Of a stretch of 64,000 nucleotides of DNA, positions 1 to 64,000 are shown piece by piece. A program made the position numbers and the translations under genes. The notes below the pieces were generated by a model. That model had not been told where the DNA came from, did not search any database, and saw nothing but the letters and a program-made list of their open reading frames with translations. How positions within the stretch are numbered: position 1 is the first letter of the stretch; every line of letters begins with the position of its first letter. This stretch comes from Escherichia coli. GTDB taxonomy: Bacteria > Pseudomonadota > Gammaproteobacteria > Enterobacterales > Enterobacteriaceae. The DNA is taken from the NCBI RefSeq assembly GCF_001677475.2, contig NZ_CP015229.1; one strand, written 5' to 3'.

Positions 1-1022
1 GGAGCCACTGGAGCTGGATGCGGGTTGTTCTGGGTGGTGAGAGCTTCTCTGCTCTGGCTGAAGGCCTGCAGGAAGCCCTCGGACAACTGGGCGGAGTGCC
101 GGTAGAACATAAAACGGACAGCCTGAGGGCAGCATGGAAACAACAGGGCGAAGATGGACGCCGCGAGCTGACTGAGCGTTATGCTACTCTCTGTCAGCAC
201 TACGGAATGCAGGGCGTACACAATAATGCCGGTCGGGGCCACGAAAATGGCTCGGTTGAAAGTGCCCACGGACATCTGAAAAGGCGTATCTGTCAGGCGC
301 TGATACTGCGGGGCAGTAACGACTTCAGCACCATAGAAGAATATCAGGCCTTCATCACTCAGCAGGTTATGCGGCACAACCGTAACAATCAGGATCTGGT
401 CAAGGAAGAACGTCTTCATCTGAAACCGCTGCCGCTTCGTCGCAGTGCTGACTATGATGAGCTGACTGTGAGGGTTAGTCGCAGCAGTACCATCAATGTG
501 AAGCACGTCGTCTACAGCGTACCTTCCCGGCTTGTAGGTCAACTGTTACGGGTCAGGTTATGGGACGATCGTCTGAGCTGTTACGTTGGCAGCAGCGAGG
601 TCATGAGCTGCCCTCGCGTCAGACCAGAAAAAGGGAAGACGCGGGCCCGTCGTATCGACTTCCGACATGTGATCGACAGTCTGGCAAAAAAGCCCGGTGC
701 GTTCTGCCATGCAACGCTGAGAAATGACATCCTGCCGGACGATGAATGGCGGAGGCTGTGGCGTCGCTTATGTAATCATCTGGAGCCCGATATGGCAGGA
801 AGGCTGATGGTACATGCCCTGAAACTGGCTGCAGGATACGACGATATCTCAGTCGTGGCAAAAGGTATGGAGCAGATGCTGAATACCCCGGGAAACGTGG
901 ATCTGCACCGGCTGATGCGCTTCCTGGGTATAAAAGAAAAGGCGTTGCCGGTAGTCAATGTGATACAGCATAACCTGAGCAGTTATGAGCAACTACTGCG
1001 TGGCAAGGGAGGTTCGCAGTGA
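1..1022 (+). CDS. istA: IS21-family transposase IstA (5' partial, open to the window edge)
   Basis: Frame is open from position 1; C-terminal transposase-like region; stop overlaps the istB start (GTGA), the classic IS21 arrangement. Confidence 0.8.
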   Translation, partial: SHWSWMRVVLGGESFSALAEGLQEALGQLGGVPVEHKTDSLRAAWKQQGEDGRRELTERYATLCQHYGMQGVHNNAGRGHENGSVESAHGHLKRRICQALILRGSNDFSTIEEYQAFITQQVMRHNRNNQDLVKEERLHLKPLPLRRSADYDELTVRVSRSSTINVKHVVYSVPSRLVGQLLRVRLWDDRLSCYVGSSEVMSCPRVRPEKGKTRARRIDFRHVIDSLAKKPGAFCHATLRNDILPDDEWRRLWRRLCNHLEPDMAGRLMVHALKLAAGYDDISVVAKGMEQMLNTPGNVDLHRLMRFLGIKEKALPVVNVIQHNLSSYEQLLRGKGGSQ

Positions 1023-1774
1023 GCAATATCCATCACCTTGAACATAGCCTGCGTAAACTACGCCTGACACGAGTTGGAGCTGAATGGCACGCTCTGGAAA
1101 AACGAGCGCTGGCAGAAGGCTGGACACCATCGCGCTATCTTCTGACGCTATGCAATGAAGAACTCCTGTGGCGCGAGAGTGAAAAACTGCGTCGTTATAA
1201 AAAGGAGGCCCGGTTGCCAGTTGCCAAAACGCTGAGCGAATACGACTTCAGTCAGGTGCCGGAACTGAATGGAGCTCAGTTCCGGCAACTCTGTGAAACG
1301 ACAGACTGGGTTGATGCAGGAGAAAACGTTCTGCTGTTCGGAGCCAGCGGGTTGGGGAAAAGCCATCTGGCGGCAGCGATCGTGGATGGCGTAGTAGGTC
1401 AGGGCTACCGGGCCCGGTTCTACAGCGCAGGAGAGCTGTTGCAGGAACTACGTAAAGCCAGAGCTCAGTTGAAACTGAATGAGCTGCTACTGAAACTGGA
1501 TCGCTACCGGGTGATAGTGGTGGATGATCTTGGCTATGTCAAACGCGATAGTGCCGAAACGGGTGTGCTGTTCGAGTTAATAGCGCATCGCTATGAACGT
1601 GGGAGCCTGGTGATAACCAGTAACCATCCGTTCAGCATGTGGGGCAGCATCTTCGTGGATGAGACTATGGCGGTGGCTGCGGCAGACAGGCTGATCCATC
1701 ACGGATATATGTTCGAACTGAAAGGGGAAAGCTACAGGAAAAAGACAGCGAAGGCAGTAACAAGCGCGACTTGA
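1019..1774 (+). CDS. istB: IS21-family helper ATPase IstB
   Basis: 251 aa with Walker A motif GASGLGKSHLAAAI and Walker B-like VIVVDDLGY; GTG start overlapping the istA stop. Confidence 0.85.
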   Translation: MSNIHHLEHSLRKLRLTRVGAEWHALEKRALAEGWTPSRYLLTLCNEELLWRESEKLRRYKKEARLPVAKTLSEYDFSQVPELNGAQFRQLCETTDWVDAGENVLLFGASGLGKSHLAAAIVDGVVGQGYRARFYSAGELLQELRKARAQLKLNELLLKLDRYRVIVVDDLGYVKRDSAETGVLFELIAHRYERGSLVITSNHPFSMWGSIFVDETMAVAAADRLIHHGYMFELKGESYRKKTAKAVTSAT

Positions 1775-1839
1775 TGTCGCCCTGAAGGGTGCGGCCAGTA
1801 TAGTTGGCGCGAGTCGGCAAAACTAGTTGACGTCTAATA

Positions 1840-2375
1840 GTCAAGGGATGATCGTGTGGAACAAGCAAACTATGGTGCCAACGAAACCACGGGAAGGCGA
1901 CGAGCTGCGGGTCATTACTCAAACGCTCGCTGGCGATACCAATATCAGCTTCACCATTTTGCAACAACGTCGCAATTTCCTGTGGCGTCCCCTGGATTAG
2001 CTCGAGCCGAACCTCCGGGAAAAGTTCGCGAAAAGCTTTAATGACCTCTGGCAAGCTATAACGTGCCTGAGTATGCGTCGTTGCAATAGTGAGAACGCCA
2101 GACGTATCGTTGGTAAACAGGTCTGCAAGCCGACGAACATTACTGGCTTCATTCAGAATACGTTCTGCAATGACCAGTAATGCTTTGCCCGGTTCAGTCA
2201 TGCCCAGCAGTCTCTTACCTCGTCGAACAAATATTTCGATGCCAAGTTCATCCTCCAGTTCCCGAATATGACGGCTGACGCCTGACTGTGAGGTAAAAAG
2301 CATATTCGCAACCTCTGTCAGGTTGTAATCCTGACGTGCAGCTTCGCGGATTATCTTTAGTTGTTGGAAATTCAC
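1840..2375 (-). pseudogene. cbl: cbl (LysR-type regulator of sulfonate utilisation) truncated by the IS insertion; first ~179 codons intact
   Basis: N-terminus MNFQQLKIIREAARQDYNLTEVANMLFTSQSGVSRHIRELEDELGIEIFVRRGKRLLGMTEPGK... matches Cbl as I recall it through ...LVPHDHPLT, then reads into IS-derived sequence. Confidence 0.8.
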
Positions 2376-2476
2376 GGTAAACTCCGGGCAGTTCAGATAT
2401 CCCGTTATTGTTAAAGTCTAATGCCCGGCATAACAAATAATAAAAACCCGCATCTTATTCCATCCCGATATAACGC

Positions 2477-3394
2477 TTAGCTCACCAATTGCCACTGCCT
2501 TTTTTCCATCACTGGAGAACTAATCACTGACATTAACAACTCTTTCACTGCTTGCGCCTGTGGTGATAAGTTCGCTCTGGCGGGTAAATTTAATGACAAA
2601 GAGAGACTCATGGAAGGTGTGGTAATGCGTGACATCCACCCGTTTACTGCGCCACATAACGAACGCGCGGCCGATTCGGGTAATACTGCAACGCCCATGC
2701 CGCTGGCAATCGCTGCGGTAAGCGTGGCAATAGACTCAATTTCACCAATGACTTTTGCCGTGAGCCGCCGTAGGGAAAAAGCCTCATCAACACGAAGTCT
2801 AATAGCACTGTAATCACTGGGGAGAAAGAGGTTCATTTGCGCAATAGCATTAACATCAACGCTTTGCCCCGGGCAATCTTGAGTTCCTACCAGGAAAAGA
2901 TCTTCTTTCAGCAAAGCCTGACTGGATACACCAGCCACAGGGGAATGCTCATAAATCACCGCCATATCGAGTTGATGATTTATCAGTTTTTCGTTAAGTA
3001 CTGCACCGCTATTTTCATGAAGATAGATAACGATCTCCGGGAATTCAGCGCGAACCGCCTGTAATAAGGGCATGGTGATGGATGACGCTGCGGTTCCTGG
3101 CGCAAAGCCAATCGAGACTTGCCCCGATAATGCCTGACCAACGTTATGCACCGCCAGTTGGGCCTGCTCACACTGACGTAAAATGGCCCGCGCATGGGTA
3201 TAGAGAATTTTTCCGGCGTCTGTTGGCGTAACGCCCCGTTTTGTGCGAATCAAAAGTTGTTGATTTAACTCACCTTCCAGTGTGGCAACCTGCTGACTGA
3301 GCGCTGGTTGTGCGATATGCAATACTTCAGCAGCCTGGGTCAGGCTACCAATATCTACAATTTTTACGAAGTATTTCAGGCGTCTGAAGTTCAT
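2477..3394 (-). CDS. nac: Nitrogen assimilation control protein Nac (LysR family)
   Basis: MNFRRLKYFVKIVDIGSLTQAAEVLHIAQPALSQQVATLEGELNQQLLIRTKRG...; tracker ORF starts 10 codons earlier, true start taken at MNFRR. Confidence 0.9.
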   Translation of the reverse strand: MNFRRLKYFVKIVDIGSLTQAAEVLHIAQPALSQQVATLEGELNQQLLIRTKRGVTPTDAGKILYTHARAILRQCEQAQLAVHNVGQALSGQVSIGFAPGTAASSITMPLLQAVRAEFPEIVIYLHENSGAVLNEKLINHQLDMAVIYEHSPVAGVSSQALLKEDLFLVGTQDCPGQSVDVNAIAQMNLFLPSDYSAIRLRVDEAFSLRRLTAKVIGEIESIATLTAAIASGMGVAVLPESAARSLCGAVNGWMSRITTPSMSLSLSLNLPARANLSPQAQAVKELLMSVISSPVMEKRQWQLVS

Positions 3395-3450
3395 GTTGCC
3401 TCCGGTGTTTAAGAATCGGCACAAGTGCCGCCATTACTTACAACCAGAGT

Positions 3451-3466
3451 GCAAGATGCTTGCCAG
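3451..3466 (-). promoter_or_regulatory. sigma-54 (-24/-12) promoter of nac
   Basis: Minus strand reads TGGCAAGCATCTTGCA (GG-N10-GC) about 56 bp upstream of the nac start. Confidence 0.6.
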
Positions 3467-3580
3467 TTTTATTTTGGCGTTGATGTACAAGCTAACCAGC
3501 TGTCAAATAAGAGATTATGATAGATTCGTCATTGGCTCCTTTAATCAGCTGTCGCGTTCCCCTGCCCTATAAAAGGAGGG

Positions 3581-3597
3581 TATGCACCACGATGGTT
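3581..3597. promoter_or_regulatory. Putative NtrC binding site upstream of nac
   Basis: TGCACCACGATGGTTCA resembles the NtrC consensus TGCACCA-N3-TGGTGCA. Confidence 0.45.
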
Positions 3598-3720
3598 CAT
3601 TACCCAATAAGATTGAAAGCTCACCACTTTGTTGAAATTGACAGCAAACAAACAAAAAAATGCATTTCACCCTTTGACATCACCATGCACTGCCATTAAT
3701 ATGCGCCCCGTTCACACGAT

Positions 3721-3796
3721 TCCTCTGTAGTTCAGTCGGTAGAACGGCGGACTGTTAATCCGTATGTCACTGGTTCGAGTCCAGTCAGAGGAGCCA
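3721..3796 (+). tRNA. asnV: tRNA-Asn (anticodon GUU)
   Basis: 76-nt sequence TCCTCTGTAGTTCAGTCGGTAGAACGGCGGACTGTTAATCCGTATGTCACTGGTTCGAGTCCAGTCAGAGGAGCCA with cloverleaf and CCA end. Confidence 0.97.
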
Positions 3797-3802
3797 AATT
3801 CA

Positions 3803-3830
3803 AAAAAGCCTGCTTTTAAGCAGGCTTTTT
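3803..3830 (+). terminator. Rho-independent terminator after tRNA-Asn
   Basis: Hairpin AAAGCCTGCTTTTAAGCAGGCTTTTT followed by a T-run. Confidence 0.8.
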
Positions 3831-3851
3831 GCTTTGTAATTACCAACGCTC

Positions 3852-4787
3852 TTAAAACATCTGTCTTGAACCAGAACTAATTTGCACAGGCATTCCCGAT
3901 CGTCGTTGCAACGCAGCATTTGCGCGATTTACATCAACTTCTTGCCCGTTGATAAACGCCCGCAAAGATGGGGTTACCGGCAATGGTACTTTTCGGTCAG
4001 ACTCATATTCTGCACGATTGCGCGACAGCGGCTCATGAACTTCCAGCCACTTTGAACCATCCGGTTCCGTTGTGTATTTCACTGGCTGATCAATAATTTG
4101 AACACGAGTACCTACAGGAACATTATCAAACAGATATTTGATATCGTCATTGCGCAGACGAATACAGCCCTGACTTACCCGGAGCCCAATACCAAAATTG
4201 GCATTGGTACCGTGGATGGCATACAACCTGCCAATATAAATCGCGTACAGCCCCATGGGATTATCGGGACCCGCAGGAACAAATGCGGGCAAACTCTCCC
4301 CTCGTTTCGCATATTCGCGCCGAGTGTTCGGCGTTGGCGTCCAGGTTGGAGCTTCTTGTTTACGTTCAACGGTAGTCACCCAGTTACGCGGGGTTTCTCG
4401 CCCAGCCTGGCCGATACCAATAGGAAAGACTTCCACAGTATTACTGTCTGGCGGGTAGTAATAAAGACGCATCTCAGCGACGTTAACCACAATCCCTTTA
4501 CGAACAGTGGCGGGCAAAATCAGTTGCTGCGGAATGGTGAGTTGTGAGCCAGACTTCGGTAAAAAAACATCAGCGCCCGGATTCGCTTCCAGCATATTAC
4601 TTAACCCTTGCCCGTATTGTGCGGCAAAAGTCTCCAGCGGCTGAGTATTGTGATTAGGAACAGTTACAGTAAGCGACTGCCCCACTAAACGGCTACCCTC
4701 TGGAGGTAATGGATAAGTTACCGCCAGGCTATTTTGGCTGGCAAAAAGCAGAGCAAATGAGCAAAGAATATTTACACGACGCATCAT
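3852..4787 (-). CDS. ldtA: L,D-transpeptidase LdtA (ErfK)
   Basis: 311 aa with signal peptide and YkuD-type L,D-transpeptidase domain, matching ErfK as I recall it. Confidence 0.9.
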
Positions 4788-4848
4788 GTCCCTTTCCTAA
4801 GTCGCGAATACTATCCGATAAGTATAGCTTTTATCAGAATTTTCGTTT

Positions 4849-5928
4849 TTAGCTGTTCAAATCAGAAGTCGTATTCCCCGGTAGAACAATATTACTGGCA
4901 GCAAGTTCGCCCATGTTGTTGTATATCGCACAAGCAGCTTCGATGATGGGCATCGCCAGAGCTGCACCACTCCCCTCACCTAAACGCATATCCATATTGA
5001 GATAAGGCTCCAGCCCCAAATGCGACAGCGCTATACGCGCGCCTTTTTCTGCCGACAAGTGAGAAGGAATGAGATACGGTTTGATTGCAGGAGACATCTG
5101 GTAGGCTGCGAGCGCAGCAGCATAAGAAAGAAATCCATCCAGCAACACAGGTAAACCGCAGGAAGCAGCGCCTAACATCACGCCAGCCATTCCGACCAAA
5201 TCAAATCCACCCACTTTTGCCAGGACATCAACGCCATCCTGAGGATTTGGTTTATTCAACGTAATCGCCCGGCGCACAACATCAATTTTATTAGCCAGTT
5301 TATCTGTCGGCAGGTTTGCGCCAATCCCAACCACTTCTTCAGGATCCCGGCCAGTGATTGTGCTGACTATTGCCGCTGCCGGTGTCGTGTTTGCCATCCC
5401 CAGTTCACCTACACCAAACAGCGTGACACCGTTTTTTGCCAGCTCCCGCGTATAACATATGACGTCCAAAAGCAACTTTTCAGCCTGACGGCGACTCATT
5501 GCCGGAGCTGAAGCAATATTGCCGCTACCTCGTGCGACACGCATGTTGATAAGCCCGGGGATAGGCTTAGCAGTATCAATACCAACATCAATTACGTGGA
5601 CGTTAGCGCCCGCTTGTGCTGCCAGCACACACACGCCGGTTGTTCCGCGGGTCATATTTTCAGCCTGAATGGCTGTCACTTCTTTTGGGGAAATAGCGAC
5701 CCCTTCCTCCCAGACGCCGTGATCGGCACACATAACCAGTACTGCTTTTTTGCCCACATGCGGTATGCCATTCAACCCCGGCATTCCCGCCAGTTGTATG
5801 GCAAGCGCCTCCAGCCTTCCCAGGCTACCAACAGGTTTGAGTAACCCGTCGATATGCCGTTGTGCACGCGACATAGCGGCAGGATCGATGGCAGGGATCG
5901 TATTCAGTAAATCGGCAAGTGTTTGCAT
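4849..5928 (-). CDS. cobT: Nicotinate-nucleotide--dimethylbenzimidazole phosphoribosyltransferase
   Basis: 359 aa CobT family ([40 protein letters not shown]...). Confidence 0.93.
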
Positions 5929-5939
5929 GTCACGTCTCT

Positions 5940-6683
5940 TTATAGCATTGCCAGCAGGAAGACCAGTTCACCTAGCTCTATGGCTGCTCCCAGCGTATCG
6001 CCGGTTTGCCCGCCCAGCGTACGTTTGAGAAGCTGACCGAGAATGAAAATCGCAGCCATCGTCAACACCATAGCAGCCACACCATGCATACCCGGCAATA
6101 ATACGGCAGCAAAAATAGCGGCTAAGCCGAGTGTGACGCAGGTTTGTCGCCCATCAATTTTGCCAATGAACACATTGCCAAGCCCTTCTTCCCGGGCATA
6201 ACGATGACGATACATCAATAATGTGGCAGTCCCGCGGCTGACCGCACATGCTGCCGCCAGCGATGCAAGGATCGGTTCGCCACGCAGAGCCAACTCGCTT
6301 AACACCAGAATCTTTGCCAGTACAACAAAAATCAAGGCCAGACCGCCGTGGGTGCCTAACCGGCTATCCCGCATGATTTCCAACATGCGTTCGCGACTAC
6401 GTGCAGAAAATACGCCATCACAGGTATCGGCGAGGCCGTCCAGGTGGAATCCCCCGGTCATCAGCGCCAGCACAAGTACGCTAAACAGTGCCGCCAGTGG
6501 TACGCCACACCATGCCTGCAGCACCATGAAGACCAGCCCGCTGATCGCGCCAAGCAATAATCCAATCAAAGGAAAAGTAATAATACCGCGAGAATAATGC
6601 TCGAAATCCAGTCCCTGGGACCAGCGACGCGGTACAGGCAGACGCGTAATAAAAGAGAGCATCGCCCAAAATAATTTACTCAT
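5940..6683 (-). CDS. cobS: Cobalamin (5'-phosphate) synthase
   Basis: Polytopic membrane protein; true start taken at [18 protein letters not shown] (tracker ORF is 12 codons longer). Confidence 0.9.
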
Positions 6684-7225
6684 TTGATTTTTACTCCAAT
6701 ACCCGAAACCACCAGCCATACTTCATTTGCCGCAGCGGCCAGCTGCTGATTTACCCGCCCGGCAATATCACGAAAATGTCGTGCCAGACGACTCTCCGGC
6801 ACAATCCCCATACCCACTTCGTTAGTCACTAATACAACCTTTGCGGGGCAACGTTGGCAGGCAGTAATCAACGACTGAATCTCAGCATTAATCGCCTGTT
6901 CCATCACCTGATAATCCCATTCATCAGGGTCTTTATCGCCGCCATAATCAAACAACAGATTAGTCACCATTGTGGTAACGCATTCCAGCAACACAGCCTC
7001 ATTCGGGTTAATGTCTGCATGAATTAATTCATCAAGATGTTGCCAGCGCTCCACTGTGCGCCAGTGCGCCGGGCGGCCTTGCCGATGATGTTCTATCCGT
7101 GCAGCCATCTCATCATCAAGGATTTGCGAGGTGGCGATATACAGAACCTGTGAAGAGTCCCCAATAAGCGCCTCTGCGTGGCGACTCTTCCCGCTCCGTG
7201 CGCCCCCCGTCACCAAAATCATCAT
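6680..7225 (-). CDS. cobU: Adenosylcobinamide kinase / adenosylcobinamide-phosphate guanylyltransferase
   Basis: 181 aa, P-loop [18 protein letters not shown]; overlaps the cobS start. Confidence 0.93.
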
Positions 7226-7358
7226 ACCGACTCCTGATTCATTTGTATGATGGTATTCATTGAACAGAACAATGGATCCCCCACCGTTGCTGACCGCAAA
7301 ACATTTACGCGATTAATACTGCGCGTAATATAATTAAAAATCCAGTATTCTCAATCCA

Positions 7359-7796
7359 TTACGAAAGAAGATGGCATTGCGGGATAGCCAGACTTCCTCG
7401 TGTTAACGTCCGACAAAATGCGTCATTGACAGCGGTTTCTCTGGCATGACAGATTTCATTCAGATAATGGATTAATGCTGCAGCCCCACCAGCCGGACCA
7501 GTCAGCAAACGGGCATTGTGTTCTGCAATCAAAATTACCGTCGTTCCCTCAGAATGAGCGAGCCATTCTGGTACAGATATCTCGCTTTCAGCTGCTATCA
7601 ATAGCAGCACTGAATAATCGCTATATGCATCTGATAACGATTGCACAGGCCCACCGTCAAAAGGCTGGAAATCTTGCTGCCAGTCCTCACCAACAAAACA
7701 GGTTATTGGCAATATTTCAGCCAGATGTTTCGCCAGGTCCACATCTCCAGATAAGAGGCAAAAAAGAGCTATCGATTCGGGTTTTATCGTTTTCAT
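7359..7796 (-). CDS. Hypothetical protein (145 aa from MKTIKPES; tracker ORF begins earlier at a GTG at 7865), function unassigned
   Basis: ORF between the cobalamin riboswitch and cobU on the same strand; GGAGGG Shine-Dalgarno 9 nt before the ATG; I cannot match it to a Cbi/Cob family. Confidence 0.45.
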   Translation of the reverse strand: MKTIKPESIALFCLLSGDVDLAKHLAEILPITCFVGEDWQQDFQPFDGGPVQSLSDAYSDYSVLLLIAAESEISVPEWLAHSEGTTVILIAEHNARLLTGPAGGAAALIHYLNEICHARETAVNDAFCRTLTRGSLAIPQCHLLS

Positions 7797-7899
7797 GCCC
7801 CTCGCCCTCCACTTAATTTCCTGTAATGGCGGTCTGGTTGATAAGCCATGAAACAAGATTGCCACACCTTAAGTGCAGCCCTGGTGCCTGTCGGCACTG

Positions 7900-8170
7900 C
7901 GATGAAAGAACTAAATGATGCCGCCATACCCTGATCCTTTCAGGGTGGTAGGGGTATAAAGACGCGCCTGTACTCTACCTGACGCTTCCGGGCAACCCAC
8001 TTCCCACCGAAGTTGTTGGTATTGACTGACTGGCTGGTCTTCTGGCTTAGCGTCATCCTCACCCGACCTTCCCAATCTCGCGATCAGTGGCATTTTCGGG
8101 TTTGTCAGCATTACAGCAGCGGGGGCTGCGAGGGATTTTCACCCTCTTCCCAGGCACAAATGTGCCACAC
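7900..8170 (-). promoter_or_regulatory. Cobalamin (adenosylcobalamin) riboswitch, cob-operon leader type
   Basis: Minus strand reads ...GCCTGGGAAGAGGGTGAAAATCCCTCGCAGCCCCCGCTGCTGTAATG...GCCACTG...GGGAAGG...AAGCCAGAAGACCAGCC (B12-box) = conserved cobalamin aptamer core. Confidence 0.85.
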
Positions 8171-8277
8171 CTGTCAGCGTATGTTATGAGCTGATTTCAC
8201 TTTTCCCATAACAGGTAAATAACGTTAATTATTCATTCCAGCGTTTATTTAAACCTTCCCTTTTTTTAGCATTTACT

Positions 8278-9192
8278 CTATACCGTTTCCATCGCCGCAT
8301 TTTCACTCACTTGCTGTCGATACACCTGCGGCGTAACCTGATAAGTCTGACGAAAAACTTTGCAAAAATAACTGGTTTGTGAAAAACCTAAATTACGCGC
8401 AATGCTGGCGATGCTCCAGTCGCTATGGCACAGTAACTCACGAGCGCTGGCCATCCGTTGTTGGTTTACCCACGCATTAAACCCGATTCCATGGTATTTC
8501 TTGAATAACTTACTGAAATAATAAGGGCTTAGATAAACATGCGAGGCGACATCTTCCAGACGCAAATCGTCTGATAAATGCGCATCAATATAGCGTAAAG
8601 CTTTTTTCATTTTATTGTCGTGGGGACCAGGCGCACGAGTCTGGCGCACCGAATCTGACTGAGATTTGTTCTCTTTAATAACCACAAAATTGAGTTGTTT
8701 TTTGAGGCAATTTTCTACAATCAACTTCAACAAATCAGCAGAGGCCATAACTCTTGAGTAATCCATCTCAGGGACTTTGCGAAATTCATTAAGTAATTCG
8801 GGATCTGCCTGCCAGCAATCATCGACATTCAGAATATCGACCAAATCGACATCATCATTACGCAGACGAACTTGCCCGCACAATACAAAACCGACTAAAT
8901 GCCCGGCGATTACCAGTGGAATAGAGAAATCGGTTAATCCGGCATGACAGCGATAAATACAAGGCTGATCGGATTTAGAGGCTTCCAGGCCCCCACAACG
9001 ATCGCTCATGCGACATCGAGTGCTTAGCTGAGGGTGTTGCCGCATCAACTGACAAAATGGAGTGAAGTTAAACAGCTCGGAAATTTCATCGCCGTGAATA
9101 TTGACCACGACAACCGCAAGGCTGGTCGCCTGCGCAAAATCCTGCGCGATTTTATTAATGAGTTCTGAATTAAGTGTCGCCGCAGAAATCAT
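8278..9192 (-). CDS. pocR: AraC-family regulator of the pdu/cob regulon
   Basis: 304 aa; C-terminal AraC-type HTH; matches Salmonella PocR as I recall it. Confidence 0.9.
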   Translation of the reverse strand: MISAATLNSELINKIAQDFAQATSLAVVVVNIHGDEISELFNFTPFCQLMRQHPQLSTRCRMSDRCGGLEASKSDQPCIYRCHAGLTDFSIPLVIAGHLVGFVLCGQVRLRNDDVDLVDILNVDDCWQADPELLNEFRKVPEMDYSRVMASADLLKLIVENCLKKQLNFVVIKENKSQSDSVRQTRAPGPHDNKMKKALRYIDAHLSDDLRLEDVASHVYLSPYYFSKLFKKYHGIGFNAWVNQQRMASARELLCHSDWSIASIARNLGFSQTSYFCKVFRQTYQVTPQVYRQQVSENAAMETV

Positions 9193-9394
9193 GATAAAAC
9201 CTCCCAGTTAATTTATTGTTATAGCAAAACAATTGTTTTACATTTAATCTTCACATCATCCTTGATGATTTACTGACGAGAAGCACAAAGGACAATAACA
9301 AAAGCCTCCGTGAAGCGGGAGACTTTTTAATAAGTTCGGAAAGCAGATCACAAACAGTAAAAAAATAAACGTTTATAACTGCCAGATTATTTCG

Positions 9395-10204
9395 TTATTC
9401 GCTGATTTCTTTAGGCGTTACACTATTGACAGGTAAATTCTTTGCAATGAGATAGCGATAAATCGCCGCACCAACACATGCGCCAATGATCGGTGCAATA
9501 ATGGGTACAATGAAATAAGGAATATTGCGTCCACCAGTCATCGCAATTTCCCCCCAACCCGCAAGCCAGGTGAAAAATTTAGGTCCAAAATCACGCGCTG
9601 GATTCATGGCAAAACCGGTTAATGGTCCGGTAGAAGCACCAATAACAGCAACCAGAATACCAATTAGTAAAGGCGCAAGCGGTCCTTTGGGTACGCCATT
9701 ACCGTCATCGGTCAACGCCATAATCAACCCCATTAACATGGACGTTATGACCACTTCGACCAACGCAGCTTGCCATACATTAATCGCCGCTGCCGGATAA
9801 GTACTGAAGATACTGGCGAGTTGTAAACTTTCTGCACTACCACGCACCATATTGTGAGCAGATTCAAAATCGGTAAACAAACTGCTGTATAGAGAATATG
9901 CCAGAACCGCACCACCAAAGGCACCCGCTAATTGCGCCACACAAAATGGCAGCACTTTACGGGCTGGGAAAGAGGCAAACAGCCACAGAGCAATGGTAAC
10001 TGCCGGGTTGAGATGAGCGCCGGAAATACCTGCCGTAAGGTAAACAGCAAGCGAAATCCCTAACCCCCAAATGATACAAATTTCCCACAGTCCCAGACTT
10101 GCCCCGGCAACTTTCAGGGCGCACAAACAACCAATGCCAAAAAAGAGGAACAGTCCGGTGCCTAAAAACTCGGCAACGCATTGCGCCTTGAGTGAATCAT
10201 TCAT
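9395..10204 (-). CDS. pduF: Propanediol diffusion facilitator (MIP/aquaglyceroporin family)
   Basis: MNDSLKAQCVAEFLGTGLFLFFG...; two NPA motifs (HLNPAVT, MNPARDF); start taken at MNDSL. Confidence 0.9.
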   Translation of the reverse strand: MNDSLKAQCVAEFLGTGLFLFFGIGCLCALKVAGASLGLWEICIIWGLGISLAVYLTAGISGAHLNPAVTIALWLFASFPARKVLPFCVAQLAGAFGGAVLAYSLYSSLFTDFESAHNMVRGSAESLQLASIFSTYPAAAINVWQAALVEVVITSMLMGLIMALTDDGNGVPKGPLAPLLIGILVAVIGASTGPLTGFAMNPARDFGPKFFTWLAGWGEIAMTGGRNIPYFIVPIIAPIIGACVGAAIYRYLIAKNLPVNSVTPKEISE

Positions 10205-10716
10205 AGTGACACCTTCTTTACGGAGTTTTTCTTTATCAGCCAACTATGCGCTGATTGTTGTGTATATCGAGCGCAACTATAAAAAATTGCTCTGCAGAAA
10301 ATATTGCCAACATGCATGACAGACTCGTGTAAAAATCGTTCTAACATAGCAAATTATTGTCATTGCCGAAGCATGCAACACAGCGTTAATCAGTGTTGAA
10401 AGTAATAATTACTGTCAAACTTTCACAATAAAAAATTGTCATCATGATATAATAAAATTTAAACAAATATCACAATTCCCTTCCGCCAACCAAACCCAAC
10501 GAAATTTTATCCGCGATTAACCCCCTCAACCAACGCAATTAATTCACATTGAAACATCCACAAAATAACCAAGAAATTAATAACATATAGTTTATAAAAG
10601 CAATTTTATAATATTTGCCCTCTATTAATTTTTCTCATTAGCCGATTAAGTCAGCCATTCTTTTTCCTCGCTTTTTTTTATAGTCATATCGTCAAAAAAA
10701 TCCAGGCGAGGTCTTT
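10205..10716. promoter_or_regulatory. Divergent pduF / pduA control region
   Basis: 512-bp AT-rich intergenic region between divergent pduF and pduA with direct repeats of CAACCAA-like motifs. Confidence 0.6.
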
Positions 10717-11001
10717 ATGCAACAAGAAGCGTTAGGAATGGTAGAAACCAAAGGCTTAACTGCCGCCATAGAGGCCGCAGACGCCATGGTGAAGTCGGCA
10801 AATGTTTTGCTGGTCGGCTACGAAAAAATAGGTTCCGGGCTGGTGACAGTCATCGTTCGTGGTGATGTCGGGGCGGTAAAAGCGGCAACAGACGCAGGTG
10901 CCGCAGCTGCGCGTAACGTCGGCGAAGTAAAAGCCGTACACGTTATTCCCCGCCCACATACCGATGTCGAAAAAATCTTACCAAAGGGAATTAACCCATG
11001 A
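10717..11001 (+). CDS. pduA: Microcompartment shell protein PduA (BMC-H)
   Basis: 94 aa [30 protein letters not shown]..., matching Salmonella PduA as I recall it. Confidence 0.97.
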
Positions 11002-11810
11002 GCAGCAATGAACTGGTCAAACAGATCATGGCGCAGGTCATCGCTCGCGTAGCGACGCCAGAGCATGAGGTTCTCCCGAAAACCACTCATCAAATACGAG
11101 AGACGGCTATGGCAGAAAAAAGCTGCACGTTAACAGAATTTGTTGGCACCGCTATTGGCGACACTGTAGGTCTGGTCATTGCGAACGTTGATAGCGCCCT
11201 GTTGGACGCGATGAAACTTGAAAAACGCTATCGTTCCATTGGCATTCTGGGTGCGCGTATTGGCGCAGGGCCACACATTATGGCCGCTGATGAAGCGGTA
11301 AAAGCCACCAACACTGAAGTTATTAGCATTGAACTTCCTCGGGATACTAAAGGCGGTGCCGGACATGGCTCATTGATCCTCTTAGGTGGCAACGATGTTT
11401 CCGACGTGAAACGCGGTATTGAAGTCGCCCTGAAAGAACTCGATCGGACCTTTGGCGATGTCTATGCCAACGAAGCCGGACATCTTGAGCTGCAATATAC
11501 CGCCCGCGCCAGCTATGCACTGGAAAAAGCGTTTGGAGCACCATTGGGACGGGCTTGCGGCGTTATTGTCGGCGCTCCGGCTGCGGTGGGTGTTCTGATG
11601 GCCGACACCGCGCTGAAGTCCGCCAATGTGGATGTCGTGGCATACAGCTCCCCCGCTCAAGGCACCAGCTACAGCAACGAAGTCATTCTGATTATCTCGG
11701 GTGACTCCGGCGCAGTCCGCCAGGCGGTCATCTCCGCACGCGAAATCGGTAAAACCGTGCTTTCGACTCTCGGCGATACACCGAAAAACGATCGCCCTTC
11801 CTACATCTGA
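10998..11810 (+). CDS. pduB: Microcompartment shell protein PduB (tandem BMC); internal PduB' start near 11109
   Basis: 270 aa [14 protein letters not shown]... with internal start [14 protein letters not shown]. Confidence 0.95.
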
Positions 11811-11828
11811 ATTCTCTGAGGCAGATTT

Positions 11829-13493
11829 ATGAGATCGAAAAGATTTGAAGCACTGGCAAAACGCCCGGTCAACCAGGACGGTTTCGTTAAAGAGTGGATT
11901 GAAGAAGGCTTCATTGCGATGGAAAGCCCGAACGATCCTAAACCGTCAATCAAAATTGTTAACGGCGTCGTTACCGAACTGGATGGAAAACCCGCCAGTC
12001 AGTTTGACCTGATCGACCACTTTATCGCCCGCTACGGCATCAATCTCGCGCGCGCAGAGGAAGTCATCGCGATGGATTCGGTAAAACTGGCCAATATGTT
12101 GTGCGATCCAAATGTCAAACGTAGCAATATCGTTCCCCTTACCACAGCAATGACGCCTGCAAAAATAGTCGAAGTAGTTTCGCAGATGAACGTGGTAGAG
12201 ATGATGATGGCGATGCAGAAAATGCGCGCCCGTCGAACACCATCACAACAGGCTCACGTCACCAACGTCAAAGATAACCCGGTACAAATTGCCGCCGACG
12301 CAGCTGAAGGCGCATGGCGCGGGTTTGATGAACAGGAAACCACCGTTGCCGTTGCTCGCTATGCCCCGTTCAACGCCATCGCCCTGCTGGTCGGCTCACA
12401 GGTGGGACGCCCGGGCGTCTTGACCCAGTGTTCACTGGAAGAAGCCACCGAACTGAAACTCGGTATGTTAGGCCACACCTGTTACGCCGAAACAATTTCT
12501 GTCTATGGTACAGAACCTGTTTTCACCGATGGCGATGACACCCCGTGGTCAAAAGGATTTCTCGCGTCATCCTATGCTTCTCGCGGCTTAAAAATGCGCT
12601 TTACTTCCGGCTCTGGCTCTGAAGTACAGATGGGTTACGCGGAAGGTAAATCAATGCTTTATCTCGAGGCTCGTTGCATTTACATCACCAAAGCCGCAGG
12701 CGTTCAGGGCCTGCAGAGTGGTTCGGTAAGCTGCATCGGTGTTCCATCAGCTGTGCCATCAGGCATCCGCGCGGTATTAGCGGAAAACTTAATTTGCTCA
12801 TCGCTGGACCTGGAATGCGCCTCCAGTAATGACCAGACCTTTACCCACTCGGATATGCGCCGTACAGCACGTTTCCTGATGCAGTTTCTGCCAGGTACCG
12901 ACTTTATCTCTTCCGGTTTTTCCGCTGTGCCGAACTACGACAACATGTTTGCTGGTTCAAACGAAGATGCTGAAGACTTCGATGATTACAACGTCATTCA
13001 GCGTGACCTGAAGGTTGATGGCGGGCTGCGACCAGTACGCGAAGAAGATGTTATCGCTATCCGCAATAAAGCCGCTCGCGCTTTACAGGCTGTCTTTGCC
13101 GGTATGGGACTACCGCCTATTACCGATGAAGAAGTCGAAGCGGCAACCTATGCCCACGGTTCGAAAGATATGCCTGAGCGCAATATTGTGGAAGACATTA
13201 AGTTCGCCCAGGAGATTATCAATAAAAACCGTAACAGCCTGGAAGTGGTGAAAGCCCTGGCGCAAGGCGGTTTTACCGATGTCGCCCAGGCCATGCTCAA
13301 CATGCAAAAAGCAAAACTGACCGGCGATTATCTCCATACCTCAGCCATCATCGTCGATGACGGACAAGTGCTCTCTGCGGTCAATGACATCAATGATTAC
13401 GCCGGACCGGCTACAGGTTACCGCCTGCAAGGGGAACGCTGGGAAGAGATCAAAAATATTCCCGGTGCACTTGATCCCAACGAAATTGACTAA
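11829..13493 (+). CDS. pduC: B12-dependent propanediol dehydratase, large subunit
   Basis: 554 aa MRSKRFEALAKRPVNQDGFVKEWIEEG... Confidence 0.97.
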   Translation: MRSKRFEALAKRPVNQDGFVKEWIEEGFIAMESPNDPKPSIKIVNGVVTELDGKPASQFDLIDHFIARYGINLARAEEVIAMDSVKLANMLCDPNVKRSNIVPLTTAMTPAKIVEVVSQMNVVEMMMAMQKMRARRTPSQQAHVTNVKDNPVQIAADAAEGAWRGFDEQETTVAVARYAPFNAIALLVGSQVGRPGVLTQCSLEEATELKLGMLGHTCYAETISVYGTEPVFTDGDDTPWSKGFLASSYASRGLKMRFTSGSGSEVQMGYAEGKSMLYLEARCIYITKAAGVQGLQSGSVSCIGVPSAVPSGIRAVLAENLICSSLDLECASSNDQTFTHSDMRRTARFLMQFLPGTDFISSGFSAVPNYDNMFAGSNEDAEDFDDYNVIQRDLKVDGGLRPVREEDVIAIRNKAARALQAVFAGMGLPPITDEEVEAATYAHGSKDMPERNIVEDIKFAQEIINKNRNSLEVVKALAQGGFTDVAQAMLNMQKAKLTGDYLHTSAIIVDDGQVLSAVNDINDYAGPATGYRLQGERWEEIKNIPGALDPNEID

Positions 13494-13502
13494 GGGTGAG
13501 AA

Positions 13503-14171
13503 ATGGAAATTAACGAAAAATTACTGCGTCAGATTATCGAAGACGTGCTGGCAGAAATGCAAACCAGCGACAAGTCCGTTTCATTTCGCGCACCTGTCTC
13601 TGCAACTGCCTTTTCCGCGCCAGATACCGGAAATTTTCTGACCGAAATTGGCGAAGCACAACAAGGCACTCAGCAAGATGAAGTCATTATTGCTGTAGGC
13701 CCGGCGTTCGGCCTGGCGCAAACCGTCAATATCATCGGTATTCCGCATAAAAACATCTTGTGCGAAGTGATTGCCGGTATCGAAGAAGAAGGCATTAAAG
13801 CCCGTGTGATTCGCTGCTTTAAATCGTCCGATGTCGCATTCGTAGCAGTCGAAGGCGATCGTCTTAGTGGTTCAGGTATTGCTATCGGTATTCAGTCGAA
13901 AGGTACAACGGTTATCCACCAGCAAGGTCTTCCTCCCTTGTCTAACCTGGAACTTTTCCCACAAGCGCCTTTGTTGACGCTGGATACTTATCGTCAGATT
14001 GGCAAAAACGCCGCGCGTTATGCGAAGCGTGAGTCTCCACAACCGGTGCCGACCCTCAACGATCAAATGGCGCGGCCGAAATACCAGGCCAAATCTGCCA
14101 TTTTGCATATTAAAGAGACGAAGTACGTGGTCACTGGCAAAAAACCGCAAGAACTGCGCGTGACGTTTTAA
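13503..14171 (+). CDS. pduD: Propanediol dehydratase, medium subunit
   Basis: 222 aa; position and similarity. Confidence 0.95.
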
Positions 14172-14185
14172 CAAAGGAAACCTTC

Positions 14186-14704
14186 ATGAATACCGATGCA
14201 ATTGAGTCGATGGTCAGGGACGTGTTGAATCGCATGAACAGTTTACAGGATGCAGCTCCTGTTTCTGCGGTCCCCAACGCGTCAATACAGAGCGCCAAAG
14301 TGACGGATTACCCGCTGGCAAATAAACATCCGGAATGGGTTAAAACAGCGACCAATAAAACGCTCGACGATTTCACCCTGGAAAATGTGCTAAGCGATAA
14401 CGTCACCGCCCAGGATATGCGCATTACCCCTGAAACATTGCGTATTCAGGCTGCGATTGCCAGAGATGCTGGTCGCGATCGTCTGGCGATGAATTTTGAA
14501 CGCGCCGCTGAGCTTACCTCAGTACCGGATGATCGCATCCTCGAAATCTACAATGCGTTACGCCCTTATCGTTCAACTAAGCAAGAACTTATTGCCATTG
14601 CTGACGATCTTGAACGGCGTTATCAGGCCCAAATTTGTGCTGCATTTGTCCGTGAAGCTGCGGAACTTTATGTCGAGCGCAAAAAACTGAAAGGCGACGA
14701 TTAA
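14186..14704 (+). CDS. pduE: Propanediol dehydratase, small subunit
   Basis: 172 aa; position and similarity. Confidence 0.95.
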   Translation: MNTDAIESMVRDVLNRMNSLQDAAPVSAVPNASIQSAKVTDYPLANKHPEWVKTATNKTLDDFTLENVLSDNVTAQDMRITPETLRIQAAIARDAGRDRLAMNFERAAELTSVPDDRILEIYNALRPYRSTKQELIAIADDLERRYQAQICAAFVREAAELYVERKKLKGDD

Positions 14705-14713
14705 GGACGAACT

Positions 14714-16546
14714 ATGCGATATGTAGCAGGCATTGATATCGGCAACTCATCAACAGAGGTTGCGCTGGCAACGCTCAGTGCAACTGGAGAGTTGTCGTTC
14801 GTGAGTAGCGCCCTGGCGGAAACCACAGGAATTAAAGGTACGTTGCGTAACGTCCATGGTATTCAGGAGGCGCTCGCACAGGCAACGAAAAAAGTCGGCA
14901 TCAATGTTAGCGATATTTCGCTTATTCGTATCAATGAAGCAACCCCGGTCATTGGTGATGTGGCGATGGAAACCATCACTGAAACTATCATCACCGAATC
15001 AACCATGATCGGTCACAACCCGAAAACTCCGGGCGGAGTGGGGCTGGGCGTAGGGCTCACCATCACTCCGCAAGAGTTATTAACACGCCCGGCGGACACA
15101 CCTTACATTCTGGTGGTGTCATCGGCATTTGATTTTGCCGATATCGCGAAGATGATAAACGCCTCCGTACGAGCCGGATATCAGCTGACTGGCGTTATTC
15201 TACAACGCGACGATGGTGTGCTGGTCAATAACCGCCTGGAAATTCCTTTACCTATTGTGGATGAAGTCCTCTACATCGATCGTATTCCGCTCGGCATGCT
15301 GGCTGCAATTGAAGTTGCCGTTCCCGGGAAAGTTATCGAAACCCTGTCTAACCCGTATGGGATTGCCACCGTTTTCGCCCTCAATGCTGAAGAGACTAAA
15401 AATATTGTTCCTGTCGCGCGGGCGCTAATCGGCAACCGTTCAGCAGTGGTAGTGAAAACGCCCTCTGGCGACGTTAAAGCCCGTTCGATACCCGCCGGAA
15501 ATATCGAACTGCTTTCTGCCGGGCGCACAACGCGGGTTGATGTAGCTGCTGGTGCCGATGCCATTATGAAAGCGGTCGGTGAGTGCCCAAAACTGGAAAA
15601 CGTGACAGGAGAACCAGGCACCAACATCGGCGGAATGCTGGAACATGTTCGCCAGACCATGGCGGAACTGACCAACAAACCCAGCAACGAAATTTTTATT
15701 CAGGATTTGCTGGCGATAGATACCTCTGTCCCCGTCAGCGTAACCGGCGGTCTGGCAGGTGAATTTTCACTGGAACAGGCTGTGGGTATTGCTTCTATGG
15801 TGAAATCCGACCGTCTGCAAATGGCGATGATCGCCAGTGAAATTAAGCAAAAACTGCATGTTGATGTTCAGGTCGGAGGCGCAGAAGCAGAAGCCGCCAT
15901 TCAGGGGGCCTTGACTACCCCAGGAACCACACGTCCACTGGCAATTCTGGACTTAGGTGCAGGCTCTACCGATGCCTCCATCATCAATCAGAAAGGGGAA
16001 ATCGTTGCCACTCACCTTGCGGGAGCGGGCGACATGGTAACGATGATTATCGCTCGTGAGCTGGGCTTAAATGATCGTTATCTGGCAGAAGAAATCAAAA
16101 AGTACCCGTTGGCAAAAGTAGAAAGCCTGTTCCACTTACGCCATGAAGATGGCAGCGTTCAGTTCTTCCCTACTCCCCTATCCCCTCATGTATTCGCCCG
16201 CGTTTGTGTGGTGAAACCTGACGAACTGGTGCCTATTCCCGGTGATTTGACGCTGGAAAAAGTACGCGCTGTTCGTCGCAGTGCGAAAGAACGTGTCTTC
16301 GTAACCAATGCCCTGCGCGCGCTACGTCAGGTAAGCCCTGCCGGAAATATTCGCGACATTCCGTTCGTCGTTCTGGTGGGTGGTTCTTCGCTGGATTTCG
16401 AAGTACCGCAATTGGTCACCGACGCGCTGGCACATTATCGACTGGTCGCCGGGCGGGGGAATATCCGTGGTAGCGAAGGTCCGCGCAACGCGGTAGCTAC
16501 TGGGCTACTCATCGCCTGGCACAAGGAGTCGATTCATGGAAAGTAA
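14714..16546 (+). CDS. pduG: Diol dehydratase reactivase, large subunit
   Basis: 610 aa MRYVAGIDIGNSSTEVALA... (actin-like ATPase fold). Confidence 0.95.
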   Translation: MRYVAGIDIGNSSTEVALATLSATGELSFVSSALAETTGIKGTLRNVHGIQEALAQATKKVGINVSDISLIRINEATPVIGDVAMETITETIITESTMIGHNPKTPGGVGLGVGLTITPQELLTRPADTPYILVVSSAFDFADIAKMINASVRAGYQLTGVILQRDDGVLVNNRLEIPLPIVDEVLYIDRIPLGMLAAIEVAVPGKVIETLSNPYGIATVFALNAEETKNIVPVARALIGNRSAVVVKTPSGDVKARSIPAGNIELLSAGRTTRVDVAAGADAIMKAVGECPKLENVTGEPGTNIGGMLEHVRQTMAELTNKPSNEIFIQDLLAIDTSVPVSVTGGLAGEFSLEQAVGIASMVKSDRLQMAMIASEIKQKLHVDVQVGGAEAEAAIQGALTTPGTTRPLAILDLGAGSTDASIINQKGEIVATHLAGAGDMVTMIIARELGLNDRYLAEEIKKYPLAKVESLFHLRHEDGSVQFFPTPLSPHVFARVCVVKPDELVPIPGDLTLEKVRAVRRSAKERVFVTNALRALRQVSPAGNIRDIPFVVLVGGSSLDFEVPQLVTDALAHYRLVAGRGNIRGSEGPRNAVATGLLIAWHKESIHGK

Positions 16547-16886
16547 AGAGCGTGCACCAGCCATCGTCGTCATGGAGATCGGTGACTGTATCACTACATG
16601 GGATGAAGTGCTTCTTGGCATTGAAGAGGAAGGTATTCCCTTTCGCATTCAACACATTCCGTCAGGTGAAGTTATCGATAGCGCCTGGCTGGCTGCTCGT
16701 CAATCTCCCCTGTTGGTTGGCATTGCCTGCGATCAGGAAAAACTGATTGTACATTACAAAAACTTACCGGCATCAGCGCCACTGTTTACGCTGATGTATC
16801 AACAAGATAACCATGCCCGGCGCAGCATCGGCACTAACGCTGCCCGCCTGGTAAAAGGGATTCCCTTCCGGGAACTCCACTCATAA
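16536..16886 (+). CDS. pduH: Diol dehydratase reactivase, small subunit
   Basis: 116 aa; overlaps the pduG stop by 11 nt. Confidence 0.9.
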
Positions 16887-16905
16887 TCCACAGGAGAAAC
16901 GCAGT

Positions 16906-17181
16906 ATGAACAACGCACTAGGACTGGTTGAAACAAAAGGGTTAGTTGGCGCAATTGAAGCTGCAGATGCCATGGTTAAATCCGCCAACGTGCAACTGGT
17001 TGGCTATGAAAAGATTGGTTCGGGTCTGATTACGGTGATGGTCCGCGGTGATGTTGGTGCAGTAAAGGCCGCCGTGGATGCGGGGAGCGCTGCGGCAAGC
17101 GCAGTTGGCGAAGTGAAATCCTGCCATGTCATCCCGCGCCCACACAGTGATGTTGAGGCTATTTTACCTAAATCGGCATAA
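16906..17181 (+). CDS. pduJ: Microcompartment shell protein PduJ (BMC-H)
   Basis: 91 aa [29 protein letters not shown]... Confidence 0.95.
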
Positions 17182-17204
17182 CCCCATTTGCTAAGGAGCA
17201 CAGC

Positions 17205-17627
17205 GTGAAGCAATCACTGGGATTACTTGAAGTCAGTGGTCTGGCTCTCGCCATCAGTTGCGCAGACGCTATGGCAAAAGCCGCGTCCATCACGCTGGTT
17301 GGCCTTGAGAAGACCAATGGCTCAGGCTGGACGCTCATCAAAATCACCGGTGACGTCGCCTCGGTTAATGCGGCGATCGCGACGGGAGCCAGTTTCGCCG
17401 GACAGCGAAATGGCCTTGTCGCACACAAAGTGATTGCCCGCCCGGGAGACGGCATTCTGCCCCACACAACTGAAGCATTGACCGTGACGGTTGAAACAAG
17501 CAAAACACCAGCAACAACCGTCACCTCAGAGATTATCAGTTGTAATTTGTGTCTTGACCCGGCATGTCAGCGGCAAAAAGGTGAGCCCCGCTCACTTTGC
17601 CTGTACGCCAATAAGCGAGGGGAGTAG
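17205..17627 (+). CDS. pduK: Microcompartment shell protein PduK (BMC-H with C-terminal Cys-rich tail)
   Basis: 140 aa; BMC domain plus CNLCLDPAC motif. Confidence 0.9.
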   Translation: MKQSLGLLEVSGLALAISCADAMAKAASITLVGLEKTNGSGWTLIKITGDVASVNAAIATGASFAGQRNGLVAHKVIARPGDGILPHTTEALTVTVETSKTPATTVTSEIISCNLCLDPACQRQKGEPRSLCLYANKRGE

Positions 17628-17629
17628 CA

Positions 17630-18262
17630 GTGGATAAACAAACCCTGCAGGAAACAGTGAGCCAGATTCTGGATGAGATGCGCGAGCGCCCTATCCCACT
17701 GGGCGTTTCCAGTCGCCATATTCATCTTTCAACAGCGGATTATTTGCGTCTTTTTCCTGAACAACCGATTAGCGAGAAAAAGCCGTTAATGCAACCTGGC
17801 CAATTCGCTGCTGAACAGGTTGTTACGCTGGAGGGACCAAAAGGCAAATTGCACAACGTTCGCTTGTTGGGGCCGCTACGCAATGCAAGCCAGGTGGAAA
17901 TTTCCCGGACGGACGCCAGAACGTTAGGGATCACCGCCCCGCTACGCATGTCAGGCGATCTCAGCGGCACTCCGGGGATTCGTTTGATAAGCCCATTTGC
18001 GGAACTGGAGATCACATCTGGCGTCATTGTCGCGCAACGGCATATTCATATGTCTCCGCTGGATGCCCTGATTTATGGCGTTACGCATGGCGATAAATTG
18101 GCGGTTGCCATTGAAGGTGATGAGCGAGGACTGATATTCGAAAACGTCGCTGTTCGCGTCTCTCCGGATATGCGTCTTGAAATGCATATTGATACCGATG
18201 AGGCCAACGCCGCAGGCGCTGATAGCCCTGACGTTTTTGCCACACTGGTGTCAGTGCCATGA
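17630..18262 (+). CDS. pduL: Phosphate propanoyltransferase
   Basis: 210 aa; PduL/EutD-like duplicated fold. Confidence 0.9.
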   Translation: MDKQTLQETVSQILDEMRERPIPLGVSSRHIHLSTADYLRLFPEQPISEKKPLMQPGQFAAEQVVTLEGPKGKLHNVRLLGPLRNASQVEISRTDARTLGITAPLRMSGDLSGTPGIRLISPFAELEITSGVIVAQRHIHMSPLDALIYGVTHGDKLAVAIEGDERGLIFENVAVRVSPDMRLEMHIDTDEANAAGADSPDVFATLVSVP

Positions 18263-18750
18263 ATAACATGCTGATGCAACGTATTGTTGACGAAGTGGTT
18301 TTTCGCCTTAAACAACGTGCGGGAAAAGCACTCGTGCTGACTGTTTTTCAACTGCGAGACGCCAGCGTTCAAGAGAGCGTTCATCAGTATGCGTCATTAC
18401 AAATCCGATATGTCGATCTGCCGTTGTTACGACAACTTGCGGAGAACAAAACGTCAGATCGAGCAGCAATTCAGATACACGAAGCGTTAGCCTGGGGATT
18501 GCACATTCAATTGTCGTTGCAGCGTCATTTCCTGAACGCCATTGAATTGAAGACTCTCGCCCGTCTACCGCTAAGCTGGTGCGACGAGCAAGGGCAACCG
18601 ATCTACCTTCATCGTGATCGACTTTTAAGTTATGCCGATATTGCACAGTTAAGCTCGGGAATACTGGTGTTACAGCGAAAATGTTGTGTGACCGCACTGG
18701 CTCGTGAAGCGGCAATTACCCGAAATATTCAGTTAATCAGGCAGGAGTAA
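18259..18750 (+). CDS. pduM: Microcompartment structural protein PduM
   Basis: 163 aa; position between pduL and pduN. Confidence 0.85.
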   Translation: MNNMLMQRIVDEVVFRLKQRAGKALVLTVFQLRDASVQESVHQYASLQIRYVDLPLLRQLAENKTSDRAAIQIHEALAWGLHIQLSLQRHFLNAIELKTLARLPLSWCDEQGQPIYLHRDRLLSYADIAQLSSGILVLQRKCCVTALAREAAITRNIQLIRQE

Positions 18751-18753
18751 CCT

Positions 18754-19029
18754 ATGCATCTGGCTCGAGTCACTGGCGCGGTAGTATCCACGCAAAAATC
18801 ACCTTCTCTGATCGGGAAAAAACTGCTGCTGGTTCGCCGGGTCAGTGCTGACGGCGAACTGCCTCTCACGCCATTAACCGGCGACGAAGTTGCCGTTGAT
18901 TCCGTCGGCGCAGGCGTTGGTGAGTTGGTACTCCTCAGCAGTGGTTCCAGTGCCAGACATGTGTTTTCAGGCCCTAACGAGGCCATCGACCTGGCAGTGG
19001 TCGGCATTGTCGATACGCTTTCGCGCTAA
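18754..19029 (+). CDS. pduN: Microcompartment vertex protein PduN (BMC-P)
   Basis: 91 aa [15 protein letters not shown]... EutN/CcmL family. Confidence 0.9.
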
Positions 19030-19040
19030 GGAGCTGAAAG

Positions 19041-20048
19041 ATGGCAATTTATACCCGAACAGGTGATTCAGGAAGTACGTCTTTATTTACCGGACAGCGC
19101 GTCAGCAAAACTCATCTACGTGTCGAAACCTATGGCACGCTGGATGAACTGAACGCGACACTCAGTCTGTGTTATTGCGCCACCGCCATCGAAAGCCATC
19201 GCATCTTACTGGAAGCTATTCAACAACAGATATTTTGGTTTAGCGCCGAACTCGCCAGTGAAAGCGAACAGCCGTCAGCGCAGCAGCGTTACATCGGTAC
19301 GGAAGAAATTGCCGCGCTGGAAAACGCGATCGATAGCGCAATGAACGCCGTCCCCCCAGTTCACAGCTTCATTCTGCCTGGTCGATGTGAAGCCGCGAGC
19401 CGCATGCATTTCGCCCGCACAGTGGCTCGACGGGCTGAAAGACGTCTGGTTGAACTGACAACGGAAACCACCGTCCGGAAGGTTTTGCTGCACTATATCA
19501 ACCGACTTTCCGATTGTCTGTATGCCCTCGCCCGCGTGGAAGACAACGTTGCTCATCAAAACCTGATGATTCAGGAAATCACAAAACGTTATCACGAAGC
19601 CAACCATACACCAGCATTGAAGGAACGCACAATGCCGCTCACTTTTCAGGATCTTCACCAGCTCATTCGTAGTGCGGCAATGCGCGCAGATGAACTGCAT
19701 ATTCCCGTTGTCATCAGCATTGTTGATGCCAACGGAACAGAAAGTGTTACCTGGCGGATGCCTGATGCCCTGTTGGTCAGCAGTGAACTGGCACCGAAAA
19801 AAGCCTGGACCGCCGTGGCGATGAAAACGGCAACCCACAAACTTGCTGATACCGTGCAACCCGGCGCGCCGCTTTACGGGCTCGAAAGCCATATGCAAGG
19901 CAAAGTCGTCACTTTTGGTGGCGGCTTCCCCCTCTGGCGTGACGGAATATTGCTTGGCGGGCTTGGCATCAGCGGCGGTAGCGTTGAACAAGACATGGAT
20001 ATTGCTCAAAGCGCAATGGCGGCAATTAACGTGGGAGTAAACCAATGA
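19041..20048 (+). CDS. pduO: ATP:cob(I)alamin adenosyltransferase (PduO type, with C-terminal DUF336-like domain)
   Basis: 335 aa MAIYTRTGDSGSTSLFTGQRVSK... Confidence 0.95.
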   Translation: MAIYTRTGDSGSTSLFTGQRVSKTHLRVETYGTLDELNATLSLCYCATAIESHRILLEAIQQQIFWFSAELASESEQPSAQQRYIGTEEIAALENAIDSAMNAVPPVHSFILPGRCEAASRMHFARTVARRAERRLVELTTETTVRKVLLHYINRLSDCLYALARVEDNVAHQNLMIQEITKRYHEANHTPALKERTMPLTFQDLHQLIRSAAMRADELHIPVVISIVDANGTESVTWRMPDALLVSSELAPKKAWTAVAMKTATHKLADTVQPGAPLYGLESHMQGKVVTFGGGFPLWRDGILLGGLGISGGSVEQDMDIAQSAMAAINVGVNQ

Positions 20049-21430
20049 ATAACTCTGAATTAGAAACACTGATCCGCAATATTCTGCGCGAGCAACTTGT
20101 CCCCGCTACACCACGAACGCAAAGAAACGCTATTTTCCAGACTGTTGATGAAGCGGTCTGCGCAGCACACCAGGCCTTTTTACGCTTTCAACAGTGCCCG
20201 CTGAAAACCCGTAGCGCCATTATCAGCGCCATTCGCGAAGAATTAATGCCCCGCCTTACCGAACTGGCAGAAGAAAGCGCCAAAGAAACGGGGATGGGAA
20301 ATAAAGAAGATAAGTACCTAAAAAACAAAGCGGCACTCGATAACACGCCAGGAATTGAAGATTTAACCACCACTGCACTAACCGGTGATGGTGGCATGGT
20401 TTTGTTTGAATACTCCCCGTTTGGGGTTATTGGCTCGGTCACGCCGAGCACCAACCCCACGGAAACCATCATTAACAACAGCATCAGCATGCTGGCAGCA
20501 GGTAATAGCGTCTACTTCAGTCCACACCCGGGAGCCAAATACGTTTCGTTAAAACTGATTACCACAATCGAAGACATCGCGTTTCGCTGTAGTGGCATTC
20601 ATAACCTGATCGTTACCGTATCTGAACCGACCTTTGCTGCTACCGAACAGATGATGGCGCACCCTAAAATCAGCGTTCTGGCGATTACCGGCGGTCCGGG
20701 GATCGTCGCCATGGGAATGAAAAGTGGCAAGAAAGTGATTGGTGCCGGAGCGGGTAACCCTCCGTGTATCGTCGATGAAACGGCGGATATTGTGAAAGCC
20801 GTCGAAGATATCATCAACGGCGCTTCATTTGATTACAACCTGCCGTGTATCGCTGAAAAAAGCCTGATTGTCGTAGCATCAGTGGCAGAGTATTTAATTC
20901 AGCAGATGCAAAGTTTTGGCGCGCTTCTTCTTAACTATGAGCAAACGGAGAAATTGCGTGCAATTTGCCTGCCAGACGGTAGCGCCAACAAAAAACTGGT
21001 TGGGAAAAGCCCATCAGCCTTGCTGGAAGCGGCAGGCCTCCCTTTGCCCGCAAAAGCGCCGCGCCTACTGATTGCTGTTGTCGACGCCAATGATAGTTGG
21101 GTTACTTGTGAACAACTGATGCCAATGCTGCCCATTGTGAAGGTCAACGATTTTGATAGCGCTCTCGCCCTGGCGCTGAAAGTGGAAGACGGCTTGCACC
21201 ACACGGCAATTATGCACTCGCAGAACGTCTCACGGCTCAACCTTGCCGCACGCGTTATGCAAACCTCAATCTTTGTCAAAAACGGCCCCTCCTGGGCGGG
21301 TATTGGCGTCGGCGGCGAAGGCTTTACGACCTTTACCATTGCAACACCGACCGGAGAAGGGACAACGTCAGCACGGACTTTTGCCCGCTCACGACGCTGC
21401 GTGTTAACCAGCGGCTTTTCAATTCGCTAG
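20045..21430 (+). CDS. pduP: CoA-acylating propionaldehyde dehydrogenase
   Basis: 461 aa aldehyde dehydrogenase family with N-terminal encapsulation-peptide-like helix (MNNSELETLIRNILREQL). Confidence 0.95.
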   Translation: MNNSELETLIRNILREQLVPATPRTQRNAIFQTVDEAVCAAHQAFLRFQQCPLKTRSAIISAIREELMPRLTELAEESAKETGMGNKEDKYLKNKAALDNTPGIEDLTTTALTGDGGMVLFEYSPFGVIGSVTPSTNPTETIINNSISMLAAGNSVYFSPHPGAKYVSLKLITTIEDIAFRCSGIHNLIVTVSEPTFAATEQMMAHPKISVLAITGGPGIVAMGMKSGKKVIGAGAGNPPCIVDETADIVKAVEDIINGASFDYNLPCIAEKSLIVVASVAEYLIQQMQSFGALLLNYEQTEKLRAICLPDGSANKKLVGKSPSALLEAAGLPLPAKAPRLLIAVVDANDSWVTCEQLMPMLPIVKVNDFDSALALALKVEDGLHHTAIMHSQNVSRLNLAARVMQTSIFVKNGPSWAGIGVGGEGFTTFTIATPTGEGTTSARTFARSRRCVLTSGFSIR

Positions 21431-21440
21431 AGAAACGGAA

Positions 21441-22553
21441 ATGAATACTTTTTCACTGCAGACGCGTTTATACAGCGGACCGGGAAGTCTCAAGGTACTT
21501 AGCCGTTTCTCTCATAAACACATCTGGATTGTTTGCGACGTCTTTCTGGCACGTTCACCACTCATTGACACGTTGCATCAGGCGCTGCCCGACAGTAATC
21601 GTCTTAGTATTTTTAGCGAAATAACGCCCGACCCAACTATCCAGACCGTGGTGAAAGGCATTGCGCAAATGCAGACTTTACGCCCGGATGTGGTTATCGG
21701 TTTTGGCGGCGGTTCTGCCCTGGACGCCGCAAAAGCGATTGTCTGGTTCGGTCGCCAGTGTGGCATTGAAATTGAAACCTGCGTAGCCATTCCTACCACC
21801 AGCGGTACCGGTTCCGAAGTGACCAGTGCTTGTGTCATCAGCGATCCTGAGAAAGGGATTAAATATCCCCTTTTCGATAATGCACTTTATCCGGATATCG
21901 CGATCCTTGATCCATCTCTGATCGTCAGCGTGCCACCGGCGATAACGGCCAATACCGGGATGGATGTTTTAACCCATGCGCTTGAAGCTTATGTTTCTCC
22001 TCGCGCCAGCGACTTCACGGATGCACTGGTCGAAAAAGCCGTGCAAATTGTTTTTCAATACCTGCCCACTGCAGTGAAAAAAGGCGATTGTCTTGCCACC
22101 CGTGGCAAAATGCATAATGCATCGACGCTTGCAGGAATGGCCTTTAGCCAGGCCGGACTCGGTTTAAACCATGCAATTGCTCATCAACTCGGCGGACAGT
22201 TTCATCTGCCGCACGGACTGGCGAATGCGCTCCTGCTCACGGCAGTTATCCGCTTTAATGCTGGCGATCCGCGCACAGCCAAACGCTATGCCCGGCTGGC
22301 GAAAACGTGCCATTTATGCCCGGACAACGCCAATGACACCGCCAGCCTGAATGCACTTATTCAACATATTGAGCAGCTTAAAACAACCTGTACGCTGCCG
22401 ACTCTTACCAATGCGCTGAAAGAAAAAAAAGCAGAATGGTCAATACGCATACCAGATATGGTTCAGGCGGCACTGGCGGATGCAACGTTGCGTACCAACC
22501 CGCGTGCGGCTGATGCCTCCGCTATTGCAGAACTGCTCGAGGAGTTGTTATGA
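21441..22553 (+). CDS. pduQ: 1-Propanol dehydrogenase (iron-containing ADH)
   Basis: 370 aa Fe-ADH family. Confidence 0.93.
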   Translation: MNTFSLQTRLYSGPGSLKVLSRFSHKHIWIVCDVFLARSPLIDTLHQALPDSNRLSIFSEITPDPTIQTVVKGIAQMQTLRPDVVIGFGGGSALDAAKAIVWFGRQCGIEIETCVAIPTTSGTGSEVTSACVISDPEKGIKYPLFDNALYPDIAILDPSLIVSVPPAITANTGMDVLTHALEAYVSPRASDFTDALVEKAVQIVFQYLPTAVKKGDCLATRGKMHNASTLAGMAFSQAGLGLNHAIAHQLGGQFHLPHGLANALLLTAVIRFNAGDPRTAKRYARLAKTCHLCPDNANDTASLNALIQHIEQLKTTCTLPTLTNALKEKKAEWSIRIPDMVQAALADATLRTNPRAADASAIAELLEELL

Positions 22554-23893
22554 ACGTCGAGTTAACCTCCTGCGACGACCAGACCATCCGCGAGCGAGTA
22601 CAGGCAGCAGGTGTCGTGGGTGCAGGCGGCGCAGGTTTTCCAACCCATATTAAGCTACAAGCGCGTGTTGACACTTTCCTGGTGAATGCGGCGGAATGCG
22701 AACCAATGTTGAACGTGGATCAACAGTTAATGGCGCAGCAAGCCAGTCGCCTGCTTCGCGGTGTTCACTATGCGATGAAAGCCACCGGGGCCAGTAGCGG
22801 AATCATCGCGCTGAAAGAGAAATATCAACTGGCAATAAACGCACTCACACCACTGTTACCACCGGATATCCGCCTGCATATTTTGCCCGACGTTTACCCC
22901 GCAGGAGACGAAGTGCTGACCATCTGGATGGCAACTGGTCGCCGCGTTCCACCCGCTGCATTACCCGTTAGCGTCGGTGTGGTGGTCAATAATGTTCAAA
23001 CCGTACTTAATATTGCCAGAGCCGTCGAGCAACAGTATCCAGTGACGCGCCGCACACTCACCGTTAATGGTGCAGTGGCGAAACCAATAACGGTAACCGT
23101 CCCCATCGGCATGTCTTTACGTGAAGTCCTGGCGCTGGCGGGCGGCGCAACAGTGGATGCTCCTGGTTTTATCAATGGCGGACCGATGATGGGAAGTTTG
23201 ATCACATCGCTCGACACACCAGTCAGCAAAACCACTGGCGGCTTGCTGGTTTTACCCAACTCTCATTCACTGATCCAACGTCGAATGCAGAATGACCGCA
23301 GCGTACTTGCCGTCGCGAAAACTGTTTGTGAGCAATGCCGCTTGTGTACCGATCTCTGCCCACGTCATTTAATCGGTCACGAACTGGCACCCCATTTGTT
23401 AGTACGTGCGGTTAACTACCAACAGCTCGCTACGCCGCAACTGTTACTGACGGCGCTCACCTGTTCAGAGTGCAACGTCTGCGCCAGCGTCGCCTGTCCG
23501 GTAGGAATTTCACCAATGCGCATAAACCGCCTGCTTAAGCAGGAATTACGCGCACAAAATCTCCGTTACGAAGGTACCTTAAATCCTGCAGATCCCATGG
23601 CAAATTATCGACTGATTCCCGTAAAACGGCTGGTAACCAGACTTGGCTTAACCCCGTGGTATCAGGATGCGCCATTGTCTGAACAGGTGCCTCAGACCGA
23701 AAAAGTGACGTTATTGTTACGCCAGCACATCGGTGCCAGCGCAATTGCGTGTGTACAAAAAGGCGATCGCGTCGTTCATGGGCAATGTGTAGGTCAAATT
23801 CCACACGGCACATTAGGTGCCCCCATTCATGCCAGTATTGATGGCATGGTCAGCGATGTGACAGAAAACGCAATTACGCTTGTGAGAGGTTAA
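22550..23893 (+). CDS. pduS: Cobalamin reductase PduS (RnfC/Nqo1-like Fe-S flavoprotein)
   Basis: 447 aa with two 4Fe-4S Cys clusters ([25 protein letters not shown]). Confidence 0.93.
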
Positions 23894-23895
23894 CC

Positions 23896-24450
23896 ATGTC
23901 GAAAGCGGTAGGTATTTTAGAACTTAGCAGTATCGCGAAAGGGATGGAAACCGGCGACGCCATGCTGAAAAGCGCCAACGTTGAGTTACTGGTCAGCAAA
24001 ACGCTATGCCCCGGAAAATTTCTGCTGATGCTCGGTGGCGATGTGGGCGCGGTGCAACAGGCCATCAATAGCGGATCTTCCCTTGCTGGTGAAATGCTGG
24101 TCGACAGTCTTGTCCTGCCGAATATTCATCCCAGCCTCCTTTCTGCAATCAGCGGACTTAACCATGTTGAACAGCACCGGGCTGTCGGCGTAGTCGAAAC
24201 CTGGAGTGTCGCCGCCTGCATTGACGCAGCCGATTGTGCTGTCAAAGCTGCGAATGTCATTCTCGTTCGCGTACATATGGCTTTTGGCATTGGTGGTAAA
24301 TGCTACATGGTGGTTGCTGGCGATATTTCAGATGTTAATAACGCGGTCTCTGTTGCCAGCGAGCGTGCGGGGGAAAAAGGTTTGTTGGTCTATCGGTCAG
24401 TGATTGCCCGTCCACATGAAGCCATGTGGCGTCAGATGGTGGAGGGATAA
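23896..24450 (+). CDS. pduT: Microcompartment shell protein PduT (tandem BMC)
   Basis: 184 aa [29 protein letters not shown]... Confidence 0.93.
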
Positions 24451-24800
24451 TGACAACTCAGCACACAACTGAACGGATGATTCAGGAATATGTCCCTGGT
24501 AAGCAGGTCACGCTGGCACATGTCATCGCCAATCCAGGGAAGGATCTGTTTAAGAAATTGGGTTTACCAGACACCGTTTCTGCTATTGGCATTCTGACGA
24601 TTACCCCCAGCGAAGCATCTATCATCGCATGTGATATCGCCACAAAATCAGGCGCTGTAGAGATCGGTTTTCTTGATCGTTTTACCGGTGCCGTAGTGCT
24701 GACTGGTGATGTTTCTGCGATTGAATATGCACTTAGCCAGGTTACCCGTACGCTGGGTGAAATGATGCGCTTTACCGCTTGCCCCATTACGCGGACCTGA
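24450..24800 (+). CDS. pduU: Microcompartment shell protein PduU (permuted BMC)
   Basis: 116 aa from [39 protein letters not shown]; ATG overlaps the pduT TAA (TAATG); tracker ORF starts 8 codons upstream. Confidence 0.9.
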
Positions 24801-24804
24801 CGTT

Positions 24805-25248
24805 ATGCAACGTATGATGCTCATCGGCCCCAGCCAGTGCGGAAAAACGTCGCTCACGCAATGTCTGCGTGGCGAAAATATTCATTATCAGAAAACGCAG
24901 GCAATCGTCTGGTCCCCGACCACCATTGATACACCAGGCGAATACCTCGAAAACCGCAGCCTCTACAGTGCTCTGTTGGTCAGCGCCTGCGAAGCGGACA
25001 TTATCGCCCTGGTGCTTAATGCGGACGCACCGTGGTCCCCTTTTTCGCCAGGCTTTACCTCGTCAATGAATCGCCCGGTCATTGGAGTAGTAACCAAAGC
25101 AGATTTAGCCAGCATGGAACAAATATCTTTGGTGAAATGTTGGTTACGGGAAGCTGGAGCGCACAACGTGTTAGTAACCAGTGCGGTTAATAACAATGGA
25201 GTTACAGAACTTTTTGCCTTGCTGCATACAGAAGATGTCTGTCGCTAA
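24805..25248 (+). CDS. pduV: PduV (Ras-like GTPase-family microcompartment-associated protein)
   Basis: 147 aa with P-loop [10 protein letters not shown]. Confidence 0.9.
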
Positions 25249-25348
25249 TTTCGATAGGTTATCAGATGGGAATGATGACTTTGATACACAGAAAAGAATC
25301 AATGAGCAATGAGGGTTGCCGGGCAACCCTCATTGAATAAAACAGGAA

Positions 25349-25678
25349 TTACTTCGCTTCGCCGTTTTTCATTTCGCCCATAGCTTTCAGCTTTTTGGAG
25401 ATATCGCGGCGTTCTTTGGAGAGCTCGGCATTTTTGATGATGTAATCGTCAACACGATCTTCATAGTCACCTTTCATGCTGGCGATGATGCCCTGGATTG
25501 CTTCAACGCTCATCCCCGGCTTGATGTAATCGCTCAGGTTGTCCAGCAGCAGGACGCGCTTCTGGTTGTCACGGATCTTTTTCTCAACGTCCTGAATTTC
25601 ACGTTGCAGTTTGTTCTTACGACGGAACAGACGAACAAATTCCAGTACGTCCTGGAATGAAGGCTTGGTAGTTTCCAT
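25349..25678 (-). CDS. yeeX: DUF496 family protein YeeX
   Basis: [41 protein letters not shown]...; start taken at METTK. Confidence 0.9.
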
Positions 25679-25849
25679 TTTTATACCCCTGATAATGTGA
25701 GAGTCGGATTCGTTTAAGCAACCGCTATTCGTTAGGGCCAACATTACTCATAGCTGCCGCAGATGACAATGCTTTTATCCCTTTTCACTATCATACCCTT
25801 TATCCTTGCTGAATCGAAGCAGCAGCAAGATGATTCTGAAGTTCAGGAA

Positions 25850-26908
25850 TTATTTGCGCAAGGCCCGGCAAATCAGATTCGATAGCAACTCAAGCTGATG
25901 TGCCGTTTCCATGTTCAGCCACACATAACCATAGATTGGTGTTTCCACAACCTTCAGGTCATGGTGGTTATTGAGCAACTGACGCAGCTCTTCCACAGCA
26001 TCGTTCAATTTTTCCGTATTGGCAAAAACCGGCTGCGGATTACCTTCGTACAACGCATGAACAAGGCTCAGCAGTATTTGCTGCATCATGTGCTGGGTAT
26101 CACGAAGTTTTTGCGCGTTCAATAACACGAAATGGCTGGGGCGCGTGGCCCAGTACGCATTGATTTGCAACTCCAGCATACAAACCAGATTGCGGTTAAT
26201 GGTCTGGATACCTTCATATATCGATTTTGGAATACGGGTTTCTTTGCTAGCGGGCGCAATCAGCCCACGCATTTTCACAGCATCGGTCAGGAGTTTTTGT
26301 AGATGGCTTTCCAGACGTGGGCGTTCGAGTAAGTTCGGTGAGAATGCTGATTGATAGACCCGATTATACTCGGTCAGACTTTTCGCCAGTTGAATGCGCC
26401 AGTGGATGAACGCCCGTTGTGGCCAGATACCGGTAAATAACATTGCCAGTAAAGAGCCGAGGATCACATCGCCGCTTCGCCATAACGCCGTATCAATTTC
26501 ACCTGTCGGCGAACCCACAACAATTGCTAGCGTCACCCCAATCAATAATCCTTGATACGGTTTCTTGCCCAGCGCCATCCAACCGCAAAGAAACATAGCC
26601 GCCGCGCACCAGACTAACATCAGCGGTAACGAAATTAACTCCAGTTGCAGAGCGATAAGACCTAAAATCGACCCCAACACCGTACCGCCAATACGTTCGA
26701 AGGCGCGAGGGACTACGTTACCCCAGAACGAGATTGGCCCCATAATCACCACCATGGTGACCAGCGGCCAGGTGCTTTCAGGGATAGTAAACAGGCGGAT
26801 AATGAGAAAAGTGAGCAGGAATGCCAGCGCGACCCGAGTACCATGCACAATGCGGTAATGGCGGTATACCCGGATTTCAAACGGGCTTAATGACTTATCG
26901 GCACGCAC
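25850..26908 (-). CDS. yeeA: Inner membrane protein YeeA (FUSC-like)
   Basis: 352 aa membrane protein; conserved synteny with yeeX/sbmC. Confidence 0.85.
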   Translation of the reverse strand: MRADKSLSPFEIRVYRHYRIVHGTRVALAFLLTFLIIRLFTIPESTWPLVTMVVIMGPISFWGNVVPRAFERIGGTVLGSILGLIALQLELISLPLMLVWCAAAMFLCGWMALGKKPYQGLLIGVTLAIVVGSPTGEIDTALWRSGDVILGSLLAMLFTGIWPQRAFIHWRIQLAKSLTEYNRVYQSAFSPNLLERPRLESHLQKLLTDAVKMRGLIAPASKETRIPKSIYEGIQTINRNLVCMLELQINAYWATRPSHFVLLNAQKLRDTQHMMQQILLSLVHALYEGNPQPVFANTEKLNDAVEELRQLLNNHHDLKVVETPIYGYVWLNMETAHQLELLSNLICRALRK

Positions 26909-27105
26909 GCAGAAACTCCGTAATGAAAATTAAAAGCGCTCATAACACATCTGTCGGCCAGAAGGCGCGCCTCTGAGTTATCCGACGGACATACCGGGAA
27001 CAGTGTAATTTCCCGGCAGGAGCGAAAAAATTGAAAGGCGCATCTTACTCTTTTCGCTTTCAAAAAAAGAGTGGTCATCGCGTTAACACACCGCCCTAAG
27101 ATGAA

Positions 27106-27579
27106 TTAGTGATGTTTTGGCTGCACCGCAACATACATTTCGATATCCCAGTACCCATCTTCCGCGCCATTGTTCAAATAAACCTCAAAACAGGGCTTTG
27201 GTAACATTTCATAAGCACTGTCTTGCAAGAGGCTATTAAAGAACTGATACCAGGGTTTAGCAAAATCATCACCGACTACACGAGCTACCGCCACCGCATA
27301 CTGACCACCTGAAATTTCTGTCAGAATGACGCCCTCACTGTTTTCGGGGAGCGTGAAGTAACCCGGCACCGTCACGACGGTGTCGCAGCGTAATTTTTCG
27401 GCGGGTGTTTCGTCTGGATTGTCGTAATAGACAGCAACCCACTCCTTCGGCACAATATTTTGGCTATCTACCCACATCATCAACTGCTCAAAACCTTTCT
27501 TTACCGTCTGCTCCCACGGGCCAACGAGATGGAAACCTGCAACGGTACGTTTATCTTCCTGCTTAATCTCGTAGTTCAT
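27106..27579 (-). CDS. sbmC: DNA gyrase inhibitor SbmC (GyrI)
   Basis: 157 aa [37 protein letters not shown]... Confidence 0.93.
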
Positions 27580-27595
27580 GAAGCCTCCATTAATA

Positions 27596-27611
27596 CTGTT
27601 TTTATATACAG
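27596..27611. promoter_or_regulatory. LexA (SOS) box upstream of sbmC
   Basis: CTGTTTTTATATACAG = CTGT-N8-ACAG, 17 bp upstream of the sbmC start. Confidence 0.85.
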
Positions 27612-27723
27612 TATAGTTGCAATATTAAAACCACAAGGAATGAGTGTTGATTATGCGAGCAGACTCGCACTCCTGCCAGTCTGCTGCAAAAGAAAGGTCA
27701 GGCCTTATGGTGGAAATAATCAC

Positions 27724-28869
27724 TCAGGCGAGAAAACATGCTGCCTCCCCGACAGATTCCAGGGTAACCAGCGGCCAGTGCGCCACCTGTTTATCACGGT
27801 CGTAAAGTTCAATTTCCCCTACCCGCTGATGGGCGCTAATTGGCGCGGTGAGCTCTTTACCATCAAGGGTATATTTGGCTTTGATATGTGGAATTTCAGC
27901 TTTCGGTAGCACCATCCAGAACTCTTGTTCCGTTCCCAAGGCGATATTTTCTTTATCGCCATACCAGATGCGTTCCGTACCGACCTTTTTCCCACGGTGC
28001 AAAATTTGCACCGTAGTAAAGTTTTGTTGCCCCCAACGCAGTAATTTTCTTGCCTCTTCCTCACGACCTTTTGCACTGTCAGCCCCCATTACCACTGCAA
28101 TGAGACGACGCTGCCCATCTACAGCCGAAGCAATGAGGTTAAACCCGGCACCAGAAGTATGACCCGTTTTCAGGCCGTCAACATTCATGGTTTTATCCCA
28201 CAATAACCCGTTACGGTTTTGCTGGGTGATACCGTTCCAGGTGAGGCTTTTCTCACTGTACATATGATAAAACTCGGGCTCGCCGTGGATGATAGCGCGA
28301 GAAAGCACAGCTAAATCATAAGCCGAGCTATGCTGGCCTGGTGCATCCAGACCATGCACTGTTTCAAAATGTGTATCCTTGAGATGCAGCTTCTCGGCAT
28401 AGTTGTTCATCATTGCAACAAACTGCCGTTGCCCGCCGGCAATATAGTCAGCCAGTGCAACACAAGCGTCATTTCCGGAATCCACAATTAAACCACGGCT
28501 TAAATCACGTACCGATACGCGATCGCCCTCTTTCAAAAACATCAGTGAAGAACCGACAAACACTGGATTATCTTTCGCCCACGCATCGCGCCCTACGGTG
28601 ACAATATCGTCTGGCGTAATGCGATGACTATCGATAGCGCGATCCACGACATAACCCGTCATCAGCTTTGTCAGGCTGGCGGGATTGCGCTGTTGATGCT
28701 CATTACCCGCGGTGAGGATCTGTCCGGTGGTGTAATCCATCAGTACCCAGGACCCGGCTTGAATCTGTGGAGGCTGAGGTGAAAAAGGAATGTTTTCCGC
28801 CGCAAAACCAGACGATAAGTTAAAAACGAACAAAGAAGCAGCAATAATAAGACGGCGTTTCAACAGCAA
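27724..28869 (-). CDS. dacD: D-alanyl-D-alanine carboxypeptidase DacD (PBP6b)
   Basis: 381 aa with signal peptide and SxxK motif (ASLTKLMT). Confidence 0.92.
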   Translation of the reverse strand: MLLKRRLIIAASLFVFNLSSGFAAENIPFSPQPPQIQAGSWVLMDYTTGQILTAGNEHQQRNPASLTKLMTGYVVDRAIDSHRITPDDIVTVGRDAWAKDNPVFVGSSLMFLKEGDRVSVRDLSRGLIVDSGNDACVALADYIAGGQRQFVAMMNNYAEKLHLKDTHFETVHGLDAPGQHSSAYDLAVLSRAIIHGEPEFYHMYSEKSLTWNGITQQNRNGLLWDKTMNVDGLKTGHTSGAGFNLIASAVDGQRRLIAVVMGADSAKGREEEARKLLRWGQQNFTTVQILHRGKKVGTERIWYGDKENIALGTEQEFWMVLPKAEIPHIKAKYTLDGKELTAPISAHQRVGEIELYDRDKQVAHWPLVTLESVGEAACFLA

Positions 28870-29071
28870 ACCCTCAGGAGTTTCAAATAGCTGTTCTTTT
28901 TACGGAAATACTTATGAACTGGCTGGAATAAAGTGCAAGAAAATGTGACTACCCTCGCATTTTTATCTGACATGATCTGTTGCCACTCGCTGTCAAATTG
29001 TTGCGCTAAAGCTGATTAGCAAGGTGATATTTGATACTCTGGCAGACAGCAGTAATAACGGATTTAACCTA

Positions 29072-30499
29072 ATGATGAATGATGGTAAGCAACAATCTAC
29101 CTTTTTGTTTCACGATTACGAAACCTTTGGCACGCACCCCGCGTTAGATCGCCCTGCACAGTTCGCAGCCATTCGCACCGATAGCGAATTCAATGTCATC
29201 GGCGAACCCGAAGTCTTTTACTGCAAGCCCGCGGATGACTATTTACCCCAGCCAGGAGCAGTATTAATTACCGGTATTACCCCGCAGGAAGCACGGGCGA
29301 AAGGAGAAAACGAAGCCGCGTTTGCCGCTCGTATTCACTCACTTTTTACCGTACCGAAGACCTGTATTCTCGGCTACAACAATGTGCGTTTCGACGACGA
29401 AGTCACACGCAACGTTTTTTATCGTAATTTCTACGATCCTTACGCCTGGAGCTGGCAGCATGATAACTCGCGCTGGGATTTACTGGATGTTATGCGTGCC
29501 TGTTATGCCCTGCGCCCGGAAGGAATAAACTGGCCTGAAAATGATGACGGTCTACCGAGCTTTCGCCTTGAGCATTTAACCAAAGCGAATGGTATTGAAC
29601 ATAGCAACGCCCACGATGCAATGGCTGATGTGTACGCCACTATTGCGATGGCGAAACTGGTAAAAACGCGTCAGCCACGCCTGTTTGATTATCTCTTTAC
29701 CCATCGCAATAAACACAAACTAATGGCGTTGATTGATGTTCCGCAGATGAAACCCCTGGTTCACGTTTCCGGAATGTTTGGGGCATGGCGCGGCAATACC
29801 AGCTGGGTAGCACCGCTGGCGTGGCATCCTGAAAATCGCAATGCCGTAATTATGGTGGATTTGGCAGGAGACATTTCGCCATTACTGGAACTGGATAGCG
29901 ACACATTGCGCGAGCGTCTATATACCGCAAAAGCCGATCTTGGCGATAACGCCGCCGTTCCGGTTAAACTGGTGCATATCAATAAATGTCCGGTGCTGGC
30001 CCAGGCGAATACGCTACGCCCGGAAGATGCCGACCGACTGGGAATTAATCGTCAGCATTGCCTCGAAAACCTGAAAATTCTGCGTGAAAATCCGCAAGTG
30101 CGCGAAAAAGTGGTGGCGATATTCGCGGAAGCCGAACCGTTTACGCCTTCAGATAACGTGGATGCACAGCTTTATAACGGCTTTTTCAGTGACGCCGATC
30201 GTGCAGCGATGAAAATTGTGCTGGAAACCGAGCCGCGTAATTTACCGGCACTGGATATCACTTTTGTTGATAAACGGATTGAAAAGCTGTTGTTCAATTA
30301 TCGGGCACGCAACTTCCCGGGGACGCTGGATTATGCCGAGCAGCAACGTTGGCTGGAGCACCGCCGCCAGGTATTCACACCCGAGTTTTTACAAGGCTAT
30401 GCAGAAGAGATTCAGATGCTGGCGCAGCAGTATGCCGACGATAAAGAAAAAGTGGCGCTGTTAAAAGCGCTTTGGCAGTACGCGGAAGAGATTGTCTAA
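29072..30499 (+). CDS. sbcB: Exodeoxyribonuclease I
   Basis: MMNDGKQQSTFLFHDYETFGTHPALDRPAQFAAIRTD...; start taken at MMNDG (tracker ORF 16 codons longer). Confidence 0.95.
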   Translation: MMNDGKQQSTFLFHDYETFGTHPALDRPAQFAAIRTDSEFNVIGEPEVFYCKPADDYLPQPGAVLITGITPQEARAKGENEAAFAARIHSLFTVPKTCILGYNNVRFDDEVTRNVFYRNFYDPYAWSWQHDNSRWDLLDVMRACYALRPEGINWPENDDGLPSFRLEHLTKANGIEHSNAHDAMADVYATIAMAKLVKTRQPRLFDYLFTHRNKHKLMALIDVPQMKPLVHVSGMFGAWRGNTSWVAPLAWHPENRNAVIMVDLAGDISPLLELDSDTLRERLYTAKADLGDNAAVPVKLVHINKCPVLAQANTLRPEDADRLGINRQHCLENLKILRENPQVREKVVAIFAEAEPFTPSDNVDAQLYNGFFSDADRAAMKIVLETEPRNLPALDITFVDKRIEKLLFNYRARNFPGTLDYAEQQRWLEHRRQVFTPEFLQGYAEEIQMLAQQYADDKEKVALLKALWQYAEEIV

Positions 30500-30509
30500 T
30501 GTGAAGCCT

Positions 30510-30534
30510 CCGCCGCTGGTACGGCGGAGGACAA
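30510..30534. terminator. Bidirectional terminator hairpin between convergent sbcB and yeeD
   Basis: Inverted repeat CCTCCGCCGCTGGTACGGCGGAGG. Confidence 0.7.
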
Positions 30535-30541
30535 TGTTGAG

Positions 30542-30769
30542 TCAGGCTTTTTGAACGGTGATGCTCCACGCTGCATCGCCAATCTGCTGATAATCGGTGA
30601 TGGCATGTCCTTCTTCTGCCGCCCACTGTGGGATTGCTTCAGTTGCCTGGGTGCAATCAAACTCAATTACCAACTCGTCGCCGCTGGCCATTTCTGCCAG
30701 TGCTGCTTTTGCTTCTATGAGTGGAAACGGACAGACCTGCGTCACCACATCCAGCTTTTTAATCGCCAT
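30542..30769 (-). CDS. yeeD: TusA-like sulfurtransferase YeeD
   Basis: 75 aa with CPFP motif (VTQVCPFPLIEAK). Confidence 0.9.
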   Translation of the reverse strand: MAIKKLDVVTQVCPFPLIEAKAALAEMASGDELVIEFDCTQATEAIPQWAAEEGHAITDYQQIGDAAWSITVQKA

Positions 30770-30782
30770 CTTTACACCTTAC

Positions 30783-31841
30783 TTAATTTGCCGCAGCAGT
30801 TGCCAGTCGCGCCTTACGCTGCGGTCGAACATACATAAGCCAGGACGCAGTCCAGACTCCGAGAATCATAAATACAAGGCCAACCCAGCCCTGCCAGGTC
30901 ATCATTGCAGTCATAACCAATCCATTACCAATAGAGCAACCACCTGCAATACTGGCACCGAAGCCCATCAGTACACCACCTAACCCGCTACGTAATGTTG
31001 TTTGTGCATCAGCTGCGCGAACGCGGAACTCACGGCTCGCTTTGGCTGCAATAAATGACCCCACGAAGATCCCTAACACCAGGAAAACGCCCCAGTTAAT
31101 GTATTTCACATCACCCGCGACCAGAAATTGCAGAATATTGGCCGTTGGGGAAGTGATTCCTAACCCAAACATGCGTCCGGTTGCTTCACTCAGGGGCCAG
31201 GCTAAAAGCGCAATCAAACCGATGAGTACAGCAGTGACAAAGGGATGCCAGCGTTTTTCAAACAGAATATGAGCGATCCCGGTTCGGCGCGGCGGTAAGG
31301 TCGCGACTTTCAGTTTTGGCTTCTTCAACTCTTTCATCACCACCCAGAGCGTTATCACCAGCAAAACGGCAACCAACGGCCACACAGACAAATTAAAAGT
31401 ATCAGCAATAGAGTTATGTTCAGTAGTGTAGTGCTGCAAGGTTTGATTTAAACCACTGGCGTGTGGAGAACGCATCACCGCACTCATCACCATATAAGTG
31501 AAAAGCGCGATCCAACTGCCGATCAATCCCTCACCCGCGCGATACCAGGTACCGGTGGCACATCCACCCGCCAGAACAATTCCCAGCCCGAAGATATACC
31601 CACCTATAACAGTACCAAGCCACGGGAACGCCCCGGCTTCGTAAGTCAGTAGGCCCGCCTGAATTAACGCAAAAACCCCCACGCTTTGTACCGAAATTGC
31701 AATCAGCAGGGCATAAAACATGCGATTATTTTTCGCGATATACATATCGCGAAAACCACCTGTCAGGCAAAAACGCCCACGCTGCATGACAAATCCCAGC
31801 AGAGCACCACAAATTAGCCCGCTTAATATCATTGAAAACAT
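30783..31841 (-). CDS. yeeE: Thiosulfate transporter-like membrane protein YeeE
   Basis: 352 aa polytopic membrane protein immediately upstream of yeeD. Confidence 0.9.
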   Translation of the reverse strand: MFSMILSGLICGALLGFVMQRGRFCLTGGFRDMYIAKNNRMFYALLIAISVQSVGVFALIQAGLLTYEAGAFPWLGTVIGGYIFGLGIVLAGGCATGTWYRAGEGLIGSWIALFTYMVMSAVMRSPHASGLNQTLQHYTTEHNSIADTFNLSVWPLVAVLLVITLWVVMKELKKPKLKVATLPPRRTGIAHILFEKRWHPFVTAVLIGLIALLAWPLSEATGRMFGLGITSPTANILQFLVAGDVKYINWGVFLVLGIFVGSFIAAKASREFRVRAADAQTTLRSGLGGVLMGFGASIAGGCSIGNGLVMTAMMTWQGWVGLVFMILGVWTASWLMYVRPQRKARLATAAAN

Positions 31842-31967
31842 AAATTAATTAACCAGATGAATGTTAATGGGGAAATTATTCATGACTGGTGGAATGCAGA
31901 CCAATAACCAAATTCTCTAAATTAGAACAAATGGTTATTAATGAGGATGTCGATAAGAAAGAATAAA

Positions 31968-32010
31968 AAAACCGGAGCCAAATGTTCATTCGACTCCGGT
32001 TTATTATTAG
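31968..32010 (-). terminator. Rho-independent terminator downstream of plaP
   Basis: Minus strand hairpin AAACCGGAGTCGAATGAACATTTGGCTCCGGTTT followed by TTTTTT. Confidence 0.75.
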
Positions 32011-32019
32011 AAAAGATGA

Positions 32020-33378
32020 TTATGCTACGTCTTCGTACTGCGGAACCGGGTTACGGAAACTCTTGGTTACGCAAGCCAGGTAAATCAGGCCGATAGCCGC
32101 CCAGATCAGACCCAGAACCATTGAGCTCTCTTCCAGGTTAACCCACAGCGCACCTACAGTCAGCGCACCACACATCGGCAGGAACAGATACTGGAAGTGA
32201 TCTTTCAGCGTCTTGTTACGCTTCTCACGGATCCAGAACTGCGAAATAACCGACAGGTTAACGAAGGTGAACGCCACCAGCGCACCAAAGTTAATCAGCG
32301 CCGTAGCCATTACCAGGTCGAAGTTGATTGCCAGCAGAGCAATCGCGCCAACCAGGATGATGTTCATCGCCGGAGTACGCCATTTCGGGTGTACATAACC
32401 GAAGAAGCTTTTCGGGAACACGCCGTCACGACCCATTACGTACATCAGACGCGCCACGCCTGCGTGCGCCGCCATACCGGACGCCAGTACGGTAATGGTG
32501 GAGAAGATCAGCGCGCCAACCTGGAACGCTTTACCCGCAACGTACAGCATGATTTCAGGCTGTGACGCATCCGGATCTTTAAAGCGAGAGATATCCGGGA
32601 AGTACAGCTGCAGGAAGTAAGTTGCAAAGATGAAGATCATGCCGCCGATCAGCGCGGTCAGGAAAATCGCACGCGGGATCACGCGCTCTGCATCTTTGGT
32701 TTCTTCCGACAGGTTGCTGATGCCGTCAAAGCCGGTAAAGGAGAAGCACAGGATTGTCGCCCCGGTAATCATCGGGATAACATGCGCATCGCCAGACCAG
32801 AACGGACGAGTGCTCGCCAGCGTACCAGCGCCTTCACCTTCAAATACGCCATAAACAACCATGCCCAGAATCACCGCGATCAGCACTACCTGCAACACGA
32901 CGATTACAGTGTTGAAGTTCGCTACGGATTTCAGACTACGCAGGTTAAAGGCGGTCATAAAGGCCACCAGCGCCACCACAAACATCCACGATGGGATGGA
33001 AGGCACCAGAGCTTCAAAATAGATTTTCGCCAGCAGAATGTTGATCATCGGCGCGAACAGATAGTCGAGCAGAGAAGACCAACCCACCATAAAGCCGACA
33101 GTCGGGCTAATGGATTTCTGGGCGTAAGTGTATGCAGAGCCAGCAGAAGGATAGCGGCGAACCAGCTTCCCGTAGCTCAGAGCCGTAAACAGGATCGCAA
33201 TCAATGCGAACGCATAGGCTGTCGGCACATGACCATCCGTGAGGCCTGAAACGATACCAAATGTATCAAACAGCGTCATCGGCTGCATATAGGCAAGACC
33301 CATCATTACAACCGGAACTAACGTAAGCGTTTTACGCAATTCCACGCGAGAGGTGTTTGGAGTAACGTTATGCGACAT
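32020..33378 (-). CDS. plaP: Putrescine importer PlaP (APC family amino acid/polyamine permease)
   Basis: About 452 aa APC transporter, [24 protein letters not shown]... Confidence 0.9.
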
Positions 33379-33644
33379 GGTCATTCTCCTTTACGGTGAT
33401 AACCGTCGCGTAAGCAAAAAATTGCCCCATTTTTTTGGATTCCTCAGCGACAACAACTGTCGATTTTTAGTAAATATCTATCCGGTACGAAGCCCGGCCT
33501 CTTGGTATGAATGATTGGTTTGAAGCAAAAAATAACCGACGCTGATGAAACGTCGGTTTTTAGTCATTTTTTGACAGCGGCGCATTGTGCCTAAATAGGG
33601 GGGAAATGACAAGAGAATGAGAGGCTTGTCATAATAATTTTTCT

Positions 33645-34574
33645 TTAAATGGCTGATTTTCCGTCATCAGATTTTGCATAAACACCGGCGATCGCACTAT
33701 TTGCTAAAATTTCATCTCGCCACCAGCCGCTGGCAAGCCCTGCGGTCTGTTCGTTCCAGCCAATCCAGACGGGTTCAAAGAGAGTTTGGGCGACTACTTT
33801 CTTCTCGATTAACGCGCCACTATCGAGAAAACGTTGCGCCAGATAACGGGGTAAATAGCCGCAGCCAAGGCCGCTAATTTGCAGCTCCAGCTTGGTTTTA
33901 AAATCGAAAACGGTAATGGCTTCTTGTTCGTCGAGAACTTGTGAGGCCGTAGAAGCGCCGGCCTGTGCAGTGTCCCCCACCACAATCGCCCGATATCGTT
34001 TAATGATACGACGGTTTAACGGTTCTTCTTCCAGGGCTAACGGATGATGAGGCGCGACCGCAAAGACTTGTTCCAGATCGCCCAACCGCGAGAAACCAAA
34101 CTCACTGGAAGATGGTGGCTCATGCATCGCGCCAACAATAATATCCGCTCGCCCCTGAGTCAGGGCATCCCAGGAACCACCGAGTACGCCATTGATAAAC
34201 TTCAGGCGCGTCACGCTATGATGTTGATAAAAAGCTTCAATGAGTGGCGCAAGCAGAGAAAAAGGAAACGTGTCGTCCACGCCAATCACCAGCTCGTTTT
34301 CCCAGCCTTCGTGCAGTTTGATCGCCTGCTTTTCCAGTTCTCGCACGGTATGCAGAACTTCCCGCCCTTTCTCTAATAACATTTTTCCGGTGCGGGTGAA
34401 TTTAGCGCGGTGACCGCTACGATCAAGCAATTGAATATTAAGGTCGCTTTCCAGCTTGTGAACGGTGTAACTTAGAGCGGATGGCGTCTTGTAGAGTTTG
34501 GCCGACGCCGCCGCAAAACTGCCTTCTTTTTCTAAGGCATCGAGGATCATCAACACATCCAGCAGTGGTTTCAT
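33645..34574 (-). CDS. yeeY: LysR-family transcriptional regulator YeeY
   Basis: 309 aa; N-terminal HTH and LysR substrate-binding domain. Confidence 0.88.
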   Translation of the reverse strand: MKPLLDVLMILDALEKEGSFAAASAKLYKTPSALSYTVHKLESDLNIQLLDRSGHRAKFTRTGKMLLEKGREVLHTVRELEKQAIKLHEGWENELVIGVDDTFPFSLLAPLIEAFYQHHSVTRLKFINGVLGGSWDALTQGRADIIVGAMHEPPSSSEFGFSRLGDLEQVFAVAPHHPLALEEEPLNRRIIKRYRAIVVGDTAQAGASTASQVLDEQEAITVFDFKTKLELQISGLGCGYLPRYLAQRFLDSGALIEKKVVAQTLFEPVWIGWNEQTAGLASGWWRDEILANSAIAGVYAKSDDGKSAI

Positions 34575-34619
34575 ACACGCCCCCTTGCAGTGTATGCGGC
34601 GTCCTGCTGGCGTGATCGT

Positions 34620-35444
34620 TTACTCCAGCGGCATTACCAGCGGATCGGGATACTGGTATTCAAACCCCAGTTCATTACAAATCCGACTGCCATCAATAAT
34701 CTTACCTTTGCCGCTGTCCAGACTATTTCTGAACTGCGGAGGTTCCAGCCCCAGTAAACGGGCCATCTGCGGATAGAAAACATTACGCGCAGGGTGAGCT
34801 GGCGCACATATATTATAGATGTGTCCGCCTTTAGGTGCCTGTAACAACAGAGTGATAGCGCCAATAACATCTTCTAAATGGACTAAATTAACACCATGTT
34901 CACCATCAGGCGCGGTTTTTCCGGCAAAGAAGCGTCCGGGATGACGTCCCGGTCCGACCAGCCCCGCAAGACGCAGAATATCGACCGAAGTACCGGGTAA
35001 ATTGTGCAGCCAGTCTTCGAGTTCTTCTAATACTCGTCCACTGTTGGTCACCGGATTACGCGGGGTGGTTTCTTTCACCGTGCCTTGCGCGTCGCCATAG
35101 ACAGATGTTGAGCTGGTAAAAATAATTCGGGGAATACGATGGGCCAGCGCGCTATCCACTAACTCTTGTACCGCTTGTAAATAGAACTCATCGCCGGGGC
35201 CGCTACGACGTGCCGGAAGCGTAATGACCAGCGCGTCGGCATCCATCAGGGCATCCAGATCGTCAGAATCGCAAACTAACTCAGGCTCCATGCGAAGCAG
35301 ATAGCTATCAATGCCACTCATTCGGGCCGCTTCGACACCATCTTGTGTGGTTTTACTCCCGGTGACTTGCCAGCCTCGCGCTGAAAGTGACATCGCCAGC
35401 GGCATGCCTAACCACCCTAACCCGACAATTGCGACCTTTTTCAT
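34620..35444 (-). CDS. yeeZ: NAD(P)-dependent epimerase/dehydratase family protein YeeZ
   Basis: 274 aa; Rossmann motif VAIVGLGWLG. Confidence 0.88.
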   Translation of the reverse strand: MKKVAIVGLGWLGMPLAMSLSARGWQVTGSKTTQDGVEAARMSGIDSYLLRMEPELVCDSDDLDALMDADALVITLPARRSGPGDEFYLQAVQELVDSALAHRIPRIIFTSSTSVYGDAQGTVKETTPRNPVTNSGRVLEELEDWLHNLPGTSVDILRLAGLVGPGRHPGRFFAGKTAPDGEHGVNLVHLEDVIGAITLLLQAPKGGHIYNICAPAHPARNVFYPQMARLLGLEPPQFRNSLDSGKGKIIDGSRICNELGFEYQYPDPLVMPLE

Positions 35445-35526
35445 CCGTTATCTCCTGATACACCTTAGATCTATAAGGCTACGCTAGCGTATCAAAACTG
35501 ACAATTCATTCTATGAATGAATCTGT

Positions 35527-35781
35527 TCAATAATGATAACGACATGCTGCAATGAGCAGTGAATCGTCGGTAACCGCGTATACCAGACGGTGCTCCTCTG
35601 TAATGCGTCGGGACCAGAAACCTGACAAATTATGTTTCAGGGGTTCTGGCTTCCCCTTACCTTCAAATGGCGTTCTGCGGGTATCTTTGATAAGTTCATT
35701 GATCTTTTTAACAATTCGCTTATCTGTTTCCTGCCAGTACAGATAATCATCCCATGATTCCTCAGACCAGATTAGTTTCAC
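35527..35781 (-). CDS. yoeB: Toxin YoeB (RelE-family mRNA interferase)
   Basis: 84 aa [68 protein letters not shown]...; overlaps the yefM stop. Confidence 0.95.
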
Positions 35782-36029
35782 TCAATAATGTCCTTTTCCG
35801 TTCCTTTGCCAGATTTCAGGCTATCGATTGAGTCCATCAATCTCCGGGCATTAGCGGGGGAACGCAGTAGATAAGCCGTCTCCTCCAGGGAGTTGTATTC
35901 TTCGAGTGACATCAGAACACAAGCCTCTCCATTCTGACGAGTAATAAGGATCGGGGCATGATCTTCAACGGCTTTCATCATTGTTGCCGACAAATTCTGA
36001 CGCGCTTCGCTGTAGCTAATTGTACGCAT
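35778..36029 (-). CDS. yefM: Antitoxin YefM
   Basis: 83 aa [58 protein letters not shown]... Confidence 0.95.
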
Positions 36030-36044
36030 GTTAATCTCCTCTTT

Positions 36045-36062
36045 TGTACATTTCATTGTACA
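36045..36062. promoter_or_regulatory. yefM-yoeB operator palindrome
   Basis: TGTACA-tttcat-TGTACA immediately upstream of the yefM start. Confidence 0.8.
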
Positions 36063-36312
36063 ATGATGGGCGTTAATTAACTATTTATTAATTAGTTTGT
36101 AGATCAAGATATTGTCAGTGAGTCGAAAAATACAGGCTTCGCTATTTTTGGTGCCGTCAGCTTAGAGGTCAGTCCTCTTAGCACCCTCCTTGCCCCGCTC
36201 ATTCATTAAACAAATCCATCGCCATAAAATATATAAAAAAGCCCTTGCTTTCTAACGTGAAAGTGGTTTAGGTTAAAAGACATCAGTTGAATAAACATTC
36301 ACAGAGACTTTT

Positions 36313-36363
36313 ATGACACGCGTTCAATTTAAACACCACCATCATCACCATCATCCTGACTAG
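36313..36363 (+). CDS. hisL: his operon leader peptide
   Basis: ATG ACA CGC GTT CAA TTT AAA CAC CAC CAT CAT CAC CAT CAT CCT GAC TAG = MTRVQFKHHHHHHHPD. Confidence 0.97.
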   Translation: MTRVQFKHHHHHHHPD

Positions 36364-36426
36364 TCTTTCAGGCGATGTGTGCTGGAAGACATTCAGATCT
36401 TCCAGTGGTGCATGAACGCATGAGAA

Positions 36427-36462
36427 AGCCCCCGGAAGATCATCTTCCGGGGGCTTTTTTAT
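36427..36462 (+). terminator. his attenuator (rho-independent terminator)
   Basis: AGCCCCCGGAAGATCATCTTCCGGGGGCT hairpin followed by TTTTTTATT, between hisL and hisG. Confidence 0.93.
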
Positions 36463-36508
36463 TGCGCGATTGATAACGGTTCAGACAGGTTTAAAGAGGA
36501 ATAACAAA

Positions 36509-37408
36509 ATGACAGACAACACTCGTTTACGCATAGCTATGCAGAAATCCGGCCGTTTAAGTGATGACTCACGCGAATTGCTGGCGCGCTGTGGCATTAA
36601 AATCAATCTTCACACCCAGCGCCTGATCGCGATGGCAGAAAACATGCCGATTGATATTCTGCGTGTGCGTGACGACGACATTCCCGGTCTGGTAATGGAT
36701 GGCGTAGTAGACCTTGGGATTATCGGCGAAAACGTGCTGGAAGAAGAGCTGCTTAACCGCCGCGCCCAGGGTGAAGATCCGCGCTACTTTACCCTGCGTC
36801 GACTGGATTTCGGCGGCTGCCGCCTTTCGCTGGCAACGCCGGTTGATGAAGCCTGGGACGGCCCGCTCTCCTTAAACGGTAAACGTATTGCCACCTCTTA
36901 TCCTCACCTGCTCAAGCGTTATCTCGACCAGAAAGGCATCTCTTTTAAATCCTGCTTGCTGAACGGTTCTGTTGAAGTCGCCCCGCGCGCCGGACTGGCG
37001 GATGCAATTTGCGATCTGGTTTCCACCGGTGCCACGCTGGAAGCTAACGGCCTGCGCGAAGTCGAAGTTATCTACCGCTCGAAAGCCTGCCTGATCCAGC
37101 GCGATGGCGAAATGGAAGAATCCAAACAGCAGCTGATCGACAAACTGCTGACCCGTATTCAGGGTGTGATCCAAGCGCGCGAATCAAAATACATCATGAT
37201 GCACGCACCGACCGAACGTCTGGATGAAGTCATCGCCCTGCTGCCAGGTGCCGAACGCCCAACTATTCTACCGCTGGCGGGTGATCAACAGCGCGTAGCG
37301 ATGCACATGGTCAGTAGCGAAACCCTGTTCTGGGAAACGATGGAAAAACTGAAAGCGCTGGGTGCCAGTTCAATTCTGGTCCTGCCGATTGAGAAGATGA
37401 TGGAGTGA
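36509..37408 (+). CDS. hisG: ATP phosphoribosyltransferase
   Basis: [34 protein letters not shown]...; start taken at MTDNT. Confidence 0.97.
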
Positions 37409-37413
37409 TCGCC

Positions 37414-39796
<2,383 letters not shown>

Positions 39797-39797
<1 letters not shown>

Positions 39798-40863
39798 TGA
39801 GTCAGAAGTATCTTTTTATCGATCGCGATGGAACCCTGATTAGCGAACCGCCGAGTGATTTTCAGGTGGACCGTTTTGACAAACTCGCCTTTGAACCGGG
39901 CGTGATCCCGGAACTGCTGAAGCTGCAAAAAGCGGGCTACAAGCTGGTGATGATCACTAATCAGGATGGTCTTGGAACACAAAGTTTCCCGCAGCCGGAT
40001 TTTGATGGCCCGCACAACCTGATGATGCAGATCTTCACCTCGCAAGGCGTACAGTTTGATGAAGTGCTGATTTGTCCGCATCTGCCCGCCGATGAGTGCG
40101 ACTGCCGTAAGCCGAAAGTAAAACTGGTGGAGCGTTATCTGGCTGAGCAAGCGATGGATCGCTCTAACAGTTATGTGATTGGCGATCGCGCGACCGATAT
40201 TCAACTGGCAGAAAACATGGGCATTACTGGTTTACGCTACGACCGCGAAACCCTGAACTGGCCGATGATTGGCGAGCAACTTACCAAACGAGACCGTTAC
40301 GCCCATGTAGTGCGCAACACCAAAGAGACGCAAATTGACGTCCAGGTGTGGCTGGATCGTGAAGGTGGCAGCAAGATTAACACCGGCGTTGGCTTCTTTG
40401 ATCACATGCTGGATCAGATCGCCACCCACGGCGGTTTCCGCATGGAAATCAACGTCAAAGGCGACCTCTATATCGACGATCACCACACCGTCGAAGATAC
40501 CGGCCTGGCGCTGGGCGAAGCGTTAAAAATGGCTCTTGGCGACAAACGCGGTATTTGTCGCTTTGGTTTTGTGCTACCGATGGACGAATGCCTTGCCCGC
40601 TGTGCACTGGATATCTCTGGTCGCCCGCACCTGGAATATAAGGCCGAATTTACCTACCAGCGCGTGGGCGATCTCAGCACCGAAATGATCGAGCACTTCT
40701 TCCGTTCGCTCTCATACACCATGGGCGTGACCCTGCACCTGAAAACCAAAGGTAAAAACGATCACCACCGTGTAGAGAGCCTGTTCAAAGCTTTTGGTCG
40801 CACCCTGCGCCAGGCCATCCGCGTGGAAGGCGATACCCTGCCCTCATCGAAAGGAGTGCTGTA

Positions 40864-40864
<1 letters not shown>
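39797..40864 (+). CDS. hisB: Bifunctional histidinol-phosphatase / imidazoleglycerol-phosphate dehydratase
   Basis: [27 protein letters not shown]...; ATG overlaps the hisC TGA. Confidence 0.97.
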
Positions 40865-42942
<2,078 letters not shown>

Positions 42943-42949
<7 letters not shown>

Positions 42950-43554
42950 CAGAACAACAACGTCGCGAACTGGACTGGGAAAAAACTGACGGACTGATGC
43001 CGGTGATTGTTCAACACGCGGTATCTGGCGAAGTGCTAATGCTGGGCTATATGAACCCGGAAGCCTTAGACAAAACCATCGAAAGCGGCAAAGTCACCTT
43101 CTTCTCGCGCACTAAACAGCGACTGTGGACCAAAGGCGAAACGTCGGGTAATTTCCTCAACGTAGTGAGCATTGCGCCGGACTGCGACAACGACACTTTA
43201 TTAGTGCTGGCGAATCCCATCGGCCCGACCTGCCACAAAGGCACCAGCAGCTGCTTCGGTGACACCGCTCACCAGTGGCTGTTCCTCTATCAACTGGAAC
43301 AACTGCTTGCCGAACGTAAATCTGCCGATCCGGAAACCTCCTACACTGCCAAACTGTATGCCAGCGGCACCAAACGCATCGCGCAGAAAGTGGGCGAAGA
43401 AGGCGTGGAAACCGCACTAGCAGCAACGGTACATGACCGCTTTGAGCTGACCAACGAGGCATCTGACTTGATGTATCACCTGCTGGTGCTGTTGCAGGAT
43501 CAGGACCTGGATTTAACGACGGTGATTGAGAACCTGCGTAAACGGCATCAGTGA
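42943..43554 (+). CDS. hisI: Bifunctional phosphoribosyl-AMP cyclohydrolase / phosphoribosyl-ATP pyrophosphatase
   Basis: 203 aa [42 protein letters not shown]... Confidence 0.97.
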
Positions 43555-43566
43555 GTTGCGGGGTAA

Positions 43567-43595
43567 GCGGATGCGATATTGTTGTCGCATCCGGC
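43567..43595. repeat. REP-like inverted repeat
   Basis: GCGGATGCGATATTGTTGTCGCATCCGGC, resembling the GCCGGATGCG REP core. Confidence 0.5.
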
Positions 43596-43638
43596 AAAAA
43601 AAAACGGGCAAGGTGTCACCACCCTGCCCATTTTCTTT
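43596..43638. terminator. Bidirectional rho-independent terminator between convergent hisI and wzzB
   Basis: A9 tract, hairpin GGGCAAGGTGTCACCACCCTGCCC, then ATTTTCTTT; U-rich tail on either strand. Confidence 0.85.
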
Positions 43639-43651
43639 AAAACCGAAAAGA

Positions 43652-44632
43652 TTACTTCGCGTTGTAATTACGCAGAGCGTTACGCCCCAACACAATCCCC
43701 GCGCCAACCATGCCGCCCAGCAGCACCGCCAGAATCAAGGTAATTGCCTTTTTCGGACTATCGCGACGAATAGGTAACGTCGGTTTCATCACATAACGGT
43801 AAGCATGAATATCAAGATCATCAACTTTTAAGCTTTCGATATCCAGCAGGTTTTGACGAGTCTGATAGTAGTTTGGTGAGAACACCAACGGACGGGTCGC
43901 TTCATGTTTAATCATCGACTCCAGCGCTTCGCTACCCAAAAGGAACAACGTATCTTGCGTCACATCTTCAGTCTGCTGAACCTGTGGCTTTGTCACCTGC
44001 GCCTGATTCGCATACTGCAACGCTTCCTGAATCTGACGGATACGCAGATCTTTCTGCTCCTGCGCGACTACTTCCTGCGTTCTTAAAGAGTCCTGCAAGT
44101 TTTTCCGTCCCAGAGCAATGTTGTCTTTGAGATCCTTTTCTAGCTCTTGATTCACTTTATCATCAACTTGCTGAATGTATTGGGCCAACTTCATTTGTGC
44201 GCCCTCTGCAGTTTGCCCAACATAAGAAACAGTCAATGGTAATTGCTGGTTCTTAACAGAAGGTTCGATGGTAAGTTTTTCTGGTTCATCCTGATTATCC
44301 AGCGTTTCTGCTAATGCAGAGAAGGCAGAACTGAAGCGACCAATTAACGTCTCCTGCAAATCCGATACTTTCGGTGCAGCCTGACCATAGATAACATTCA
44401 TGGCATTGTTATAGCCAGCAATTTGCCCCACGTCGGGCTGAGTGATAATTGCTGTTGACGTCCATTTCTCCTTCGCAACTGCCAAATATCCAATAGCCAG
44501 GGCAATAGCCACAATGACGGAAATGATGATTGTCATCTTGCCACGCCACAACTGCACTAGTAAATCAATCAAATCAATCTGTTCTGGGTCATTATTTTGC
44601 CCAGAAACATTATTATTTTCTACTCTCATCAT
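43652..44632 (-). CDS. wzzB: O-antigen chain length determinant (polysaccharide co-polymerase Wzz)
   Basis: MRVENNNVSGQNNDPEQIDLIDLLVQLWRGKMTIIISVIVAIALAIG...; start taken at MRVEN. Confidence 0.95.
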   Translation of the reverse strand: MMRVENNNVSGQNNDPEQIDLIDLLVQLWRGKMTIIISVIVAIALAIGYLAVAKEKWTSTAIITQPDVGQIAGYNNAMNVIYGQAAPKVSDLQETLIGRFSSAFSALAETLDNQDEPEKLTIEPSVKNQQLPLTVSYVGQTAEGAQMKLAQYIQQVDDKVNQELEKDLKDNIALGRKNLQDSLRTQEVVAQEQKDLRIRQIQEALQYANQAQVTKPQVQQTEDVTQDTLFLLGSEALESMIKHEATRPLVFSPNYYQTRQNLLDIESLKVDDLDIHAYRYVMKPTLPIRRDSPKKAITLILAVLLGGMVGAGIVLGRNALRNYNAK

Positions 44633-44774
44633 TACCCTAACTGACGGAAATTTCCAAGTCCGCATAGTTTAGCGATAATCCTCGTGAATGCTATAGGATA
44701 AGTGATAAAAATAATGAATTGTTGCGTAAGTAACAAAAGACAATCAGGGCGTAAATAGCCCTGATAACAAGATG

Positions 44775-45950
<1,176 letters not shown>

Positions 45951-46131
45951 TCAGAATTAACTTAACTGTGAATCATGATGTTTTTAGCATCCTGATAAGA
46001 GTTAAAAGTTTTAACGCTACGTTGTAAGATGGTCAACGCAACGAAAAACAATTCAGATTTTCTTTATAAGAATAGCTGATATTTATTAAGTTAATATTAA
46101 GCAGTGAAATTTAGTCTATAAGATATTTGGC

Positions 46132-46168
46132 AAAAAAAAGCCCGGTGCAATATACGCCGGGCCTCAAT
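46132..46168 (-). terminator. Rho-independent terminator downstream of gnd
   Basis: Minus strand hairpin GGCCCGGCGTATATTGCACCGGGC followed by TTTTTTTT. Confidence 0.8.
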
Positions 46169-46189
46169 TTTATTGTTGATTAAATCAGA

Positions 46190-47596
46190 TTAATCCAGCC
46201 ATTCAGTATGGAACACACCTTCTTTATCAATGCGCTTATAAGTATGCGCACCGAAATAGTCACGCTGTGCCTGGATCAGGTTTGCAGGCAGAACTGCGGC
46301 GCGGTAGCTGTCATAATAGGCAACCGCAGCCGCGAAGGTCGGAACCGGGATACCGTTCTGTACTGCATAAGCAACGACATCACGCAGCGCCTGCTGGTAG
46401 TCATCGGCAATTTGCTTAAAGTACGGAGCCAGCAGCAGGTTAGCGATCTGTGGATTTTCGGCATATGCATCGGTGATTTTCTGCAGGAACTGCGCACGGA
46501 TGATGCAGCCAGCACGGAAAATCTTCGCGATTTCGCCGTAGTTCAGATCCCAGTTGTATTCTTCAGACGCAGCACGCAGCTGAGAGAAGCCCTGAGCGTA
46601 AGAAACGATTTTGCCCAGATACAGCGCACGGCGAACTTTTTCGATGAACTCAGCCTTGTCGCCTGCTGACTGAGCTTGCGGACCAGAGAGAACTTTAGAT
46701 GCGGCAACGCGCTGATCTTTCAGAGAAGAGATATAACGTGCAAACACAGACTCGGTAATCAGCGACAGCGGTTCTCCGAGATCCAGCGCGCTCTGGCTGG
46801 TCCATTTACCGGTACCTTTGTTAGCCGCTTCATCCAGGATCACATCAACCAAGTAGTTACCGTCTTCATCTTTTTTAGTGAAGATGTCTTTGGTGATGTC
46901 GATCAGGTAGCTGCTCAGTTCACCGTTATTCCACTCGGTAAAGGTCTGTGCCAGTTCTTCGTTGGTGAGGTTCAGGCCACCTTTAAGCAGAGAATAGGCT
47001 TCAGCAATCAGTTGCATATCACCGTATTCAATACCGTTGTGAACCATCTTCACATAGTGACCTGCACCATCGGCACCAATATAGGTAACGCATGGCTCCC
47101 CGTCTTCAGCTACTGCGGCGATTTTGGTCAGGATCGGTGCAACCAGTTCATAGGCTTCTTTCTGCCCACCAGGCATAATGGAAGGACCTTTCAGCGCACC
47201 TTCTTCACCGCCGGAAACACCGGTACCAATGAAGTTAAAACCTTCGGCAGAAAGCTCACGATTACGACGAATGGTGTCCTGGAAGAAGGTATTACCACCA
47301 TCAATAATGATGTCACCTTTATCGAGGTATGGCTTGAGGGAATCAATAGCAGCATCCGTGCCTGCACCTGCTTTAACCATTAACAGGATGCGACGAGGCG
47401 TTTCCAGAGATTCAACGAACTCTTTCACCGTATAGTAAGGAACCAGTTTTTTGCCTGGATTTTCGGCAATCACTTCTTCCGTCTTTTCACGGGAACGGTT
47501 GAAAATAGAGACGGTATAACCACGGCTTTCGATGTTAAGCGCAAGATTGCGCCCCATCACTGCCATACCGACTACGCCAATCTGTTGCTTTGACAT
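46190..47596 (-). CDS. gnd: 6-phosphogluconate dehydrogenase (decarboxylating)
   Basis: 468 aa [30 protein letters not shown]... Confidence 0.98.
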
Positions 47597-47787
47597 TGTT
47601 TACTCCTGTCAGGGGGTTACCGCGGGATTGCGCGGCTTGAATATGAAACAGATGTTAACTCAAGTTACATGAATGTGTGTAGTGCTGAATTTCATTAATG
47701 CAACGAATACCGTTCATCTTCCTTTATACAGACATCCACTTGTAACCAAACCTACGCGCACATGTAAGCGAAGATAAATCTATAACA

Positions 47788-49212
47788 TCAAGAAATTAAA
47801 GATATAATACTCCCAAGCACATTCGTAACATATTGCTTAGCCTGATTTTCATCACTGCCTTCAGCGTAACAACGGAGTTCAGGGGCATTTCCGGAAGGAC
47901 GGAGATGTATAATATCACCATTAGTTAAAATAAATCTTGCACCATCAGTTTCATCAATAGTGGAACAGGATAATGATTCATACCCTAATTTATTAAAGAA
48001 ATTATTAGGTGATGAAATGGCATTTTTTATAATTTGCTGACTTGACTCTGAAGGAAAGTTTTTCACTCTATCTGACCAAGTAAATCGCTGTGGAAGATTA
48101 TTAACCAGTTGAGAGATAGTACTATTGCGAGAAGCTATTAAGAGCATTAACGCTGGTAATACTGCATCTCGAGTAGGTAACGCATTTAATTCTTTGCCAT
48201 TAATTTGTAAATCGGAGGCAAGCAGAAAACCGCCATTAGCTTCAAAACCAGCGACTGAATCAAATTGTTTAGCAAGTTCTGAAAACGCTGCAATCACATA
48301 AGGAGAGCCAATTTTAGTCCGTTGTGTATTTGCAAATTTATTAGATTGTTCAATTGCTGTATTACAACTCACTGGAATAGCCAACGCCTTGATATTAAGT
48401 TCAATAGCCGTAAGTAATCCCAGAATATCGCCTCGTAGCCATTCACCATTTTCATCGGCAACTAAAGGGCGATCACCATCACCATCTGTTGAGAAAATTG
48501 CATCGAGATTGTATTTTTTAGACCACTCTCTTGCAAGTAGACGATCTTCTTCGCTAACTGCTTCCGTATCAATAGGAACGAACTCATCACTTCTACCGAG
48601 GGAGATGACCTCAGCACCCAATTGATTAAAAAGTGGAGCATATAAATCTCGTCCTGCACTAGAATGTTCATAGATCCCAATTCTCTTCCCCTTTAAAATA
48701 TCGGAATTAAAAAGAGAAACATAACGTTCTAGGTATGAATCCGCACCTTGAGTACTTGTTTCAAGATGAGGTAATACATCTACAGGAGAAAAAACATATT
48801 CACTATTTACTATTGCTAACTCATCCTCTTTTGTGATTTCACCATCTGGACGGTAAAATTTCAAACCATTACGGTCAAAAGGTATGTGACTACCGGTAAC
48901 CATTATGCAGGGGATGTTTTTCTGCATGGAATAATGAGCTAATGCAGGGGTCGGAATTACACCATGATATTCAACAGCGAACCCATGTTGTTTGATAGCG
49001 AACGCGCATGCCTGAGCAATTTCATAACTACTCGGGCGATTGTCAATGGCTAAAGCAACTTTATTAAAATTGTATTTGTCATCAATAACAGAAAGAAACG
49101 CATGACTGAAGGCTGCACAAACATCATGGGTAAAATCGATGACTAAACCACGAGCACCACTAGTGCCGAAAGCAATATTGCTATCGGTAATGATTTTGTT
49201 AGCATTTAACAT
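47788..49212 (-). CDS. manB: Phosphomannomutase
   Basis: 474 aa alpha-D-phosphohexomutase; active-site TGSHIP and metal-binding DGDGDR. Confidence 0.88.
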   Translation of the reverse strand: MLNANKIITDSNIAFGTSGARGLVIDFTHDVCAAFSHAFLSVIDDKYNFNKVALAIDNRPSSYEIAQACAFAIKQHGFAVEYHGVIPTPALAHYSMQKNIPCIMVTGSHIPFDRNGLKFYRPDGEITKEDELAIVNSEYVFSPVDVLPHLETSTQGADSYLERYVSLFNSDILKGKRIGIYEHSSAGRDLYAPLFNQLGAEVISLGRSDEFVPIDTEAVSEEDRLLAREWSKKYNLDAIFSTDGDGDRPLVADENGEWLRGDILGLLTAIELNIKALAIPVSCNTAIEQSNKFANTQRTKIGSPYVIAAFSELAKQFDSVAGFEANGGFLLASDLQINGKELNALPTRDAVLPALMLLIASRNSTISQLVNNLPQRFTWSDRVKNFPSESSQQIIKNAISSPNNFFNKLGYESLSCSTIDETDGARFILTNGDIIHLRPSGNAPELRCYAEGSDENQAKQYVTNVLGSIISLIS

Positions 49213-49217
49213 GATGA

Positions 49218-49964
49218 TTACTTCTTAATAAATTGAGGAAGTTTGGATAGATTTTTATACGCTAAAGCTATTGGCCAGATAATACCATTCTGTTTCATAG
49301 CGCGAATATCTTCCATTGATTTATTGATCATGGAAGATGCTGAGCGATTGCTAATTCCACCAACACGCATTTTCACTAATACTTTTGGTAAGTAAGCTAT
49401 TGAAATACGCTGTTTTAAAATATAACGTAATAATGAGTCATAATCAGCAGATATTCGGTAATCTAATGAAAAACAACCAAACTCACTATAACAATCGCGT
49501 TTCATATAAAATGATGGGTGTGGCGGCATCCAACCTAGTTTCATCTTCAAACGGCTAAATGAGCCACTCTTCCATAATCTAATACGTTTAGTCGTATCAT
49601 TTTGGGCAACATACTCCAAATCACCATAAACAGCATCACACCCTGAACTTTCAAATGTTTTTACTATATCTGCAATAGCATCGTCATAAGCAAGTAAGTC
49701 ATCAGAGTGCAAAAATCCAATTATATCACCAGAAGCTGCTTGAATACCTTTATTCAGTGCATCATAAATACCATTGTCGGGTTCGCAAATGATTGTTGAA
49801 ACTCTTGTACATTTACTCTTGATTAGCTCTATTGTATTATCTTTCGATGCTCCATCTACAACTATATATTCAATATCTGAATGCGTTTGTTTTTCCAGAG
49901 AGAGTAATGTATCAAGAAGCGTTTTTTCACTATTATAAGTTGCTGTGATAATTGAAATCCGCAT
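49218..49964 (-). CDS. Glycosyltransferase, family 2
   Basis: 248 aa MRISIITATYNSEKTLLDTLLSLEKQTHSDIEYIVVDGASKDNT... (GT-A fold). Confidence 0.8.
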   Translation of the reverse strand: MRISIITATYNSEKTLLDTLLSLEKQTHSDIEYIVVDGASKDNTIELIKSKCTRVSTIICEPDNGIYDALNKGIQAASGDIIGFLHSDDLLAYDDAIADIVKTFESSGCDAVYGDLEYVAQNDTTKRIRLWKSGSFSRLKMKLGWMPPHPSFYMKRDCYSEFGCFSLDYRISADYDSLLRYILKQRISIAYLPKVLVKMRVGGISNRSASSMINKSMEDIRAMKQNGIIWPIALAYKNLSKLPQFIKK

Positions 49965-51370
49965 TAGTATCCAACTCCAGAAGAAGAAACTCTTATAACA
50001 TCATCCTCTTCCAAGTAGACTCCTGATCTAACCTCAATTATTTCAAGTGGGATCTTGCCAGGATTTTCAATGGCATGTGGAACACCAACAGGTATATATG
50101 TTGATTCATTTTCTGAAACAAGATAAGTTTTCTCCTCAAGATGAACTTTAGCTGTCCCCGAAACAACAATCCAATGTTCAGTACGATGGTAATGGATCTG
50201 CTTAGCGGTAATGTGACCCGGTAATACAATCACATGTTTAACCTGAAAGCGTTGCCCTTCAGCTATAGTGTCATGACTGCCCCAAGGACGAAAAATTTCC
50301 CGATGTTGTAAATATTCTGTTCGATTATTCTTTTTAAGCTGAGCTACGATGTTTTTAACTTGCTGAACTTTATCTTTATGAGCAACTAATACTGCATCTT
50401 TCGTTTCAACGACAACCAAATCCTTTACGCCCACGGCACCAATAAGTCTATGCTGCGAATAAAGATAACTATCTGTAGCATCCTCAACCAAAACATCACC
50501 ACGAATGGCATTGCCGCTTTGGTCTTTTGAACTTATTTCCCACAGCGCAGACCATGACCCAACATCACTCCATTGCGCATCCAATGGTACGACTACAGCT
50601 TCTGCTGTTTTTTCCATAACGGCATAGTCGATTGACTCTTCAGGGCAGCAAGAAAAAGAAGAATTATCCAAGCGGATAAAATCTAAATCTTGAGTCGAGG
50701 AAGCTAAGGATTGCTGACAACTCTCTAGAATATCTGGACGGAATTTTTTTAGTTCATCGATGAATACAGATGCTCTGAACATAAACATTCCACTATTCCA
50801 AAGATAACCGCCATCTGACAAATACCGCTGAGCTAATTCTAGCTCTGGCTTTTCAACAAAAGCTGCAACTTTATAACCTTGCCCACTAAGTGGATCACCT
50901 GACTTAATATAGCCATACCCTGTCTCTGGAGCTGTTGGAACAATGCCAAATGTGACCAACTTACCTTGCTGCGCAAACTCCTTCGCGGCCAAAACTGCTG
51001 TAATGAAACTATTCTCATCCTGAATTTCATGGTCAGCCGCAAGAACTAAAAGTATAGGATCCTCTCCACTTGCCGTTGCCTGAAGCGCTGCAAGGGCTAC
51101 AGCTGGTGCCGTATTGCGCCCAACAGGCTCAAGCAAAATCCCACTATGCTTTAAACCAACTTTACGTAATTGTTCAGCAACGATGAAACGATGTGATTCA
51201 TTACAAATGATCAAAGCAGGATTGTGTTCAACCTTTTCTAGCCGTCGCATAGTCTCTTGCAACATAGTTAAGCGGCTATTTAAAGACAGAAATTGTTTCG
51301 GATAAAGTGTACGTGAAAGAGGCCATAATCTGGTACCAGATCCACCGGCCATGACAACGGGAAGTAGCAT
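49964..51370 (-). CDS. manC: Mannose-1-phosphate guanylyltransferase / mannose-6-phosphate isomerase
   Basis: 468 aa [28 protein letters not shown]... with C-terminal cupin. Confidence 0.92.
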   Translation of the reverse strand: MLLPVVMAGGSGTRLWPLSRTLYPKQFLSLNSRLTMLQETMRRLEKVEHNPALIICNESHRFIVAEQLRKVGLKHSGILLEPVGRNTAPAVALAALQATASGEDPILLVLAADHEIQDENSFITAVLAAKEFAQQGKLVTFGIVPTAPETGYGYIKSGDPLSGQGYKVAAFVEKPELELAQRYLSDGGYLWNSGMFMFRASVFIDELKKFRPDILESCQQSLASSTQDLDFIRLDNSSFSCCPEESIDYAVMEKTAEAVVVPLDAQWSDVGSWSALWEISSKDQSGNAIRGDVLVEDATDSYLYSQHRLIGAVGVKDLVVVETKDAVLVAHKDKVQQVKNIVAQLKKNNRTEYLQHREIFRPWGSHDTIAEGQRFQVKHVIVLPGHITAKQIHYHRTEHWIVVSGTAKVHLEEKTYLVSENESTYIPVGVPHAIENPGKIPLEIIEVRSGVYLEEDDVIRVSSSGVGY

Positions 51371-51375
51371 ATCTA

Positions 51376-51837
51376 TTACCTTGATATAAAATAATTTTTG
51401 GTATATTGATGAACTGTAGTGCTATTAAGCAACGTTACTACATCAAACCACTTGTAGGAATTATGCTGAATCGTTGGTAGGCGAAGTTGCTGCGGATTAA
51501 TTTGAATTTCATATCCATGCACTACGTAGTGTGTAGAAAAATCTAGTTCAGAAAAATTGTCATTGTAAAAGTGTTCATACACACCAAGAAATATGGCCTC
51601 ACCAAGACTAGTTTGAACGCCTAACTCTTCATATGTGATCCTTTTAAAAGCATCCTCGAATGACTCGTCCTTAAAAATTCGCCCTCCAGGCACAAACCAA
51701 TAATTTTTTGCGGGGCGATTCAGGCGCTGCCCAAGCAGCGCCTCTCCTTTATCATTTCTAATTATGAGGTCAATCGAGATTAGAGGAGTATGCTTGACTA
51801 TTGTTTTAAATAACTCATATTCTAATCTCTTTTTCAT
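51376..51837 (-). CDS. gmm: GDP-mannose mannosyl hydrolase (Nudix)
   Basis: 153 aa Nudix box GGRIFKDESFEDAFKRITYEELG. Confidence 0.88.
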   Translation of the reverse strand: MKKRLEYELFKTIVKHTPLISIDLIIRNDKGEALLGQRLNRPAKNYWFVPGGRIFKDESFEDAFKRITYEELGVQTSLGEAIFLGVYEHFYNDNFSELDFSTHYVVHGYEIQINPQQLRLPTIQHNSYKWFDVVTLLNSTTVHQYTKNYFISR

Positions 51838-51839
51838 AA

Positions 51840-52805
51840 CTATCCCCGAAAAGAATCAATATTCTCAAGAAACCATTGATATGTTAATGATAGACCTTCA
51901 TGTAAATTATAGCGATGTAGCCAGCCCAAGTTTTTGAGTCGGGTAACGTCCATAAGCTTTCGCGGGGTGCCATCTGGTTTGGTCGCGTCAAAAACAATTT
52001 TTCCTTGATAACCCACTACAGAAGCCATTGTTTCAGCCATTTCACGTATAGAACAATCCACCCCCGTACCAACATTAATATGAGATAACATTGGTTGTGT
52101 ATTTTGTTGATAGATTGTGTCCTCTAACTCCATCACATGAACCGAGGCAGCAGCCATATCATCAACATATAAAAACTCACGCATCGGTGTTCCCGTGCCC
52201 CAGACAATAACTTCTTGTGCACCACTTTCTTTTGCCTCATGGAATCTACGCATAAGCGCCGGAATAACATGGGAGTTTTCAGGATGGAAGTTATCATTCG
52301 AACCATAAAGATTAGTCGGCATTACACTTCTATAATCGCGACCATATTGACGATTATAAGACTCACATAATTTTATGCCCGCAATCTTAGCAATTGCGTA
52401 TGGCTCATTAGTTGGCTCAAGTATGCCCGTCAAAAGTGCAGACTCTTTCATCGGCTGCTCTGCAAATTTTGGATAAATGCAGCTAGAGCCTAAAAAAAGT
52501 AATTTTTGAATTCCAACCTTGTGAGCTGAATGTATAATATTACTCTCAATCATGAGATTCTGATAAATGAATTCTGCTGGAAATGTATTATTGGCATAAA
52601 TACCACCTACTTTTGCCGCAGCAAGATAAACCTGATCAACCCTCTCTCTCTCAAAAAATGCCTCAACATCCTTCTGCACGGTCAGATCGAGTTCTTTGTG
52701 TGTTTTAACCACTAACTCGATATCATCACGCAGCGATAATTGTCGGCAAATAGCAGAGCCAACCATGCCCTGGTGCCCAGCAACATATACTCTTTTCTTT
52801 ATCAT
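51840..52805 (-). CDS. fcl: GDP-L-fucose synthase
   Basis: 321 aa [23 protein letters not shown]... Confidence 0.93.
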
Positions 52806-52808
52806 GTA

Positions 52809-53942
52809 TTAACGCTCCAGAGAAACCGAAACATCATAACCATGGCTTTTAAGAAGTGCATGTTGTTTCGCTTTTAACAAATCGCTAGCAACCATTTCTG
52901 CACACATCTCTTCAACTGTAATCTCTGGTTCCCAGCCTAATAGATTTTTTGCTTTTGCAGGGTCACCTAAGAGTGTTTCAACTTCAGCAGGACGGAAATA
53001 ACGAGGATCAACCCGAACTATAACGTCTCCAACATTTACACCAATAGCACAATCGGAAACTTTATTAACTACTGTGGCTATCTCATCTACACCCTCACCA
53101 GTGAATTCAAGTTCAAGTCCGACTTCTTTAGCAGCCATACGGACAAATTCACGCACAGATATCTGTTTACCTGTGGCGATGACAAAATCCTCTGGATGAT
53201 CTTGCTGAAGCATCATCCATTGCATGCGAACATAATCTTTAGCGTGTCCCCAGTCACGCAACGAATCCAGATTACCCAAATATAAGCATTGTTCGATCCC
53301 CTGAGAAATATTAGCTATTGCACGAGTAATTTTACGAGTAACAAAAGTTTCTCCACGGCGTGGCGATTCATGGTTAAAAAGAATACCATTACAAGCATAT
53401 ATACCATAAGATTCACGGTAGTTAACTGTTATCCAGTAAGCATACATCTTAGCTACAGCATAAGGCGAACGCGGGTAGAATGGAGTTGTTTCACGCTGAG
53501 GAATCTCTTGCACTAAACCAAAAAGTTCTGAAGTAGATGCTTGATAGAAACGTGTTTTTTTCTCCAGCCCACAGATTCGTATTGCTTCTAATAAACGTAA
53601 TGTACCTATTGCATCTACATCTGCTGTATATTCTGGTGACTCGAATGATACTGCGACATGGGATTGTGCACCAAGGTTATAAATTTCATCCGGTTGAATT
53701 TCTTGGATTAAACGGATCAGATTCGATGTATCTGTTAAATCCCCATAGTGTAAAATAAAATTAGGCTCATCAACGAATCGTGATTGATATATATGATCAA
53801 TTCTATCAGTGTTAAATGACGATGCTCGGCGTTTTATACCATGTACTTCATAACCTTTTTCAATAAGAAATTCAGCAAGATATGAACCATCTTGTCCAGT
53901 TACGCCTGTGATAAATGCAACTTTTTTATTCATTTTAATCAT
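52809..53942 (-). CDS. gmd: GDP-mannose 4,6-dehydratase (true start may be 9 nt downstream, at [10 protein letters not shown])
   Basis: 377 aa; [19 protein letters not shown]... SDR-type dehydratase. Confidence 0.95.
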
Positions 53943-53951
53943 GTTATGTTC

Positions 53952-54983
53952 CTAAATATTCAACTCATTATAAACTTTAATCGTTTCATTAACACATTTT
54001 GACCATGAAAATTTTTGCGCCTGCAGTAAACCTCTTTCGATCATAACATTTCTTTTTAAATTAACTAATTCTAAAGCTTCTTTTAACGTAAACTCATTAA
54101 TATCATCAATATAAATAGGCGCATTCCCCCCTACTTCCGGCAACGAGGATGTGTTTGCACAAATAACTGGACATCCGGCCTGCATAGCTTCTAGGACAGG
54201 TATTCCAAACCCCTCATAACTGGAAGGGTAAACAAGTGCATATGCAGTATTATACTGTATATTTAAATCTTCATTACTCAAAAATGTAAAATGTTCATAT
54301 CTATTTTTTAAATATTTTTCAAGGAGTTCTCTTTCATATTTTTTAAGCGAGCCTCCGCCTACAATTGTAAGCTTTAAGCCATGTAATTTCCCTACAGCTT
54401 TGACTGCAAGAACGAAATTTTTATAACCTTCTCTGGCACCGACAAACAAAACTGAATTATTTACTCTCATATCAGATATGTTAGAAATATGTTTATATGA
54501 TGGGGATACACCATTATAAATCACTCTAATTTTATCTTCACTAATTGGACAGTACTTAAGTAAATCTCTAGCAGTGTTGTTTGAAATACAAATTACGATA
54601 TCACTATTCTTGATAGCATGATATTTTTGAAGAGAATGAATAAATTTTGACATTCCTCCCCTGTATTTTTCATAGGTAAAATCATGAACAGTTGTAACAT
54701 TTTTCACATTCAAATTAGGATTTTTATGAACTCGATAATAACTTGAGTGTAAAACCCTAGTTTTAATATCACTTACATTTCTATATCTTTCTAAAATTCT
54801 TGGCTCACGATATTGCAACTTTAAGTCACTTGTATCAAACTCAAATTCTTTATTTTTATACAATAGAATTTCAGCTTGGTAATTTGATTTCACCATTCCT
54901 TGGATCAACTCATTAAAGTATACACTTATTCCACCAAATGATTGGAGATTATAAATAATCCCATCGATAGTTACCATTATCAT
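53952..54983 (-). CDS. Glycosyltransferase, family 4 (GT-B)
   Basis: 343 aa with EGFGIPVLEAMQAGCPVI motif. Confidence 0.82.
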   Translation of the reverse strand: MIMVTIDGIIYNLQSFGGISVYFNELIQGMVKSNYQAEILLYKNKEFEFDTSDLKLQYREPRILERYRNVSDIKTRVLHSSYYRVHKNPNLNVKNVTTVHDFTYEKYRGGMSKFIHSLQKYHAIKNSDIVICISNNTARDLLKYCPISEDKIRVIYNGVSPSYKHISNISDMRVNNSVLFVGAREGYKNFVLAVKAVGKLHGLKLTIVGGGSLKKYERELLEKYLKNRYEHFTFLSNEDLNIQYNTAYALVYPSSYEGFGIPVLEAMQAGCPVICANTSSLPEVGGNAPIYIDDINEFTLKEALELVNLKRNVMIERGLLQAQKFSWSKCVNETIKVYNELNI

Positions 54984-56236
54984 CGCCCTCGCAAGGTAAT
55001 ACGTTCGATTAGAACGAACAATATCAAAAAGAAGATCAGTAACAATACATATGCAGGCCCAGAAAAATAAGTTCCAAATGAAGGTGAAATGAGAATTATA
55101 GAAAGCAAAAAATAGGATGCAGAGTTCGTAATTACTTTTGCATTAAACATTTTAAGCTTAGCAAAAATATAGCCATAAAAGATATTCATAGGTGAAAGAA
55201 AAGTTAAAATGACCAGTCCAACATATCCATAATCAACAAAATTATCCATCCCTTTTGAAAAAGCAGGTGTATGCCCCGACTCTGCAGCTCCTGGATAATA
55301 GATTTCATTTACATGCAGAAATCCATATACAAAAGGTTTATCAGGAAACAAACCTCTCGGTATATAAGACCAAAACTGGCTGAAATAGACTGTGCCATTG
55401 AAAAATTTAACCACACCTTTATCAATATCTTGCAGCAAATAAATACTGTTTTGATACTGGTCAAAATAAGACAATACTACATCGACATTCATATTTCCAA
55501 TAGCTAAAAATAAATTATAGAGAATGGCACACGCTGCCAGAGGTGTAACTAAAATCAGGCCAAATTTTAGAAATCTAGATTTATTAAGACTTAACACTGC
55601 AAGATAAAAAATCGCAAATGAAAGAATAAAGGTTTTCGATCCAAGAAAAAAAACCAAGGTACAATAGAATATCGCGCATAAAAATAATTTTATTTCCGAG
55701 CGTAAAGCCAACGCTCTAGAAAAATAAGATACTGAAAGCATACTTAAAGAAAAGGCATACAAAAAACCATTACCTTCTCGATAGTTTTGATAACCATCCC
55801 TGGGATTCGTCAACCATCCAGAAATACCTATTTCTGACTTTGAAGAAAGAAGAACAAATAATGTAACAAACAGAACCAATGTAATATTTGATATTCTTTT
55901 TAATTTTGTATGCGAAATTAAGCAAGTTAAATAGCTCTCTCTATTTTTGAATATTATATTAAAAATAAAATAAAATAAAATTATAGATAAAACACCCACA
56001 AAAGAGTATATGTTATATATGAATAAAGCCTCATTATAATATTGATTTAACGCAAAGTCTGAACCATAGAAAAGAGGGGCCAGAATATTTTCCAATAGAA
56101 AAACCGGGAATAAAATAATGGCGCAAATGGTAAAGGGATTGATAATTGTAAGTCTTAGCGTTTTCGTCGCTAATAAAGAAAAAGAAAAATATAGTACTAC
56201 AGCGAGTGTAACATTTAAACAATATATTATTACCAC
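54980..56236 (-). CDS. wzy: Putative O-antigen polymerase Wzy
   Basis: 418 aa, about 10-12 predicted TM helices with a large loop; position inside the O-antigen cluster; very AT-rich. Confidence 0.7.
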   Translation of the reverse strand: MVIIYCLNVTLAVVLYFSFSLLATKTLRLTIINPFTICAIILFPVFLLENILAPLFYGSDFALNQYYNEALFIYNIYSFVGVLSIILFYFIFNIIFKNRESYLTCLISHTKLKRISNITLVLFVTLFVLLSSKSEIGISGWLTNPRDGYQNYREGNGFLYAFSLSMLSVSYFSRALALRSEIKLFLCAIFYCTLVFFLGSKTFILSFAIFYLAVLSLNKSRFLKFGLILVTPLAACAILYNLFLAIGNMNVDVVLSYFDQYQNSIYLLQDIDKGVVKFFNGTVYFSQFWSYIPRGLFPDKPFVYGFLHVNEIYYPGAAESGHTPAFSKGMDNFVDYGYVGLVILTFLSPMNIFYGYIFAKLKMFNAKVITNSASYFLLSIILISPSFGTYFSGPAYVLLLIFFLILFVLIERITLRGR

Positions 56237-56246
56237 ATCCTCTCCC

Positions 56247-57056
56247 CTATCTTAAACCGAATAATTTGCGCTTAATTGATTTTGTTTTTTGATATAATGT
56301 TTGAGGAACAATCATTTTAAATAAAACTTGCAATGTATTATAGACAGCAAATTTTATTTTGTATGATAAGGGCATATGAATATTATTTTTAGCTAGAATG
56401 TAAGCAATTTCTTTCTTGACTAATTTTTTATTAGACTCATTTGAACTTACACCCGAAGCATCCATTATGGATACAGGAAAATTCACATAATGCAACGTAG
56501 ATGGATCTATTGTTCTTATCATAAAATCACTATCAGCAGCAATTTTTAGTGTTGTATCAAAGCGATTAGCATTATCTTTAAAAAAGCTAGAATGCTGGAA
56601 AGTACCCTGATGAGGAGGAAGTGAAGGCCGACCACATTCCCACTTTTTCTGTATTTTTCCGTAAACTCCAACTATATTATCTTTATCACTAAAATATACA
56701 TCACCATATATAGTTGTTGCACTCATATTTTCGTGAATGGCATTTGCTATTTTTGAAAGAGTATTATTTTCATAGAATGTATCGCCAGCTCCCATAAAAA
56801 TAACCCAATCGCCATTTATGTGAGGAAGAGCTTTATTCCAAGCGTCGTATATTCCTTGATCAGATTCGCATAAAAAATAATCTATAATATCAATATATCT
56901 ATAAATATATTCTAGTGTTGATTTGTTAGAGTTGCCGTCTATAACAATCCATTGAATATTACAATAATTTTGATTTTTAATAGATTCTGCAGTCTTGCAG
57001 AAATCTTCCTCACAATTATACGTCGATGTTATTATAGTAATCTGTAAGCCATTCAT
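56247..57056 (-). CDS. Glycosyltransferase, family 2
   Basis: 269 aa MNGLQITIITSTYNCEEDFCKTAESIKNQNYCNIQWIVIDGNSN... Confidence 0.8.
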   Translation of the reverse strand: MNGLQITIITSTYNCEEDFCKTAESIKNQNYCNIQWIVIDGNSNKSTLEYIYRYIDIIDYFLCESDQGIYDAWNKALPHINGDWVIFMGAGDTFYENNTLSKIANAIHENMSATTIYGDVYFSDKDNIVGVYGKIQKKWECGRPSLPPHQGTFQHSSFFKDNANRFDTTLKIAADSDFMIRTIDPSTLHYVNFPVSIMDASGVSSNESNKKLVKKEIAYILAKNNIHMPLSYKIKFAVYNTLQVLFKMIVPQTLYQKTKSIKRKLFGLR

Positions 57057-57062
57057 CTTAAC

Positions 57063-57773
57063 TCACTTATTTTTCATAGCAATATATTTTAATCTTAATT
57101 CTTTAATTAATGTCTTTACTTTACTATCAGTGGAATACTCAATATTAAACGTGCCAGAGACTCCTCTTATTTTGGGAATAGTTGTTCCAATAACTCCTTT
57201 TAATTTATTATTTTTAATTTGCTCAAAAAAAATGTGTTCTAAATAAACACCATCAAGGTCACGCACAGATTTATAAGAATTAGCAAAAAAGTCCCAATAT
57301 ATTTTTTTATTTACAACATAAAATCTTGTATCAATCATATTTTCATTCAGAAAAGGAACTGGTATAAAAAAAGCTTTACCATTGAATGCATTTATACATT
57401 GCTTATAATTATCGACGTATAGTTTTGATGTTATTTTTGCAAAACTTTCAGCATTAGACAAATAGCGGCTATTCATTAATGCATACTCAATTATTTCACC
57501 CTCTCCGTAACCTTTACCATAAGATTGAACACTTTCTATATCATTTTTGAAATGTATTATCTCGATCGAATCTTTATTAAGTATTTGTTTATCATTATGA
57601 ATATCTTTCGTCAAATCATAATCACTACCATCACATATTACTATAGAATCAGCATTCTTTGACAACTCTCTTATCGCTTTCAATGTATGTAATAATCTTG
57701 AATTTTCATCAGAAAGATTTGTAAGAGGAGCATTAGGTGAGATACAAGAAGTCACTAATACTGGGATTTTCAT
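57063..57773 (-). CDS. Putative O-antigen glycosyltransferase, family unassigned (236 aa from MKIPVLVTS)
   Basis: ATG overlaps the wzx stop (ATGA); the tracker ORF extends 46 codons further, into wzx; no recognisable GT2/GT4 signature. Confidence 0.55.
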   Translation of the reverse strand: MKIPVLVTSCISPNAPLTNLSDENSRLLHTLKAIRELSKNADSIVICDGSDYDLTKDIHNDKQILNKDSIEIIHFKNDIESVQSYGKGYGEGEIIEYALMNSRYLSNAESFAKITSKLYVDNYKQCINAFNGKAFFIPVPFLNENMIDTRFYVVNKKIYWDFFANSYKSVRDLDGVYLEHIFFEQIKNNKLKGVIGTTIPKIRGVSGTFNIEYSTDSKVKTLIKELRLKYIAMKNK

Positions 57774-59014
57774 TTTTTCTTTTCCAGCCTCAACGAAATT
57801 AACATTAGTATAAAATAATCGACGGTGACTCTTGCGCTCCAAGCATAAGCCACACCTGCTACAGAAAAATACATAATTGAAAAATATAAAACCAGCAGAT
57901 ATGGAATACATTCAACAAGATGAATGAGCCCCGTAATATTTGCATAACCTTTCGATTGGATTTGAGCAAATGGAACTTGAGCAAGAGAGTTGAATACAAA
58001 ACCTACTAATAATATTTGAAATATATAAGGACTCTCAGTGCTATATTGTTTTCCAAGCCATAAAGTTATAATATCACCAGCCTTCAAAGAAAACATAATA
58101 GCTATAACTATACTAGTTACACTTATTAATAACGTAGCCTCTTTTATTATTTTTCTCCGCTCATCTTTTGTATTATTCTTGCATAGAGCAGGAAAAACTG
58201 TCCTTGCTATAGTTGTCGGTAATATAAGTAACTTTGAAATTGCATCTGCAGGAGCAATATATAACGAAGCTTTAGCGGGGCCAACTGCATTTGATAAGAT
58301 AAATCGATCAATATTTGTAAGCAATGGGTTAATTATACTACTAATACTCGCCCATCCTCCAAAACTTAATAGTGCTTTTGTTTTACTTAGACTAAAATCC
58401 ATTGTAAGCCTATTATTTCTAAAAACAAAGAACACGCTTAAAAGAGCACCAACTATTCTCGCAATCACCAATCCCAAAGTAGCATTAAGCAAACCAACAT
58501 TTCCATGAATGAAAATAACTGGTAGTAGCGCAGTTAACACACCTGTAATTGTTTTTTGTACATTCAATAATTTGAACTTTTCATATCCTTCTAATATCCC
58601 CCAACAAACCATATTAAGAAGATAAAATGGCAGACAGTAGGATAAAATACTTATAGCATATGCAACACTTTCAGTTTGTTCCGGACCACTAATTAAGGAT
58701 GCAATCTTATGGTCGCAGTAATAAAAAATTACGGCTACAACAACACCAATAGATAATGTTAATAAAAATGATGTTGTAATTATTTGACTGGTTGCCTTTT
58801 TGTCGTTTTTATTTAATGATATTTCACGCACAACGGCTCGGGAAAGTCCGAGATCAAATATACTTGCGTATCCAACTATTGTAAAAAACATTAAAAAAAA
58901 GCCAAAGTTAGTTATTCCTAACTCCCTTGCCAAATACCCCATCGCAGGTATTGACAATAAAGTTGGGATTGCATACCCAACCAAATTTATTAAACTATTT
59001 ATTTTAATACTCAT
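57770..59014 (-). CDS. wzx: O-antigen flippase Wzx
   Basis: 414 aa, 12-TM polysaccharide-transporter-like, MSIKINSLINLVGYAIPTLLSIPAMGYLAR... Confidence 0.85.
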   Translation of the reverse strand: MSIKINSLINLVGYAIPTLLSIPAMGYLARELGITNFGFFLMFFTIVGYASIFDLGLSRAVVREISLNKNDKKATSQIITTSFLLTLSIGVVVAVIFYYCDHKIASLISGPEQTESVAYAISILSYCLPFYLLNMVCWGILEGYEKFKLLNVQKTITGVLTALLPVIFIHGNVGLLNATLGLVIARIVGALLSVFFVFRNNRLTMDFSLSKTKALLSFGGWASISSIINPLLTNIDRFILSNAVGPAKASLYIAPADAISKLLILPTTIARTVFPALCKNNTKDERRKIIKEATLLISVTSIVIAIMFSLKAGDIITLWLGKQYSTESPYIFQILLVGFVFNSLAQVPFAQIQSKGYANITGLIHLVECIPYLLVLYFSIMYFSVAGVAYAWSARVTVDYFILMLISLRLEKKK

Positions 59015-59031
59015 TTTTTAATTATCTTTTG

Positions 59032-59574
59032 TCAATAATTATTTTGTATAAATGGAGTGCCCAAACAATCTTTTTGTGATAAAAGAGGTTCTTTGTATAA
59101 TTGCCAATCTATGTTAAGTAAAGCATCATTCCAAATGATACATTTCTCATGTTCTTTTGAGTAAAAATTATTGGTCTTATACAATATTTCTGAACCTTCT
59201 TCTTTTACATAAAAACCATGTGCAAATCCCTCAGGGATCCACAACTGGCGCTTATTCTCAGCAGATAAATTCACCCCAACCCACTTGCCAAAAGTAGGTG
59301 ACGATTTACGAATATCAACCGCAACATCAAAAACCTCACCAACAACGCAACGTACCAATTTCCCTTGCGCATAAGGTTCTAACTGATAATGCAGCCCGCG
59401 TAAAACACCTTTACTAGACTTCGAATGGTTATCCTGGACAAATTCAACCTTACGTCCTACAGCTTCTTCGAATACTTTCTGATTAAAGCTTTCCATAAAG
59501 AAACCACGCTCATCACCAAAAACTTTCGGCTCGAAAATTAACACATCAGGAATTTCTGTTTTAATTACGTTCAT
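59032..59574 (-). CDS. rmlC: dTDP-4-dehydrorhamnose 3,5-epimerase
   Basis: 180 aa MNVIKTEIPDVLIFEPKVFGDERGFFMESF... Confidence 0.95.
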   Translation of the reverse strand: MNVIKTEIPDVLIFEPKVFGDERGFFMESFNQKVFEEAVGRKVEFVQDNHSKSSKGVLRGLHYQLEPYAQGKLVRCVVGEVFDVAVDIRKSSPTFGKWVGVNLSAENKRQLWIPEGFAHGFYVKEEGSEILYKTNNFYSKEHEKCIIWNDALLNIDWQLYKEPLLSQKDCLGTPFIQNNY

Positions 59575-59578
59575 TTTA

Positions 59579-60457
59579 TTAATAACCTTTAATCATTTTC
59601 AGCAGATACTGTCCATAAGCATTTTTTTTCAGCGGCTCCGCTAATGCTTTCACCTGTTCAGCATCAATAAACCCTTTACGGTAAGCAATTTCTTCTGGGC
59701 AGGAAACCTTTAGTCCCTGGCGCTCTTCAATGGTGGCAATGAAGTTGCTTGCTTCAATAAGACTCTGATGTGTCCCCGTATCCAGCCATGCATAACCACG
59801 CCCCATCATGGCAACGGATAAACGCCCCTGTTCCATATAAATACGGTTAATATCGGTAATTTCCAGTTCACCACGGGCAGAAGGCTTAAGGTTTTTCGCC
59901 ATTTCGACAACGTCGTTATCATAGAAATAAAGCCCGGTTACCGCATAATTACTTTTTGGTTGTAGCGGTTTTTCTTCCAGGCAGATCGCCGTACCGTTTT
60001 TATCAAACTCAACGACACCGTAGCGTTCAGGATCATTAACGTGATAGGCAAATACCGTTGCACCACTTTCTTTGTTAACAGCGACATCCATTAACTTCGG
60101 CAGATCATGACCGTAGAAGATATTATCACCAAGAACCAAAGCACAATCATCACCACCGATAAACTCTTCACCGATAATAAACGCCTGCGCAAGCCCATCT
60201 GGAGTCGGTTGCACTTTGTACTGAAGATTTAGCCCCCACTGGCTACCGTCACCCAGCAGTTGTTGAAAACGAGGAGTATCCTGTGGCGTACTAATAATCA
60301 GAATATCGCGAATACCCGCCAACATCAGTGTAGAGAGCGGGTAATAGATCATCGGCTTATCATAAATAGGTAATAGCTGTTTACTGACAGCCATAGTCAC
60401 AGGATAAAGACGTGTACCAGAACCACCCGCTAAAATAATACCTTTACGCGTTTTCAT
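59579..60457 (-). CDS. rmlA: Glucose-1-phosphate thymidylyltransferase
   Basis: 292 aa [42 protein letters not shown]... Confidence 0.97.
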
Positions 60458-60514
60458 TTCATCATTCCTTTTAATTCATCTTGCTCCACCATCACGAACA
60501 AGATGCAAAAACTA

Positions 60515-61414
60515 TTAAATTGCTGTAGTCGTAAATAATTCGTTGAGCATTCGTTTCACACCAACCTGCCACTCAGGCAAGACAAGCGCAAAGTTCTGCT
60601 GAAATTTTTCTGTATTAAGGCGAGAGTTATGTGGACGACGAGCTGGTGTAGGATAGGCTGTTGTTGGTACTGCGTTGAGCTTGTTGAGTGCAAGGGGAAT
60701 ACCTGCTTTGCGCGCCTCTTCAAAAACCAGCGCAGCATAATCGTGCCAGGTTGTGGTACCACTGGCTACCAGATGGTACAAACCTGCGACTTCCGGTTTA
60801 TTCAGTGCCACACGAATAACATGTGCCGTACAATCAGCCAGCAGCTCAGCACCTGTTGGCGCACCAAATTGATCATTTATCACAGCCAGTTCTTCGCGCT
60901 CTTTTGCCAGACGCAACATCGTTTTGGCGAAGTTATTTCCTTTACCTGCGTATACCCAGCTGGTACGGAAAATAAGATGCTTCGCGCAATGTTCCTGTAA
61001 CGCTTTTTCTCCGGCTAACTTGGTTTCACCGTAAACATTTAGCGGTGCGGTTGCATCCGTCTCCAGCCATGGCGTGTCGCCATTTCCAGGGAAGACGTAG
61101 TCAGTTGAGTAATGAATTACCCAAGCCCCAACTTCATTAGCCGCTTTTGCAATTGATTCAACGCTAGTCGCATTGAGTAATTGTGCAAATTCGGGTTCTG
61201 ACTCAGCCTTATCTACTGCGGTGTGAGCCGCAGCATTAACAATAACATCAGGTCGAATTCTTTTGACTGTTTCAGCTACACCTTCAGGATTACTAAAATC
61301 ACCACAATAATCAGTGGAGTGAACATCAAGAGCAATCAAATTACCCAAAGGTGCCAGAGCACGCTGTAGTTCCCAACCTACCTGCCCTGTTTTGCCGAAA
61401 AGGAGGATATTCAT
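60515..61414 (-). CDS. rmlD: dTDP-4-dehydrorhamnose reductase
   Basis: 299 aa [30 protein letters not shown]... Confidence 0.96.
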   Translation of the reverse strand: MNILLFGKTGQVGWELQRALAPLGNLIALDVHSTDYCGDFSNPEGVAETVKRIRPDVIVNAAAHTAVDKAESEPEFAQLLNATSVESIAKAANEVGAWVIHYSTDYVFPGNGDTPWLETDATAPLNVYGETKLAGEKALQEHCAKHLIFRTSWVYAGKGNNFAKTMLRLAKEREELAVINDQFGAPTGAELLADCTAHVIRVALNKPEVAGLYHLVASGTTTWHDYAALVFEEARKAGIPLALNKLNAVPTTAYPTPARRPHNSRLNTEKFQQNFALVLPEWQVGVKRMLNELFTTTAI

Positions 61415-62499
61415 TACTGGCGGCCCTCATAGTTCTGTGCAATCCACGATTGATAGGCACCACTTTTCACATTATCAACCCATTTTGTATTGGACAGGTA
61501 CCATTCCACTGTCTTCCGAATCCCGCTCTCAAACGTTTCCTGCGGTTTCCAGCCCAATTCGCGGCTAATCTTCTCAGCATCAATCGCATAACGGCGATCG
61601 TGTCCCGGGCGGTCGGCAACATAAGTAATTTGCTCACGATAAGATTTCTCTTTCGGTACAATCTCATCCAGCAAATCACAAATAGTAAGCACTACATCGA
61701 TGTTTTTCTTTTCGTTGTGTCCGCCAATATTATAGGTTTCGCCTGCTTTACCTTCAGTAACGACTGTATATAACGCTCGAGCATGATCCTCGACATACAA
61801 CCAATCGCGAATTTGATCCCCTTTACCATAAATAGGTAATGCTTTACCTTCCAGAGCATTCAGAATAACCAATGGAATCAATTTTTCCGGGAAATGATAA
61901 GGGCCATAATTGTTAGAGCAATTAGTCACAATGGTCGGTAAACCATAGGTACGTTTCCACGCGCGGACTAAATGATCGCTGGATGCTTTGGATGCGGAAT
62001 AAGGGCTGCTTGGTGCGTAAGCTGTTGTCTCAGTAAATAAGGGTAATTTTTCTTTATTATTTACTTCGTCAGGATGAGGCAAATCACCATAGACTTCGTC
62101 AGTAGAAATATGATGAAAACGGAAGCTATTTTTCTTGTCGCTATCAAGAGCAGACCAGTAATTGCGAGCGGCTTCCAAAAGGACATAAGTACCAACAATA
62201 TTGGTTTCAATAAATGCCGCAGGGCCTGTAATTGAACGATCCACATGGCTTTCAGCAGCCAGGTGCATCACTGCATCCGGCTGATGCAGAGCAAAAATCC
62301 GCGCCATTGCAGCAGCATCGCAAATATCCGCATGTTCAAAAACATAGCGTTCAGAATCAGAAACATCAGCAAGTGATTCCAGGTTTCCGGCGTACGTTAA
62401 TTTATCGACATTAACAACACTATCCTGCGTATTATTTATAATGTGACGAACTACAGCAGAACCAATAAATCCTGCGCCACCAGTAACAAGTATTTTCAC
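61414..62499 (-). CDS. rmlB: dTDP-glucose 4,6-dehydratase
   Basis: 361 aa [43 protein letters not shown]... Confidence 0.97.
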
Positions 62500-62573
62500 T
62501 TAATTATTCCATATTACTTCAGAGCATGCTGTGAAATAAGCGGCTCTTAGTTTGATTAATAGAGGTATTAATG

Positions 62574-62612
62574 CACGCTACCGCCCCTGGCTTTACAGCT
62601 ACCAGAGCACTG
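62574..62612 (-). promoter_or_regulatory. JUMPstart element with ops (RfaH-dependent antitermination site) in the O-antigen operon leader
   Basis: Minus strand reads CAGTGCTCTGGTAGCTGTAAAGCCAGGGGCGGTAGCGTG; ops core GGCGGTAGCGTG. Confidence 0.9.
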
Positions 62613-62870
62613 CATGCATGCCTACGATGTGACGAGCGTTACCCACTCGCGCTAAACCCGAAAAATTCAAACACTAATTGTCTTACCAATCCGCTCTGGA
62701 AACAAGGAAAATCCTGGAAAACTTTGACTAAAATCCTATTGCTAACTCGTTGTTATCCTGATTGTTTATATAAAACAACGGCAGGAATATTCGCAACAAA
62801 TTACTTTCGCCACGAATCTTCACTGCCGTTATAATTTTCTTATCAACCGTTACATTCGGTCAGATTTTCA

Positions 62871-63764
62871 TTATTCGCTTAACAGCTTCTCAATGCCTTT
62901 ACGGAACTTCGCCCCTTCTTTCAGGTTGCGTAGTCCATACTTCACGAACGCTTGCATATAACCCATTTTTTTACCGCAGTCGTAGCTGTCACCAGTCATC
63001 AGCATTGCATCAACAGACTGTTTTTTCGCCAGTTCGGCAATGGCATCTGTCAGTTGGATACGTCCCCATGCACCTGGCTGAGTGCGTTCAAGTTCCGGCC
63101 AAATATCGGCAGAAAGCACATAGCGACCAACGGCCATGATGTCTGAGTCCAGCGTCTGCGGCTGATCCGGTTTTTCGATGAATTCAACAATGCGGCTGAC
63201 TTTACCTTCGCGATCCAGTGGTTCTTTGGTCTGAATAACGGAGTATTCAGAGAGGTCACCCGGCATACGTTTTGCCAGCACCTGGCTGCGGCCCGTTTCG
63301 TTGAAGCGCGCAATCATGGCAGCAAGGTTGTAGCGCAGCGGGTCGGCGCTGGCGTCATCGATCACAACGTCTGGCAGCACCACGACAAATGGGTTGTCAC
63401 CAATGGCGGGTCGTGCACACAAAATGGAGTGGCCCAAACCTAAAGGTTCGCCCTGACGCACGTTCATAATGGTCACGCCCGGTGGACAGATGGACTGCAC
63501 TTCCGCAAGCAGTTGACGCTTCACGCGCTGCTCAAGGAGAGATTCTAATTCATAAGAGGTGTCGAAGTGGTTTTCGACCGCGTTCTTGGACGCGTGAGTT
63601 ACCAGGAGGATTTCTTTGATCCCTGCAGCAACAATCTCGTCAACAATGTACTGAATCATTGGCTTGTCGACGATCGGTAGCATCTCTTTGGGAATCGCCT
63701 TAGTGGCAGGCAACATATGCATCCCAAGACCCGCTACAGGAATAACTGCTTTTAAATTCGTCAT
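62871..63764 (-). CDS. galF: UTP--glucose-1-phosphate uridylyltransferase-like regulatory subunit GalF
   Basis: [48 protein letters not shown]...; start taken at MTNLK. Confidence 0.96.
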
Positions 63765-64000
63765 TATTTCATCCACCTGTAAAATGGTTGCTGAATTATA
63801 GCTTGTTCGATTTTTTTCGCCAGCATCAATTACCCTGAATTGATTACTGAATTACTTTTGATGTTACGCCGCTTCGTTGTGGATTGCAGTAGCATTGTTC
63901 CTAAGTATGGCTCCATTTTTCCAGGAATGGTCGCAAATCTACTCCCTCCGTTCCGGCAATCTAAAGTTAATCTTTTCCACATTAACAATATGGTGATTTA

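Follow-up and report, generated by a model that had tools for sequence, protein, structure and literature searches.

The run of eight A residues at 55646–55653 (AAAAAAAA on the plus strand; T8 on the minus, coding strand) in the O36-family O-antigen polymerase gene wzy is probably an incidental product of base composition rather than an evolved switch, and the main loss-of-function hotspot of the gene, where OFF alleles are tolerated and spread. The data establish recurrent natural slippage at this tract; they do not establish evolved reversible phase variation. The tract lies in a 64,000-nucleotide stretch of Escherichia coli DNA, analysed as a whole and here called the window.

The open reading frame at 54980–56236 (minus strand, 418 codons plus stop, GTG start) was accepted as wzy on context, naming and topology; its polymerase activity is predicted. 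Database entries identical to the window protein (P0015, 46 contigs) bear the NCBI name “O36 family O-antigen polymerase”, and among 5,426 complete E. coli genomes, eight have the gene under the same name, at 97–99% identity. By deposited name and complete-genome annotation, the putative O-antigen polymerase of the first-pass annotation is thus an O36-family wzy. TIGR04370 (glyco_rpt_poly, oligosaccharide repeat unit polymerase) matched end to end, with E = 1.4e-6 and 27.6 bits, below the cutoff of 40. Pfam gave no match for the window protein or for nine of ten homologues, and one weak Wzy_C match (E = 0.011). The protein was collinear with homologues down to 30% identity. Hydropathy revealed multiple hydrophobic spans, and an AlphaFold (AF2) model from ten homologues (pLDDT 81, pTM 0.84) was all-helical and polytopic with ~11–12 long helices, having the ~10 or more transmembrane helices looked for. 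The cluster order is rmlBDAC-wzx-hypothetical-GT2-wzy-GT4-gmd-fcl-gmm-manC, of the Wzx/Wzy type and without ABC-transporter genes. The wzx gene matched Polysacc_synt (E = 4e-24), and RefSeq contexts had the same gene order. According to a passage of PMC7685785, the O36 O-antigen structure and gene cluster were published by Perepelov 2014.

The translation start of wzy (56234–56245, minus strand) comprises a Shine-Dalgarno-like GGAGAGG (56239–56245) and the GTG (56234–56236), and deposited Wzy proteins start at the same GTG. An out-of-frame mini-ORF, ATG-TGG-TAA, overlaps this GTG (ATGTG; window 56234–56246). The GGAGAGG motif is only 2 nt upstream of the start overlap, and the start-region sequence is the same in all nine alleles. 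At the other end, the wzy stop overlaps the first ATG of the downstream GT4 ORF (343-aa reading) in an ATGA at 54980–54983 (minus strand); RefSeq starts GT4 two codons further on, at another ATG (341 aa). Judged from this overlap, wzy and GT4 could be translationally coupled, and early termination of wzy could affect downstream expression.

The same local order (hypothetical-GT2-wzy-GT4-gmd) was also found outside E. coli. It occurs on a metagenome contig (L022:1-4281) whose Wzy, deposited for Buttiauxella noackiae (P0003), is 61% identical, and in six loci of cryptic Escherichia clades and E. ruysiae (L015–L020), with 88% identical Wzy. This conserved arrangement suggests that an O36-like antigen cluster may be common to several genera. 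The 88% identical gene (cluster 2) was absent from the complete-genome set.

The T8 tract occupies gene positions 584–591 and is the longest homopolymer in wzy. It covers codons V195 (GTT), F196 (TTT) and F197 (TTT), within TTG GTT TTT TTT CTT GGA TCG, which reads L194, V195, F196, F197, L198, G199, S200. Codon reading of the ORF thus bore out the LVFFLGS translation that the first-pass annotation had given for the site. The in-frame, ON, length is eight. The window gene is uninterrupted and carries T8 at the in-frame length; read in this way, the window copy is ON. The codons for G199-S200-K201 (55634–55642, minus strand) start one codon (L198) past the tract and are invariant in all homologues, and homologue alignments are collinear through the tract down to 22–30% identity. 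Because these invariant columns follow right after the tract, T8 represents the native, functional frame. In the AF2 model, V195–F197 lie at the end of a transmembrane helix (181–196), just before the GSK turn. The predicted products are 418 aa for T8, 214 aa for T7 and 217 aa for T9. The T7 slip truncates Wzy after residue 198. Both T7 and T9 products run on for 19–20 out-of-frame residues before a stop, and neither retains the conserved GSK turn or any of the conserved C-terminal half.

A run of this length is no more than chance would give in such a gene, and is composition-driven. The G + C content of wzy is 31%, and T makes up 42.6% of its coding strand. Simulated first-order Markov sequences had a mean of 1.3 homopolymers of at least 8 nt per gene, with a probability of 0.74 for one or more. 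When synonymous codons were permuted with the protein fixed, a run of at least 8 nt appeared somewhere in 77% of trials, and one of at least eight T at the tract site in 49%. Runs of at least 8 nt were also close to expectation in the 5-kb low-GC core (3 observed, 2.4 expected) and in the whole window (8 observed, 7.5 expected). The corresponding codons are GTG TTT TTT in cluster 2 (cryptic Escherichia clades and E. ruysiae, 88% amino-acid identity), GTA TTT TTT in E. marmotae and GCA TTT TAT in Buttiauxella. As DNA, the tract is therefore interrupted or absent in orthologues with the same or similar residues, and we found neither over-representation nor conservation. It is the third position of a single valine codon (GTT) that makes the run T8. 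The composition simulations and the orthologue codons agree with the first-pass annotation, which had called the tract probably incidental in an AT-rich cluster. Nor is it a conserved slippery site with a conserved second-frame product: the site is not conserved, and the alternative frames stop after 19–20 codons.

The only A9 run in the window (43596–43604) is intergenic. It sits between an ORF at 42943–43554 (plus strand) and one at 43652–44665 (minus strand), right after an inverted repeat (GCGGATGCGA...TCGCATCCGGC).

Tract length varies in nature. Among the eight complete RefSeq genomes, four have uninterrupted alleles with T8 and, upstream in the gene, T5 (T5/T8), like the window. The other four, half of the set, have a frameshifted wzy: three carry identical T4/T7 alleles (L003, L007 and L008), and L004 (SCU-301) combines T7 with an adjacent 2-nt deletion creating a TGA, two further indels and one nonsense codon. 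The T4/T7 allele was found again in an NCTC-project assembly (GCA_900480495.1) and in P0304816-strain draft genomes. JGI metagenome contigs, scanned with a 20-nt anchor beside the tract, gave two relevant contigs, both T4/T7, and one chance match.

We then looked up predicted single-step slip products by exact sequence among ~15 billion proteins. Intact Wzy forms were on 187, 46 and 60 contigs, plus at least 24 with a further intact form, H0. The T4/T7 products were on 364 (181 aa) and 219 (240 aa) contigs, and the T5/T7 product of the same haplotype on 76. The T9 product on the L002 haplotype came from a single contig (L023); over 6.6 kb, the extra T and one SNP are all that separates its DNA from that of L002. 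By contig counts, which are redundant and clone-biased, frameshifted (440) and intact (at least 317) wzy are about equally common. Exact look-ups, which cover only the constructed haplotype backgrounds, did not find T7-only, T9 or T4-only products in the window background, T7-only or T9 products in the L001 background, or T7-only or T4-only products in the L002 background. Frame-compensated T6/T7 alleles, which could also have accounted for the RefSeq/PGAP “frameshifted” labels described below, were likewise not found by exact look-up in the protein collection.

Slipped-strand frameshifting at the tract, raised in the first-pass annotation, thus does occur in nature, and the frameshifted wzy alleles that it proposed to look for across isolates are common (four of eight complete genomes and 440 contigs). 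Tract length, whose invariance in population data it had named as the opposing outcome, is not fixed, as T7, T8 and T9 coexist. A frameshift in O36 wzy goes unmentioned in Iguchi 2015, DebRoy 2016 and a 2019 review, and papers on H. parainfluenzae, Salmonella T1 and P. aeruginosa have subjects other than homopolymer slippage in wzy.

The change was recurrent. L046 (T8) and L031 (T7), from the same project, aligned over 15,097 bp with no mismatch and one gap, the tract itself; both carry A at a SNP 5.9 kb from the tract. L044 (T8) and L034 (T7) aligned over 12,801 bp, again with no mismatch and one gap, and both have G at the 5.9-kb SNP. All four combinations of SNP and tract length exist (counts 6, 2, 15 and 1), a four-gamete pattern. 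It takes two or more independent slips, or else reversion or recombination, to produce it. With L023 and L004 included, the tract changed independently at least three and probably four times.

Other runs in the same loci did not vary. The 8-nt control runs were invariant in wzx (23 of 23) and in the hypothetical gene (26 of 26), as were all 7-nt control runs. The invariant controls imply that length variation in wzy is not assembly noise, and wzy variation reflects which frameshifts are allowed to persist. The uncharacterised gene between wzx and GT2 (236/282 aa) has three A/T runs of 7–8 nt within 150 nt (57225–57232, 57302–57308 and 57366–57372), invariant in every locus compared. It gave no significant Pfam match, only a sub-threshold CK_II_beta (E = 0.009).

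The frameshifted alleles form a stepwise series. Besides the tract, it involves a T5 run at 55720–55724 (minus strand; gene positions 513–517, codons Y171-F172-S173), which is T4 in the derived allele H2, and the R179C SNP at 55702 (minus strand), which is C in the window and T in haplotypes H0, H1 and H2. Nine T5/T7 contigs (H1) were identical in DNA to T4/T7 (H2) except for T5 and the ancestral Ala318 and Ile357, and represent a true intermediate. Restoring T8 in the H1 haplotype gives a 418-aa protein that exists: H0, of which 24 contigs were read. H0 and H1 are identical over 3.2 kb save one T. An H0 version with R179 and Y375 restored was not found by exact look-up. H2 adds T5 to T4, I357V, A318T (at a column with almost no variation) and flanking SNPs; each of the four substitutions found only in the lineage is nonsynonymous. 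The intermediate H1 and the existing H0 together give the order H0 (T5/T8, intact) to H1 (tract slip) to H2.

H2 is the most frequently sequenced O36 wzy allele. Loci with H2 from different continents and hosts have 3–12 differing positions per 20 kb in most pairs, and these few differences indicate one successful lineage. Outside wzy, almost every H1 and H2 locus has an intact O-antigen cluster. In one T4/T7 locus (L027:16491-17913, GCA_000355275.2), two ORFs of 324 and 92 aa are called in place of the 474-aa manB, a further cluster lesion in one H2 strain that fits ongoing decay.

About 95 SNPs, all at the rmlB start, separate H2 from H0 and H1 (L024–L030 against L031/L044; first ~680 bp of the compared region), and L025:1-3200 has ~34 SNPs confined to wcaM-galF. 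Judged from the SNP distribution, these sharp mosaic boundaries are recombination breakpoints around an otherwise near-identical cluster.

The following course of events would account for these alleles. T8 would be a by-product of the AT-rich codons used for Val (GTT), Phe (TTT) and Phe (TTT), followed by a C, in a T-rich gene that encodes a membrane protein. Replication slippage would most readily add or drop one T at the longest homopolymer, giving T7 and T9; in E. coli, indel rates climb exponentially with homopolymer length (PMC8510543). The T7 of H1 would have arisen on intact H0, and H1 would have become H2 with a second frameshift, A318T and I357V. If Wzy loss is tolerated, such alleles would persist and recur, and could spread, by selection (e.g. 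by phage or immunity) or by drift. Phage using the O antigen has been proposed as the pressure for wzy loss in Salmonella (PMC12074656). About half or more of the O36 wzy genes sampled are OFF, a large share for a defect that is no more than tolerated, and there may be positive selection for OFF. A wzy null has semi-rough LPS (core plus one O unit) rather than complete O-antigen loss, and is tolerated. Established knowledge would thus predict semi-rough LPS upon Wzy loss here, and switching the O antigen “on/off”, as the first-pass annotation put it, overstates the expected effect.

The same annotation saw in the tract a cheap place for such switching. Here, T8/T7 slipped-strand mispairing would reversibly toggle O-antigen polymerisation (smooth or semi-rough) at appreciable frequency and be maintained by selection. 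We consider this unlikely, and equally give little credence to a working reversible SSR switch in O36, with T8 and T7 interconverting naturally and OFF favoured under phage or immune pressure. If true, this would make the tract one of the rare SSR-type contingency loci among the LPS genes of E. coli. The tract does lie within an ORF, where a length change shifts the frame, and T7, T8 and T9 are all natural. T8 and T7 occur on otherwise identical 12–15 kb haplotypes within the same sequencing projects, while equal-length tracts in neighbouring genes are invariant. Repeated or bidirectional change would fit the four-gamete pattern; against the reading as an incidental hotspot, this pattern could equally mean T7-to-T8 reversion, that is real reversibility, or recombination. 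However, the tract is expected from composition and absent in orthologues keeping the same amino acids. The dominant OFF lineage carries a second frameshift, irreversible by single-step slippage, and a conserved-residue substitution, which speaks for decay and not toggling. The look-ups gave no single-step OFF variant in the window and L001 backgrounds, nor a T7 variant in the L002 background; these backgrounds together cover 293 contigs. In mismatch-repair-proficient E. coli, an 8-nt run slips at rates orders of magnitude below those of classical contingency loci. Reversible on/off switching is thus not supported: OFF is stably inherited with secondary lesions, the tract is absent in orthologues, and no polarised T7-to-T8 reversion emerged from the data.

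Comparison with known systems gave a similar picture. SSR contingency loci (H. influenzae lic/lgtC tetranucleotides, Neisseria lgt, H. pylori fut, Campylobacter poly-G) share with the O36 tract an in-ORF repeat, a ±1 frameshift of a surface-glycan gene and coexisting lengths. Their tracts are longer or more mutable, over-represented and conserved, with fast reversible switching, often without full mismatch repair. In contrast, the O36 tract is 8 nt, expected from composition and absent in orthologues, and its OFF state is followed by decay. A point mutation in the O6 wzy of E. coli Nissle 1917, reportedly described by Grozdanov et al. in 2002, leads to semi-rough LPS. This too is a successful E. 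coli lineage with an inactivated wzy in an otherwise intact O-antigen cluster, but its lesion is a single substitution to a stop, whereas O36 shows a recurrent −1 homopolymer slip and further lesions. In Salmonella, natural and recurrent polymerase loss within a clade again marks wzy as a tolerated target; the loss in Typhimurium DT8/DT30 is a precedent for reversibility, but by a different mechanism, attL/attR-mediated excision and reacquisition, with reversibility demonstrated there and not for the homopolymer slippage of O36 (PMC12074656).

It is improbable that the T7 alleles are still functional, either through low-level rescue by RNA-polymerase slippage on the U7 run, restoring the frame (H1), or as a split Wzy (H2). 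Bacteria are known to show transcriptional slippage at A/T runs (PMC1088944), the T7 alleles are very common, and the rest of the H1 and H2 cluster is intact in nearly all loci. In the H alleles, the R179C SNP makes an ATG; its frame is the one that a T7 tract connects to the native C-terminal frame. In H2, ORF-N (181 aa) ends 14 nt after the ATG that opens ORF-C (240 aa), a 14-nt overlap proposed to allow translational coupling, and ORF-C rejoins the native frame at L198-G199. However, the R179C SNP is older than the frameshift. As intact H0 already has the T, the ATG is not compensatory, and the idea of a split gene with a compensatory ATG was weakened accordingly. In the split Wzy, out-of-frame sequence would take the place of ~25 native residues, among them the greater part of a transmembrane helix. 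A318T, in the most conserved motif, was fixed after the frameshift. Slippage rescue of H2 needs two simultaneous events, and the clustering of three of six changes within ~80 nt is not significant (~0.2, our own estimate). With slippage and programmed-frameshift sites (PMC1088944; PMC5009743), the run shares U_UUU_UUU, formally a slippery heptamer, and A/T composition, at which RNA polymerase can slip. Unlike those sites, it is unconserved, has no plausible second-frame product, and its length is at or below that where selection against slippage shows.

That the length differences are homopolymer sequencing or assembly errors in a really invariant gene is very hard to believe: homopolymer indels are typical long-read errors, L004 has several scattered indels and the sole T9 comes from one automated assembly, but T7 occurs in many independent assemblies from different sources, both complete and short-read drafts, with equal-length control tracts invariant, T4/T7 is identical in three complete genomes, the NCTC-project assembly, several P0304816 drafts and two metagenome contigs, and T5/T7 was present in nine of nine independent runs sampled, with its own linked SNP states.

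The reading of the tract as an incidental hotspot has practical consequences. With about half or more of public “O36” wzy frameshifted at the tract, in-silico O36 typing probably does not predict smooth LPS, which bears on serotyping, phage-host range, and vaccine or diagnostic inference. The natural series from intact gene to single slip to secondary decay presents an incidental homopolymer as the entry to loss of O-antigen polymerisation, while in wzx and the neighbouring gene, runs of equal length are kept from varying. H0 and H1 provide isogenic-like strain pairs, which make reversibility directly testable.

RefSeq/PGAP marks wzy as “frameshifted” (pseudogene) in all eight complete genomes, four of which have an uninterrupted 418-codon ORF. 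These four are L001, L002, L005 and L006, each at 3001-4257 (NZ_CM143910.1, NZ_CP027447.1, NZ_CM160084.1 and NZ_AP045812.1). Two of them were looked up, giving the exact protein for L002 and a 2-substitution form, P0016, named “O36 family O-antigen polymerase” in GenBank. The PGAP label may go back to an evidence protein that was built from the T7 alleles, which are abundant; on uninterrupted alleles it is an annotation problem. Among the complete genomes, E. coli E06 has the cluster most closely related to that of the window; its gmd (L001:5304-7257) is annotated as C-terminally truncated beside an IS5-like ISKpn26 transposase, which means that the E06 O-antigen cluster was disrupted by a different route. 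In the window, gmd is intact (52809–53942).

Follow-up and report, generated by a model that had tools for sequence, protein, structure and literature searches.

We conclude that ORF236, the gene immediately downstream of wzx in the Escherichia coli O36 O-antigen cluster, is most likely the gene for a fourth glycosyltransferase of O36; its family is large and uncatalogued, apparently DxD-less, GT-A-like, and linked to wzx. The window analyzed here is a 64,000-nucleotide stretch of E. coli contig NZ_CP015229.1 (assembly GCF_001677475.2); coordinates refer to this window, and those of individual features are collected in Table 1.

ORF236 is a functional gene of the O36 cluster

The window carries the O36 O-antigen cluster, which we found in 8 of 5,426 complete genomes at 98.3 to 99.6% identity. 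Its minus-strand gene order is galF, rmlBDAC, wzx, ORF236, GT2 (269 amino acids [aa]), wzy, GT4 (343 aa), gmd, fcl, gmm, manC, GT2 (248 aa), manB, gnd, ugd, and wzz, and ORF236 lies inside the low-GC (∼30%) serotype-specific core. The ORF is real: it is on the minus strand, from an ATG at 57773-57771 to a TGA at 57065-57063, and its translation matches in full the peptide quoted in the original prediction. The longest possible frame at this position is 282 aa, from 57911; we prefer the 236-aa start because the PGAP call and the aligned N termini of homologues agree on it. PGAP labels ORF236 a "hypothetical protein," and public annotation of its relatives is mostly of the same kind, with an automatic "GT2 family" label on a few UniRef entries.

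The ATG had been predicted to overlap the wzx stop, as indeed it does: on the coding strand, wzx ends in ...GAA AAG AAA AAA TGA (stop at 57772-57770), and the junction reads ATGA. Buttiauxella (L002) and Leclercia (L089) have an equal 4-nucleotide (nt) overlap between wzx and the family gene. The Shine-Dalgarno sequence of ORF236 is weak (GGA 9 nt upstream, GAGG 14 nt upstream) which, together with the ATGA overlap, makes translational coupling to wzx by termination-reinitiation plausible. The overlap by itself is unremarkable, because overlaps are common in the O36 operon: wzy and the GT4 gene share 4 nt (54980-54983), while rmlB/rmlD and manC/wfeY each share 1 nt.

Two O36 alleles of ORF236 differ by seven synonymous and three nonsynonymous changes; the resulting pN/pS of ∼0.11 is the lowest in the serotype-specific block, albeit from small counts (wzx, 0.34; GT2, 0.37; GT4, 0.26; and wzy, 0.19 in the same allele comparison). 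This low ratio, 2,299 relatives, retention of invariant residues, and a fold predicted with a pLDDT of 95 argue that ORF236 is neither a chance ORF nor a relic. It is a functional, conserved gene under purifying selection, and the untranslated relic that had been named as an alternative can be set aside.

Other observations concern the history and annotation of the cluster. Synonymous-site difference between the window and another O36 strain (L094) is 1 to 6% from the GT4 gene through wzx and 35 to 46% in rmlC, rmlA, and rmlD; this contrast points to a recombination boundary near the wzx/rmlC junction (59014-59032), and the rml genes have a history other than that of the O36-specific core. PGAP calls O36 wzy a "frameshifted" pseudogene in strains E06 and 2014C-3075. 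The gene reads as one unbroken 418-aa ORF from a GTG start, free of internal stops, in the window (54980-56236), L001 (10734-11990), and L094 (1734-2990), and the flag is probably an annotation artifact of the reference model. In strain E06, gmd (L001, 7364-9687) is interrupted by the IS5-like element ISKpn26, which should cause loss of GDP-fucose synthesis and hence of O36 expression; gmd in the window (52809-53942) is intact and encodes 377 aa.

Table 1. ORF236, its conserved motifs, and neighboring O36 genes in the window
Feature	Position	Strand	Remarks
ORF236	57063..57773	minus	236 codons plus stop; member of uncatalogued GT-A-like family; GC 27.6%
ATGA overlap	57770..57773	minus	wzx TGA stop and ORF236 ATG; 4 nt in common
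C47-D48-G49-S50 motif, after β2	57624..57635	minus	Resembles GT2 "DDGS" nucleotide-binding motif
G86-K87-G88-Y89-G90-E91-G92-E93-I94	57492..57518	minus	Family signature at helix N terminus
K113-x-T115-x-K117...N122, end of β4	57408..57437	minus	Placed by secondary-structure order; usual site of the acidic DxD motif in GT-A enzymes
D148-T149-R150-F151-Y152 motif	57318..57332	minus	β strand
E179 (LEH motif)	57237..57239	minus	323/323 members; candidate catalytic base (putative role)
G204-V-S-G207 motif	57153..57164	minus	
wzx, O36 flippase, 414 aa	57770..59014	minus	Pfam Polysacc_synt/Polysacc_synt_3; PGAP "O36 family O-antigen flippase"
GT2-family glycosyltransferase, 269 aa	56247..57056	minus	PF00535, E = 7e-19; start 6 nt past ORF236 stop
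wzy, O36 polymerase, 418 aa	54980..56236	minus	GTG start
GT4-family glycosyltransferase, 343 aa	53952..54983	minus	Pfam
GT2-family glycosyltransferase, 248 aa	49218..49964	minus	Pfam; between manC and manB (wfeY position)
gmd, fcl, gmm, manC	49964..53942	minus	GDP-L-fucose pathway
rmlC, rmlA, rmlD, rmlB	59032..62499	minus	dTDP-L-rhamnose pathway

ORF236 belongs to a large, uncatalogued family found in polysaccharide loci

When 1.84 billion representative proteins were searched with a profile of the family, 2,299 representatives were recovered at E ≤ 1e-3; at the stricter E ≤ 1e-30 there were 399. The 2,299 are clusters at 50% identity, nearly all of them single-domain proteins of 230 to 270 aa, from Proteobacteria, Chlorobi, Bacteroidota, Firmicutes, and Cyanobacteria. 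Scanning one genome per species located the family in beta-, gamma-, and alphaproteobacteria, Chlorobiaceae, Bacteroidota, Lachnospiraceae and other Clostridia, and Synechococcus. Two members have C-terminal extensions: that of P0148 (558 aa) is ∼330 aa long and has no Pfam match, while that of P0244 is weakly PglD_N-like.

Pfam searches with ORF236 gave only a subthreshold GT2 match (residues 23 to 77; E = 0.19; 12.1 bits against a cutoff of 23.3 bits), and those with 50 relatives returned no consistent family, GT2 reaching E < 1 in one of them; a CK_II_beta match (E = 0.008) and other matches confined to single members were rejected as spurious. We found no NCBIfam match to ORF236, no PHROGs match to five diverse family members, and no family match by tblastn in 50,697 phage records. 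Searches of PDB sequences by phmmer and with the family profile returned spurious matches only, namely, flavoprotein 390 (E = 0.065) and Duffy binding protein (E = 0.13). The family is uncatalogued: it has no Pfam, NCBIfam, or PHROGs model. The suggestion that ORF236 represents a poorly characterized transferase family is thus borne out, in that no curated family covers it and its predicted fold is confidently GT-A-like (see below); the HMM search proposed at that time, run against Pfam families, produced no confident match to a characterized glycosyltransferase family.

We annotated 14 homologue loci with Pfam, and every one proved to be a polysaccharide or lipopolysaccharide (LPS) cluster. 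Genes of the GT2, GT4, GT41, and DUF6492 families recur beside the family gene, and further neighbors include GT10 and GT11 genes, MsbA-type ABC transporters, and O-antigen ligase or polymerase genes. The family does not follow any one donor pathway: of 88 loci, ∼20 have gmd/fcl and ∼8 have the complete rml set. Even the closest relatives differ in this respect, with Leclercia-type loci lacking rmlB/C and L091 lacking both pathways. We considered a specific rhamnosyl- or fucosyltransferase role for ORF236 but dropped it because of this weak co-occurrence and the differing pathways of the closest relatives; donor specificity may vary within the family.

In betaproteobacteria, a ∼295-aa protein of the uncharacterized DUF6492 family recurs immediately upstream of the family gene (e.g., L022, 9093-9980; L031, 9019-9885; and L047, 2551-3450; also ∼20 other Comamonadaceae/Polynucleobacter loci), which suggests that the two enzymes form a conserved pair in loci of the LPS-core type; hhalign detected no profile likeness between DUF6492 and the ORF236 family (E = 0.15 to 0.52). 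Genes for two conserved proteins without a Pfam match, of ∼336 and ∼253 aa, flank the family gene in loci of the Polynucleobacter type and of Chlorobiaceae (L004, 6976-7986 and 8809-9570; also L010, L011, L014, and L024), next to gmd/fcl and a GT10 fucosyltransferase gene; these are unannotated candidate glycan synthesis enzymes.

The predicted fold is GT-A-like, and weak profile similarity favors a glycosyltransferase

AlphaFold2, run with a 50-sequence alignment, modeled ORF236 with high confidence (pLDDT, 95.2; pTM, 0.92) as a single Rossmann-like α/β/α domain with a central mixed β-sheet, as in the GT-A superfamily. Structure prediction had been recommended as a means of distinguishing GT-A from GT-B folds, and its outcome was one domain of GT-A type. 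Inspection of the translation also confirmed the reported absence of the EX7E and HxRRxD motifs. The single-domain model, the lack of a Pfam match, and the missing E-x7-E place ORF236 outside GT4 and the GT-B enzymes; with no Pfam match and no HxRRxD, it is likewise outside GT10 and GT11, genuine members of which are encoded by separate neighboring genes in homologue loci. The original prediction that ORF236 lacks the obvious GT2 N-terminal signature holds, in that the Pfam GT2 match stays below the cutoff, but the N terminus has some likeness to GT2: a degenerate GT2-type β1 and an ICDGS motif are present.

Foldseek matched the ORF236 model best to TarI and IspD (TM score, 0.4 to 0.5), while annotated matches in the viral structure library BFVD are mostly GT-A glycosyltransferases; the modeled fold alone cannot separate a glycosyltransferase from a nucleotidyltransferase. 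Among locally built profiles, only that of GT2 gave a match, weak but sensible: hhalign aligned it with the family profile at E = 0.0027, placing IVICDGS opposite IIiDGgStD, versus E = 0.54 for an RmlA/ManC nucleotidyltransferase profile. Single sequences (the GT2 neighbor, RmlA, and DUF6492) gave no signal against the family profile. The two best BFVD matches, A0A6J5KR77 from an uncultured Caudovirales phage and A0A879R3H0 from Synechococcus phage S-SRM01 (TM score, 0.63 to 0.65; 16 to 20% identity), are uncharacterized proteins; going by the models, a very remote branch of the ORF236 fold family may exist in phages.

A nucleotidyltransferase of the NTP:sugar-1-phosphate or alditol-phosphate (cytidylyl or uridylyl) type, activating a precursor, would share the TarI- and IspD-like fold, but we regard this identity for ORF236 as improbable. 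The glycine-rich GxGxR/K loop of such enzymes is absent after β1, where the sequence is VLVTSCISPNAP (loop TSCISPNAPLT), and none of 50 members matches Pfam NTP_transferase, NTP_transf_3, IspD, or CTP_transf_3. The D-G-S motif after β2 is a GT-A feature, and the cluster's own nucleotidyltransferases, RmlA and ManC, already serve the O36 rhamnose and fucose pathways. We therefore favor a glycosyltransferase, given the GT2 profile match, the missing loop, the presence of RmlA and ManC, and the glycosyltransferase shortfall described below.

Conserved residues point to an active site without the canonical DxD motif

We assessed residue conservation across 323 nonredundant family members with 27 to 100% identity. 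Nearly invariant are R26, D/E48, S/T50, E71, G86-K/R87-G88-x-G90-E91-G92, K113-x-T115-x-K/R117, N122, D148-T149-R150, E179, G204, and G207, and O36 ORF236 keeps every family-invariant residue. Position 48 is acidic (D/E) in all 323 members, and S/T50 is found in 322; both lie opposite the GT2 iDGgStD motif in the Pfam and the hhalign alignments. As in GT-A enzymes, β2 ends in an acidic residue of the DDGS type, which is predicted to contact the nucleotide base or ribose.

The acidic DxD motif of GT-A enzymes sits at the end of β4. In ORF236, no GT2-type DxD was found at this point as mapped by predicted secondary-structure order, on which the β4 placement rests (forced global profile alignment was unreliable). 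The family segment after β4 is K113-x-T115-(G/S/A)-K/R117 (K113 in 322, T115 in 314, K/R117 in 319, and N122 in 318 of 323 members), with no conserved acidic residue. The canonical DxD thus appears to be replaced by K113-x-T115-x-K/R117, and basic residues at this position, along with invariant R26 and K87, suggest that positively charged side chains stand in for a metal at the diphosphate. WrtF, a GT-A O-antigen transferase, works without metal (PMC12595478). E179, invariant in all 323 members, or else D148 is likely the general base. There seems to us only a slight chance that ORF236 is an ordinary, highly diverged, metal-dependent GT2 enzyme that looks novel through HMM insensitivity.

O36 synthesis probably calls for a fourth glycosyltransferase

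The O36 O unit has a two-residue side-branch, and two-residue backbones are restricted to ABC-dependent serogroups and O20; O36 is not among the serogroups listed with an unexplained glycosyltransferase deficit (PMC7685785). Taken together, these statements imply an O unit of at least five residues and hence at least four transfers after that of WecA. Pfam recognizes only three glycosyltransferases in the window; wfeY, whose position the 248-aa GT2 gene occupies, has been assigned the α-L-Fuc-(1→3)-GlcNAc linkage (PMC10606467). The mismatch between at least four transfers and three recognizable enzymes supports ORF236 as the fourth glycosyltransferase, although glucose added by a Gtr system would cancel the deficit.

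The family gene is linked to wzx

All relatives with ≥40% identity and examined context lie immediately downstream of wzx, overlapping it by up to 14 nt or following it after a gap of up to 35 nt. More broadly, of 28 loci that carry a Wzx homologue, 16 have the family gene directly beside it (wzx upstream in 12 and downstream in 4), versus 8 of 44 GT2 genes and 3 of 56 GT4 genes in the same loci (together 11 of 100; Fisher P = 1.3e-6), where every locus was centered on the family gene and loci were counted irrespective of phylogeny. The pattern is seen in Proteobacteria, Bacteroidota, and Firmicutes. Compared with the Leclercia-type clusters L089 and L090, O36 Wzx shows 39 to 40% identity and ORF236 46 to 48%, and none of the other O36 glycosyltransferases, nor Wzy, is common to these clusters. 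That wzx and ORF236 are alike while the rest of the cluster differs argues for a gene pair that moves as a module. We also found the family domain fused to a Wzx domain and to a WecA-like domain (P0159 and P0134), each on one contig; these fusions could be indel artifacts, since a 1-nt error at an overlapping junction gives the same result.

Glycosyltransferase genes often lie in the reverse order of action, such that the first in a cluster acts last (PMC7685785), and Wzx is known to prefer its cognate, complete O unit (PMC6436433). On these grounds, our proposal is that the residue added by ORF236 comes late and is recognized by the flippase.

A place beside the flippase would also suit a last-step modifier: a nucleotide-dependent transferase of a nonglycosyl or phospho-linked group (sugar-1-phosphate, glycerol- or ribitol-phosphate, or another decoration) that acts on the finished O unit before flipping. 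Conserved basic residues in the absence of a DxD motif fit such an enzyme, and methyltransferases and acetyltransferases (decoration genes) occur in several homologue loci. We nevertheless think it unlikely that ORF236 has this activity, as genes for CDP-glycerol, CDP-ribitol, or similar donors are absent from the O36 cluster. To our knowledge, phosphotransferases of the glycerol- or ribitol-phosphate type have other folds (TagF-like, LicD-like, and Stealth), which are absent among the top fold-search matches listed. In addition, O36 is named in a review for its two-residue side-branch only, rather than for nonsugar substituents (PMC7685785).

Finally, a noncatalytic Wzx partner, i.e., a GT-A-like pseudoenzyme that senses the finished Und-PP-O-unit or a nucleotide and passes the unit to the flippase, would account for the strong cross-phylum wzx adjacency, co-transfer as a module, the Wzx- and WecA-like-domain fusions, and loss of the canonical DxD, but is very hard to credit given ∼20 invariant polar or charged residues in active-site-like motifs across five phyla, 60 of 88 loci with no identifiable Wzx within 10 kb and the family gene beside other glycosyltransferases or MsbA-type transporters, and fusions that occur on one contig each and would be mimicked by a 1-nt junction error.

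A model for ORF236 action

The explanation that we favor, and consider fairly probable, casts ORF236 as the founder of an uncatalogued family: a glycosyltransferase that works in the cytoplasm, probably without metal, and forms a single O36 linkage, which may be the last. The analysis establishes that the gene is real and under purifying selection, together with its fold class, its absence from curated families, its setting in polysaccharide loci, its enrichment beside wzx, and its invariant residues; glycosyltransferase activity, metal independence, residue roles, and pathway position are inferred. In this model, ORF236 would be a soluble protein, probably peripherally associated with the membrane, with the GT-A-like fold of a nucleotide-diphospho-sugar transferase, acting as the fourth glycosyltransferase in O36 O-unit assembly. 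Its GT2-like N-terminal half would bind the NDP-sugar via D48 and S50 of ICDGS; R26, K87, K113, and K/R117 would neutralize the diphosphate in place of an acidic DxD metal site, making the reaction metal independent. With E179 (or D148) as general base, the sugar would be transferred to the Und-PP-linked oligosaccharide at the cytoplasmic face. Coupling to wzx and co-movement with it as a module are the basis for proposing a late role: the residue added may be terminal or a side-branch and would be recognized by the cognate flippase.

A bolder version of this proposal, which we offer as speculation and think rather unlikely to hold in full, is that ORF236 founds a new CAZy family of DxD-less, GT-A-like enzymes that use Lys/Arg in place of metal, and that it forms with its cognate Wzx a mobile two-gene "finish-and-flip" module, coupled genetically and perhaps physically, with the added residue serving as the flippase's signal of completeness. 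If true, this would make the long-standing problem of Wzx substrate recognition more tractable.

Significance and comparison with known systems

Pfam, NCBIfam, and PHROGs all miss this family of ∼2,300 clusters from at least five phyla, which leaves its members labeled "hypothetical" in thousands of polysaccharide loci; glycosyltransferase counts used to match gene clusters to glycan structures would be off by one wherever the family occurs. A characterized ORF236 would complete the O36 pathway and improve prediction of glycan structure from sequence. It would also provide a probably metal-independent GT-A variant for glycoengineering, and its linkage to wzx a natural system for testing flippase recognition. 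O-antigen clusters have repeatedly supplied founders of glycosyltransferase families, including GT99, GT102, GT103, and GT137 (PMC11231755).

Among the known systems closest to ORF236 are GT2-family, GT-A enzymes of O-antigen and capsule synthesis: K4CP, SpsA, WrtF, WfeY, and the neighboring 269-aa GT2 protein. WrtF is a GT-A fucosyltransferase of Rhizobium tropici (PDB 9OMH; PMC12595478), with which ORF236 shares 7% identity. WrtF is a recognizable GT2 enzyme that has a GADD motif and lacks basic residues at the diphosphate, whereas ORF236 has invariant Lys/Arg instead; WrtF acts in O-polysaccharide polymerization, while the proposed role of ORF236 is in Wzx/Wzy-type O-unit assembly. TarI, IspD, GlmU, and RmlA, in turn, have a GxGxR phosphate-binding loop; ORF236 differs in having no such loop, no Pfam match, and no profile likeness (E = 0.54), and the O36 pathway offers no orphan substrate for an enzyme of their type. 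A parallel in gene arrangement is wzx-wbaV of Salmonella group B, in which the gene for a side-branch abequosyltransferase lies beside that of a flippase preferring the abequose-bearing unit. As in that pair, a glycosyltransferase gene (predicted, for ORF236) is located directly downstream of wzx. WbaV, however, belongs to an ordinary, catalogued glycosyltransferase family, whereas the wzx-linked ORF236 represents one conserved, uncatalogued family that recurs across phyla.

Follow-up and report, generated by a model that had tools for sequence, protein, structure and literature searches.

The 39-bp segment at positions 62574–62612 (minus strand) of the window, by which we mean the whole 64,000-nt (64-kb) stretch of Escherichia coli contig NZ_CP015229.1 that was analysed, is a JUMPstart element ending in the ops sequence, a real and already known element found here at its textbook location and in sequence-identical form. 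With a probability of roughly 0.9, we consider it to be the JUMPstart/ops in the leader region that precedes an O-antigen operon of E. coli type (O36), where it would act with RfaH-dependent anti-termination; this reading draws on sequence comparison and on published work on loci that carry the same element.

The element was read directly from the sequence (CAGTGCTCTGGTAGCTGTAAAGCCAGGGGCGGTAGCGTG, the reverse complement of 62574–62612) and was recovered in a whole-window scan with Rfam 15, in which the JUMPstart model RF01707 matched exactly 62574–62612 on the minus strand with 60.0 bits (gathering score 35, E = 2.6e-11), model positions 1–38 of 38 being covered. It shows 0 mismatches to the 39-bp JUMPstart that Hobbs and Reeves reportedly described in 1994. 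Its 3' end is formed by the ops 12-mer GGCGGTAGCGTG (62585..62574, minus; G1 at 62585, pause position U11 at 62575, G12 at 62574), which has 0 mismatches and is the sole exact copy within the window; the 12 nt (GGCGGTAGnnTG) are complete, with G4, G5, T6, A7, G8 and the T11-G12 pause dinucleotide all present. For a window of this base composition, the expected number of exact copies is 0.005 for the 12-mer and approximately 2e-19 for the 39-mer. The ops lies on the minus strand, which is the sense (non-template) strand, like galF, rmlB and all 15 genes of the cluster, and it is intergenic, outside every ORF and 3' of a terminator-like hairpin behind galF. The same 12-mer was used as an oligonucleotide, named "ops12", by Zuber et al. 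2018 (PMC5995543). The initial annotation, which had been made from the letters of the window, had proposed a JUMPstart at this place, in sense orientation between galF and rmlB, and had named a mismatch in the ops core as the outcome that would speak against it. The exact 39-mer, together with the RF01707 match at the same coordinates and strand, confirms the element, alignment of the ops core revealed no mismatch in the 12-mer, and the placement and orientation are borne out by the ORFs and the NCBIfam assignments.

These assignments locate the two conserved flanks of the O-antigen locus: upstream, galF at 62871–63764 (minus; NCBIfam TIGR01105, 689 bits, residues 5–301 of the longest ORF) and, downstream, gnd at 46190..47596 (minus; NCBIfam, 775 bits), 191 bp after manB. 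Between them, ORFs, NCBIfam matches, DNA identity, gaps and composition define an O36-type O-antigen operon (47788..62499, minus), whose 15 genes are all co-oriented, are separated by intergenic gaps of −4 to 57 nt and follow the order rmlB, rmlD, rmlA, rmlC, wzx, a hypothetical gene, GT2, wzy, GT4, gmd, fcl, gmm, manC, a second GT2 and manB. rmlB starts with a GTG at 62499 (minus strand), which leaves a galF-rmlB spacer of 371 bp. The earlier description of a roughly 15-kb AT-rich operon proved accurate, with 14.7 kb from rmlB to manB and a GC content of 37% overall and of approximately 30% in the centre around wzx/wzy, compared with 52–58% in the his operon. The cluster shares 96–98.5% DNA identity and the same gene order with E. 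coli genomes in which wzx and wzy bear an O36-family annotation. A search of the manB-gnd interval for terminator-like sites on the minus strand revealed none. The wzy of the window (54980–56236) is an intact 418-codon ORF with a GTG start, and the wzy of the O36 reference genome NZ_OW848980.1 (8583–9837 of extract L128) is annotated as a frameshifted pseudogene. In strain E06, the best-matching genome, the 15.3-kb query aligns in two pieces that span 16.5 kb, which suggests an insertion of approximately 1.2 kb in the E06 cluster.

Sequence identity differs along the window. For the his operon (36500–43550), the highest identity in a set of 5426 complete E. coli genomes is 97.4%, while the O36 cluster (47600–62900 region) reaches up to 98.5% elsewhere and the galF-rmlB spacer up to 98.9%. 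Judged by these values, the host seems to belong to an Escherichia lineage with some divergence, in which exchange of the O-antigen region may be of later date than that of its flank. Elsewhere in the window, a cobalamin riboswitch (8015–8189, minus) and pduO-, pduP- and pduQ-like ORFs (19041–22553) indicate a cob/pdu (propanediol utilisation) island at approximately 8000–22600, with the tRNA at 3721 before it and the his operon after it; this island is not known to occur in K-12. Other Rfam matches above the gathering score were the tRNA (3721–3793), the sRNAs STnc230 and STnc240 (9253–9336 and 33525–33599) and the histidine operon leader (36339–36462; 132.6 bits).

In the spacer, a terminator-like long hairpin (62775..62832, minus), followed by the U-rich tract UUGUUUUAU, comes directly after galF. 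It has a folding energy of −29.9 kcal/mol (z = −6.7), a value that 0/200 shuffled sequences equalled, and the weak Rfam microRNA-precursor matches at 62775–62832 reflect this same hairpin, which a simple terminator scan missed. On the predicted fold it is probably the galF terminator, separating galF from the O-antigen unit. A consensus promoter scan (≥9/12) of the sense strand between galF and the JUMPstart returned no site; a candidate sigma-70 promoter under this threshold, with 7/12 consensus positions, is located at 62677..62705 (minus; −35 TTGTTT at 62705–62700, 17-nt spacer, −10 GACAAT at 62682–62677). Its hexamers and spacing are kept in 7 of the 8 serogroup leaders that we aligned, and the −10 of O157 reads GATAAT. 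If this candidate is used, transcription would start near 62667–62672, the leader would be 168–173 nt long and ops G1 would lie approximately 85–90 nt downstream of the start. For the wb* cluster of E. coli O7, Marolda and Valvano reportedly described, in 1998, a promoter in the galF-rmlB spacer and a 173-nt untranslated leader, which is said to carry JUMPstart, two ops-like motifs and predicted stem-loops; the leader length predicted here agrees with these 173 nt, while the serogroup differs. The part of the leader between ops and rmlB, 74 nt long (62500..62573, minus), ends in a weak ribosome-binding region before the GTG: the best anti-Shine-Dalgarno duplex of rmlB has −3.3 kcal/mol and is among the weakest of the cluster, most internal genes having −5 to −8. 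The first gene, rmlB, is thus without a canonical Shine-Dalgarno sequence, a supporting, not strictly defining, trait of RfaH operons.

Comparison with known systems places this leader next to that of K-12 rfbB (rmlB), which has the same 39-mer, likewise placed between galF and rmlB, a 371-bp spacer that is 96% identical and, in the 74 nt after ops, only one substitution and one single-base indel relative to the window. What differs is the downstream cluster, O36-type with rml and GDP-fucose pathway genes in the window and an IS5-disrupted O16 cluster in K-12. The O6 strain M9682-C1 (which is not CFT073 itself) is also 96% identical to the window spacer, over query positions 1–298, and its JUMPstart/ops is identical, but in the O6 cluster wzx comes first and the leader diverges right after ops G12. 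CFT073 (O6) and the window both have AT-rich operons of the H-NS-bound kind behind JUMPstart/ops. Finally, the JUMPstarts of waaQ (LPS core) and wza (colanic acid/group 1 capsule) in Escherichia and other Enterobacterales have the ops 12-mer and GGTAGC in common with the window, as well as a stem-loop equally far from ops and, as in the window, envelope-polysaccharide genes downstream. Their loops and flanks differ from those of the window, and their outer stems differ in a compensatory manner (CAGG...CCUG in the waaQ type, UUGG...CCAA/G in the wza type and CUGG...CCAG in the window).

The exact 39-mer is present in 2178 of the 5426 complete E. coli genomes, K-12 included, as a single copy in all but one and never on plasmids, and a near-identical copy was found in 209 further genomes of this set. 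We aligned the spacer from eight serogroup leaders (this window, K-12 O16, O2, O6, O11, O157 and two untyped strains), whose Rfam JUMPstart scores ranged from 39.9 to 62.4 bits. The block CTGGTAGC...AGCCAGGGGCGGTAGCGTG was invariant in 8/8 leaders, and so were ops and the stem. Clusters that begin with rmlB have the leader after ops in common, whereas those that begin with wzx or a glycosyltransferase gene (O6, O11, O157, CFSAN061763) diverge from the base right after ops; many BLAST alignments of the spacer likewise stop at query positions 296–298, which is the ops end. Since inter-serogroup similarity and BLAST matches both stop there, JUMPstart constitutes the 3' edge of the conserved galF-side flank. 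In genome annotation it can be relied on to mark where O-antigen clusters begin on their 5' side, because the similarity does not extend past the final base of ops. None of the RefSeq records that we examined had a JUMPstart annotation.

Two observations on individual records were made in the course of these comparisons. In NZ_CP042899.1 (1117–2031 of extract L006), the 5' end of a RefSeq glycosyltransferase CDS crosses the JUMPstart (1161–1199), its start codon having probably been called too far upstream. Furthermore, an E. coli-type JUMPstart was seen on contigs filed under Gram-positive taxa, namely Arthrobacter sp. GMC3 (a 4-kb contig with 2x coverage) and three MAGs, assigned to Erysipelotrichia (L079), Peptococcaceae (L127) and Thomasclavelia (L108); in the Peptococcaceae MAG the downstream leader is also the same as that of the window. 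These contigs most likely represent contamination or mis-binning.

In published work, the ops is among the strongest E. coli pause signals, with polymerase pausing at U11 (PMC5995543, PMC11001881), and its non-template strand folds into a small hairpin, through which G5 and T6 are made available to RfaH (PMC5995543); folded as DNA, the 12-mer of the window gives three pairs around a 4-nt loop and resembles this hairpin. Substitution of G4, G5, A7 or G8 abolishes RfaH recruitment, T11G strongly lowers activation, and the 12-nt ops alone is sufficient for recruitment in vitro (PMC5995543). The bases needed for RfaH action in that study (G4, G5, T6, A7, G8 and T11) are intact in the window copy. 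The standard RfaH lux reporter was built with the ops of K-12 rfbB (PMC2871177), and the K-12 rfb operon is reported to rise approximately 300-fold with RfaH (PMC5449661). At the O-antigen locus of CFT073, which is H-NS-coated, the RfaH ChIP signal begins at the leader ops, with sigma-70 peaks upstream (PMC9765446). By analogy, the operon studied here would strongly be expected to depend on RfaH, as the initial annotation had predicted, because its 39-mer is that of the K-12 rfbB leader, its 74-nt leader has two differences from the K-12 one, the same ops serves in the reporter and rfb shows the 300-fold rise.

In the mechanism that we propose, transcription would start at the weak promoter between the terminator-like hairpin of galF and the JUMPstart. 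As published for the identical sequence, polymerase would pause at U11 (62575), and the hairpin of the non-template 12-mer would expose G5 and T6. RfaH would then bind the paused complex, refold its C-terminal domain and remain on polymerase, suppressing pausing and backtracking and excluding NusG, and could recruit a ribosome to rmlB. By identity with the tested loci, premature termination, both Rho-dependent and H-NS-aided, would be suppressed up to manB, that is, along the entire 14.7-kb AT-rich operon, and read-through into gnd would be possible. The GTG start of rmlB and its weak Shine-Dalgarno sequence fit the ribosome-recruitment model quoted in PMC5995543. From the predicted start to manB, the transcript would measure approximately 14.9 kb with 16.4% C, and a similar remark on C content has been made for the waa operon (PMC5449661); since this mRNA is C-poor, it may offer few classical C-rich Rho loading sites. 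No feature of the sequence conflicts with the mechanism; the points that weigh against it are this scarcity of C and the promoter, for which the candidate agrees with 7/12 consensus positions and the scan returned no site.

Upstream of ops, which covers only the last third of the 39-mer, the element contains a stem-loop (62587..62605, minus; 5' arm CUGGU at 62605–62601, 9-nt loop, 3' arm GCCAG at 62591–62587), which is the consensus stem of the Rfam model and in the window pairs C-G, U-A, G-C, G-C and U.G. One genome per bacterial species was scanned for TAGC, a gap of 9–12 bases and GGGCGGTAGCGTG, which returned at least 120 loci, and 91 distinct gammaproteobacterial sequences among the matches listed were aligned after selection by taxonomy and for GGTAGC; approximately 20 matches in GC-rich non-gammaproteobacterial genomes were excluded by taxonomy and treated as chance. 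GGTAGC and ops were therefore fixed by the pattern or the filter, which confined possible variation to the outer two stem pairs and the 3' arm. Most of the matches listed belonged to Enterobacterales, and Shewanella, Aeromonas and Vibrionaceae supplied some of the others. In the 91 copies among the matches listed, 97.1% of the cells of the 5-bp stem were paired and two pairs covaried, the outermost being C-G in 45, U-A in 21 and U.G in 16 copies and the next U-A in 67, G.U in 8, A-U in 7 and G-C in 2. Changes on both sides were seen in 38 cells, compared with 13 ± 3 in shuffled alignments (0/500 reached 38), and sliding the 3' partner by 1–3 columns lowered pairing to only 20–58%. The occurrence of U.G and G.U pairs makes the pairing specific to the sense strand. 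Since the variants fall into few paralogous operon classes, the number of independent change events is small. The 21-nt stem-loop has a folding energy of −5.6 kcal/mol (z = −1.6), which is not significant by itself, and folding energy gave no support for structure in the 176-nt leader (z = −0.68) or the 39-mer (z = −0.03); because these energies are not significant, support for the 5-bp stem comes from covariation, not from energy. A 7-bp stem obtained by energy minimisation was rejected, its two extra pairs being only 54% paired in the same 91 copies among the matches listed. Going by the covariation, the upstream half of JUMPstart is a 5-bp stem-loop maintained by selection, a result that reproduces the conserved stem-loop described in JUMPstart elements by Weinberg et al. 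2010 (PMC2864571).

In a sample of eight other genera, the first ORF downstream of the element belonged to an envelope-polysaccharide family in seven (Wzx-type flippase, GalU/GalF-type nucleotidyltransferase, Wzz, UDP-sugar dehydrogenase, Wzi, WaaQ-like family-9 heptosyltransferase and Wza), the exception being Shewanella xiamenensis, where it encodes an NYN/OST-HTH protein. Individual copies departed from the usual form. Those of the Vibrionaceae Enterovibrio and Photobacterium have UGGG-UAUAGCAUAU-CCCA instead of CUGGU...GCCAG, so that the stem is kept with a different sequence, and in those of Shewanella the loop is shorter and the outer pair does not match. In a gammaproteobacterial MAG (SACH01000005.1; extract L059, approximately 6560–6608, reverse), ACACGGCAGGGCGGTAGCGTG is tandemly duplicated, so that ops occurs twice at a distance of 21 nt, and the stem typical of JUMPstart is missing.

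The covarying stem raises the question of whether the element is mainly, or additionally, a structured nascent-RNA signal, its stem-loop being no spacer but a selected structure that would act together with ops to maintain the pause or to load RfaH or the first ribosome. We regard such a contribution to pausing, factor loading or ribosome loading as possible, and put it forward only tentatively. It is favoured by the near-complete pairing, by the replacement of C-G with U-A in 21 and of U-A with A-U or G-C in 9 of the 91 copies among the matches listed, by the excess of both-side changes over shuffled alignments and the poor pairing of the slid controls, by the sense-strand-specific wobble pairs and by the conserved stem-loop already reported for JUMPstart elements (PMC2864571). 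Position fits as well: the stem ends, on its 3' side, at 62587 and thus 12 nt before the U11 pause position (62575), at the his pause an exit-channel pause hairpin stands at about 12-nt spacing, and this distance would be compatible with a hairpin that forms at the exit channel for RNA while polymerase pauses at ops. Against this, the ops pause is described as biochemically distinct from a hairpin-stabilised pause and has been reconstituted on short scaffolds without the stem (PMC11001881), and RfaH recruitment in vitro requires nothing beyond the 12 nt of ops (PMC5995543). The stem is moreover thermodynamically weak, the independent changes are few and common to paralogous operon classes, and the GGTAGC part of the 5' arm was fixed by the search. 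The role of this conserved covarying stem is the sole non-trivial residue that lies beyond the known ops/RfaH model.

The remaining alternatives are far less probable. That the element, albeit intact, is irrelevant in this strain, with RfaH absent or inactive or with the operon expressed by another route (internal promoters, read-through from galF or from the colanic acid genes), is very unlikely. It can be argued from the location of rfaH, a gene unlinked to this locus, outside the 64-kb window, from the somewhat divergent host lineage (his operon ≤97.4% against the 5426 complete genomes) and from the many promoter-like hexamer pairs in the AT-rich cluster; these, however, number 60, compared with 61.9 ± 7.5 in shuffled sequence, and a strong terminator-like hairpin follows galF. 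Moreover, rfaH is known as a core gene of Escherichia. Furthermore, the 39 bases are all preserved here, while the flanks in this lineage show 2–3% divergence from every complete E. coli genome, which argues for ongoing selection. Marginally less probable again is that the 39-mer is kept mainly as an upstream recombination junction for the exchange of O-antigen clusters, with no regulatory role of its own. The spacer is indeed common up to the last ops base, with O6, O11, O157 and CFSAN061763 differing from the next one and many spacer BLAST matches ending at 296–298, and the higher identity of the O36 cluster (≤98.5%) relative to the his operon (≤97.4%) hints at horizontal exchange. The same element, however, heads unrelated operons within the same genomes, including the polysaccharide genes at 7 of the 8 loci sampled from other genera, a mere junction leaves the covarying stem unexplained, and published genetics and ChIP show function (PMC9765446, PMC5995543, PMC5449661, PMC2871177); a junction role would more readily follow from conservation than take the place of function.

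A chance origin is of negligible probability. Other ops-like strings do occur in the window: the 8-nt ops core GGCGGTAG has 3 further copies, where 1.5 would be expected by chance, and all 3 are inside ORFs. Two of them (27285–27292 and 13110–13117, both minus) are without the T11-G12 dinucleotide, and a one-mismatch ops, GGCGGTAGCGTT (G12 to T), is found at 19974–19985 (plus), near the 3' end of the pduO-like adenosyltransferase ORF (19041–20048), which directly precedes the pduP-like aldehyde dehydrogenase ORF (20045–21430). The sites at 19974 (+), 27292 (−) and 13117 (−) were rejected as RfaH sites, being intragenic, without T11-G12 and the JUMPstart half and in a number that fits chance. 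The string at 19974–19985 was judged a chance match because the JUMPstart half is absent upstream and the position is within a coding region. In CFT073, RfaH is not loaded at intragenic ops-like sites (PMC9765446). The copy at 62574–62612 differs from all of these in its vanishing expectation as a 39-mer, in its Rfam E-value of 2.6e-11 and in its homologous position in thousands of genomes.

Read as the leader element of the O36-type operon, acting with RfaH-dependent anti-termination, JUMPstart/ops would explain why premature termination and silencing do not shut down a surface-antigen operon that is 15 kb long, AT-rich and horizontally acquired. The expression of the O antigen in turn bears on serum resistance, phage sensitivity and serotyping.
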